A stretch of 40,275 bases of DNA, from positions 1-40,275 of the IMG/VR virus record IMGVR_UViG_3300021344_000003, one strand, 5' to 3'. This DNA is from a virus (lineage: Duplodnaviria > Caudoviricetes). The translations under genes and the position numbers were made by a program. Shown piece after piece: positions 1 to 40,275 of this stretch; positions within the stretch are counted from its first letter, which is position 1; the number at the start of each line of letters is the position of its first letter. A model generated the notes under the pieces. That model ran no database searches. It saw only the letters and a program-made list of their open reading frames with translations, and was not told the origin of the DNA.

Positions 1-172
1 AAACGACCGCAAGCTCCGTTTGATCCTTTAACGAAATTAATGTCGGCAATCGACGCGCTGGAAGCCGTGACGGTGGAAGCGGAAACAAGACCCGTAATGG
101 ACGCACTGGAAGCGTTCAAGGGCCCATCAATCGTAACGACCGTTGAGCCTGCGCCGTTATCGCCGACCGACA
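1..172. repeat. Left copy of 172-bp terminal direct repeat (circular overlap, 3 mismatches)
   Basis: 1..172 matches 40104..40275 except at 4/40107 (C/T), 66/40169 (C/A) and 128/40231 (C/T). Confidence 0.95.
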
Positions 173-2960
173 TTCCGCCGCCCATATTACTGTAGATGGA
201 AACGACGGAACCAGGCTGTTGCGCGGCCAGGCGCAGGTTACCAGTTCCGCCGGAAGTGAACATTAAAGCCTGCTGAGCCACGCCATCAGCATCGCCTACG
301 CGAAATTCCTGAGAATCTATCTGCCTATTCCATGTGCCGCTATGATAGGTTTCTAATTGGTTTGATTTGTCGCTGTTCGATATCGTCAAGCCATTGGCCG
401 GCGAAACGATGGCGTTTCGCTGAGCCGTCGTCATGCGCGGCGGAAGGAGTCCTTTGCTCGTTGAATCGACCTGAAAAGCCGCGCTAGGGTCTTGCGCGCC
501 GCTCGTATTGATTCCCACGAGGCCGTTCACGGTCGCAGTCGCGCCGTTCCATTGGAAATTGGAAGAACCCGATAATGTGTTAGATGATCCAGTCGCGGAA
601 TAGTAGGGAACGCTGTATTGATCGGCAAGATTGTTCTTACCGGACCTAAAGAGCGCTGGAGAGTTCGGGTTGATTGTGATGTAAGCGGTTGATCCGGCCT
701 GGAATGCCGCGTCAAAATCCGCCGCGCTGAATTTCAGTATCCCTGTCCCGGAAGTGATTTGAACGTCGTCGCGGTATACCGAAAGAGCCGATACGGTCGA
801 AATGCCGCAGCCCGCCACGTTATTGATCTGTTCAAGAGTGACGTTAGTCCCATAGCGTCCTTCCGTAAAAGGCGGCGACAGGTCGATGTGAAAAGAGATG
901 GATGATCCGGCGACGGCATAAATGAGCATCGTCGATCCGACCGTCGCGCCGACACCCCCAACGTTCGCGCCTGTAGGTTGATCGCTAAAACCGTAGGCGT
1001 TGGTCCATCGGACGTATCCGGATAAATTCTGATTATTGGATATTTCGTCGACAGTTTCATACAGAATGTTCGTGAGGCGGTAAAAACCGCTGGAAGATAC
1101 CGACGACAAGAAAACCGAAAGTGACTCTGTTTGATTGGTAAAACCCTGCGAAAATAGGAGCGTCGAGCAGCCGGTAGAAACGCCGACGCCGCCCGTTCCG
1201 CTGACGCTTCCCCAGGCCACCCCATTAGAGGACGTAGAAGAAGAAATCAAAACCGCGCCGTTGGCTCCAGGCGCAAGCGTCGAATAATTACCACTCGCAA
1301 GACCGGTAACTAGAGTTCCTTTTGCCGGACTCTGCGGGACCGTCACATTGACGGGGGTTCCTGTGCCTGTAAGCACGTTACTGGGCGTAAAGGTCGCCAG
1401 GACAGCGTCTGAGATCTCATCCGGTATGGCCGCAAAGAAAAATACGTCCACAAGATCAGGACCTCCGAACGTCGCGCTGTTGATGAAGAAACTCCCTGAA
1501 GTCGAAACGCGGCTTACCGGCGTCGGACTGCTTGAAACTTTCACGCCATCCTTCCAAATCGACAGCCCCGCCGGTCCCGCCCGGAAGGCCCAAGCTTCAA
1601 TGTTCGTCGTGGGCGTGTATCCGTTCCAGGTAAGCTCATCGGCGATATCCCTGAACCGCCAGTAAACGATCCCGTCTGAATCCGGCATATGAGCCTGGCA
1701 GTAAGCATGGGGTGCGACAAAAGAAATTCCAAAACCGCAGGAAGCCCGCAGCGTCGAATCCGTCTTGCGGCGCACCATCAAGATCGTTTGTGAAGAAGTC
1801 GCTAGAAACAGCGATGAATCGCCTAAGCCCCAGTTGTCGCCAGTATCATCAGCCAGCCCCGCCGTGTTATTCAGATAAGTCGTCCATCCGGGCGTGCCGA
1901 CATTAGTGACAGGGGATGAAGTGTAATGCTCCACTGGCGCGCCGGTTCCTTCCGTAAAAAGAACTGCTCTATTGGGAGTAAAACCTTGAGCGGTTAAATA
2001 GGTCAAATAAGCGGCTCTTGGATCAACCGTTGCTGATGCAGGTTGATTTAAATGAAAACTATGAATATAGACTGCCGGAGGCGCGGTAAAAGTAATCGTT
2101 CCCCCATTTCGCAGATAGCCCTGCCCCTCAAAATAAGTCGCGCCATCCGAAACAATGAAAATCGGGATATATTGAACCGTAAAAGTCACGTTTGAACCAT
2201 TCACCGTGCCGGAAGGAATCTCCATTTGATAGCCAGATGTCTTGCTTGAAATTTGGAGCGTCGTCCAAGTTGGGACTCCACCGGCGCCTGATGTAAATAG
2301 TTGGCCTGAAGTTCCTTGAGAACCGTTTAAGACGACGTTGCTTGAAATGACGAGGGACCCATTTAGGGTGGCTGATGAAGAAACAGTAAGAGAAGGAATA
2401 GAGACGTTATTAGGCAATGAGAGCGTTATAGATCCATTACCATTGTCCACATTGATTTGATTGGTAGTTCCTGAAATGGTTTGTAAATTGAATCCGCCTC
2501 CAACCGTTCTTCCGATAGGAATCTGACCGGATGACATATGGGTAAAGCGGACTTGATGAATATTGCCTGCATCAACGACGCTTAAGAGCGCATTTCCCGC
2601 ATCGAATGTTTGCGGATAAGTCGAACCAGGAATGTCTAAGTTAAAATAACCTAAAGTGCCGGAAGAAACGTAGAACGTCGAGCCGCTTTGAAGGGTAGAA
2701 GTATTCTGGATGTAACTAGTCGAACCGCCCGCCAGAGAACCACCCCCGCCGCCACCGGAAGTGGCTAAGCTGGCAGTTCCGTCGCCGTTATCGGTAAGAC
2801 TGCCGTTAGTGACTTTGAGTTTCCAGGGGAAAGTGGAAGGCCCGCCGTCCTCTTCAGCGATGTTTAAACGGCTCGATACGGGAGCCCAGGCGGGAGATGC
2901 GGCGGCCAGACACAATAAGGCGGCAAGAACTCGTTTTATTGGCCATCTCAGTCGTTCCAT
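1..2960 (-). CDS. 5' part of giant Ser/Thr/Gly-rich tail fibre/adhesin (joins 38132..40103 across the junction, ~1643 aa)
   Basis: Not in ORF track because it runs off the edge. ATG at 2960 gives MERLRWPIKRVLAALLCLAAASPAWAPVSSRL...; frame is the same as the 38132..40222 ORF through the terminal repeat. Contains fibre-type motifs EIPSGTVNGSNVTFT and STSKGLLPPRMTTAQRNAI and a possible LamG-like segment (GLSIWKDGVKV). Confidence 0.85.
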   Translation of the reverse strand, partial: MERLRWPIKRVLAALLCLAAASPAWAPVSSRLNIAEEDGGPSTFPWKLKVTNGSLTDNGDGTASLATSGGGGGGSLAGGSTSYIQNTSTLQSGSTFYVSSGTLGYFNLDIPGSTYPQTFDAGNALLSVVDAGNIHQVRFTHMSSGQIPIGRTVGGGFNLQTISGTTNQINVDNGNGSITLSLPNNVSIPSLTVSSSATLNGSLVISSNVVLNGSQGTSGQLFTSGAGGVPTWTTLQISSKTSGYQMEIPSGTVNGSNVTFTVQYIPIFIVSDGATYFEGQGYLRNGGTITFTAPPAVYIHSFHLNQPASATVDPRAAYLTYLTAQGFTPNRAVLFTEGTGAPVEHYTSSPVTNVGTPGWTTYLNNTAGLADDTGDNWGLGDSSLFLATSSQTILMVRRKTDSTLRASCGFGISFVAPHAYCQAHMPDSDGIVYWRFRDIADELTWNGYTPTTNIEAWAFRAGPAGLSIWKDGVKVSSSPTPVSRVSTSGSFFINSATFGGPDLVDVFFFAAIPDEISDAVLATFTPSNVLTGTGTPVNVTVPQSPAKGTLVTGLASGNYSTLAPGANGAVLISSSTSSNGVAWGSVSGTGGVGVSTGCSTLLFSQGFTNQTESLSVFLSSVSSSGFYRLTNILYETVDEISNNQNLSGYVRWTNAYGFSDQPTGANVGGVGATVGSTMLIYAVAGSSISFHIDLSPPFTEGRYGTNVTLEQINNVAGCGISTVSALSVYRDDVQITSGTGILKFSAADFDAAFQAGSTAYITINPNSPALFRSGKNNLADQYSVPYYSATGSSNTLSGSSNFQWNGATATVNGLVGINTSGAQDPSAAFQVDSTSKGLLPPRMTTAQRNAIVSPANGLTISNSDKSNQLETYHSGTWNRQIDSQEFRVGDADGVAQQALMFTSGGTGNLRLAAQQPGSVVSIYSNMGGGMSVGDNGAGSTVVTIDGPLNASSASITGLVSASTVTASSASIADINFVKGSNGACGR

Positions 2961-3226
2961 GTTAAATACCTGACATCCTGAGTCCCTGACGCCGCAATGC
3001 CGTAAATGGCCGTCTTGCGTGAAACGAACATTCCTTGCAACTCCAAGCTGGCTTGCGGAAGAACGGGAATCCCGTTGGAAGTCGTTACGGAAGCGTCGAA
3101 GCCGATATAGACGATGGCCGTTCCGTTGTTGTAGATCAAGACGTTTCGCCGCTGGGAGAGGTTGGCGATAATCGCCGTCCCACCAGCCGTGGAAACTACC
3201 GATACCGATCCATAATTATCAGCCAT
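2948..3226 (-). CDS. Small beta-rich virion protein
   Basis: 92 aa, RRNVLIYNNGTAIVYIG pattern typical of small phage beta-sandwich proteins; lies between the two fibre genes. Confidence 0.6.
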   Translation of the reverse strand: MADNYGSVSVVSTAGGTAIIANLSQRRNVLIYNNGTAIVYIGFDASVTTSNGIPVLPQASLELQGMFVSRKTAIYGIAASGTQDVRYLTWND

Positions 3227-3229
3227 AAT

Positions 3230-3952
3230 TTATTGGCACGCCGTCGTCCTTAAACTGGTCCTGGCCCATTTTGCCGTCACCGATTGAGTGCTGATGCAAA
3301 CAGCGTCCGTCACGCAATTAGAACAATAGTACTCCTGACCGACAGCCGTCGGAGTGCTGGCCGCTAATTGCGCTAGAGTTTTTGAAGCAAGCTGAAAATA
3401 TCCGCTTAATACGGCGGTCGAAATCGTGGCCATAGGCGCCGTTAATGGATAAAAAAAGCTCGCGCCGGAAGTATTATCAAAATTAGCTATGAGACTTTGC
3501 TCTCCATTATTAGTCGTAGAAGTTTTGATCGAAAATGCCCCGCCTAGTTCGGCGGAAACAACTTCAATCTGCGCCGAACCACGGTTCGGATTATTGTAAA
3601 TACCGGTTGTTGGGTCCATGTTTGTCGCAAAATAAAGCCTGGCTCCTCCAACGCCATTATTGATTGCAAGAAAGTTTTTTTCACCGTAAACCGCGTCAGT
3701 GATAGTTATGATTCTCGATAGTGCAGCCGTTGGATTCAGGACTAACTCGCTGAACGTGCCGCTAGAGGAAATTAAGGTAAACGAAGAGTCAATGATATCA
3801 AAAGCCGCTCTCAGCGTCGGTCCCCATCCCGTATCGCCGTCACCGGGCTTGGGAATCCCGGCGTTGGTCGTGTAGGTTGTCGCCGCGCTGCACTTGCGAA
3901 AGTTCAGCAGTAGCGGAATAAACAGCAGTACAAACAGCCATCGTTTTTTCAT
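3230..3952 (-). CDS. Short tail fibre/spike-like protein with N-terminal signal peptide
   Basis: MKKRWLFVLLFIPLLLNFRKCSA followed by TTYTTNAGIPKPGDGDTGWGPTLRAAFDIIDS, resembling a phage fibre N-terminal anchor; shares a ~105-aa domain with the giant fibre. Confidence 0.65.
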   Translation of the reverse strand: MKKRWLFVLLFIPLLLNFRKCSAATTYTTNAGIPKPGDGDTGWGPTLRAAFDIIDSSFTLISSSGTFSELVLNPTAALSRIITITDAVYGEKNFLAINNGVGGARLYFATNMDPTTGIYNNPNRGSAQIEVVSAELGGAFSIKTSTTNNGEQSLIANFDNTSGASFFYPLTAPMATISTAVLSGYFQLASKTLAQLAASTPTAVGQEYYCSNCVTDAVCISTQSVTAKWARTSLRTTACQ

Positions 3953-4690
3953 TTAGTTTTCAGCCTCATTCCCGCAAATGACTTTCTCAACGATATGCCC
4001 GACCATGATTTTCGGGTTGCAGATGACTTTTGCGCCAGCCATGTAGAGTTTGGAACACATCCGCATATCTTCGCTGTGCCCATAAAATGTAGCGTCACCC
4101 GTCGAATACTGGTTCGTGTAAGCGAAAAACGGCTGCACTAAATTCTTCAAGATTTCAGTCCTGAACAAAACGCATCCGAACCCGAAAACGTGGACCGGCT
4201 GAACTACATCGAAGTATTGAAGATGCTTGAAAAAAAGCGTCTGCTGCCCGTCCGGCGCGATGAATCCCTGCTCTTTCAGCGATCCGCGCTTCAGTTCAAT
4301 ATCTTTCGACCATGGGCTGTACTTCCCGACAACCGCCCGGTGCGGATAGGTTTTGGTAAAATAGAGCCCGGTACAAGCGGACGCATCGGGATATTCCTCC
4401 AAAGTCGCCAGCAAATCCAAAAGCGTCGTCTTTTTGAATACCTGGTCCATGTCGCAGCACATCAGGAAATCGGCTTGATATTTGTTGGAAAGAGCCAGGT
4501 TAAAAGCATCATTTCTATTCAAGTCCATAGGAAATTTGTCATGAATCAAGAATTTCAACTTTACCCCTTTTTCTGCCAGTTTTTCCTGCGTTTCCGGGCC
4601 AGTCATATCAAGGAACGACCGGAATACGCGGCTCGAAATCGAAGTGAAAGTGAGCGGCGCGTAAACAAGCAGGATTTTAGGTTCATCCAT
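3953..4690 (-). CDS. Glycosyltransferase, GT-A fold (GT2-like)
   Basis: RN motif (LNRNDAF), DxD motif (FLMCCDMDQ), GFGCVLF and SED motif near the C-terminus. Confidence 0.8.
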   Translation of the reverse strand: MDEPKILLVYAPLTFTSISSRVFRSFLDMTGPETQEKLAEKGVKLKFLIHDKFPMDLNRNDAFNLALSNKYQADFLMCCDMDQVFKKTTLLDLLATLEEYPDASACTGLYFTKTYPHRAVVGKYSPWSKDIELKRGSLKEQGFIAPDGQQTLFFKHLQYFDVVQPVHVFGFGCVLFRTEILKNLVQPFFAYTNQYSTGDATFYGHSEDMRMCSKLYMAGAKVICNPKIMVGHIVEKVICGNEAEN

Positions 4691-4702
4691 GATTCCAATA
4701 GT

Positions 4703-5797
4703 TCATTGATTTTGCGCCTCCTGCGTCTGGAATGAAGAATAAAGTCCCCTGGCCAAAGCTCGCTGTTGTTCTGGTCCAAGCTTCGGAAGAAGCTTTGATA
4801 ACGATCCCGAAAGAGCCGAAACAAAACCAGAAAAAGCGGGAGACTGCGCGGCAAATGCAGCGATAGCTTTTCCAAAATCACCGTGTCCGGCAAAAACCGC
4901 CGTAGAAAGATCAAACATGATTCCCAATTTTGAAGGCTGATCCGGGTTGCTCTTATTTACGCGGATCGGTTGAAGCATTTGAGATTTCAATTTGGCAGCA
5001 GCATATTGATCGCTCGCTTGCTTCATTTCGGGAGCCGTTTTGTCCAAAATATCATTCATCTCATTTCTAAATTGCGATAAAGTCCCCCGGCGCACCGCTT
5101 GTTTTGCCGTATCAGCAGGAAATACCGTATCCGCTGCCTGCCGTGCCATCAAAGCGTCTTTAGCCGATATTTCTTCGCCTTTAAGCCATGCCGTCATGAC
5201 ATCCGTCAATTTCTCAGTCGCCGCTCCATTCGGATTAGTCACCATCCTGGCCTGCTCTTCCGGCGTAAGAGCTTGGCCTAACAATTTGAACTTCTCGGCC
5301 CCGAACTTAGCCCCCGCTTCTTCAAGAGAAGAAGCTCCATAGGCAGGCAATCCTTTTTGGAACATACGGCGGAAATTCTGCGCCGGGCTGCCTGTTAAAC
5401 CTTCCGCGAATTTAGCGAAAGGAATTTTTGAAACCGCTTTCGCTGCGGCAGGCAAAGCGCGTCCCGCCGCTTCCATCATCGCGCCTTCTTTTAAAGATTC
5501 TGGCAAAGCCATTTCCGTTGGATTAAGCCCCATTATTCGATCTATCACATTAGCGGCTTCGTGGGCAGAAGGATAAGAAGCAATAGCCAAAGCAGGACCT
5601 GCCGCGGCCGAAGCAAGAGGCCCGGCGGGAGCCGCCATGGTCGCGCCCGCTAGCCCTGCTAATCCCATTGTGCCGCTTTCAATAACTGGATGAACCACAT
5701 ATTTTGAAACGCGAGAAGGCCAAGGATTGGGCTCATCAAGATATTCAATTCTTGATCCGGTTTCGGCTGGAGCTTCATCAAGATAAGTGATCGCCAT
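4703..5797 (-). CDS. Probable internal virion/DNA ejection protein
   Basis: 364 aa, Ala/Gly-rich helical, hydrophobic GLAGLAGATMAAPAGPLA stretch; downstream of the nozzle as in podoviruses. Confidence 0.5.
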   Translation of the reverse strand: MAITYLDEAPAETGSRIEYLDEPNPWPSRVSKYVVHPVIESGTMGLAGLAGATMAAPAGPLASAAAGPALAIASYPSAHEAANVIDRIMGLNPTEMALPESLKEGAMMEAAGRALPAAAKAVSKIPFAKFAEGLTGSPAQNFRRMFQKGLPAYGASSLEEAGAKFGAEKFKLLGQALTPEEQARMVTNPNGAATEKLTDVMTAWLKGEEISAKDALMARQAADTVFPADTAKQAVRRGTLSQFRNEMNDILDKTAPEMKQASDQYAAAKLKSQMLQPIRVNKSNPDQPSKLGIMFDLSTAVFAGHGDFGKAIAAFAAQSPAFSGFVSALSGSLSKLLPKLGPEQQRALARGLYSSFQTQEAQNQ

Positions 5798-6868
5798 TTA
5801 ATGAATGATCGCCTTTCGCCCAGCAATGATCGCCGGACCTTTATAGCCGGAAGCTTCCGCTTCTTGCGCCGAAGAAAAACTACGCTGCGCAGGAAAACCG
5901 CTGGGATTAGATACTAACGGATTTTGATTGGCCCCACGAACGGAAGCCGCCAAGGAAGGATTTATGTTTTGAAGTTGCTCTATGGCGGGTTTGCCAAATT
6001 GCGATGCCGTTTGAATCAGACCCTGATTGACTTCTTTCTCCCTTTGCAGGAGTCCTCCTAGTTCGCCGGTAAAGCCGGTAAAATCAACCGGAGCCGATTC
6101 GTTTGAAAGATATTCCGTAAAATTCCCGAATCTGCCGCGAAGTGTTTGGGGGATATAAAGGCTCAAAGCCTCATTCGTTAATACGCCCGTCGGATTGATG
6201 GACCGTCCGACAGCAGCCGCCAATTCCGTTCGCTGACGAATTGTGGCGCCTCCTCCCTGAGACTGAATCTGAGAAAGGATCTGCTGGGCCCGATTGATGT
6301 TGGCCAGCCTTCCGAACGAATCTTTTGCCGCACTCTGAACCATCCCGGCCTGGCTGTACCGCATCGCCGTATTAAGCACGGCGTTTTGGACGCCCGCTTG
6401 CCTGGCGCCGACCAGCCCAGCCAAATTCTCGTTGCGCGTTTCGCCGAGCCTGCGAGAAATGTCCATTTGTCCGACTTGCCGGGGAATCGGTTTGCCGCCG
6501 TATGATTTAATGACATCTTCGCTGACCCCGGTCGCTTTAGCTTGTTCAGGAAGAAGAAAATTCACTTCCGGTTGATTCGCTCTTTTGATAGACCCGAGTC
6601 CTGTCAATAATTTGGCGACAGGTTCAAATTGCTCCTGAGTTAAATTGCCGTACCCTTCCGTTCCTTGCGGCAAGTTGGGACCCAGCATTTGAAAAAGCGT
6701 CTGCTGCGCCAACTTACGCTGGCGCAGTTTATCGGCAATATCGGAACCGCCCAAATAGCCTTGCAAGGCCTGATTAGGAATATCCAGAGCCGCCGTAGCC
6801 GCCTTATAAGCCCCGGAAGGCTGGCTTAAAGCCTGCGCCAAAAGCTCAAAAAGACGCTCGTTAGCCAT
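5798..6868 (-). CDS. Probable internal virion/DNA ejection protein
   Basis: 356 aa, Gln/Ala/Gly-rich; abuts both neighbours; synteny. Confidence 0.5.
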   Translation of the reverse strand: MANERLFELLAQALSQPSGAYKAATAALDIPNQALQGYLGGSDIADKLRQRKLAQQTLFQMLGPNLPQGTEGYGNLTQEQFEPVAKLLTGLGSIKRANQPEVNFLLPEQAKATGVSEDVIKSYGGKPIPRQVGQMDISRRLGETRNENLAGLVGARQAGVQNAVLNTAMRYSQAGMVQSAAKDSFGRLANINRAQQILSQIQSQGGGATIRQRTELAAAVGRSINPTGVLTNEALSLYIPQTLRGRFGNFTEYLSNESAPVDFTGFTGELGGLLQREKEVNQGLIQTASQFGKPAIEQLQNINPSLAASVRGANQNPLVSNPSGFPAQRSFSSAQEAEASGYKGPAIIAGRKAIIH

Positions 6869-7320
6869 TAGACGTTCCCATAGACATTCGCAAGCGGATC
6901 TGTCGGTTGATGCAATGCGGAATATAAAGCATATCCTTGAGCACCCGCTTTGGCTCCGCCGCCAAGGCCAGCCAAAACCTGTTGAAGAATAGACGGGCTC
7001 ATGAGATCCCCAATTTGCCTTACCAATGCAAGATTGCGCTGGTGTTCCTGCTGCTTACGGACCTCGTCCAACGAAGCCCCGCCTAAAGCCCCAGCCAACG
7101 TGTCCTCAAGGCCCCTGGAAGCAATCCCGCCTGACCTGGCAAGCTCTTGGGGCGCATATTGGCCTTGAACGCGCCCGGAGGCCTTTGAGCTTGCAGTTTG
7201 ACGTGTTCCTATGCGTTGCAGGATGCCTTGCAAGTTGTTTTGGCCCTGCGTATTGATCTGCTGTAACGGATCACGCAACTGGTCGATAAGTTTTACGCCG
7301 CCCGCTCCAAGAAAAGCCAC
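6868..7320 (-). CDS. Probable small ejection/pilot protein
   Basis: 150 aa, Gly/Ala/Gln-rich; GTG start with GGAGG upstream. Confidence 0.45.
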   Translation of the reverse strand: MAFLGAGGVKLIDQLRDPLQQINTQGQNNLQGILQRIGTRQTASSKASGRVQGQYAPQELARSGGIASRGLEDTLAGALGGASLDEVRKQQEHQRNLALVRQIGDLMSPSILQQVLAGLGGGAKAGAQGYALYSALHQPTDPLANVYGNV

Positions 7321-7330
7321 TTGATGCCTC

Positions 7331-7738
7331 CTATAATAATGCCGCTATCCCGGCCCCTATGCCGGCAACATTGCCGGCTACTCCCAAAGCGCCTAACGCT
7401 TCTTGAAGTGGACTAGCCTTCTGAATCTCAGCTAAAAGACGAGCCAATTCAGCTTGTCTTTGAGCGTCCTGCTGGGACGCGTAATCCTGCAAAGGAACCT
7501 GGCCTAATTCGTATGCCAAAGCGTTCTGGACTTGCCCTAAGGCGCCCGTTTCTCCGGTATTAATGTCCCCGGCCTCATAATTGTAAACGCCAGAACCCAA
7601 ACGACCGCCATGTGCCGCTTGAGCAACCGACTGGCGGCGTTTGCGGGCGTAGAGATTTTCGATATTGAGGTTCGCCGTTTCAGCTTGACCTCGAAGAGCA
7701 TCTTCCAGCGTGCCGGTTCCTGAATCAAGAAAGGACAT
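7331..7738 (-). CDS. Probable small ejection/pilot protein
   Basis: 135 aa with glycine-zipper-like hydrophobic C-terminus (LGALGVAGNVAGIGAGIAALL); AAAGGGG RBS. Confidence 0.5.
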   Translation of the reverse strand: MSFLDSGTGTLEDALRGQAETANLNIENLYARKRRQSVAQAAHGGRLGSGVYNYEAGDINTGETGALGQVQNALAYELGQVPLQDYASQQDAQRQAELARLLAEIQKASPLQEALGALGVAGNVAGIGAGIAALL

Positions 7739-7767
7739 TTATTCCCCTTTCGGCTAAACTCAATAAA

Positions 7768-8007
7768 CTAGCTAAACTGCACATATTTGATCAACCCTCC
7801 CGAATTCGTATATAGCCGGTTCAATGTCTGGTCATAAACGAACGTCAGTTCCGGCAAATCTTTCAAGAGCGGCGGGCTCGTCAAGCTCGGACGAACGTGA
7901 TTTTCCACAAGCCACTTAAAAATTCCAGAAATATCCCCGAAGGTTGCTGGTTCATTAGCGTACGCGCCACTTCTCAGTGTCGGAGGTTTCGGGATAGCGG
8001 TTGTCAT
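7768..8007 (-). CDS. Hypothetical virion-associated protein
   Basis: 79 aa, ATGA-coupled to the nozzle gene. Confidence 0.6.
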   Translation of the reverse strand: MTTAIPKPPTLRSGAYANEPATFGDISGIFKWLVENHVRPSLTSPPLLKDLPELTFVYDQTLNRLYTNSGGLIKYVQFS

Positions 8008-10718
8008 GATCCCAAAGTTCCACGTTGTAAAGTTTGCCTGAAATAGAGCCGCAATCCATCCACTGAAAAAGGTTTGTCCACCGCATTGCTTCGGACGCGG
8101 AACCGCACTTTTTCTCCCATGAAATTGATATTGAATTTCTTCGTAAAACTCATTGATGCGCCGTCATCTTGCGTCAAATCGACGCTGACTTCCTGGTAAG
8201 TCTCCCCGCCATCCGTTGACCAACCAAGATCGAGGTCATAAGGCCCCATCCTGTCGCAAGTAATCAAAAGCTCCCGGCCTTTCATTTGAAGTTCAGAATT
8301 AGAGAAATCCCGCGTCTCATAAAACGAATCCATCGCTTCTCCGGCCTTAGAATAGCTGCTCTCAAGTTCAAAAAGCGAACCGTCAACGCTAGACCCGCCT
8401 ACAAAAACGTTAATAAATCGGCAAAACGATAACAAAGACCAGTCTTTTTGATGCCAAGGATTCTTAGCTGTCGATTTTCCTAACACGACAACGATATCGT
8501 TCTCCGACGCTCCAAGGGTAGCCGCCGCCAGCCAATAGCGATTTAACCATACAAAAGAAGCGACGTTTTGAAGGACAGCTGCGCCCGATGTGGTTGATAG
8601 CACCCAATTTACTGTAAACGAATCGACAAACGGGGCCCTGGCGGCGTCAGACGTAGAAAGTTCGATCCTGACTTGGAAGAAGATGTTGGCTATGTCCGTG
8701 TTCGGGACCGCTCCTGGGACTATGACTGTCCAACTAGCGGAACTAAGCCCTGGACTAGTTGATGCCGCCCGGAAATAATACAGAATCGTCTGGCCAAGCT
8801 CATTGCGTTCCGATGTGAAGCCACCCCATTGCAGAATGTTTCCGCCGGTATTGTGAATTGCTGAAAGGTACGTCCCGCCGACATACACTTTGTCGATAAC
8901 GGGCGTAGCGAGGCCCGTAGAACTGAACAGGTTCACGCCCCATCGCAGATATTGCCTAAGAGTCGAGCCGATAAGGGCGTTATTGGCGACATCGACTTCA
9001 ATACCCCATGTAATACCATCACTAGACGATTGCGTGAAAAACTGGTAAGCTTCGCCGTTCGCCGCAATAATAGCCGTCAGATGGCCGAAAGAGGCCGGAG
9101 CCGCGCCATAATCAATCGGAGCCGACAAAAACGTTCCATCCGGTTCAAATCCGCCCCTGTATACTTCCATCTCGCCAAGCGTTGCTTGACCGGCGCTCAT
9201 GGAAACAAAAAGACGAACCTGGATACATCGCACGGTAGCAAACGGAATGTCCCAATCCGCTGGAACGGCGCTTTGCGGAGGAAAAAACTGAAAAGCGTTG
9301 ACCCAAGACCCATTCGTTGCACCGGGAGCTTGGTAGGCGCCTACATTCACTTCAATTTCACATAAAGAGAAACCAGCGTTCGCCAAAAAGTTCTTGAGAA
9401 CAACTTTACCGACAGGCGTTTCGGAACCCATATCAATTATCCAAACGGCATTATTTTGTGTATTAAAATTAGACCCGAATCCGACAACCGGAGATGTTGC
9501 GCCATCATTTATGGAAGAATTGACCCCAATAACAGAAAGACCGCCGGATTGATCTAGAAAAGCATTCTTACCAAGAGATATAAGAGCCCCTGGCTGTCCT
9601 ATTTCCACTAAAGCCAACTGCAAATTGCCGGGATTGTCATTAGCCGTCGTATCGTCATGCGTCCCGGAATTAAAATCCGCCTGCGTGTCATCCGCCGGAA
9701 TGAGCGTCAGTTTATCGTCACCAGTCGAAAGGTTATTGGGAACCGTTCCCGCCGCCAAATCAGCCGATTCAGTGACGTTCCAGAACGCATTGTTTAAGAG
9801 CGGCTGTTGGAGATTCCTGAAAGCAAACACGCCGGACGCGGGATTGGATGGATCAATCGGGTCAGAAATGCGCTGGGCTTCTTCGCCGTCAAAGACATAG
9901 AAACCGTCTACGCCGATGAAATGGATCAAGTTATCTTTGATCTGAATGGATTCCTGAAACCGCGTGCCTGTTGAAGCCCGCGTCTTGACGCGGGTGTACG
10001 TGTACTCGTCATATCCGACGATCCGGTAAATCGAATACTGTTTAGAGCAATAGAGGTAGCCGCGGTACAAGAAAATACCCGTTCCTTGATCGGCGTCGCC
10101 TTCCGAAATCTGGATCTCATTATCGGTCGGCCATGCCGCTATATTATCCGGCGCGATCTCCGTTCCCGCCGCGTCCGTCAAAGCCGTGAACCGCGCCGCT
10201 GAAGGAGCGTCCGAGATGCCGTAAAGCCACACGCGCTCGTCGTGATAAGCAATATACTTTCCCGCAGGAACGTCGGGAGTCCCGCCGGAACCGCCCAATC
10301 TCACAAGAGTTGTCCCGTCCCAGGTCATCACGTCATCGGAACCGTTCGTCAGCCACAACTTGTCGCGGATCACCATGCCGCGCAACTGAAAGAAACCCGA
10401 TAGGCCCGTCACGATCTGCGTGTAATTCACAAAATCGGTCGTATGCCAGACCGTCACGTTATCGGACAAAACAAGCTGGCTTGATCCGTCGGAAGTCTTG
10501 AAAAAATCAACGAGCAGGGTCGTCGGATTGCCGGAAGGATTCTGGCCTAAAAATCGGTAGCCGTGAGCCGTGACGACCGACCCTGGTTTCTCGTCCACCC
10601 AAACGTTCTGGTGATTCGGAGAATGGCCGGCAGGCAGTTTCGTCGGCGACGCCGCCGTGTTCAGCGTGCCCCACTCTTCTATCGCAAACTCCTTAGCATC
10701 TTCTAAAACGGCAGTCAT
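8004..10718 (-). CDS. Tail nozzle/tubular protein B (P22 gp10/T7 gp12-like beta-propeller) with internal insertion
   Basis: 904 aa; N-terminal GTLNT...SPNHQNV, propeller-like blades (LWLTNGSDDVMTWDG, IHFIGVDGFYVFDG), C-terminal YETRDF...GEKVRFRV; follows the adaptor gene. Confidence 0.7.
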   Translation of the reverse strand: MTAVLEDAKEFAIEEWGTLNTAASPTKLPAGHSPNHQNVWVDEKPGSVVTAHGYRFLGQNPSGNPTTLLVDFFKTSDGSSQLVLSDNVTVWHTTDFVNYTQIVTGLSGFFQLRGMVIRDKLWLTNGSDDVMTWDGTTLVRLGGSGGTPDVPAGKYIAYHDERVWLYGISDAPSAARFTALTDAAGTEIAPDNIAAWPTDNEIQISEGDADQGTGIFLYRGYLYCSKQYSIYRIVGYDEYTYTRVKTRASTGTRFQESIQIKDNLIHFIGVDGFYVFDGEEAQRISDPIDPSNPASGVFAFRNLQQPLLNNAFWNVTESADLAAGTVPNNLSTGDDKLTLIPADDTQADFNSGTHDDTTANDNPGNLQLALVEIGQPGALISLGKNAFLDQSGGLSVIGVNSSINDGATSPVVGFGSNFNTQNNAVWIIDMGSETPVGKVVLKNFLANAGFSLCEIEVNVGAYQAPGATNGSWVNAFQFFPPQSAVPADWDIPFATVRCIQVRLFVSMSAGQATLGEMEVYRGGFEPDGTFLSAPIDYGAAPASFGHLTAIIAANGEAYQFFTQSSSDGITWGIEVDVANNALIGSTLRQYLRWGVNLFSSTGLATPVIDKVYVGGTYLSAIHNTGGNILQWGGFTSERNELGQTILYYFRAASTSPGLSSASWTVIVPGAVPNTDIANIFFQVRIELSTSDAARAPFVDSFTVNWVLSTTSGAAVLQNVASFVWLNRYWLAAATLGASENDIVVVLGKSTAKNPWHQKDWSLLSFCRFINVFVGGSSVDGSLFELESSYSKAGEAMDSFYETRDFSNSELQMKGRELLITCDRMGPYDLDLGWSTDGGETYQEVSVDLTQDDGASMSFTKKFNINFMGEKVRFRVRSNAVDKPFSVDGLRLYFRQTLQRGTLGS

Positions 10719-10867
10719 TCTTCAATCTCCGTCCATGTCGTTATGCCGGAAGAAACAATCAGCGAACTGCCGCCTCCGAACGGCCCTTCGCCGAACCCGC
10801 CTTCCCCAAAACCCACGCCGGGAATGAGTATCACTCCGGCGTCGCCGATATCAATGAAATCAGACAT
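10715..10867 (-). CDS. 50-aa Gly/Phe-rich protein (below ORF-track cutoff)
   Basis: MSDFIDIGDAGVILIPGVGFGEGGFGEGPFGGGSSLIVSSGITTWTEIEE; fills the adaptor-nozzle gap, ATGA overlap, GGAGG RBS. Confidence 0.7.
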   Translation of the reverse strand: MSDFIDIGDAGVILIPGVGFGEGGFGEGPFGGGSSLIVSSGITTWTEIEE

Positions 10868-10869
10868 TA

Positions 10870-11508
10870 CTAATACCTCCCCGCCCAGCGGAAACGCATC
10901 AAGTCGTCAGCGAATTTCTGTACGTGCGAAGTCAGGCGTTTTTTCTGGTTTTCATAAAGAGCCAAATTCACCTGCGCCCTTTTATCGTTGCCCATCTTGT
11001 GCTCTAAAAGAAACGCCGCGTAGAACGGAAGGCAGTCATGGAACGCGACATGCAGGTCCGGCGCCGTCACGTCATCAGTCAAATCGGGCGGGACTTTAAT
11101 GTATTGGATCTGTATCACTTCAGAATTAGCGACGCGGTCAGCAGAAGGTTTTGGATAAAGCCCGATCTTGACGTTGTCGGCTTTGTAGGCGTAAAGCGGA
11201 AGGCCGGACGTGGCGTTCTGCCAGTCGGAACGAATATGCGCGAGGTCGGCGCGATCTACGATAATCAGCTGCTGATTGTCGTAGAAAACATCCGAAAGAG
11301 AAATGAAGTTTTCAGGAAGCGTGTAAGTCGATTGTTCCGCGACGGGCGTCGCTTGCGCCAGTTGCAATGGCCATTCGAGATCGGTTCCCAAATAACGAAT
11401 GGCCTGATTTAAATCGCCGTAAATCTGCGCGTCGGTGAAATGGCTGTTAGCCGAATCGGTTTCGTCGATCAGGGCCCTGGTCTGCGCCAAAAGGGCGGGC
11501 CTGAGCAT
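10870..11508 (-). CDS. Head-tail adaptor/tail tubular protein A
   Basis: Likely start MLRPALLAQTRALIDE at 11508; motifs YTLPENF, IGLYPKPS, FHDCLPFYAA typical of podoviral adaptors. Confidence 0.75.
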   Translation of the reverse strand: MLRPALLAQTRALIDETDSANSHFTDAQIYGDLNQAIRYLGTDLEWPLQLAQATPVAEQSTYTLPENFISLSDVFYDNQQLIIVDRADLAHIRSDWQNATSGLPLYAYKADNVKIGLYPKPSADRVANSEVIQIQYIKVPPDLTDDVTAPDLHVAFHDCLPFYAAFLLEHKMGNDKRAQVNLALYENQKKRLTSHVQKFADDLMRFRWAGRY

Positions 11509-11509
11509 A

Positions 11510-11917
11510 TCACAATTTCTCCGCTTCCCTCTTAAACCACACGATAAAATTGCCGAGCTTCTCGCGCAATTTAAGCGTGTCCTGGTGCAGATCCTCAATC
11601 TTGGTGCGCTCAGTCTCGAAACCGTTTTTGTCCTGCTTAAAATTAATCAGAAGCTTCGCGAAATCGGCTTTATCGGCTTCCAATTTAGCCGATGCCTCGC
11701 TTATTTTGAGGCCTTCAAGCCGGGCCGCTTCGCGCTTCTTATCAAGTTCCTGCTGGCCCAAGGCGAGAGCCTGCTCGATATCTTTTTTCGTTTGGTCGTT
11801 CTTGCGTTTTAAGTTCTCCGATTCCATCTGTAAATGCGCCGTGCGGGCTTCCCATGCCGAGAGCTCCCCGCCCAATTCCTTAACGCCTTTGATCGTCGTA
11901 GCCGATTTCGAGTCCAT
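11510..11917 (-). CDS. Coiled-coil hypothetical protein
   Basis: 135 aa, Lys/Glu-rich heptads; coupled to neighbours. Confidence 0.65.
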   Translation of the reverse strand: MDSKSATTIKGVKELGGELSAWEARTAHLQMESENLKRKNDQTKKDIEQALALGQQELDKKREAARLEGLKISEASAKLEADKADFAKLLINFKQDKNGFETERTKIEDLHQDTLKLREKLGNFIVWFKREAEKL

Positions 11918-12189
11918 TATGATCCCTTCGGGAAAAAGTAAGTTTTTCCCAGCCCTTCTTTTGAATAGTGAAACATCCGTTTCTCTTTCGGATGCCAGCG
12001 CCTGTCTCCGACATCATTCAAATGCGCCACCGTCGCTTTCGGGTTATAAGGATTGTTTCCGGTTTCCTTGAAATACGGAAACGTTCCCGGCTCCAATTCC
12101 CGGCAATGGCGGCAAAGCCACGCTTCTTCGCCCAAATCAAAAAACAGGCTCGAACAAGGCTTCAAACAAACCGCGCATTGCTGGATCAT
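11917..12189 (-). CDS. Small Cys-containing (zinc-finger-like) protein; start uncertain
   Basis: CAVC...CRHC pairs; start at MIQQ (12189) avoids overlap with the upstream gene. Confidence 0.5.
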   Translation of the reverse strand: MIQQCAVCLKPCSSLFFDLGEEAWLCRHCRELEPGTFPYFKETGNNPYNPKATVAHLNDVGDRRWHPKEKRMFHYSKEGLGKTYFFPKGS

Positions 12190-12265
12190 GCGAGGAATTC
12201 CCGGCGGAGGAAAGAGCTTCGACGGATCAAGTAAAAACCCCCTCTTTCCGCCGGGAAATAATTTC

Positions 12266-12673
12266 CTAGTATCCAGCCGACAAACGGCCCGGCTCATAAA
12301 CAATCAAAGCGGCGTCATTGGCCGTAGACAAAACGGCCATGCCTCCCTGACTGAACTGAAGCGGCGGATCGTACAAACACATCGTCGTTACGCTCGCCGA
12401 ACCCGCCATGCATCGCGTTTTTAAAACGCTCGACTGAACGCCGGAGGAGATCCCCGCCGCCGTGGTCGTGTCAAACAACGCGACGAAATCGCCGGTCGCG
12501 CCCGTTGACATCACGACGCCGTAAATCACAACGTCCGCGTTCAAGGCAACCGTCGAAACCGCCGTGGTGTAGTTGATGGCCAGAGATTGTTTTGCTCCCC
12601 TGGCCGCCGATGCCGCATGAGACGTTCCGACCCAAGCTAGACACAAGAGAAGAACAGCAAGTTTTGTTTTCAT
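12266..12673 (-). CDS. Capsid decoration-like beta protein with signal peptide
   Basis: Immediately after the capsid gene; MKTKLAVLLLCLAWVGTSHA then a beta-rich body (IYGVVMSTG...VALFD...YDPPLQFSQG). Confidence 0.6.
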   Translation of the reverse strand: MKTKLAVLLLCLAWVGTSHAASAARGAKQSLAINYTTAVSTVALNADVVIYGVVMSTGATGDFVALFDTTTAAGISSGVQSSVLKTRCMAGSASVTTMCLYDPPLQFSQGGMAVLSTANDAALIVYEPGRLSAGY

Positions 12674-12685
12674 GTCATTCCCCCC

Positions 12686-13552
12686 TTATGCCGCGCTCGT
12701 GACCCGTACCGCGTGATTGTCACGAACGACTTTCACGCCGTACAAGGCTGAGCCGTGGTATTTGGTCGCGTACTGCACTTTAGCGAATTTCCCCATCTCG
12801 AAGTCTTTCTGCATGATAACGGCAAAAGCTTCCCGGTGAAACAGCACGTTGTCGCGCTTGGAAGCCGTGGTCGTAACGCGGCTGGAAACTTCTACAGGAG
12901 TGCCGTAGAGCCCAACCACGCGCCCGTTATCCACCTGCACGCCCCTCGTAAAGCCCGTGACGTTCGCCAGAGTGAACTTGTCGTTACCCAAAAGATCCGC
13001 GTGCGCCAATGGCGCGATGATCCAAACGCGGTCATCTTTCGGCACTTCCAAGTCATCTAGGAGCGTCTGAGCGCCCCGGATTTTCGGGTCACTGAACGCC
13101 CCGCCCGTATCGTCAATGTTGGTCGTTAAAGTCGCCACCAGAGCCAGAACGTCGTCATCCTGTTTCTGAGCGACGGCTTTCCCGAACGCTTCCGAGAACT
13201 CCGATTCCCAGTTCAAAATCGACTGGTAATCGACGATATCCACCAAGTTCGCTGACACGTTCTTCCATTTATCGACGACAATCGATACCGGCGTCGGAGA
13301 AACCTCCGTGTCGGTGAAGGAGCCGTCGGTCGTGGAAATGTCCGATGTCGCTAAGGACGGGAAGATTTGTAGCGTCACCCGGTCCCCGGCCTGCTTGATT
13401 GAACCCGTCACGTTGGCGTCGCCTTCCATGGCGTTCAAACAGTGGCCCCATGCTTTCTGCGCGGCGTATCTGGCTTTTAAAGCCTTGACCCGTAACCAGT
13501 TCGGCAGAGTCGTCGATACGCCGGTTGTGTCTAATCCCGTTTCGTTAGCCAT
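12686..13552 (-). CDS. Major capsid protein (HK97 fold, P22-coat-like)
   Basis: 288 aa after the scaffold; motifs GDRVTL, IVVDKWK, AVAQKQDDDVL, VPKDDRVWII, VLFHREAF, ALYGVKVVR. Confidence 0.85.
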   Translation of the reverse strand: MANETGLDTTGVSTTLPNWLRVKALKARYAAQKAWGHCLNAMEGDANVTGSIKQAGDRVTLQIFPSLATSDISTTDGSFTDTEVSPTPVSIVVDKWKNVSANLVDIVDYQSILNWESEFSEAFGKAVAQKQDDDVLALVATLTTNIDDTGGAFSDPKIRGAQTLLDDLEVPKDDRVWIIAPLAHADLLGNDKFTLANVTGFTRGVQVDNGRVVGLYGTPVEVSSRVTTTASKRDNVLFHREAFAVIMQKDFEMGKFAKVQYATKYHGSALYGVKVVRDNHAVRVTSAA

Positions 13553-13570
13553 TGAGTCCCGCTTTTAATT

Positions 13571-14428
13571 TTATTTCTTCACCCGTTTTTCCGCATAGGC
13601 TCTCATGAACTCCGATTCCAGTTCCTTGAACTTCTTGTTTTGATCCGGCGTCAGATGCCGCACGTCGCCGATTTTTTTTAGCTCGGCCTCCATTTCGGGT
13701 TCCGTCCATATTCTCGGCCCGCTTGCTGAAGCCGATGTTCCAGCGACCGATGCCGCCTTGTTTTTCAGGACGGATTTATCCGAAACGCCGCGTGACTTTT
13801 CCCATTTATACAGGACATACTCGGCCTGTTCCATGGGCGCTTCGATGCGGCCCGCGAGCGGGTCAGATGCAAGAATTTCCCGGATTTCCTGGATATCCTC
13901 CTCCGTGATGCCTTTTTGGGAACGAATGAATTTGGCGGCTTCCAACGCTTCCTGCTTCAGAGACGCCGCTTGCGCCCGTTCTTCTTCCGTCTGGCGAATT
14001 TCTTTTAAGAGTTCCGGTCGGAACCCTTCCAGCTCATTACGAAGAATCTCGCGCAGCGTGTCTTCTGGAGCGTCGTAAAACGTCCGCGAAGGTTTGCGGT
14101 TCTGATTGGGGTCGAATAACTTCTGAAGTTCCGCGAGCTGCTGTTTCATTGTGCCGACTTCGTTGTTCCAATAGCCGTCGCGTTCCCTCAACTGCTGCCT
14201 GAGTTCATAGATCGTTTCTGCTTTTGATTTGAACCTCGGCCTTCCCGGGTCAGTCCCGTTTTCCTTGCCGCCCTCGGAGGAAGATCGCTCCCCTCCGGCG
14301 ATGCTCTCTTTTCCTTGCGGATTTTCAGGCGCGACTGTCCCTGAACCGTTTGAGCTTTCGGTCCCTGTTTTTGCGGTCGCTTCCCCGCCAGATGTCTGGA
14401 GGGCGGATGTGGCTAGTTCGTCAACCAT
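13571..14428 (-). CDS. Capsid scaffolding protein
   Basis: 285 aa, disordered N-terminus, charged coiled coil, C-terminal AYAEKRVKK; directly upstream of the capsid gene. Confidence 0.7.
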   Translation of the reverse strand: MVDELATSALQTSGGEATAKTGTESSNGSGTVAPENPQGKESIAGGERSSSEGGKENGTDPGRPRFKSKAETIYELRQQLRERDGYWNNEVGTMKQQLAELQKLFDPNQNRKPSRTFYDAPEDTLREILRNELEGFRPELLKEIRQTEEERAQAASLKQEALEAAKFIRSQKGITEEDIQEIREILASDPLAGRIEAPMEQAEYVLYKWEKSRGVSDKSVLKNKAASVAGTSASASGPRIWTEPEMEAELKKIGDVRHLTPDQNKKFKELESEFMRAYAEKRVKK

Positions 14429-14481
14429 TGTTTCGTCCTTCTCTTATCGCCGTGAAACTAGGCCGGGCGATAACGGCCAAA

Positions 14482-14859
14482 TTAATAGCATTCATATTCG
14501 ATAAAAACGTTCGCCGTAGACGAATTCGTGTAAGCCAAAGAATTCGTGTTCGTGGAAGCGACCACCGTATCGAAGTTCAAGCATCCGAACTGCGTGGCGT
14601 CAATTGACGCCGCTTGAACGGGCGTATTCGTCGATAAAAACACTTTCAGCGTGGAAGCCGCAGCCGTCGGGCTGGAAATGCAGACGGAATGAAGAATGGC
14701 CCGGTGTTTAGAACAAAGAGATTGGTTTGAATCCGCCGTCTGCGTGAAAGAGCTCCGCCAGACCTCATAGGCTTGCGCCCGAGACGCGCTAGAGAGCAGG
14801 AGTAACGAGACAAGAGGCAATCGCCTCAAAAGTATTTTCTTCATTGCGGCCCACCTCAT
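14482..14859 (-). CDS. Small beta-rich protein with signal peptide (start 14859 or 14844)
   Basis: MKKILLRRLPLVSLLLLSSASRAQA|YEV; mature part has 4 Cys and loosely resembles 12266..12673. Confidence 0.65.
   Translation of the reverse strand: MRWAAMKKILLRRLPLVSLLLLSSASRAQAYEVWRSSFTQTADSNQSLCSKHRAILHSVCISSPTAAASTLKVFLSTNTPVQAASIDATQFGCLNFDTVVASTNTNSLAYTNSSTANVFIEYECY
14814..14827. promoter_or_regulatory. GAGGC-N4-GCCTC palindromic motif, copy 1 (reverse orientation)
   Basis: GAGGCAATCGCCTC is the reverse complement of GAGGCGATTGCCTC at 19615, 36970 and 37171. Confidence 0.5.
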
Positions 14860-15161
14860 TGCGGTTCACCCCGCGCTTCCGACAAGAGCTTTTCGATGAT
14901 TTCTGAAGGAGCGTTCGATGGATCGGCGCCTTCTTCTTTCAAGCGTTCGATCTCGATATCCAATCGCACCATCAGTCGCTTGGCGCCTTTCTCCTGGCCC
15001 GCCCAATATCGCCACGCCGATTCCTGGCCTCTTGCAGCCGATAGGTCGCGCTTCGTTTCGATCTCGGAGATATCTTCCAGCCACAACTCCTGCAATCGCT
15101 TGTATGCGGGGTGGCTCTTAAGTGCGGTCAATAAAACCAAATCCTTTGCTTTTTCGGTCAT
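14856..15161 (-). CDS. Small helical protein downstream of portal
   Basis: 101 aa, ATGA-coupled on both sides; position typical of podoviral head modules. Confidence 0.65.
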   Translation of the reverse strand: MTEKAKDLVLLTALKSHPAYKRLQELWLEDISEIETKRDLSAARGQESAWRYWAGQEKGAKRLMVRLDIEIERLKEEGADPSNAPSEIIEKLLSEARGEPQ

Positions 15162-16930
15162 GGAGTCGCTCCCGCCAGTTCTCTTTGGGCTCCGTTATGC
15201 GCCGCCTGGCCAAGTTCGCCCGCGACGGACCGAAGGCTTTCCGCTTGCGAAACCCCGCCCGCCAACTGGTCCATCGCTCCGGGGACTTGCGGTCCTCCGG
15301 CGGGTCCCAGGCTTCCGCCTGATAGTCCGGGAATTTGCGGGACCGCCTGCCAGACGGATTTCGGGTTCATTCCGACGGATCGGGCAAACTCTTCCACGAA
15401 CGGCTGCAAGTTCACCTGTCCCAACTGCGGGTTCTGAGAACGGATGGAAGTCACCACTTGCAGGAATTGGAGCAAGTCCTTATTGCGCTGCGGGCGGAAA
15501 TCCTTGTCGGTAACGATCTTGGTTTGGACTTCCACATCCAGAGCCAGGTCGCCGGGAAACACTTTTAAGTTATCGACCCGGCCCGTGGCGGCGATAGAGA
15601 ATGGCTTGTCCAGGAACGTCAGGTTATTTTCGTGCATCTTGGCGATATGGTCGCGGAGCATCGTTTCCGAAAAGATCTCGGCCTGAACCGAAAGGCGGCG
15701 TACCGCTTCGGTCTGAGCGATAGACGCTTCAGTGGCGGAGGCCTCCGTCACCAGGGCCTGCAAGTTATCCGTGGCTCCCGTGGCTCCGCGAAATTCCTGT
15801 TTCATCATGTTTTCAAGCTGCATCCCGAAATTGACGCCTTCGAGTTGCGGGCGGAAGGCTTTTATCATCGTCTCCGGGTCGCCGTCGATTTCCGTCACGC
15901 CCCAAGGCTTGATTTTCATTTGGGAAGTCTTAAGTCCCGCGCTCCTGTTAGCGAGCCATTGATTAAAAAGAGCGAACGTGATGGTGTCGTGCATCCGGCC
16001 ACGGTTGGAATTAATTTCCGGCTGGGTGTTCTCGGCGATGCGGCCCACGCCGTAGCCGTAAGGCTCCAGTTCAAACTCGATCAAATGCGCGATACTGAGC
16101 GGCCTTCTTTTGTAGACGTTGGAATGAAACTTCACCGTCGCCAGATCGTTCACGGTCGCCACGCACCATTCGGTCCCCGACGTGTCGCCGGGGAGATTGC
16201 CGTAGTAAGTCACGAGCTGCATGATGCTCGACACTGAGCCGGACCCGGCGTAGTTGTTATAGCCCGCATTAGAAAGCCGCGCCATGACTTCAGACGGCAC
16301 ATTCTTGACATCGGACGAATCGGCGATTGATTTAGAAATAGCGTCTCCGTCCCACACATCCGGCATTCTTCGGGCGAGGTCCCGCAACTGGTCCGGCGTC
16401 ACGAAATCAATCATGGCGTGCCAGGGCGAAAGCGAGATGTCGAAGCACAAAGGATCAAACGCCACTTGAAGCAGGCTCCTCGGCATAAAATCCGTCGCTT
16501 CAAAGTACGGCATATTCACCGTCCATGGCTCCTCGACGGCAACCGTGCCCATGAGCGCGGCGGAGCGGCAGGCTTTGAGGAGCTTGCGGCGATACTGCGT
16601 GGCGGTCTGCTGCCAGATCAAGACTTGCTCGGCGGTCCAGAGATCCTCTTCCGACGCGTACGGGTTCGATGAAAGAAGCTGGAAATTCGGCTGAGCGCTC
16701 GTCATGGCGCGGTAGAAGAAAGTGGCGATGGCTTCGACGGCGCGGGTGGTTTCGGTCACTTGCGGGTTAGCGAACCCGGACAAGTCCGCCGCCCTCGCCG
16801 GGCGGATCAGGCGGTAGAAATCGGCGTAGGTATTGAACCGCGACAGGTGGCTCGACAAACGGGCGCGCCAGAAATCCACTTTCTCTTTAATCATCAAGAA
16901 CGGGTCTTTAAATCCCTGGAAGTCGATCAT
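15158..16930 (-). CDS. Portal protein
   Basis: 590 aa directly after TerL; AALMGT, PYGYGVG, ATGAT and ASATEAS motifs of P22/T7-like portals. Confidence 0.85.
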   Translation of the reverse strand: MIDFQGFKDPFLMIKEKVDFWRARLSSHLSRFNTYADFYRLIRPARAADLSGFANPQVTETTRAVEAIATFFYRAMTSAQPNFQLLSSNPYASEEDLWTAEQVLIWQQTATQYRRKLLKACRSAALMGTVAVEEPWTVNMPYFEATDFMPRSLLQVAFDPLCFDISLSPWHAMIDFVTPDQLRDLARRMPDVWDGDAISKSIADSSDVKNVPSEVMARLSNAGYNNYAGSGSVSSIMQLVTYYGNLPGDTSGTEWCVATVNDLATVKFHSNVYKRRPLSIAHLIEFELEPYGYGVGRIAENTQPEINSNRGRMHDTITFALFNQWLANRSAGLKTSQMKIKPWGVTEIDGDPETMIKAFRPQLEGVNFGMQLENMMKQEFRGATGATDNLQALVTEASATEASIAQTEAVRRLSVQAEIFSETMLRDHIAKMHENNLTFLDKPFSIAATGRVDNLKVFPGDLALDVEVQTKIVTDKDFRPQRNKDLLQFLQVVTSIRSQNPQLGQVNLQPFVEEFARSVGMNPKSVWQAVPQIPGLSGGSLGPAGGPQVPGAMDQLAGGVSQAESLRSVAGELGQAAHNGAQRELAGATP

Positions 16931-18336
16931 ACGTATCCCGCCGGCGTCCCGGCCACCTCTAAAACGCCGCCCTGTTCCCGCCGGACCAAAGGATATTTAG
17001 GTTTTTTTTGTTCCGCTTCACCGGCCCTGATCTTGCGGTAGATCTCGTCTAAGCTCACCGGTTTGTCGTCGGGGCGATTCAAGAAAAGTTTGTACTGAAG
17101 CATTTCCGTCAAATAATGCGCCGCGCCGTCGATCAAATCGAAATGGTCGTGCTCGGTCGTTTCCATCGCGGAGATTCCTGGGCTCCGGGCCGTTTGTTTC
17201 CAGGAATAAGCCAGCATTTCTTTACGGAGCTTCCGGCATTCGGGATGAATCACGATGCGGTCTTCGGAAAGAAGCTGCGCGATGAACGTCCGTGAGGCGT
17301 CTTTGTTTCTGGAAGAAAGCCGCAAGGGGGTGATTCCGGCGTTTGAGAAATGCCACTGTACCGTCAGGCCTTTCATGTTCGGGTCCTGCCTGGCGGCGTC
17401 GTGGCCGATGATGTTCATGACGACATCTTCAGTCGGAGGAGTACGGTTTAAGATCATGCGGGCCTGCTGGGAAGCGGGAATGGAATTCTCGGAATTCTCG
17501 CGGTAGATGTGGAGCTTGTTCATGCGGATGAACGCCCACAGGACCGCCGTGTCGTCGCGGAGCCCCCAGTCAATGGCGCGGTAGCAGGCTTCGCCTTTGA
17601 CGGGCAGAGGGAATGGCCGCACGTGGCGCTCGGTGTCCTGGAACTCATGAAAGACCCGCCCCACGGACGATTCGTATTCGGCCAGGTATTCCTGCGAGAA
17701 GGTCCTGGGGTCGCAGGTCTTTTTGATTTTCTCGATTTCGGAGCGGTCGATGTAAGGATTGTCGTAGATCGTGTACTGGAAGAACGCCCATTCCGGGTCG
17801 CCGTCTGAGATGCGGTCTTTGCATTCATCTTCCAAATCTTTGAACCAGTTATATCCGTTAGGCGTCGAGATGAATAAAGCGGGAGCCCGGTGGGGAGCGA
17901 GGTTCGGGCGGATCACGTCCGCCCAAGCGTTTTCTTTATGAAACGCGGCTTCTTCCAGAGTCACGCTCGTGGGAGCCAGGCCCCGCAAGCTGTTCATCTC
18001 GTCGGAACCCACGAGCATGAGCTGTGACCCGTTTTTCAGCGTCATCGTCAATTCCGCATCGTTCGGACGACGGTAAAGAGCTTCGGCGGGAATCAGGCGT
18101 TTGAAACTTTCCCAGGAAATCATCTTGCTCATGCGATAGGTCGGAGCAATGTGGAGGTGAAGGCTCAATGGTTTTGATAAAAGTTCGAGCGCCCTCCATT
18201 CGGCCAGCCGGGTTTTCCCGAATTTTCTTCCCGCTCTTACGAAGGTAAATCGTTTCATCCCGTCGGCGATAGACCTCTGCGCCTGCGTCAGTTTGAGGGC
18301 GATCTTATAGATCTTTTCTTTGGCTTCGGCGATCAT
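16927..18336 (-). CDS. terL: Terminase large subunit
   Basis: Walker A AGRKFGKT, LRG, Walker B VTLEEAAF, ISTPNGYNWF, QEYLAEY, nuclease AIDWG and HFDLID. Confidence 0.95.
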   Translation of the reverse strand: MIAEAKEKIYKIALKLTQAQRSIADGMKRFTFVRAGRKFGKTRLAEWRALELLSKPLSLHLHIAPTYRMSKMISWESFKRLIPAEALYRRPNDAELTMTLKNGSQLMLVGSDEMNSLRGLAPTSVTLEEAAFHKENAWADVIRPNLAPHRAPALFISTPNGYNWFKDLEDECKDRISDGDPEWAFFQYTIYDNPYIDRSEIEKIKKTCDPRTFSQEYLAEYESSVGRVFHEFQDTERHVRPFPLPVKGEACYRAIDWGLRDDTAVLWAFIRMNKLHIYRENSENSIPASQQARMILNRTPPTEDVVMNIIGHDAARQDPNMKGLTVQWHFSNAGITPLRLSSRNKDASRTFIAQLLSEDRIVIHPECRKLRKEMLAYSWKQTARSPGISAMETTEHDHFDLIDGAAHYLTEMLQYKLFLNRPDDKPVSLDEIYRKIRAGEAEQKKPKYPLVRREQGGVLEVAGTPAGYV

Positions 18337-18513
18337 TTACCGGCGGTCCCCGCTCTTTTTCCCCAACGCGTGATAAAGCGCGTCCGATCCGCCGGACTTG
18401 CGCTTCACCGAATAGGCGATAGCCAGGGCCTGTTTTTTCGGTTTTCCCGACGACAACTCTTTCTTAAAATTCGATACGAAGGCTTCTTTCGACGATGATT
18501 TCAATAAGGGCAT
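18337..18513 (-). CDS. 58-aa basic protein (below ORF-track cutoff)
   Basis: MPLLKSSSKEAFVSNFKKELSSGKPKKQALAIAYSVKRK...; the GKPxKQAxAIAxS pattern is common beside phage terminases; fills the gap exactly. Confidence 0.75.
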   Translation of the reverse strand: MPLLKSSSKEAFVSNFKKELSSGKPKKQALAIAYSVKRKSGGSDALYHALGKKSGDRR

Positions 18514-18514
18514 C

Positions 18515-19252
18515 TCAGGCGGCCTCCTCGGGTCCGGTCATCGGCTTAGCTTCTTCGGCTTCCCCGTCTAAGACAAACGAGAACTTCTCTTCCGAGAAGC
18601 TGTGGTGGATACGCTCGGCTTTCGGTTCGACGCGGGCGCCCACTTCGACCGCGCAGGCGACCTGCTCGCGGCTGGGCTTAAAAATCTCTTCTTTGCGCTC
18701 TAGGGCGACGGCTCCGCCGCACTGGCGGCAGGCCATTTCGAGATCGCCGGCGTCGGTGCGGTAGGATTCCGCGACGGCGGCGTGCAGGTCGTATTTCTTT
18801 TGGCAGGCGGCGCATTGGCCAAGGTATCGTTCTTTTTTGCCCTGCATTCCGTCCAGCATGAATCCCCACCACTCCGATTTGATGTCGCCGTTCTGGACGC
18901 TTTGAAGGGCCATGATCTTTTCGACGTAGCGGGCCCACCTCTCCGTTTTGAAGAATTTCTGGGAGTGGCCCTTTTCCCATCCGGCGGCTTTCTCGGCGGC
19001 GGCGATGTCGGAGGGGTTTTGGGTGAGTTTATGCATGAAGCGGAGCTGGTCTTCCCGGAAGGAAACGTACTGGCCCGCGACGCGCACTGACGGCATGAGA
19101 TATTTGCCGTTCACGAACCATCCTTTGATCCCGGATTCCCGGTCCAAGGACTTACGGATCTCAATTAAATCGCGGCTTACGGCCTGGCTCATGATGGCTA
19201 CGGTAAACCACTTCCGGGGGTTTGTCAACAGCGCGGGCCCGTCCGTCTTCAA
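18515..19252 (-). CDS. Probable terminase small subunit with inserted zinc ribbon; start uncertain
   Basis: First late gene; QLRFMHKLTQNPSDIAAAEKAAGW resembles the TerS HTH; CAAC...CRQC. Confidence 0.5.
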   Translation of the reverse strand: MKTDGPALLTNPRKWFTVAIMSQAVSRDLIEIRKSLDRESGIKGWFVNGKYLMPSVRVAGQYVSFREDQLRFMHKLTQNPSDIAAAEKAAGWEKGHSQKFFKTERWARYVEKIMALQSVQNGDIKSEWWGFMLDGMQGKKERYLGQCAACQKKYDLHAAVAESYRTDAGDLEMACRQCGGAVALERKEEIFKPSREQVACAVEVGARVEPKAERIHHSFSEEKFSFVLDGEAEEAKPMTGPEEAA

Positions 19253-19253
19253 A

Positions 19254-19282
19254 TTGACAGGTTCGGAAAAGTTTTCTAATGT
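19254..19282 (+). promoter_or_regulatory. Candidate sigma70 promoter for the replication operon
   Basis: TTGACA (19254-19259), 17-nt spacer, TAATGT (19277-19282). Confidence 0.5.
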
Positions 19283-19321
19283 ATCAGCAATGGCTCGGCA
19301 AAATCAAAGGACTCATCAGAA

Positions 19322-19335
19322 GAGGCGCTTGCCTC
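19322..19335. promoter_or_regulatory. GAGGC-N4-GCCTC motif, copy 2 (1 mismatch)
   Basis: GAGGCGCTTGCCTC in the divergent intergenic region. Confidence 0.5.
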
Positions 19336-19347
19336 ATCAAATCATTT

Positions 19348-19414
19348 TCTCCGTCTCGGCGCGGTTCTAACCTTGCCGGGCTATCGCCGCGTCCGAGCGG
19401 AGATTTATTTTTTT
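19348..19414 (+). terminator. Terminator/attenuator-like hairpin upstream of the replication genes
   Basis: TCTCCGTCTCGGCGCGG pairs (with bulges) with CCGCGTCCGAGCGGAGA, followed by TTTATTTTTTT and then the AAGGAGG RBS. Confidence 0.5.
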
Positions 19415-19425
19415 AAGGAGGATTT

Positions 19426-19632
19426 ATGTCTCTAAACCTAGAGCCTACAAAAGCGTTTGATCCAGCCAAAGATGAAAAGTGCTTTTATTGTCTTGTCGTT
19501 GTTCAATACCCGAATATCGTCTGGCATGGCGCTTCTTTTATTTTCATGCACCCCCAATGCGCTCAAAATCTAGCGATCCGGCTTTTGCGCGATTGTTGGG
19601 AAGCCCAAACAAAAGAGGCGATTGCCTCATAA
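19426..19632 (+). CDS. Small Cys/His (zinc-binding-like) protein
   Basis: Strong AAGGAGG RBS; CFYC...HPQC. Confidence 0.75.
   Translation: MSLNLEPTKAFDPAKDEKCFYCLVVVQYPNIVWHGASFIFMHPQCAQNLAIRLLRDCWEAQTKEAIAS
19615..19628. promoter_or_regulatory. GAGGCGATTGCCTC motif, copy 3
   Basis: 20-bp identity (AGAGGCGATTGCCTCATAAA) with 37170..37189. Confidence 0.55.
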
Positions 19633-19657
19633 AAATGTAATTGATTGATGCTGCCAC

Positions 19658-20653
19658 GTGAATCTCCAATACTACATTGACCTTGGCTGGTCTGTTTTCC
19701 CCGTTAAAGGGCCTGCTTACGGCAAAAATTACGACGACACGAAACGCCCGCTTCTGGAGACATGGAAACCTTACCAATCCAGAAAACCCACTTCATCCGA
19801 AATCACCCAATGGCAAAAAGAATATCCCAAAATGTCCATCGGCGCGGTGGCGGGTCCTATCTCAGGGTTTTTTGTCGTCGATATCGACGGCCAGGAATGG
19901 ATCAAACATTTTCCTAACGCGGATTTTGGCATCACTTGGAAATCGCTTTCAACACATGGCTGCCATTACTTTTACCAATGGGAAGATTGGATGCTCTCAA
20001 TCCCGACAACCAATGCCGGAGTTGGAGGGGTCGAAGGCTTTGATATTCGAGGACAAGGCGGATACGCCATTGTTCCAAACGAAAATGATCGGGCTAGGAC
20101 ATGGGAGCTCTTACCGCCAGAAACGAAGCTCGCCTTATTACCTGAATGGATCAAAGCCTTTCTCTTAAAAACGGCAACGCTCTACCAGGGCGATAAAAAC
20201 TGGCGGTTGAAAGCGATGCAAGAGCTAGGTAAAGGAAACCGTCATGATACTTTTGTGCGGTTGGCAGGCTCTTTAATCAACGCCAAATGGAAAAGCGCCG
20301 AAATCTTGGCTGTTTTGCAAGCCATGGCCAACGAGTGCGGTTTCGGCGAAGATATCGGCGCGTTGGTTGAGGATGTTGTTCGGCGGTATTCGCCGGAAGG
20401 ACGCTTATCGCTTCTTCAGCAAAAAACCCGTACGGCTGTTTCGCGGATGCCTGTATTTTCAAGCTCCGAAATGAACCGCCTGAAAAAGACCTACCCTGAT
20501 CTGGTTCACCAAACATTTTTATCGGCCGACCAATTTGACAAAGAGGCTGCCTTATGGATTTCGTCGAATCTTCTATGGCTCGGTTCATCAGCAAACAAAA
20601 CCTTAGAGTTGTGGGCTGAAAACGTCGCTCATTTAAAAAACTGCGCAGTTTAA
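19658..20653 (+). CDS. Bifunctional DNA primase/polymerase (Prim-Pol) with PriCT-like domain
   Basis: GWSVFPV, KRP, FVVDID, GCHYFY, FDIRGQGGY motifs; KGNRHDTFVRLAGSL (PriCT-1-like). Confidence 0.9.
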   Translation: MNLQYYIDLGWSVFPVKGPAYGKNYDDTKRPLLETWKPYQSRKPTSSEITQWQKEYPKMSIGAVAGPISGFFVVDIDGQEWIKHFPNADFGITWKSLSTHGCHYFYQWEDWMLSIPTTNAGVGGVEGFDIRGQGGYAIVPNENDRARTWELLPPETKLALLPEWIKAFLLKTATLYQGDKNWRLKAMQELGKGNRHDTFVRLAGSLINAKWKSAEILAVLQAMANECGFGEDIGALVEDVVRRYSPEGRLSLLQQKTRTAVSRMPVFSSSEMNRLKKTYPDLVHQTFLSADQFDKEAALWISSNLLWLGSSANKTLELWAENVAHLKNCAV

Positions 20654-20657
20654 GCGA

Positions 20658-21809
20658 ATGAAATTTGCTGATGATTTTCTTGTTTATGCCAAGGAATTTA
20701 CAGGGTGTTCAGATAGTTTTTTAACATGGTCGGCGTTATATGCCCTCTCAAGCGTCGCTTCCGACGAACATGTTTTCAGAACGGGGTCATGGGACATACG
20801 GCCTTCTCTTTGGATTCTTTTGACGGCCACATCGTCATCCTATAAATCTGCCGGGCTTAAAGAAGCGAGGGATTTAATTTACCGAGTCGATCCTTCCATC
20901 CTCGCCTCGCAAGTGTACAGCACGCAATCTCTCCTGGAAGATATCGCCGCTAACGAGCAACGCAGCTTTTTTTATAACGAAGCCGAAACCTATTTTAAAT
21001 TGATTTCACAATCCTGGAATGAAGGCATGAGGTCTTTGATGATGGATTTGTTTGACCGGGCTCCTATCCAAAAGAATATCAAAGGCAAAAAAGGCGAACA
21101 AAACATTTTTACCATCACGCATCCATATATTTGCTGGGCCGCCGCTTCAACTCCAGCTCAAATCGCTCAGTATTTTAGCGGCGGAACGACAGACCTGTTA
21201 TCAGGGTTTTTCCCCCGTATTCTTTTAATCCCAGAATCAGGCAAAAACCGCTCTTACGCGCTTTCGCCACCAAAAGATTTGACGAAGTTTGTTGCTCTTG
21301 CAGAACGCTTGGCCGAACTTCGCGCTACGAAATCATGTGAATACTCAATTTCAGGTTCAGCGCGTCTTTTGCATGAAAATTGGTATAGCCGCATCACTAA
21401 ACGCCAGCAAGAAGCCGATCCTATCTTGTCGGCTTTTTACCTTAAAATGCGCGATGTTTATTTTCTTAAAATCGCGCTTCTGTCGGCTTTTGAACGTGGT
21501 TCTAGCATGATTGATGATCGTGATCTTGAGTTTGCGACGCCGCTATTGTGGGACATTGAGAACAATTGGAAAGGCTTAGTCGAACTTTTTACCGAGGATG
21601 AATGGGGTAGGAAAGAGAACCGTGTGGCGGATTTCATTAGAAAAAAACAAGTCGTGGATCGCTCTGATCTTATTAACTCAATACGCGGTATACGCGCTCA
21701 GAAATTAACGGCTATCCTAGCAGGGTTGTTCCAAGACCGGAAAATCAAAACCTATGACCAGGAAACCAAGGGCAGGCCACGCGCTATGATTGAGTGGATT
21801 GACGATTAA
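20658..21809 (+). CDS. DUF3987/YfjI-like ATPase/helicase with C-terminal winged helix
   Basis: LWILLTATSSSYKS (degenerate Walker A), FFYNEA, LMDLFD, PYICWAAASTP, SGFFPRIL; C-terminal KGRP wing; follows the primase. Confidence 0.7.
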   Translation: MKFADDFLVYAKEFTGCSDSFLTWSALYALSSVASDEHVFRTGSWDIRPSLWILLTATSSSYKSAGLKEARDLIYRVDPSILASQVYSTQSLLEDIAANEQRSFFYNEAETYFKLISQSWNEGMRSLMMDLFDRAPIQKNIKGKKGEQNIFTITHPYICWAAASTPAQIAQYFSGGTTDLLSGFFPRILLIPESGKNRSYALSPPKDLTKFVALAERLAELRATKSCEYSISGSARLLHENWYSRITKRQQEADPILSAFYLKMRDVYFLKIALLSAFERGSSMIDDRDLEFATPLLWDIENNWKGLVELFTEDEWGRKENRVADFIRKKQVVDRSDLINSIRGIRAQKLTAILAGLFQDRKIKTYDQETKGRPRAMIEWIDD

Positions 21810-22400
21810 AAAAAACACCCCTTTTTATCCAAAAACTTATTCACCTTATTCGTAATTTTCAGCAATTACCCCCCCCACCCTTATTCGTAAGATACTACGA
21901 AAAAGATTACGAAAAAGTTTTGAGACGGTAACAGACCCCTTATTATACATACACACACACACACCTCTATATATATATTTTTCATATTTAAACGATTGTA
22001 GTGCGTTATTGGAGATGGGGAGGGAGGGAGGGGCCCCCCCTATACGAGTTACTAATAAGGGGGGGGTGCATGTTAAGAAAATTAACAACTTTCTTTACAT
22101 CTTAGTGGGATTTTTAGGACGCGGCTTTAGCCGCGGCTAAAGCCGCATCCTCATATCTTTTGGGGGAAATGTCAGAAAATTTTGAAGGGGGGATTAGAAC
22201 TAGAAACAGGGGGGGGGAGGAAAGGTCCCCCCCTATGGGTGGGGGTATCTAGCAGCCGGTTCATAGCTAAGCCTCGTTCCACCCATTGCTTAGCCGTCAT
22301 GCCATCCAGATAGTCATGTCTCCAAAGGTCAATACTTTCAATGCTTTTAGAACTATTTTTATTTATTTCCATTTTTCGGGAACTTTTCTTTAAAAAACTT
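21810..22400. other. Candidate replication origin region
   Basis: Directly after primase/helicase; AT-rich tracts, CCTTATTCGTAA x2 facing TACGAAAAAG x2, (CA)n and (TA)n runs, G/C runs, and a 26-bp perfect palindrome at 22121..22146. Confidence 0.5.
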
Positions 22401-22546
22401 GTTGTCGTCTACTATTTAGCTGTTCGCGCTCTTGGTAACATCATCTAGATAGCTAGCTAGTGATGCTCATTTGGTAGCATCACCAAAATGCTTCATTATC
22501 AACTAGTTTAGTAATCAGTTGCTGATAATGGTTATTATATTGCAAA

Positions 22547-22879
22547 TTAAATCACTACGTTGATTTGTTTAACATCGGTAACATCGGTATAGGTCTTTTT
22601 ACCTATATTGCTTCCATCTGAAATATCCTTGAAAGTTACGGTATTTCCGTTGGCATCATAATAAATCCGTTTACAGATCGGAGCCTTAGACCATAATTTA
22701 TTGAACGCGTACTCACACTTCATTTGCACCCCACACGCGCAGCGTTCTTTCCACGTTTGTTTTCTTTTAGATTCAGTGAATGAATAAGGGACCATACGGA
22801 AGTAATGTCGATGGGATCTAAGTTTATAAAAATCCCTACCATTTGTTTCCGAGAATTGATTAGGGTATGGCCACACCAT
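22547..22879 (-). CDS. Hypothetical protein
   Basis: 110 aa ORF in an AT-rich region, no recognisable motif. Confidence 0.4.
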   Translation of the reverse strand: MVWPYPNQFSETNGRDFYKLRSHRHYFRMVPYSFTESKRKQTWKERCACGVQMKCEYAFNKLWSKAPICKRIYYDANGNTVTFKDISDGSNIGKKTYTDVTDVKQINVVI

Positions 22880-22967
22880 TCCGCCTTATAAACCTTTTTC
22901 TCCGTCTTAGTCAATATCGTTCATCGTAGGATTCGATTCTAGGCTATGATTATTTTCTTTTGATGGT

Positions 22968-22996
22968 TTCATACGTGGCTATCCATTTGCTATACT
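22968..22996 (+). promoter_or_regulatory. Promoter with embedded 18-bp repeat (TGGCTATCCATTTGCTAT)
   Basis: TTCATA-17-TATACT with extended -10 TGn; repeat also at 23198..23215. Confidence 0.6.
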
Positions 22997-23005
22997 CACC
23001 CCATC

Positions 23006-23173
23006 ATGCGCCGCCGCCGGCACGCTATTTTCCTTCGTCTTTCGGACGCTGAGCATCAGAAGTTGCTTGATCTTTTGGAGGCGACGGGACTCACCGTGAG
23101 CGAGTATTTCCGCTTTCATCTGTTGGGCTTCACTCACTCGAAACAAAAACCCATCGTTAAATCAACGAAATAA
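23006..23173 (+). CDS. Ribbon-helix-helix transcriptional regulator (CopG/Arc/MobC-like), 55 aa
   Basis: Below ORF-track cutoff; MRRRRHAIFLRLSDAEHQKLLDLLEATGLTVSEYFRFHLL... has the alternating beta strand, helix, GxxxSEYxR pattern. Confidence 0.8.
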   Translation: MRRRRHAIFLRLSDAEHQKLLDLLEATGLTVSEYFRFHLLGFTHSKQKPIVKSTK

Positions 23174-23187
23174 GCATCCGATAGTTG

Positions 23188-23218
23188 TTGACCTATATGG
23201 CTATCCATTTGCTATCCT
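23188..23218 (+). promoter_or_regulatory. Early promoter with second copy of the 18-bp repeat
   Basis: TTGACC ... TGcTATCCT (extended -10, 19-nt spacer). Confidence 0.55.
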
Positions 23219-23231
23219 TATCTTAGGAAGG

Positions 23232-23444
23232 ATGGTGATTGGAATGAAAACTGAATCCCTGCAAAAGGCTCACGACAAGGAACGCAAGGCATTGGAAAAA
23301 ATGCTTTGCACGATGTGTCAAACAAGCCGACGCCTACATGGAAGTCGATGGTGTTGGTACTGCACCAATGAGGCTAAAAAGGAATTTGAAGGATTCATCT
23401 TTGGCAAATTTGCCATAACACGGAGGCCAAATCATGAAACCTGA
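23232..23444 (+). CDS. Small zinc-finger-like protein
   Basis: CTMC...CWYC; first gene after the promoter. Confidence 0.65.
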   Translation: MVIGMKTESLQKAHDKERKALEKMLCTMCQTSRRLHGSRWCWYCTNEAKKEFEGFIFGKFAITRRPNHET

Positions 23445-23679
23445 ACCGCATATGCCGGTACTGCCGTTGAAATTCACGAACGGGAATGTCATTGATTCCG
23501 CCGGTGAGCCGTTTATCGGAACCGATGAAAACTGGAAAAGGGTGGTCCGCGCCGTCAATATGCATGAGTCGTTGTTAGGAGCCCTCTATCAATGCCAGGA
23601 CTACTTTGAAAAGCAATTCGTTTCCGCAATGCTGAAAATAGTCAATCAAGCCATCGCCGAAGCGGAGATAAAACCATGA
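23434..23679 (+). CDS. Hypothetical phage protein
   Basis: GGAGG RBS; VVRAVNMHESLLGAL...AIAEAE pattern common in phage early proteins. Confidence 0.75.
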   Translation: MKPEPHMPVLPLKFTNGNVIDSAGEPFIGTDENWKRVVRAVNMHESLLGALYQCQDYFEKQFVSAMLKIVNQAIAEAEIKP

Positions 23680-23960
23680 GCGACATAACAGCGGAAAATG
23701 AGAGAATCGAAAACGAAAATAAAGATCAACTAAAAACCTTGATTGCGCGGCAAATAGCAAAATCATTCCGGCTTGAGTATCAGGCCCAGGCAGCCGAAGA
23801 GCAAGGCTTGGGACTGCTGATAGCGCATTACTTTGAATGGGACGGCCTGGCGATCCTCAAGACTTTCTTTTATGCGCTTGAAGACGCGAATTTCCACAAG
23901 GAAAGTAAAACCATTCAAGGCATGATCAACGATCTGGAAAAAGAGGAGGTAAAACCATGA
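23676..23960 (+). CDS. Hypothetical protein
   Basis: GGAG RBS, ATGA coupling on both sides. Confidence 0.75.
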   Translation: MSDITAENERIENENKDQLKTLIARQIAKSFRLEYQAQAAEEQGLGLLIAHYFEWDGLAILKTFFYALEDANFHKESKTIQGMINDLEKEEVKP

Positions 23961-24346
23961 AAACGCCAACTAAGAAATTGTCTCATTCAGAAGAGCAGGC
24001 CCAGTCTCAGATGGAATCAATCCGCGAAATGGTGGCGGCCTTGGGCGCGGGCGATGACGAGAAACGCGAGCGAGCGGAACAGGCGATCCATGAAGACCCC
24101 TTATCCGTTGAAGTGCGCTCAGGCTGGCATAAACCAGGCGCGGCCCTGACCCTTGCAAAAGAATATATCCTCCTTCTATGTACGGGGGGCCCGGCTTGCC
24201 GGCTGATCGGAGAGCTGGAAGACGGTGAGCCCATCTCGGCCCGCTTAGAGCATCAGAATTGGAGGACCCCCTGGACGCCATGCCTCTTGTCGCGCCGGGA
24301 CGAAGATGTCTTATTGCGCTACGCGCGGTGTTTTTATTTCGGTTGA
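23957..24346 (+). CDS. Hypothetical phage protein
   Basis: GAGGAGG RBS; PLSVEVRSGW...EYILLLCTGGPACRLIG. Confidence 0.75.
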   Translation: MKTPTKKLSHSEEQAQSQMESIREMVAALGAGDDEKRERAEQAIHEDPLSVEVRSGWHKPGAALTLAKEYILLLCTGGPACRLIGELEDGEPISARLEHQNWRTPWTPCLLSRRDEDVLLRYARCFYFG

Positions 24347-24356
24347 AAGGAGCTTG

Positions 24357-24410
24357 AAAATGGCAAATTTGCCAAAATGGCAAATTTGCCAAAATGGCAA
24401 ATTTGCCAAA
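24357..24410. repeat. Tandem repeat 3 x 17 bp ATGGCAAATTTGCCAAA
   Basis: Perfect units at 24360, 24377, 24394; each holds the palindrome TGGCAAATTTGCCA; solo inverted copy at 23400..23416. Confidence 0.95.
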
Positions 24411-24575
24411 TATGAAACTGCTTACGAAAGAAAACCTAATGGACTCATCAAGACCTGCCGCCCCTGTACTCGCAGGAAGAGTTGGTTCATCCCTAAGGGA
24501 TGGTTCATCCCTAAGGGATGGTTCATCCCTAAGGGATGGTTCATCTTGGTTCATCAAGGGAAACGAAGCCCTTGA
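24360..24575 (+). CDS. Hypothetical 71-aa protein spanning two tandem arrays
   Basis: AAAGGAG RBS 7 nt upstream; MANLPKWQICQNGKFAK...CRPC...(WFIPKG)3. Confidence 0.45.
   Translation: MANLPKWQICQNGKFAKYETAYERKPNGLIKTCRPCTRRKSWFIPKGWFIPKGWFIPKGWFILVHQGKRSP
24483..24555. repeat. Tandem repeat 3 x 18 bp TGGTTCATCCCTAAGGGA plus two half units
   Basis: Units at 24483, 24501, 24519; TGGTTCATC at 24537 and 24547; internal palindrome CATCCCT-A-AGGGATG. Confidence 0.95.
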
Positions 24576-24601
24576 CGCGGAATCAATACATGATGTAGTA
24601 T
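24572..24601 (+). promoter_or_regulatory. Candidate sigma70 promoter
   Basis: TTGACG-18-TAGTAT; ATG begins 7 nt after the -10 (leaderless geometry). Confidence 0.55.
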
Positions 24602-24607
24602 GGCGGC

Positions 24608-24763
24608 ATGGCCATCCTAAGGGATGCTTCATCCGTCGCGCTCAAAGAATTGCTTTGCCGCCGGTGTGGATACCGCTGGTATCCGCGCCAGCCTAGGCGC
24701 CCCATGAAATGCCCCCGCTGCCAGCGGCGCGACTGGGATATGAAGAAAATGGGAGCTCAATGA
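24608..24763 (+). CDS. 51-aa zinc-ribbon protein (below ORF-track cutoff)
   Basis: MAILRDASSVALKELLCRRCGYRWYPRQPRRPMKCPRCQRRDWDMKKMGAQ; CxxCGxxWxP...PxxCPxC..W pattern. Confidence 0.8.
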   Translation: MAILRDASSVALKELLCRRCGYRWYPRQPRRPMKCPRCQRRDWDMKKMGAQ

Positions 24764-24891
24764 ATCACGATTGGCCGGATGACTACGCTCCTGAGCCTAT
24801 AACCGAAAAACAAGGAGCGTGGATTATCGTGTTCCTTGGGTGGATTATCATACTCCTATCCATGATTTTTGGATTGCTGGTGACGCGATGA
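24760..24891 (+). CDS. Small single-pass membrane protein
   Basis: MNHDWPDDY...WIIVFLGWIIILLSMIFGLLV; ATGA-coupled. Confidence 0.6.
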   Translation: MNHDWPDDYAPEPITEKQGAWIIVFLGWIIILLSMIFGLLVTR

Positions 24892-25028
24892 TCCTGAACT
24901 ATCGCGCCATCTTGCTTGAGGGACTTTGGAATCGCCTAGCGAGGTCCGCCCGGGCGTCCGAACCGCAGCGGCGATTTATCATTGAACAGTTGACCCGGTG
25001 GTTGTCCTGGGAGGAAGCGCCATCATGA
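24888..25028 (+). CDS. Small hypothetical protein
   Basis: MILNYRAILLEG...; ATGA-coupled on both sides. Confidence 0.5.
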   Translation: MILNYRAILLEGLWNRLARSARASEPQRRFIIEQLTRWLSWEEAPS

Positions 25029-25207
25029 CCGCCGACCTAAGAAGCCGATGTTACCGATGTTACCGATGTTACCGATGTTACCGATGTTACCGATGTTACC
25101 GATGTTACCAAGGCCACATCAACCGCTGGCACGTTACAAAAAATGACGAACATGACGATGTTATTGATGTTGGTAACATCACCAAGGGCAAATACGGCGT
25201 TTGGTAG
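25025..25207 (+). CDS. Small ORF containing (RCY)7 encoded by the 9-bp array
   Basis: GGAGG RBS and ATGA coupling; MTADLRS(RCY)7QGH... Confidence 0.4.
   Translation: MTADLRSRCYRCYRCYRCYRCYRCYRCYQGHINRWHVTKNDEHDDVIDVGNITKGKYGVW
25045..25109. repeat. Tandem repeat 7 x 9 bp CCGATGTTA
   Basis: Seven perfect units; two more in inverted orientation at 22570..22587. Confidence 0.95.
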
Positions 25208-25550
25208 CATCATTTCGATGCTGAACAGCGGCGATTTGGATGTTTGGGTCAAAAGCCCTAGGATAGCTTCCAAAATAGAGAAGCTATGGAAAGCCAAATC
25301 GCATTATGACGACGGCGCATTGGTAACATCATTTATCAGGCCCTATAGCGATTTAGACCTTGCGGCAAGGTTCATAAAAGCGGCGAAGCGAAGAATCATC
25401 AGCCCGGAACAACGTAAGAAGCTTGTGGAGATAGGGCGTACTGGCCGATTCCGCAAGTCCAATACGGCACAGAATGACATCCCAGCGACCGATTCCTTGG
25501 ATACAACCAAAAAAACCGTACCAGAGCGTCCCGGAGGTTTAAATGTCTAA
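25143..25550 (+). CDS. Hypothetical protein; start uncertain
   Basis: 135 aa ORF; KRRIISPEQRKKL basic motif. Confidence 0.55.
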   Translation: MTNMTMLLMLVTSPRANTAFGSIISMLNSGDLDVWVKSPRIASKIEKLWKAKSHYDDGALVTSFIRPYSDLDLAARFIKAAKRRIISPEQRKKLVEIGRTGRFRKSNTAQNDIPATDSLDTTKKTVPERPGGLNV

Positions 25551-25582
25551 AGAAGGCACTTACAGCGGCATCAGCATCTTCA

Positions 25583-25900
25583 ATGACTACAGACGACCTT
25601 TCTAAGCCTGATGGCGATATTGTGAAGTTTGTTCCGAGGTTTTTAGGCGACGCCGATAAAATAACCGAAAGGGGCCAGCGTTATTGTAGAGACTGCAAAT
25701 GGGCGCGGGTGAGCTGGTCCCTTTATATCCTGGGCGGGCTGAACTACAGTTTCGCCGATTGCGCCCATCCGGTTATCTACGAAAAACAAGGCGACCCTTA
25801 TTATCCGGTCAGTGGAAAACGCCGAGCTGGCCATGCAACTTGTGTGTCGATGCGGCAATACGATTGCGGAAAAGAAGGCAAGTACTGGGAGCACAAATGA
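25583..25900 (+). CDS. Cys-rich hypothetical phage protein
   Basis: CRDCKW...C..P...C..MR..DCGKEGKYWE. Confidence 0.7.
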   Translation: MTTDDLSKPDGDIVKFVPRFLGDADKITERGQRYCRDCKWARVSWSLYILGGLNYSFADCAHPVIYEKQGDPYYPVSGKRRAGHATCVSMRQYDCGKEGKYWEHK

Positions 25901-26262
25901 CCAGGAACCATTTTTTTGTCTTAGACAAAGACTTTGATTTCCCCATCATAGCGGGCGGTGAAGAGCGCGTTGTCGTTGTGACCGATTATACCTACCACCC
26001 TGCTAGGCGCCAGACCTGGATTGACCCGCCCGAACCGGCGGAACTGGACGATATCGAATGCCGCTGGGCCGATACCGGCAAGGCCTTGACCTCCGGCGAA
26101 TGGCTCACTTACGGAAAAGAGATCGAAGAGAACTGCTGGAAACGGCTCGAAGAAGAAGCCGAATCAGCCGCCGATGCCGCCATTGACCAGGCTCTAGAAC
26201 AATGGAGGGATGCTCCATCCGTCGTACTCAAAGAATCTAAATACGAGAAAGGAAATCCATGA
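25897..26262 (+). CDS. Hypothetical acidic phage protein
   Basis: Start MTRNHFF by ATGA coupling; YTYHPA...DPPEPAE motif. Confidence 0.7.
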   Translation: MTRNHFFVLDKDFDFPIIAGGEERVVVVTDYTYHPARRQTWIDPPEPAELDDIECRWADTGKALTSGEWLTYGKEIEENCWKRLEEEAESAADAAIDQALEQWRDAPSVVLKESKYEKGNP

Positions 26263-26912
26263 CTACTGAAATTGCTCCGCCTAAGACCCAAGAGACGACC
26301 CAGGACCAATGGTCCGTGATGCGCCAGCAGGCCGATACTTTGGTGAAATCCGGCTTCCTGCCGGTGGCCATCAATACCCCGGAGAAAGCCTTAGCGATTA
26401 TGCAGGCTGGCAAAGAATTAGGTATCCCGACCATGACGGCCTTCCAAACGATCAATATCATCCAAGGCAAAATAGCGATCAGCCCTCAGCTCATGCTGGC
26501 CCTGGCCAGGCGCACCGGCCAAATGGAGAACTTCTCAATCGACAAAAACGATCAGCGGGCCATCGTTAAAGTGAAACGCAAAGGACAAGAAGAAATCACG
26601 ACCACTTTCACTATCGAAATGGCGGCCAGAATGGGTCTGGCGACAAAGGATAATTGGAAGAAGCAGCCTTCGATTATGCTCCAATGGCGGGCCGTGGCGG
26701 AGAATTTTCGATTGACCTTCTGCGACGCCATTGCGGGGATCTATACCTATGACGAGCTGGGCGCCGACATGGATGCCGAAGGCAATTACGTTCAGACTTC
26801 CACGACTCGCGGCCCCGTAGCCATGCCGAAACCATTGCCTCAAGCGTCAGCCGTTGAGACAATAGAAGCAACAGCCGCAATCGAAGCCGTGAAAGAGGAG
26901 AAAAAATCATGA
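26259..26912 (+). CDS. Single-strand annealing recombinase (RecT/Red-beta-like)
   Basis: LVKSGFLP, GKELGIPTMTAFQTINIIQGK, AARMGL..KDNWKKQP..ML.WRA, AIAGIYTYDEL. Confidence 0.85.
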   Translation: MTTEIAPPKTQETTQDQWSVMRQQADTLVKSGFLPVAINTPEKALAIMQAGKELGIPTMTAFQTINIIQGKIAISPQLMLALARRTGQMENFSIDKNDQRAIVKVKRKGQEEITTTFTIEMAARMGLATKDNWKKQPSIMLQWRAVAENFRLTFCDAIAGIYTYDELGADMDAEGNYVQTSTTRGPVAMPKPLPQASAVETIEATAAIEAVKEEKKS

Positions 26913-27268
26913 TGGAATCGACGGATACAACCAACAAATTCGCCGGGGACCTGCCGGACGGACCGGGTATTTTCAAGATTACCGCCATTGAGAAATTCTA
27001 TTCCCCGGCGCAGTTCTGGGTGTTTTCTTTGGAACATCCCGGCGGTGGAGGGAAACAGACCTTCTTCGCTAATATGCTGGGGCCCCTCCTGCGGGTCCTG
27101 GACTGCGAAGAACAGTCGCCGAACGTTTTCCTTTGGGATTCGGAGCTGCAAGTCAACAAACTCTTTAAAGCGACCGTGTCCCATGCCCCAGACAAAAAAG
27201 ATCCCAGCAAAATCCGGCAGCACATGGGAAATTTTGCGAAATATGACAATGAACAAACCCCTTTCTGA
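26909..27268 (+). CDS. Probable ssDNA-binding protein (OB-fold-like)
   Basis: LPDGPGIFKIT start, C-terminal acidic/PF tail (DNEQTPF), directly after the recombinase. Confidence 0.55.
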   Translation: MMESTDTTNKFAGDLPDGPGIFKITAIEKFYSPAQFWVFSLEHPGGGGKQTFFANMLGPLLRVLDCEEQSPNVFLWDSELQVNKLFKATVSHAPDKKDPSKIRQHMGNFAKYDNEQTPF

Positions 27269-27270
27269 GT

Positions 27271-27657
27271 ATGAGTCTTTTTCTTAACTGCAAAACTTGC
27301 GGAGAAAGCTTTAGGGCGGCAACGAAACATACGCTCTATTGTCAAGGAAAATGTCACCCTCGTTCATTAGCGAGGAAGCGAAGTTATAGCAATAGACAAT
27401 ATATAGGCAAACTTAGTGAACTTCGAGTTTCCATTGATCTCGTTGGAAAAGGATATGAAGTTTTTCATTCGCTTATTAGTCTTTGTTCGTGCGATTTCAT
27501 GGTCATTAAATCCAATAAAATTTTACGAGTGGAAGTAAAAACATGGTTACTTAAAAGGCATCCAAACGTAAAATCTGCGTTTGATATTTTAGCTTTGGTT
27601 AATCATCAAGGAGAAATTCGTTATCTCAATGAAAAATATGAACCTATCGAAATCTGA
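27271..27657 (+). CDS. PD-(D/E)XK endonuclease with N-terminal zinc finger
   Basis: CKTC...YC...C; GKLSELRV...GYEVF...CDFMV...RVEVKT; AT-rich. Confidence 0.75.
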   Translation: MSLFLNCKTCGESFRAATKHTLYCQGKCHPRSLARKRSYSNRQYIGKLSELRVSIDLVGKGYEVFHSLISLCSCDFMVIKSNKILRVEVKTWLLKRHPNVKSAFDILALVNHQGEIRYLNEKYEPIEI

Positions 27658-28222
27658 GTTAATTTTTAAGTCTGATACGCATGAATATTTTATTGGAAAG
27701 AAGCGCATTCCTTCTGTGAGTGAAATTTTAAAGAAGGTTGGATTGTCAAAAGATTACTCGCAAATTGATCCTTTTTTTCGAGACAGAGGAATTGCAACAC
27801 ATAAATGTATTGAACTTCATTTAAAAGGAATCCTCGACGAAAAAAGCATTGATCTATCCGTTCTACCTAGCTTCCAAGCCTTCCTTGCCTATTGGAAAGG
27901 CCACTGTGATCCAACACTTTGCACTGAGGGTATTCTGGCTTTTGAAAAGCCCATGGCGGACAAAGCCGGGCTTTTCGCCGGGACTCCCGACCTCGTCACT
28001 GACAGAGCGATTTACGACTGGAAATGCTCCAAAAGCCATGACCACGCCGCTGAACTACAGGGAGCGGCCTATCAGAGTTTAGCCATGGACAACGGCTTTC
28101 CATTCCTCCCATTCATTATCGTGGAACTGCATGACGACGGGACTTTCGCTGAATTCATTTGTCCAGATAACCACAGGCAATGGGAAGCGGTTTTGATGCT
28201 GTACCATTGGCGGATGAGATGA
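27629..28222 (+). CDS. Cas4-like/PD-(D/E)XK exonuclease
   Basis: HEY...IPSVSEIL, RGIATH, FEK, FAGTPDL, IYDWK, LQGAAY. Confidence 0.8.
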   Translation: MKNMNLSKSELIFKSDTHEYFIGKKRIPSVSEILKKVGLSKDYSQIDPFFRDRGIATHKCIELHLKGILDEKSIDLSVLPSFQAFLAYWKGHCDPTLCTEGILAFEKPMADKAGLFAGTPDLVTDRAIYDWKCSKSHDHAAELQGAAYQSLAMDNGFPFLPFIIVELHDDGTFAEFICPDNHRQWEAVLMLYHWRMR

Positions 28223-28530
28223 GTTTTTGGACCGCTTACGGATTGCCGGACCCGGCAACTGAGTTTTTATTTCATCATAATCGGAAATGGAGATTCGACT
28301 ACGCTTGGTTCGTTCATAATGGAATCGCGGTTAAAATTGCGATTGAAATTGATGGAGGAATCTGGACTCATGGAGCCCATGTGCGGGGAAAGCATTATCT
28401 GTCAGACATGACGAAGCTGAATGAAGCCGCCAAACTCGGCTGGCGGGTATTCCGTTTCACGCCGGAACAATTCAAAAAAGGGGTCGTCCAGGCGTTCTTA
28501 TTGGACTTGCCGGACTTTCGGAAAACTTGA
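28219..28530 (+). CDS. DUF559/Vsr-like endonuclease
   Basis: EFLFHHNRKWRFDYAW, IAIEIDGGIW, D..KLNEAAKLGWRVFRFT. Confidence 0.8.
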   Translation: MSFWTAYGLPDPATEFLFHHNRKWRFDYAWFVHNGIAVKIAIEIDGGIWTHGAHVRGKHYLSDMTKLNEAAKLGWRVFRFTPEQFKKGVVQAFLLDLPDFRKT

Positions 28531-28555
28531 AAAAGAACTTGGAGGATTTTCGATT

Positions 28556-28936
28556 ATGAAAAGAGCCTTGTTATTGGTAGTTTGCGTGCCGTTCCTCGGA
28601 TGCCATAAAGACAAAGAAGATCATCCCGCCCCATCTGTGGCCGTTCAGCCTCCGACGACGCCTGTATGCGGGACGTTTTGCTGGTCCAGCAATGGCGGGA
28701 TCGGCCCCAGCAGAAATGACGAAGGCTGGGATATTATCCATCCCGATTTTGACGCGAATAAAGGCGACACCGTCGCGTTTTCATGGAAGAAATGGGACGC
28801 GACCGAATGGGTTCGGCATGACCCGGCGACTTCTCCGCTTAAGATTACGATCAGCGGGAATAAATTCAAACTCTGGAATTACGCTTCTTATCAGATAGAT
28901 TGGGCTTATACGGCGATCATCCATGAGTGTCATTGA
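28556..28936 (+). CDS. Predicted lipoprotein
   Basis: GGAGG RBS; MKRALLLVVCVPFLG|C lipobox followed by a Pro-rich linker. Confidence 0.7.
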   Translation: MKRALLLVVCVPFLGCHKDKEDHPAPSVAVQPPTTPVCGTFCWSSNGGIGPSRNDEGWDIIHPDFDANKGDTVAFSWKKWDATEWVRHDPATSPLKITISGNKFKLWNYASYQIDWAYTAIIHECH

Positions 28937-29174
28937 CATGACTGGAAGGGTTGAAAAAAAGATGAGCGAGATTCCTTTCGTCGCTATTGGAGCCGAAGAA
29001 CTGAAAGGCTCTTTGAAGAAAGGCGACATCATCCGCTGCCCGAAATGCCGGAAGAGACATTTCGTATGCGTCGATAAAAACTCGAAAACCGGAGAAGAAA
29101 GCGACATGGTTCTTTTTTACCATTGCGGAAAGAAACTCTATTTAGCGGGAATTGATGGGAGGTCCATTTTATGA
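28923..29174 (+). CDS. Small zinc-ribbon-like protein
   Basis: CPKC...H; start uncertain. Confidence 0.65.
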   Translation: MSVIDMTGRVEKKMSEIPFVAIGAEELKGSLKKGDIIRCPKCRKRHFVCVDKNSKTGEESDMVLFYHCGKKLYLAGIDGRSIL

Positions 29175-29437
29175 GCCTTAAAGAATTGCTGGCGAGTTGG
29201 CCGGACGCGCCGATCGTTGCTTGCAGAGGATGCGGCAGGAAGATTATCTTCGGCAAACTTCCAGATGGCGTCCTCGTTCCGCTGGACCCCAGCCCGCTGG
29301 TGTACCGATTGGACCGCGAGCTTGATCCGGGGAATCCATGGAAAGCGGTAAAGGCTCCGGGGCACTTTGTTTCGCACTTTAGCATCTGCACGTTTGCATC
29401 GACGTTTTCAGCGGCGAATAAAAAAAGCGAATCTTAA
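29171..29437 (+). CDS. Small zinc-binding phage protein
   Basis: GGAGG RBS; CRGCG..IIF...VPLD...SHFSIC. Confidence 0.75.
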   Translation: MSLKELLASWPDAPIVACRGCGRKIIFGKLPDGVLVPLDPSPLVYRLDRELDPGNPWKAVKAPGHFVSHFSICTFASTFSAANKKSES

Positions 29438-29438
29438 T

Positions 29439-29615
29439 ATGAGATATTTAAATTGGCTGGAAGATTACGAAAAAACCGACCCGGAACCGGCGATTGATTT
29501 CAAACTCCAATCGACCGGAAAATATTTCTGTTCAACGGAAGAAATGCTCTCTCATGCCGCCTGGCACAGGCGCATGACGGATGCCGCGATGAAGGTCAAG
29601 AGTCAACTGGAATAA
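29439..29615 (+). CDS. Hypothetical protein
   Basis: MRYLNWLEDY...; fills the gap in the operon. Confidence 0.55.
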   Translation: MRYLNWLEDYEKTDPEPAIDFKLQSTGKYFCSTEEMLSHAAWHRRMTDAAMKVKSQLE

Positions 29616-29627
29616 AGGAGAAAACCC

Positions 29628-30356
29628 ATGCTGTCATTCCATAGCGACCCTGCTGTTAAAGAAAAATATGTTACCCGCCTTAAGGCCCATGCGAAGGCTG
29701 ATGAATTGATTAAAGGCAAATATTGGGAAAACGGAAAAGGCTGCGCGGTGGGATGTACGATTCACTCTTCCGATCATGCGGCGTACCAAACAGAATTAGG
29801 CATTCCAGAATGGCTGGCCAAGCTTGAAGACGCTATTTTTGAAGGGCTGGATAACGGAGCGGCTAAAACGTTTGCCGTGGATTTTTTAATTGCGATTCCT
29901 GTCGGAATCGATCTTGAGCCTGTGAAATGGAAGTTCTGTGCGTTTGTTTTGAAGGAAAATATCGAGCGTGTCTTGTCCTTGGATATTGACGAGAAATTGA
30001 AACAGCAGGTCATTGGAGCCATAAAAAATTGTTTGGCCTTGCATGAAGATGCTATTCGGACGGGACAATGGAATGAGTCGGCGGCGCGGTCGGCGGCGGA
30101 GTCGGCGGCGCAGTCGGCGGCGCGGTCGGCGGCGGAGTCGGCGACGCGGTCGGCGGCGTGGTCGGCGTGGTCGTCGGCGCGGTCGGCGGAGTCGGCGGCG
30201 TGGTCGGCGGCGCGGTCGGCGCAGTCGGCGGCGTGGTCGTCGGCGGAGTCGGCGGTGTGGTCGTCGGCGGAGTCGGCGGCGTGGTGTGCGGCGTGGTCGG
30301 AAGCCTTCCAAAGATACGCCGATCAACTTTTGAGACTTTTGGCGGAAAGCAAATGA
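29628..30356 (+). CDS. Phage protein with Ala/Ser tetrapeptide repeats
   Basis: AAGGAG RBS; GKGCAVGCTIH...ELGIPEWLAKLEDAIFEGL, then (SAAx)n. Confidence 0.85.
   Translation: MLSFHSDPAVKEKYVTRLKAHAKADELIKGKYWENGKGCAVGCTIHSSDHAAYQTELGIPEWLAKLEDAIFEGLDNGAAKTFAVDFLIAIPVGIDLEPVKWKFCAFVLKENIERVLSLDIDEKLKQQVIGAIKNCLALHEDAIRTGQWNESAARSAAESAAQSAARSAAESATRSAAWSAWSSARSAESAAWSAARSAQSAAWSSAESAVWSSAESAAWCAAWSEAFQRYADQLLRLLAESK
30076..30300 (+). repeat. Degenerate 9/12-bp coding repeat (GTCGGCGGCGNN)
   Basis: Encodes SAAR/SAAE/SAAW/SAAQ units. Confidence 0.9.
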
Positions 30357-30541
30357 TCCATTTCCGGCATGACTGGAAAGTCTTGAGTCAGGATGCCCTG
30401 GGATATTTTGAAAAACAGCCGGGAGAAAACAATGTTCTGGTTGTTCCTGGGACCGTCTTTCAATGCGGCATTTGCTCAAAGTTGATTATTGAGCCCGACA
30501 ACTTGAAATTGCAGCCCGTGGAAGTGGAGCGGATCATTTGA
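30353..30541 (+). CDS. Small hypothetical protein
   Basis: MIHFRHDWK...CGIC; ATGA-coupled. Confidence 0.6.
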   Translation: MIHFRHDWKVLSQDALGYFEKQPGENNVLVVPGTVFQCGICSKLIIEPDNLKLQPVEVERII

Positions 30542-30617
30542 AGATCCTTGCGGCGATCTTGATTTTCGATATCTTTGTATTCCTGGGTTGTTATCTGACA
30601 CGGGATCGGAGCGGGGA

Positions 30618-30818
30618 ATGATCGCGCGAAACGAACGAGCGCAGCTTGACAGTCAAATCGTTATGCGTCTTTCTGAAGCCAGGAATAATCAAGCCGCTCT
30701 GCCGCTTCATTCAGATCAATGGTGGTATTGGCACGGGAAAGTCGAAGCGTATAAGACAATAAGAAATTTGGTATTTGATGTATGGCACAAAGCGCGAGGC
30801 GGCGGGAATGATGGATAG
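30618..30818 (+). CDS. Hypothetical protein
   Basis: MIARNERAQLD...; purine-rich RBS. Confidence 0.55.
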   Translation: MIARNERAQLDSQIVMRLSEARNNQAALPLHSDQWWYWHGKVEAYKTIRNLVFDVWHKARGGGNDG

Positions 30819-30837
30819 TAAACTATAAACCATCAAC

Positions 30838-30966
30838 ATGATGAGATTGGCGGTTATTATCGGCTTGATTTTGTCAGGTTGCGCGGGACAAAAGCGGCAA
30901 GAGAATAAGTGGTCCGTCCCTTACGAATATGGAGCCGGCCGCAAACCCGCGAGCACGGATTTCTAA
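30838..30966 (+). CDS. 42-aa predicted lipoprotein (below cutoff)
   Basis: MMRLAVIIGLILSG|CAGQK; stop overlaps next start (TAATG). Confidence 0.55.
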   Translation: MMRLAVIIGLILSGCAGQKRQENKWSVPYEYGAGRKPASTDF

Positions 30967-31199
30967 TGATCTTTACTGACGATGATTTGAAGCGTTGGAA
31001 AGAGAGCTTTGAAGAGATCGGGCTTCAACATTGCCTCGGGAAAGAGGAGGCCATGGCTCTCCTGGCCCGCCTGCAAGCGGCGGAGAATGTCGTTAAACTC
31101 GGCTGGCACACGGGTACTTGCCTGCAAGAAATCGGGCAACCCTGCGATTGTCCTTACGGGCCGGTTTATGAAACCTGGCGTAAGATGGCGGGAAAATAA
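30966..31199 (+). CDS. Hypothetical phage protein
   Basis: MIFTDDDLKRWKE...ALLARLQAAE...C.C. Confidence 0.65.
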   Translation: MIFTDDDLKRWKESFEEIGLQHCLGKEEAMALLARLQAAENVVKLGWHTGTCLQEIGQPCDCPYGPVYETWRKMAGK

Positions 31200-31203
31200 T
31201 TTT

Positions 31204-31526
31204 GGAATTGCAGAGGGACCGAGGAATTGCCTCCTGGCCGGGCGGTTGGCTACCGTTTCAAGCAGCCCCTGGAATACGGGCAATGCGCTCTGCAATTCCT
31301 TCAATTTTCGGGGTGCGGAGGTACGGTGAGGCGGCGTCTGTGAAGCCCTCTGCCGTTGCGCCAGGACACTGTGAGGGTTGAAGATGGGAAGACCATGCGA
31401 AATGCTTATCCTAGAGGCGCATCTAGCGTAGGCGGCGGGCACGTAGGCTTGCGTGAGGGCCGAATGTCCGGCATGGAGAGGGACAGACAGCGACAAGGTG
31501 GCGGCCGAGTTTACCGTCGCCCCGAA
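31204..31526 (+). ncRNA. Candidate structured RNA(s), two adjacent domains
   Basis: Perfect 12-bp stem 31204-31215/31288-31299 enclosing three hairpins; second stem 31307-31318/31514-31526 enclosing nested helices; GC-rich gap in an otherwise tightly packed operon. Confidence 0.6.
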
Positions 31527-31531
31527 TAAAT

Positions 31532-31840
31532 ATGGACATTCCTAAAATATCCGAATGGCTGGACGCTCAAAGCAAAACACTGGAAGTCTTGGCGGGCTCT
31601 CCCGTGATGGCATCCATCGTATCGGAATCATTTCTTAAAAGCCCGATCTGTATGCTCCAAATCGGGGCGGCAATTCTGATGGATAAGCCGATCGCCTTGA
31701 TCGTTCTGGATGATGTCGCTGTTTCCAGGAAACTGCGCGGCGTGGCGGACCGCGTGATACGGGTTAAGAGTTCTGAGATAGAGCGGGCCGGAAGAGAGTT
31801 GAAAGAGTTCGTGGAGGCTCACAAGGACGCGCGGCCATGA
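31532..31840 (+). CDS. TIR/nucleoside-deoxyribosyltransferase-like protein lacking the catalytic Glu
   Basis: SIVSESFLKSPICMLQIGAAILMDKPIALIV matches the TIR core SxxxxxSxxCxxExxxA...KPI with Q at the E position. Confidence 0.5.
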   Translation: MDIPKISEWLDAQSKTLEVLAGSPVMASIVSESFLKSPICMLQIGAAILMDKPIALIVLDDVAVSRKLRGVADRVIRVKSSEIERAGRELKEFVEAHKDARP

Positions 31841-31883
31841 TTCAATCGCGGATATTTATCGCAAATTAAACAGAGGAGGAACC

Positions 31884-32156
31884 ATGCAAGAAATAGCGAA
31901 TGAATTACAAGATCAATCGAAACCATCAGGAAAGCCGCTTTCGCCTGAAATGAGAACATATCTAGAAAGAGTTTTTACTTATCATGCTCCAAAAGGCGAC
32001 CAACCGATACGATACGAACTATTGAGAGACAATGCAAAGGATTTAGCCATCCTCATTGCCCAGATGTGTCCCGAATCAAGAGAACGGTCTTTGGCTTTTG
32101 CGAAATTGCAGGAATGCGTTATGTTCGCTAACGCCTCTATCGCCATTAATGAGTAA
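31884..32156 (+). CDS. Acb2/Tad1-like helical hairpin protein (candidate anti-defence nucleotide sponge)
   Basis: GAGGAG RBS; FTYHAP..DQ..RYE.LR..AK.LA..I...CPESRERSLA..KLQE..MFANASIA. Confidence 0.6.
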   Translation: MQEIANELQDQSKPSGKPLSPEMRTYLERVFTYHAPKGDQPIRYELLRDNAKDLAILIAQMCPESRERSLAFAKLQECVMFANASIAINE

Positions 32157-32350
32157 TGAACCAAAAATTCTATGACGGCCGGCTCTTAGGCGGGACGCTG
32201 GTTTTCGCCCTGTTCGTTTACTGGCTGATTCTTTCCGGCTGTCGCCCTTATCGGCCATGCCGTCTGCCGACCGGCGAGCGCATCACGCGGGCGGATGCGG
32301 AGATATTGAGGAATCAGGGAGTCACCGTGATTTGTTCTGAGGATGAATAG
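32156..32350 (+). CDS. Predicted small lipoprotein/membrane protein
   Basis: Hydrophobic stretch ending LILSG|C. Confidence 0.6.
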   Translation: MNQKFYDGRLLGGTLVFALFVYWLILSGCRPYRPCRLPTGERITRADAEILRNQGVTVICSEDE

Positions 32351-32352
32351 CC

Positions 32353-33393
32353 ATGACGCCGGATCTTGACCATATTTACGTTGGAGATGCTTTGACCATC
32401 ATGCGGTCATGGCCGGATAATTTCATTCAGTGCTGCGTCACTTCACCGCCTTATTGGGGCTTACGCGATTATGGAATTGCCGGACAACTTGGGATGGAAC
32501 CAAGTCCTGAAGAATACGTAACGAAAATGGTTGAAGTGTTCCGAGAAGTAAAAAGGGTTTTACGTGACGATGCAACGTTCTGGCTGAATATCGGAGATAC
32601 TTTCGCCGATAGCGGTAAAGGAAGCTATGCAGGACCAAAGCAAGCGACAAATGTTGGGAGTGTCGGAATTAATCCATTTCCAATTCCATCAGGCTTAAAA
32701 TCAAAAGATTTAATCGGCATTCCTTGGCGGCTTGCTTTCGCGCTCCAATCTGACGGGTGGTATCTGAGGTCTGATGTAATATGGAGCAAAAACAATCCCA
32801 TGCCGGAAAGCGTTACGGATCGTCCGACAAAATCCCATGAGTACCTGTTTCTTCTAACTAAAAATCCGACCTATTATTATGACAACGACGCAATCAAAGA
32901 ACCCGCGATATATTTTGATTTAGCTGACGACGGCCCGAACAAAAGCCAGATATTCAGTCGAGATCATCCTGAAAGGGCGCAAAATCCGAAGGCTTTGTAT
33001 AAAGACGCTCGAAGTTATGAGGGTAAACATTCAGACAAACAACGCGGCCACGGCCGCCGCCATGCGGGTTTTAATGAACGGTGGGACGCAATGACGAAGA
33101 TTGAACAATGCCAAGGTATGCGAAATAAACGATCCGTGTGGACCGTTCCAACAATGGGATTTCCTGAAGCGCATTTCGCCACTTTTCCGCCAAACCTGAT
33201 TAAGCCTTGCGTCCTGGCCGGATCACGTCAAGGCGATATCGTCTTTGATCCTTTTATGGGAAGCGGAACCACTGCCCTTGTCGCACTGCAATATAATCGG
33301 AAATTCTTAGGAATCGAACTCAACCCGATCTACGTAGAAATGGCCTATAAACGTATCGCGGCGGAACAAGCACAGGTAAAAATGGCGATATGA
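32353..33393 (+). CDS. Orphan DNA methyltransferase, beta class (probably N4-cytosine)
   Basis: TSPPYW catalytic motif precedes the FDPFMGSGTT SAM-binding motif; HFATFP; no cognate restriction enzyme seen. Confidence 0.92.
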   Translation: MTPDLDHIYVGDALTIMRSWPDNFIQCCVTSPPYWGLRDYGIAGQLGMEPSPEEYVTKMVEVFREVKRVLRDDATFWLNIGDTFADSGKGSYAGPKQATNVGSVGINPFPIPSGLKSKDLIGIPWRLAFALQSDGWYLRSDVIWSKNNPMPESVTDRPTKSHEYLFLLTKNPTYYYDNDAIKEPAIYFDLADDGPNKSQIFSRDHPERAQNPKALYKDARSYEGKHSDKQRGHGRRHAGFNERWDAMTKIEQCQGMRNKRSVWTVPTMGFPEAHFATFPPNLIKPCVLAGSRQGDIVFDPFMGSGTTALVALQYNRKFLGIELNPIYVEMAYKRIAAEQAQVKMAI

Positions 33394-33532
33394 AAGGATA
33401 TTGAATTAACATGAGAATCCATCTTCAAGTCTTGATCGGTTTAATCTGCGCGATCATCGTCGGCTGGCATTGGTATCGGTGGTACGGCGTGGCGATGGCG
33501 GTGGCTGTCTATTGCTGGCGGCCATAATCCCA

Positions 33533-33748
33533 ATGGGAAAACCGGCCAATTATCGAGTCGTAGAGGATACGCCGAAAAAATTAGTCCTGGAAGATATAGG
33601 ACCATGGGACGAGCATTTTACGATTACAAACGACGCTGAAAATGTCGTTAATGAACTACGTGGAAGGCTTAACGGACGCAGATTATTCTATTACGATTCA
33701 GAAGGCGAGTTGACGGAAATTAATACGAATTTCATGCCATTCCCATAA
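33533..33748 (+). CDS. Hypothetical phage protein
   Basis: MGKPANY...LEDIG...TITNDAENVV...RRLFYYDSEG. Confidence 0.7.
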   Translation: MGKPANYRVVEDTPKKLVLEDIGPWDEHFTITNDAENVVNELRGRLNGRRLFYYDSEGELTEINTNFMPFP

Positions 33749-33877
33749 ATGAACTGCCCCAAATGTGGTGAGCCGATGGTTTTTGTAATCCGTCCATCTG
33801 GAAATAGACACGAGTGTACGGTTTGCTCTGTTGAATTTATTCCTGGGGATTCCCAGGCGGAGGGAAAGGAGAAATAA
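33749..33877 (+). CDS. 42-aa zinc-ribbon protein (below cutoff)
   Basis: MNCPKCGEPM...ECTVCSVEF. Confidence 0.6.
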   Translation: MNCPKCGEPMVFVIRPSGNRHECTVCSVEFIPGDSQAEGKEK

Positions 33878-33878
33878 T

Positions 33879-34376
33879 ATGATCGCTGAACTTTTCCTCT
33901 GCGCGGCTCTATCTCCCCGGCTCGCTTTTATCGGGTCGGCGAAACCCGCCGCGTTCCATGAGAGCTACGTCCTGTATATGATCCTGCCGGAACCAAATAA
34001 ACCCGCCCTGGAAATCCTCCCTTTTAACTCCGCCAAAGTGTTCCACATCATCGGTGAAATCCATGGATACGCCATGTTTCTGGAGCTTCAGCCGCATTAT
34101 CTTCCTTTCACCAAAGAGACATTCTCTGTGCTGATTAATTCCGAGCGCGAGAACCCCTATGCCGACGGCCTGCGCCGGGAACTGGGCATCAAAATGTCCT
34201 GGCGAATCGCGATGGCGATTGAATGGTTCAGCGTGCTGGAACCAAGCGGATGGCTCATCACGAACGCGGAAGATTATTTTGAAGTGGCGTTAAAGACGGC
34301 GGGATTTGTCCCGATCTCTATCCGGGTAGACGGTAAGAAAGTATTCGTTAAAAAAAGATTGGAGAGTTCGGCATGA
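33879..34376 (+). CDS. Hypothetical protein
   Basis: AAGGAG RBS before MIAELFLC. Confidence 0.7.
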   Translation: MIAELFLCAALSPRLAFIGSAKPAAFHESYVLYMILPEPNKPALEILPFNSAKVFHIIGEIHGYAMFLELQPHYLPFTKETFSVLINSERENPYADGLRRELGIKMSWRIAMAIEWFSVLEPSGWLITNAEDYFEVALKTAGFVPISIRVDGKKVFVKKRLESSA

Positions 34377-34533
34377 CGATTGACGGCCTCAGAATCGGCT
34401 GGCGGACTTCGCTTGTATTGATCGTGATCGGGCTGTTGAGTTATGAGACGGCGAAACATTGGCGGATCGGTGTTCCGCTGATCTGCGCCTGGATGATATT
34501 CTGCGTGGTGGATAACTGGCGGGCAAGAAAACT

Positions 34534-34689
34534 ATGAAAGTTTTGCTTTTAGCCTCAATGCTCCTATCCGGCTGCGGGAACCGAGAAGAAACGGTCTGGA
34601 CCACGACGATTCATAGGCCCGGCCAGGCGGACGAGATTAAAACTTACCGGGCTACTTCGCGGGGGTTTCGACCGCAGGAGAAGCAGTAA
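34534..34689 (+). CDS. 51-aa predicted lipoprotein (below cutoff)
   Basis: MKVLLLASMLLSG|CGNREE. Confidence 0.65.
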   Translation: MKVLLLASMLLSGCGNREETVWTTTIHRPGQADEIKTYRATSRGFRPQEKQ

Positions 34690-34789
34690 ATATCTGCGGG
34701 AGTTTTCTGGCCACAAAGGCTCCTATCATAAATGCTGAAATGCCAATGAAAAAAACTGCCAGGATGACCACTCCGTTTTCATTCTTCAT
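34652..34789 (-). CDS. 45-aa membrane protein, probable last gene of the late operon
   Basis: AAGGAG RBS; MKNENGVVILAVFFIGISAFMIGAFVARKLP... Confidence 0.6.
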   Translation of the reverse strand: MKNENGVVILAVFFIGISAFMIGAFVARKLPQIFTASPAVETPAK

Positions 34790-34824
34790 ACAGTCTCCTT
34801 TTTTAGTATACTTTCATTACTGCC

Positions 34825-35391
34825 ATGAAAAGGAAAAGGACATATGGAACATGTGAATGTGGGGGCCCCATATATGGTTACAAATCACCTCGTTGCCGTT
34901 CATGTTATTTCAAATTTAGAAAGGGGAAACCATACTTCCCTCTGGAAGAAAGATTTTTCAGACATGTAAATAAAACCCCGTATTGCTGGCAATGGACAGG
35001 CGCCTCACGTAAAGGCTCTTATGGTTATATCAGAATCAATGGACGACTACACAAAGTTAATCGCGTTGCCTGGGAACTTTTTAAGGGAAAAATTCCAGAT
35101 GGTAAATATGTACTTCATAAATGCGACAACACTAAATGCGTGAATCCTGAACATCTGTGGTTGGGAACGCAGAAAGAGAATATGGCAGACATGAAAGCTA
35201 AAGGACGCGCAAAATACGTTAATGGCGAAGATGCAGGCATGAGTAAATTAAATAACGCGAAGGTTCGTGCTATTAGAGCCTCCTACCCTAAAAAATCACT
35301 CAACGATTTGGGTCGAAAATTCAATGTATGCCTTACGACGATTCATAAAATAGTTAATCGCAAAACTTGGAAGCATGTCACAGCCAGTTAA
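34825..35391 (+). CDS. Free-standing HNH homing endonuclease
   Basis: CWQWTG, GYI, VLHKCDNTKCVNPEHLWLGTQKENMAD, C-terminal HTH-like tail; AT-rich, opposite strand to neighbours. Confidence 0.9.
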   Translation: MKRKRTYGTCECGGPIYGYKSPRCRSCYFKFRKGKPYFPLEERFFRHVNKTPYCWQWTGASRKGSYGYIRINGRLHKVNRVAWELFKGKIPDGKYVLHKCDNTKCVNPEHLWLGTQKENMADMKAKGRAKYVNGEDAGMSKLNNAKVRAIRASYPKKSLNDLGRKFNVCLTTIHKIVNRKTWKHVTAS

Positions 35392-35629
35392 GTCCCGGCC
35401 ATTTAAGCCGCGCCCAGTCATGAATGCACTCTAATATTGCCGCCGTCAGTCCGCCGATCACCATTTGAAGCTGTACTATCTGATCCGGCGTCATGCGAGA
35501 TCCGACAGCCTTGAGCTTTCCCATGGTCAAGATTGCCGCTGCAAATTTCGCCGCCATGTAGCACACCTTCTTGATTGCCACAGAAAATTTCCAATCAGCA
35601 GGTAAAAGCTTCCAGAGCCAATTCATCAT
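35378..35629 (-). CDS. Probable holin/membrane protein
   Basis: GGGAGG RBS; two moderately hydrophobic helices; follows the endolysin candidate. Confidence 0.45.
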   Translation of the reverse strand: MMNWLWKLLPADWKFSVAIKKVCYMAAKFAAAILTMGKLKAVGSRMTPDQIVQLQMVIGGLTAAILECIHDWARLKWPGLNWL

Positions 35630-35644
35630 AACGCCTCCCTTGAG

Positions 35645-36103
35645 CTAAAGACTATTCCGCCAAGCCCAAAAACGCGGCATATCGGCGAAAGCCCAGCTAA
35701 GACTTTTTCCTATAAAAACTTCCTTCCCTACGGAGGCCACGCTTGGCACGACTCCCCACCTTCCGGAAGTTTTCTCTTTGCCGGGAACACAAACACAAAC
35801 GTGACCATGCGGTTCAGCTTTCAACCCAGCAATCACTAAAGACCCCTGATTCGCCAGGAACTGCGCTTTATCAATTCCAGTCAGGCTCCATGCCGGAGAA
35901 GAGACCATTAAATCAATCATCTGGTTTGCTAGGAGTCCCTCGAATTCTTTGTATCCGAAAATCTGGCAGACCTCGTTAACGTAAGTGTTGCAACATGATA
36001 TGTGTTCTATGTGGCCATTGGCATTCTTCACTTCACGCGGCTGATACTCCGGCCTGCACAACGGCAAGTGAATCGCGTCCAAAAGCAGTAGGATATCTTT
36101 CAT
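35645..36103 (-). CDS. Probable endolysin (CHAP/NlpC-P60-like Cys-His hydrolase)
   Basis: Start MKDILL by ATGA coupling; CCNTYV...LANQM...AQ.LANQG..VIAG...HGHV; position in the lysis region. Confidence 0.55.
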   Translation of the reverse strand: MKDILLLLDAIHLPLCRPEYQPREVKNANGHIEHISCCNTYVNEVCQIFGYKEFEGLLANQMIDLMVSSPAWSLTGIDKAQFLANQGSLVIAGLKAEPHGHVCVCVPGKEKTSGRWGVVPSVASVGKEVFIGKSLSWAFADMPRFWAWRNSL

Positions 36104-36288
36104 GCTTTCTTCGCCGCCGAGCCACCCGAACCAACCCCGGTAGAACCATCCAAACCAAACGGGTCTGGTGAATTTCGTGAGTATCCGCATTGGCACGTCA
36201 GCCTGTAAACTCCCCCGCCCCATTTCTGGCTCTGCATTAGTTGTCCGCAAGTCGGACAAACGGCCCGTGACCACCAGGTATCGCTCAC
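36100..36288 (-). CDS. Small zinc-ribbon protein
   Basis: GTG start overlapping the upstream stop; CPTCG...CQCGY. Confidence 0.5.
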   Translation of the reverse strand: MSDTWWSRAVCPTCGQLMQSQKWGGGVYRLTCQCGYSRNSPDPFGLDGSTGVGSGGSAAKKA

Positions 36289-36662
36289 CGGACCCTGCCA
36301 GATGTCTTTGGTGGTCCCGCTACAACCGCCATTTTTTGCGGGATGAACCGTAGTATCCAAGCGTCATAGAGCGGCGATACGATCTTGACCAGAATAAACC
36401 CCGCGATTCCTAAAGTCCCAAACAACTTCGCCATATCTTTAATCAGGTTCCGGTTCTGCTCTAAGAGTCCGGCGGATTCGGACTTGTACCCCCAAATCAC
36501 TTTCTCAATGGATTCCAGCCTCGCTGAGTGGTCATGGAACCCGATTCGCATACTTTCAGCCATAGTCTCAAGCTTGACCTTGATTTCGGCCTGGGCGCCT
36601 ACTACTGTGAATTTAAACGCCTCATCGGTTATTTTGCCATGCAATTCACTGTCAGCGGCCAT
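36285..36662 (-). CDS. Coiled-coil plus transmembrane protein (lysis region)
   Basis: RLESIEK coiled coil, then LFGTLGIAGFILVKIV. Confidence 0.6.
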   Translation of the reverse strand: MAADSELHGKITDEAFKFTVVGAQAEIKVKLETMAESMRIGFHDHSARLESIEKVIWGYKSESAGLLEQNRNLIKDMAKLFGTLGIAGFILVKIVSPLYDAWILRFIPQKMAVVAGPPKTSGRVR

Positions 36663-36969
36663 GGCGACTTATCACCAAGACGACTAAGAGTCCTACAACG
36701 AATATCGCAGTAAAGAAGAAATTGGCCTTGAGCACCTGCGTCGCGTAGTTGTACCACTGGGGCGCTTCCGTAACGAGCATGGTGGTTTTTTGAGTCTGCC
36801 ATGAAATGACAAAACAGCCGTCTTTAATGAGGTTTGTGGATACCGGGATCAATCCTGACTTGGCGGGTTTTTCAATCGAGAAACAAGCGCTCTGGCCGGG
36901 AGCTAAGTTCTTGATGGGAGCCGTCATCTCCGCTCGCAGTTCGTCGTGGCGTTTAGGGCTTGGAGCCAT
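36652..36969 (-). CDS. Membrane-anchored hypothetical protein
   Basis: GGAGG RBS; C-terminal TM FFFTAIFVVGLLVVLVI. Confidence 0.65.
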   Translation of the reverse strand: MAPSPKRHDELRAEMTAPIKNLAPGQSACFSIEKPAKSGLIPVSTNLIKDGCFVISWQTQKTTMLVTEAPQWYNYATQVLKANFFFTAIFVVGLLVVLVISRHGR

Positions 36970-36983
36970 GAGGCGATTGCCTC
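36970..36983. promoter_or_regulatory. GAGGCGATTGCCTC motif, copy 4, covering an RBS
   Basis: Minus strand reads taGGAGGCAATCGCCTC-ATG. Confidence 0.6.
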
Positions 36984-37169
36984 CTATTCATACCGCCACC
37001 GCTGATTTAACGGGTCATACCGTTTCGGCCTAAGCCTCTTGCCGAACTGTTTATCGAGGCTCTTTTCGACTTTCACGCTCCTCATTTTAAGCCAACGCAT
37101 CTGTGTGTTAAAGAGCCCTTTGAGTTTATTCGATTGCGGCTTTATCCAATCCTTAATGCACGGTTTCAT
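36984..37169 (-). CDS. Small basic protein
   Basis: Likely start MKPCIKDW just after motif copy 5. Confidence 0.5.
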   Translation of the reverse strand: MKPCIKDWIKPQSNKLKGLFNTQMRWLKMRSVKVEKSLDKQFGKRLRPKRYDPLNQRWRYE

Positions 37170-37170
37170 A

Positions 37171-37184
37171 GAGGCGATTGCCTC
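37171..37184. promoter_or_regulatory. GAGGCGATTGCCTC motif, copy 5, covering an RBS
   Basis: Minus strand reads GAGGCAATCGCCTC-t-ATG. Confidence 0.6.
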
Positions 37185-37192
37185 ATAAATTG

Positions 37193-37225
37193 GCCCGCAG
37201 CCGAATGGTGTCAAGCACTGCGGGC
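37193..37225. terminator. Intergenic hairpin (possible terminator)
   Basis: GCCCGCAG...CTGCGGGC, 17-nt loop, AT-rich flanks but no clear U-tract. Confidence 0.3.
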
Positions 37226-37231
37226 TTAAAT

Positions 37232-37546
37232 TTAAGGCGTCGGCGGATTGACCTTATCGAGTTCCGCCTGCACGTCCGCGTTGTCGCCTTTAAGAGCGGT
37301 CGTGATGTTCGTCACTTCGTCAAAGAGCGGCTGTAAGTCCGCCGAAGGAGCAGGGACCGCCGCAATTAACTTCTCTACCGCCGCAATCAAGTTCTTGGTT
37401 TCTTCCAACTGCTCCGCTACGGCGTCTTTTAAATCTTTCACCGCCGCCATCGTCTCTTCAAGATTCTTAGCCATTTGTCGTACCCCCTTTATTAGTTTGT
37501 TCAGCAGTTTCTCATGGACTTCAAACTTCGTCCTAGTCCTGCCCAT
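37232..37546 (-). CDS. Coiled-coil hypothetical protein (alternative start MAKNLEE)
   Basis: Ala/Glu/Lys helical protein ending NPPTP. Confidence 0.65.
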   Translation of the reverse strand: MGRTRTKFEVHEKLLNKLIKGVRQMAKNLEETMAAVKDLKDAVAEQLEETKNLIAAVEKLIAAVPAPSADLQPLFDEVTNITTALKGDNADVQAELDKVNPPTP

Positions 37547-37874
37547 CTTCTTCCTTCTTGATCTTCTTAACGGTCACCGTTATTTTCTTGTCGCCTAAAA
37601 CCATCTCAACCAAACCATCGGTTTTCTCCGTATCGAAATCATTGGCCTTGAGGTCGGCGGTTCCTAGAAGTGACGCGAGGTCCGATACTTCGTTAGCCGT
37701 CATCGTCACCATATCGTCAACAATGTCATGCTTCAATCTTACTTTCCCAATATTTGCCATCGTCTCCTCCGTTTCATCGCTGTAAACTTTTGATTCAGGC
37801 TCGTCATTATACACGGTTGCCTGAACTGGAAGCATCGCCAAACCCATCAAGCCTATAAGGATTTGTAGTCTCAT
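37533..37874 (-). CDS. Acidic protein with signal peptide
   Basis: MRLQILIGLMGLAMLPVQA|TVY. Confidence 0.65.
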   Translation of the reverse strand: MRLQILIGLMGLAMLPVQATVYNDEPESKVYSDETEETMANIGKVRLKHDIVDDMVTMTANEVSDLASLLGTADLKANDFDTEKTDGLVEMVLGDKKITVTVKKIKKEEDGQD

Positions 37875-37876
37875 GG

Positions 37877-38122
37877 CTAAGGCAAAAGTTGGAACTTTGT
37901 CTGAAGCGACGCCTTCAAAGCGTCATATTGCGCCAGGAGCGACGCCTGCTGGCCGGAAGTGACGTTGACTAAGATCGGAGTCCCCTCCGGGCCAACATCG
38001 ATCTGCCATCCTTTACCCGCCATCACCTGCACCTTCTGCATGAAAATCCGCAGGTTGTTCAATATCTCCATCGCCTCCTGGATCGTGTTTATGGCTTGTG
38101 GAATCTGCCCGGCTGAAACCAT
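37877..38122 (-). CDS. Hypothetical protein downstream of the fibre (possible chaperone)
   Basis: AGGAG RBS; 81 aa. Confidence 0.65.
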   Translation of the reverse strand: MVSAGQIPQAINTIQEAMEILNNLRIFMQKVQVMAGKGWQIDVGPEGTPILVNVTSGQQASLLAQYDALKASLQTKFQLLP

Positions 38123-38131
38123 AGCTTTCTC

Positions 38132-40275
38132 CTATCGCATTCTTCTGGCTGATAAACGTCCTCTAAATGTCGGGGTAGTGCCTGAATAAGCGGCGTATAT
38201 TTTCATGTAGACCGTCGTCGTTCCGCTCAACGACATCCGGTAGGCCGGGATAACCTGATCGACCCTGAATGTCGAAGTCACGTCACCAAAAACAAAGTTA
38301 CTGCCGGTAACTAACCCCGTACTGCTATTACCGGAAGTAACGCTGATTCCAACACCGACCAATGTGACCAGAGCAGTAGTACCGGAATTGGCGTAGCATA
38401 AAGCAGTTACGTCCCAATCCCCGGCAGTCAAACTTATGGAAGTGCCGTCTGAATACTGGCTGGCCGTTCCATAATTCGTATCACCTGAAACGACCGATTC
38501 CACGTATTCTCCGACATTACCAGCCGTCGTATTGTCGTTGGTTGTAGTGCCTTTAATGCCGTTAGTCGTCGGGCTGAATATTAACGGGTAATTGAACGTT
38601 TCGCCATTGGGATCAAAAGTAGCGATGGTATTCAATGAAGCGTTATTAACCGTAGAACTCTTTACCGCGAATTGCCCGCCACCATCAGCAGAGATCAACT
38701 CAATTTGCGCCGCGCCTTGGCCGGTTTTCGTATAAACGCCCGTCGTTGGATCGCGGTTAGTTCCGAGATAAAGACGAGCGCCGGCAGCGGCATTATTTTG
38801 CGCGATAAAATTAGTTTGTCCGTTGGTCGTGTCAGTAGAAGTCACAAGTTTGGCTAAAGCGGCAGTAGGAGCCACCACTACTTCTCCTAATACCGTCATT
38901 GAAGAGCGAAATAACGATTTGCCATTCACGTCCAGCGTATTTTGCGGCGTCCCCGTCGAGATGCCGACTTTACCGGTCACGACCAAATCCGATACAATTG
39001 ATTCACTCTGTCCGATCTGTAAAGTGTTGGCTTTCTTCCGGCAAATATAACTATCGCTAAGCCAATGGATGCATTGAAGATCACTCATGATAAGAGCCCA
39101 ATCAACATTTAAATTGGCATTGCCATCTATGAGAACTCCCCTTGATCCATTAGCGGCCAGTCCCAACTGAGTTGGGAAAGCCGCATAAATGCCGGTCCCT
39201 ACTCCAACGCTAACAGCCGGAGAAGCCGCCGTTCCCGCCGATCTAACGATCACGCTTCCATTCACGTCTAAAGCCGCCTGCGGAGCGCCCGTCGAAATGC
39301 CGACATAACCGGACGAACTGATCCGTACCGTCTCTACATTGTTTGCATAGAACCTAACGGTTTTAGAGTTATTCGCGCTGCCCATTCCGGTCGTATCATC
39401 ATTCTTAAATGCGTAAGTAGCTCCGCTCGCGGTTCCGGTTAATTTCCAAGCGCCATTAGTAGCTTGCTGAACATATCCGCCGTTAATCGTCAGTCCATTA
39501 TCAGAACTCGGACTAAGAGTCATGATTGTAGGGCTATTAGTCATACTGAGATTACCCGCAATCGTTCCCGAGGCAGCCGTGAAGGTGGACATTGTGACGT
39601 ACTGCAACGTCGAGGTGCTGGTCGCCGTCAAGGTGCTCACAGAGATTCCTTTACCGGCATTAAAAGTTCCCGTAGAGGGATAATTCCAATAGTTCGTTGA
39701 TCCTAAAATCATGGCATAAGTCGCCGTTGCGGATGAAGTCGTTAATAAACCGCTCGTATCGACGACCGGCGGGCTGGATACCTGGATCGTGCCGTTGGGG
39801 AACTTGATCGAACCGGCGCTCAACTGGCCGCTTACCGTCCCGCTAGAGGCTGTAAAAATAGACAATGTCGTGGAAGATATAAACGTGTTTCCGCCAGTGA
39901 ATACTTGAGTCGATGTTGAAAATAGGTCAGCGGCCCTGGATTGCTGCGACCCGTTCGGGAACTGAACAACTTGCCCACCCTGCATAGACAGACCAGTGTC
40001 CGGCGATAAAAGCGTCAATTGGCCTGGGTTGAAATTTGAATAGAGCGTTAAGGAACCTTCACAGGAACCGCTTGCCGTTCCCAATGTCGCGTCGCCTCCG
40101 GAAAAATGACCGCAAGCTCCGTTTGATCCTTTAACGAAATTAATGTCGGCAATCGACGCGCTGGAAGCAGTGACGGTGGAAGCGGAAACAAGACCCGTAA
40201 TGGACGCACTGGAAGCGTTCAAGGGCCCATTAATCGTAACGACCGTTGAGCCTGCGCCGTTATCGCCGACCGACA
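38132..40275 (-). CDS. 3' part of the giant tail fibre/adhesin
   Basis: Frame open to the window edge; VGISTGxPQxxLDVNG repeated twice; C-terminal GTTTNDNTTAGNVGE...SISLTAGDWDV...ARRMR, a common phage fibre tip domain. Confidence 0.85.
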   Translation of the reverse strand, partial: SVGDNGAGSTVVTINGPLNASSASITGLVSASTVTASSASIADINFVKGSNGACGHFSGGDATLGTASGSCEGSLTLYSNFNPGQLTLLSPDTGLSMQGGQVVQFPNGSQQSRAADLFSTSTQVFTGGNTFISSTTLSIFTASSGTVSGQLSAGSIKFPNGTIQVSSPPVVDTSGLLTTSSATATYAMILGSTNYWNYPSTGTFNAGKGISVSTLTATSTSTLQYVTMSTFTAASGTIAGNLSMTNSPTIMTLSPSSDNGLTINGGYVQQATNGAWKLTGTASGATYAFKNDDTTGMGSANNSKTVRFYANNVETVRISSSGYVGISTGAPQAALDVNGSVIVRSAGTAASPAVSVGVGTGIYAAFPTQLGLAANGSRGVLIDGNANLNVDWALIMSDLQCIHWLSDSYICRKKANTLQIGQSESIVSDLVVTGKVGISTGTPQNTLDVNGKSLFRSSMTVLGEVVVAPTAALAKLVTSTDTTNGQTNFIAQNNAAAGARLYLGTNRDPTTGVYTKTGQGAAQIELISADGGGQFAVKSSTVNNASLNTIATFDPNGETFNYPLIFSPTTNGIKGTTTNDNTTAGNVGEYVESVVSGDTNYGTASQYSDGTSISLTAGDWDVTALCYANSGTTALVTLVGVGISVTSGNSSTGLVTGSNFVFGDVTSTFRVDQVIPAYRMSLSGTTTVYMKIYAAYSGTTPTFRGRLSARRMR
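40104..40275. repeat. Right copy of 172-bp terminal direct repeat
   Basis: Matches 1..172 with 3 substitutions. Confidence 0.95.

Follow-up and report, generated by a model that had tools for sequence, protein, structure and literature searches.

Secretion-type leaders on fibre and jelly-roll genes suggest export of the probable outer virion parts in a podovirus

RESULTS

Gene layout of the window

The window, the whole 40,275-nucleotide stretch of DNA that was analysed, is a complete circular podovirus of 40,103 bp with an SU10-type adaptor. Its ends overlap by 172 bp with 3 mismatches, and the circle junction is bridged by a single 27,135-bp contig. All genes with coordinates below lie on the minus strand. 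The terminase large subunit is encoded at 16927–18336. The portal (15158–16930) was assigned by phrog_332 and by PF23899, whose 29.9 bits fall narrowly short of the cut-off of 30. The probable scaffold (13571–14428), assigned from its position, is followed by the major capsid protein (12686–13552), the adaptor (10870–11508; PF24175, 62.5 bits with a cut-off of 27), which is the likely fibre dock, and a nozzle-like tail protein (8004–10718) that weakly matches phrog_578, head closure Hc3. Four genes at 4703–7738 have no family match and encode Cys-free proteins that are, from their position, probable ejection or core proteins. A GT2-like glycosyltransferase gene (3953–4690), found in 6 of the 12 related records searched, lies directly upstream of the short fibre gene. 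None of the proteins named from the portal to the glycosyltransferase has a leader.

Cultured relatives of the capsid protein are at most 28% identical to it, and a metagenome scan returned 11 loci, none of them on a contig longer than 40 kb. No tyrosine integrase was detected in the window, or in any of the seven genomes searched. A genome scan for the host returned a single 13.5-kb contig in an archaeal MAG; the contig carries phage genes throughout and is likely mis-binned. The Ser/Thr-rich style of the proteins may resemble that of Elusimicrobiota proteins.

Secretion-type leaders on the outer genes

Leaders were scored with a home-made signal-peptide rule (a basic n-region, then an uncharged h-region, with small residues at −3/−1) that was drawn up after these leaders had been seen. 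Five N-termini pass it, those of the giant fibre (2960), the short tail fibre (3952), two single jelly-roll proteins (12673 and 14844) and a fifth candidate (37874), and no other late-region gene in the window does; three lipoprotein-like early genes also pass. An earlier note on this DNA had proposed secretion-type leaders for all five, and the first four hold while the last is doubtful. The split between genes with and without leaders is that between the outer parts and the head and tail core. Because the outer genes have leaders and the core is leaderless, the outer parts are likely exported.

Only 2 of 204 other late proteins in a comparison set passed the rule. In chance controls, none of 633 internal-Met windows from the core proteins passed, and 362 of 3,450 shuffled leaders (10.5%) did. 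Homologues keep the leaders, as the earlier proposal would have it, in more than 200 cases across the families, although homologues share ancestry and such counts are not independent events. All 37 database homologues of 12673 and all 32 of 14844 pass, as do the two sets of jelly-roll orthologues in related genomes (17/17 and 15/15). The leaders vary more than the mature parts (conservation of 0.29 versus 0.42 and 0.33 versus 0.41), and small-x-small sites are kept in all leader families, in register with leaderless homologues.

The first 45 codons of 3952 hold no second in-frame start, which speaks against a start downstream of its leader. The sole alternative for 2960 is a TTG inside the leader, and 12673 is preceded by a strong ribosome-binding site. 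For the gene between portal and scaffold two starts had been offered, and the homologues fit 14844, not 14859. The fifth candidate (37533–37874) is leader-like only if it starts at 37874, where there is no ribosome-binding site; a strong site precedes an ATG at 37760, past the hydrophobic stretch, and this start is likelier. No homologues of this protein were found, viral scan included, and its leader may simply reflect the wrong choice of start.

Short tail fibre and its anchor

The short tail fibre (3230–3952) consists of a leader (~3884–3952), an anchor (~3780–3883) and a C-terminus that carries its 4 mature Cys. The anchor begins at the predicted cut, which bears out the earlier observation that the leader directly precedes a fibre-anchor motif. 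A profile search with the anchor matched 1,139 clusters. Among the best 150 of these, the anchor is near the N-terminus in 145, and 127 of these 145 pass the leader rule at the annotated start. The homologues range from 90 to 1,980 aa, with variable C-terminal modules behind the anchor. Of the 92 scanned, 19 contain a PHROG domain of the tail fibre, spike or collar kind; the window's own C-terminus matches no family. The clade's genomes contain 10 distinct anchor copies, one per genome, each with a leader.

The profile also matched phiM5 gp19 (30 bits, from residue 2) and Tunturi_4 gp112 (41.6 bits, from residue 3). It gave weak matches to PHROGs and none to solved structures. By these comparisons the anchor is a podophage fibre N-terminus of the particle-binding type, and 3952 is the sole recognisable tail-anchored fibre predicted for the phage and its relatives. 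No named fibre family was matched by the window's own fibres, and among 26 proteins from the fibre regions of relatives, 23 gave no Pfam family. Complex prediction with two adaptor and three fibre-anchor chains scored 0.02 against a mark of 0.32, which gives no answer either way.

Giant fibre and its neighbours

The giant fibre crosses the circle junction and has ~1,643 aa in all. Its N-terminal part (3–2960) comprises the leader (~2883–2960), a conserved domain of ~45 aa and a Gly linker, and its C-terminal part (38132–40103) contains G-I-S-T-G-type repeats. By language-model features, the final 414 residues are like C1q-bearing phage proteins. Viral scans gave no matches for the giant-fibre N-terminus or the adaptor, and the giant fibre matched no solved structure by sequence at E <0.7. 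As the earlier note had cautioned, its best AxA site precedes Pro, a residue that impedes signal peptidase I when it occupies +1. One homologue (P0222) has the identical Ala/Pro junction. Most homologues have an ordinary residue in place of the Pro, and the giant fibre has a second candidate site, Ala-Ala-Ala/Ser, after residue 21.

Just upstream lies a gene for a 92-aa protein (2948–3226; phrog_30212) without leader or Cys, and this gene order recurs in a related genome (G002). The protein is a candidate cytoplasmic docking base; it did not align with phiM5 gp13. A possible parallel is the RcGTA-type head spike, made of a base (Rcc01079) and a plug fibre; sequence searches of solved structures gave no hit for the 92-aa protein. 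A small protein encoded after the fibre (37877–38122) has no leader, and the leader of its homologue in another genome (G007) ends where the window's protein begins.

Jelly-roll proteins

One single jelly-roll gene (12266–12673; leader ~12614–12673) directly follows the capsid gene and the other (14482–14844; leader ~14770–14844), with four Cys, lies between portal and scaffold. They are probable paralogues, and the 14844 protein occurs in 1–3 tandem copies in relatives. Their folds were predicted with pLDDT 86 and 83. Fold matches reached Z ≤8.1 with nucleoplasmins at the top, and virion matches were tied with nucleoplasmins and CUB domains; the match to 7dou had Z 7.7, rmsd 2.8 and 91 aligned residues. 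On these predicted models the matches indicate a common fold, not function. Small proteins from other tailed phages, many of them with 86–100 aa, are among the closest predicted folds, and no solved decoration protein stood out in the fold searches. The two genes border those for scaffold and capsid in 13 and 15 genomes. From fold and gene position, the two proteins would be capsid decorations or spikes.

Cysteine pairing and Ser/Thr motifs

The mature Cys counts of 4, 2 and 4 given earlier for 3952, 12673 and 14844 are correct. In the 14844 family, Cys55 and Cys88 are both present in 32 of 35 proteins and both absent in the other 3; in the 12673 family, Cys88 and Cys99 are both present in 12 of 39 and both lacking in 27. 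Mature Cys are missing altogether from 15 of the 37 homologues of 12673. The mature exported set has 42 proteins with an even number, 7 with an odd number and 5 with none, compared with 32, 52 and 89 in the core set. Parity is weaker among the anchor homologues (78 even, 43 odd, 6 none), where incomplete proteins were counted in, and the mature giant fibre has an odd count of 9 Cys. The gain and loss of cysteines in pairs indicates an oxidising compartment.

The exported proteins show an excess of the motif [I/V]-S-[S/T]. The Bacteroidota O-glycosylation motif D-[ST]-[AILVMT] was not in excess (6 seen versus 8.7 expected; in a second count, 191 versus 248), and N-glycosylation sequons were not enriched in the protein sets counted.

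DISCUSSION

Proposed export and docking of outer parts

Export with oxidative folding of the outer parts, as the earlier note proposed, is well supported at the sequence level by leaders kept in character and not in sequence, by their register with leaderless homologues and by paired Cys. We propose, with a probability of roughly 60%, that these parts undergo Sec export and periplasmic disulfide folding and dock at lysis on particles built in the cytoplasm. The fibre, the giant fibre and the two jelly rolls would be exported by the host Sec system, and signal peptidase would remove their leaders, freeing an N-terminus equal to that of leaderless podophage fibres. Disulfides would then form in the periplasm, and lysis, by opening the inner membrane, would let the exported parts dock on finished particles. 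We infer that the proteins cross the membrane, lose their leaders, acquire disulfides and dock, and also when docking happens. Counting against the proposal are the share of shuffled leaders that pass the rule, the odd Cys number and the Pro of the giant fibre, the weaker parity among anchor homologues, the Cys-free homologues of 12673, the fold matches that say nothing of function, the lack of a named family for the window's fibres and the small post-fibre protein that is leaderless in the window. We hold more tentatively, and consider somewhat doubtful, that this is a large lytic podophage lineage unable to complete infectious particles in the cytoplasm, with all its host-recognition fibres and capsid decorations exported, disulfide-folded, modified at an [I/V]-S-[S/T] tag by a host periplasmic system and added to naked particles at lysis; lysis would then be the final assembly step.

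The earlier note had left two endings, attachment to the particle and display on the host. Attachment fits better, given the podophage-type anchor, its single copy per genome and the failure to detect a tyrosine integrase in the seven genomes. It is unlikely that the exported proteins remain with the infected cell, in the periplasm or on its surface, to act as receptor decoys or to block superinfection, without being particle parts. Export signals normally imply an envelope role, early lipoprotein-like genes are present and the jelly-roll fold is not virion-specific, but a podovirus with adaptor and nozzle would then be left without a recognisable tail fibre. The particle-binding type of the anchor, the fixed head and tail positions of the genes and the undetected integrase also argue against retention by the cell.

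The Ala/Pro junction shared by the giant fibre and P0222 would suit a route in which some leaders stay uncut and hold fibres at the inner membrane; particles would then collect the fibres during lysis or depart still attached to pieces of membrane. We regard this as quite unlikely in view of the ordinary residue in most giant-fibre homologues, the alternative Ala-Ala-Ala/Ser site and the conserved small-x-small sites in register with leaderless homologues. A mixed fate, with the fibres on the particle and the two jelly rolls in a non-virion periplasmic role, is very unlikely: the jelly rolls lack the anchor motif and no solved decoration protein is prominent among their matches, yet they flank scaffold and capsid in 13 and 15 genomes and their near predicted folds include small tailed-phage proteins. 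Cytoplasmic pro-peptides or start-calling artefacts, suggested by the better start downstream of 37874, are extremely improbable against the single start of 3952, the retention of the leader by more than 200 homologues across the families and the Cys parity.

Tailed-phage particles are held to be complete in the cytoplasm before lysis. No description of such a split route for tailed phages was found in the literature checked, and exported virion parts are unmentioned in the accessible parts of PMC3556154, PMC3517404, PMC10386132 and PMC12014285. If the export-and-docking proposal is true, phage assembly would draw on the host's systems for export and for disulfides, and possibly on its glycosylation. 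Fibres could then use folds of secreted adhesins, and it would be understandable that such fibres fail in cytoplasmic expression or escape annotation.

Comparison with known systems

Filamentous phages have virion proteins with signal peptides, pIII and pVIII, and the disulfides of pIII form in the periplasm; their virion, however, is extruded, non-lytic and assembled at the membrane, and is not of the head-tail type. Capsid cement or decoration proteins (KHP40, Pam1, HFTV1 turret) share the single jelly-roll fold with 12673 and 14844. According to the available text of PMC10769870, Bdellovibrio MAT are trimeric fibres with a signal peptide, disulfides and TNF-like tips, but they are bacterial adhesins, not phage parts. 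The tip domain of MAT Bd2133 is among the jelly-roll fold matches (Z 5.8–6.8). In MAT fibres a conserved 130-aa beta-rich domain follows the signal peptide; Pfam and PDB sequence searches gave no hit for the giant fibre.

Virions such as that of Agrobacterium phage Milano have a disulfide-crosslinked core, and the accessible portions of PMC10491603 and PMC13576161 mention neither signal peptides nor the periplasm. That virion disulfides occur there without mention of export (Milano, PMC10491603) counts against the export reading. Milano likewise has Cys pairs in virion proteins, but in the window pairing concentrates in leader-bearing proteins.

Escherichia phage SU10 (Kuravirus) has the adaptor in common with the window (PF24175 above cut-off), with the portal just below cut-off. 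Its genome is 77 kb compared with the 40,103-bp circle, its fibre N-termini bind the adaptor, and 'signal peptide' and 'disulfide' have no occurrences in the accessible text of the tail paper (PMC9509320). Sinorhizobium phage phiM5, a podovirus, shares the N-terminal anchor motif of 3952 in gp19, recorded as 'putative host-binding tail fiber' and detected in the particle proteome (MF074189). This protein starts at Met without leader or Cys, and its remainder is unmatched to 3952; one anchor ties the probably exported 3952 to a fibre that was seen among particle proteins.

The 24 proteins tested from the Tunturiibacter podovirus Tunturi_2 (PP885685), whose host is a soil member of the Acidobacteriota, gave no BLASTP match to the window's late proteins, its gp13 aligned weakly with the 3952-type anchor (hhalign probability 29%), and the [I/V]-S-[S/T] excess is absent. 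The accessible text of the Tunturi paper (PMC11924767) has no occurrence of 'signal peptide'. In Tunturi_2, gp12, 13, 14, 16 and 17 pass the leader rule, with 20, 10, 20, 1 and 34 mature Cys, whereas its portal, capsid and core genes fail it; in Tunturi_4 (PP885687), gp113 and gp114 have leaders. Because the cultured Tunturi_2 has a similar pattern, the proposal is open to direct test.

Genome organization

The window is an entire virus record whose two ends share 172 bp (1-172 vs 40104-40275; 3 mismatches), and the junction is crossed by a single 27,135-bp contig from run X1, a soil metagenome that is possibly the window's own source run. Together these establish a complete circular genome of 40,103 bp, despite the record's rating of 53% complete. 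Because the genome is circular, the giant fibre gene begun at 2960 carries on across the junction and ends at 38132 (~1,643 aa). The late strand encodes a terminase identified by family search, a portal (PF23899, score just below cut-off), a probable scaffold, the capsid, an SU10-type adaptor (PF24175), a nozzle-like protein and probable ejection proteins, a gene set that by sequence follows the podovirus plan. A search of the window and six relatives, the latter perhaps incomplete, gave no tyrosine integrase (0/7; control 14/14).

A small Cys-rich, zinc-finger-like leaderless gene (11917-12189), present in 15 genomes, lies between the 12673 jelly-roll gene and the adaptor. The probable lysis cassette (35378-36969) had no family match, and other lysins replace it in relatives, for example DUF5675 in related genome G002, whose late region also encodes a leaderless cohesin-domain protein (L024 5820-6326; PF00963 over cut-off). 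Translations of early ORFs on the plus strand contain short tandem repeats at 24394-24696 and 24998-25207 (18-bp unit, ~3x; 9-bp unit, ~6x). One close relative of the window phage (L009 1-13547) was assigned to an archaeal MAG, probably through misbinning.

Leaders are a conserved feature of four late genes

The leaders were scored by a signal-peptide rule requiring a basic n-region, an uncharged hydrophobic 8-mer and small residues at -3 and -1, which was composed after the leaders had been viewed and left untuned from then on. It was passed by 0/633 internal-Met windows of core proteins and 362/3,450 shuffled leaders. In the window's late region the rule selected the giant fibre (2960), the short fibre (3952), which has no alternative start, and the jelly-roll genes 12673 and 14844. 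The fifth leader proposed in the earlier note, 37874, passes only when read from that ATG; it was set aside because it lacks a ribosome-binding site, the start at 37760 has a strong one, and a search for homologues found none.

Across the window and its relatives (up to 14 records, G003 and G004 being near-identical in head genes), the rule passed 17/17 orthologues of 14844, 15/15 of 12673, 9/10 short-fibre and 3/3 giant-fibre matches, compared with only 2/204 members of 18 other late-gene groups. The single short-fibre miss, in G002, was an effect of search range, and this copy passes when re-read. The expectation that homologues keep the leaders also held in databases, where 32/32 and 37/37 members of the 14844 and 12673 families passed, as did 10/14 homologues of the first giant-fibre domain. 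By eye, one of the four misses gains a leader when read from a later Met, two appear to begin inside a leader, and P0235 seems truly leaderless. The caution that Pro follows the giant fibre's AxA site is real; the same Ala|Pro junction recurs in homologue P0222. The leader pattern is real and conserved. The small protein encoded after the fibre lacks a leader in the window and bears one in G007, with mature starts in register, indicating that leaders can come and go.

The short-fibre anchor

As the earlier note had noticed, the 3952 leader (gene 3230-3952) directly precedes an anchor-like segment. A profile built from nine anchor sequences retrieved 1,139 clusters, and in 145 of the best 150 the anchor was near the N-terminus. 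The rule passed 127 of these 145 at the annotated start and 3 from a later Met; the remaining 15, judged by eye, seem to have leaders or starts called within a leader. A PHROG scan of the 92 shorter sequences among the 150 found tail fibre, spike or collar domains in 19, a virion-structural family in 1, unknown families only in 1 and nothing in 71. Six-frame search of genome stretches from this clade gave ten distinct anchor copies, one per genome and all with a leader, the G003 copy being merged with that of G004.

The profile also aligned from residue 2 of gp19 of the Sinorhizobium podovirus phiM5 and residue 3 of gp112 of cultured phage Tunturi_4, both leaderless. The phiM5 N-terminus was matched by ten records, and starts were inspected in these two. 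The phiM5 record lists gp19 as a tail fibre and notes its detection in the particle proteome. Leader-bearing 3952 shares its anchor with this leaderless protein. On sequence grounds this anchor is the strongest link to a particle role among the leader-bearing proteins, and the anchored fibre is likely to associate with the particle. In phage SU10, fibre N-termini bind the adaptor (PMC9509320); removal of the leader from 3952 would accordingly free the binding end. Directly upstream, a GT2-like glycosyltransferase gene (3953-4690) is coupled to the anchored fibre gene and occurs in 6/12 related records.

Leaderless small genes of the fibre block, one at 2948-3226 in the window and a 110-112-aa gene in four relatives, are candidates that could serve as cytoplasmic docking bases. 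The last part of the giant fibre resembles C1q-bearing phage proteins (language-model features, 0.93), a lead only.

Jelly rolls, cysteines and a tripeptide motif

The products of 14844 (14482-14844) and 12673 (12266-12673) are predicted single jelly rolls and probable paralogues (hhalign, 85%). Their best solved-structure matches reached only Z 7.7 and 8.1, with nucleoplasmins top or tied and KHP40 cement, XepA and HFTV1 turret also among them. Predicted viral fold matches include many 86-100-aa proteins from uncultured tailed phages, which, judged by length, would be leaderless. The 14844 gene is tandemly expanded elsewhere, with three copies at L004 1679-2685 and two at L006 8378-9079.

Of 35 sequences in the 14844 family, 32 have both Cys55 and Cys88 and 3 have neither, and Cys44 and Cys119 are almost invariant; of 39 in the 12673 family, 12 have both Cys88 and Cys99 and 27 have neither. 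Mature Cys counts were even, odd and zero in 42, 7 and 5 leader-bearing proteins, compared with 32, 52 and 89 core proteins. Against this parity, the giant fibre has 9 Cys and 43/127 anchor homologues have an odd count, although some are truncated.

An [I/V]-S-[S/T] motif, picked after trimer lists were viewed, is three times above chance solely in the window's putatively exported proteins (3-2960, 3230-3952, 12266-12673, 14482-14844 and 38132-40103), with 23 occurrences vs 7.7 expected and 0/200 shuffles reaching this count. Core proteins had 5 vs 3.7 expected, Tunturi leader-bearing proteins 21 vs 15 and leaderless virion proteins 6 vs 13.3; a wider form across the 127 anchor homologues gave 1,030 vs 681. 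The motif may be a host modification tag. Three early plus-strand genes (28556-28936, 32156-32350 and 34534-34689) have lipoprotein-like leaders ending in Gly-Cys, which would fit, without proving, a two-membrane host bacterium.

Proposed route and known systems

We propose that core particles are built in the cytoplasm. Fibres and jelly rolls are likely moved to the periplasm, where they would be cut and oxidised, and would dock onto particles after the inner membrane has been opened. Export of the leader-bearing proteins is very probable; we give the whole route, from export and cutting through periplasmic oxidation to docking, a probability of roughly 0.6. If docking is demonstrated, parts of familiar kinds would be reaching the particle in a new way.

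Filamentous phages are among the closest known systems to exported virion parts. So are the Bdellovibrio MAT fibres (PMC10769870) and disulfide-rich virions, whose accounts do not mention export (PMC10491603, PMC13576161). A search of mostly open-access literature turned up no description of tailed phages that export their tail fibres or decorations. The main text of the Tunturi paper (PMC11924767) does not contain 'signal peptide'. Cultured Tunturi_2 encodes five leader-bearing late proteins, and leader-bearing, Cys-rich tail-type genes are present in both Tunturi_2 (L054 9802-22744) and Tunturi_4 (L051 15446-19119).
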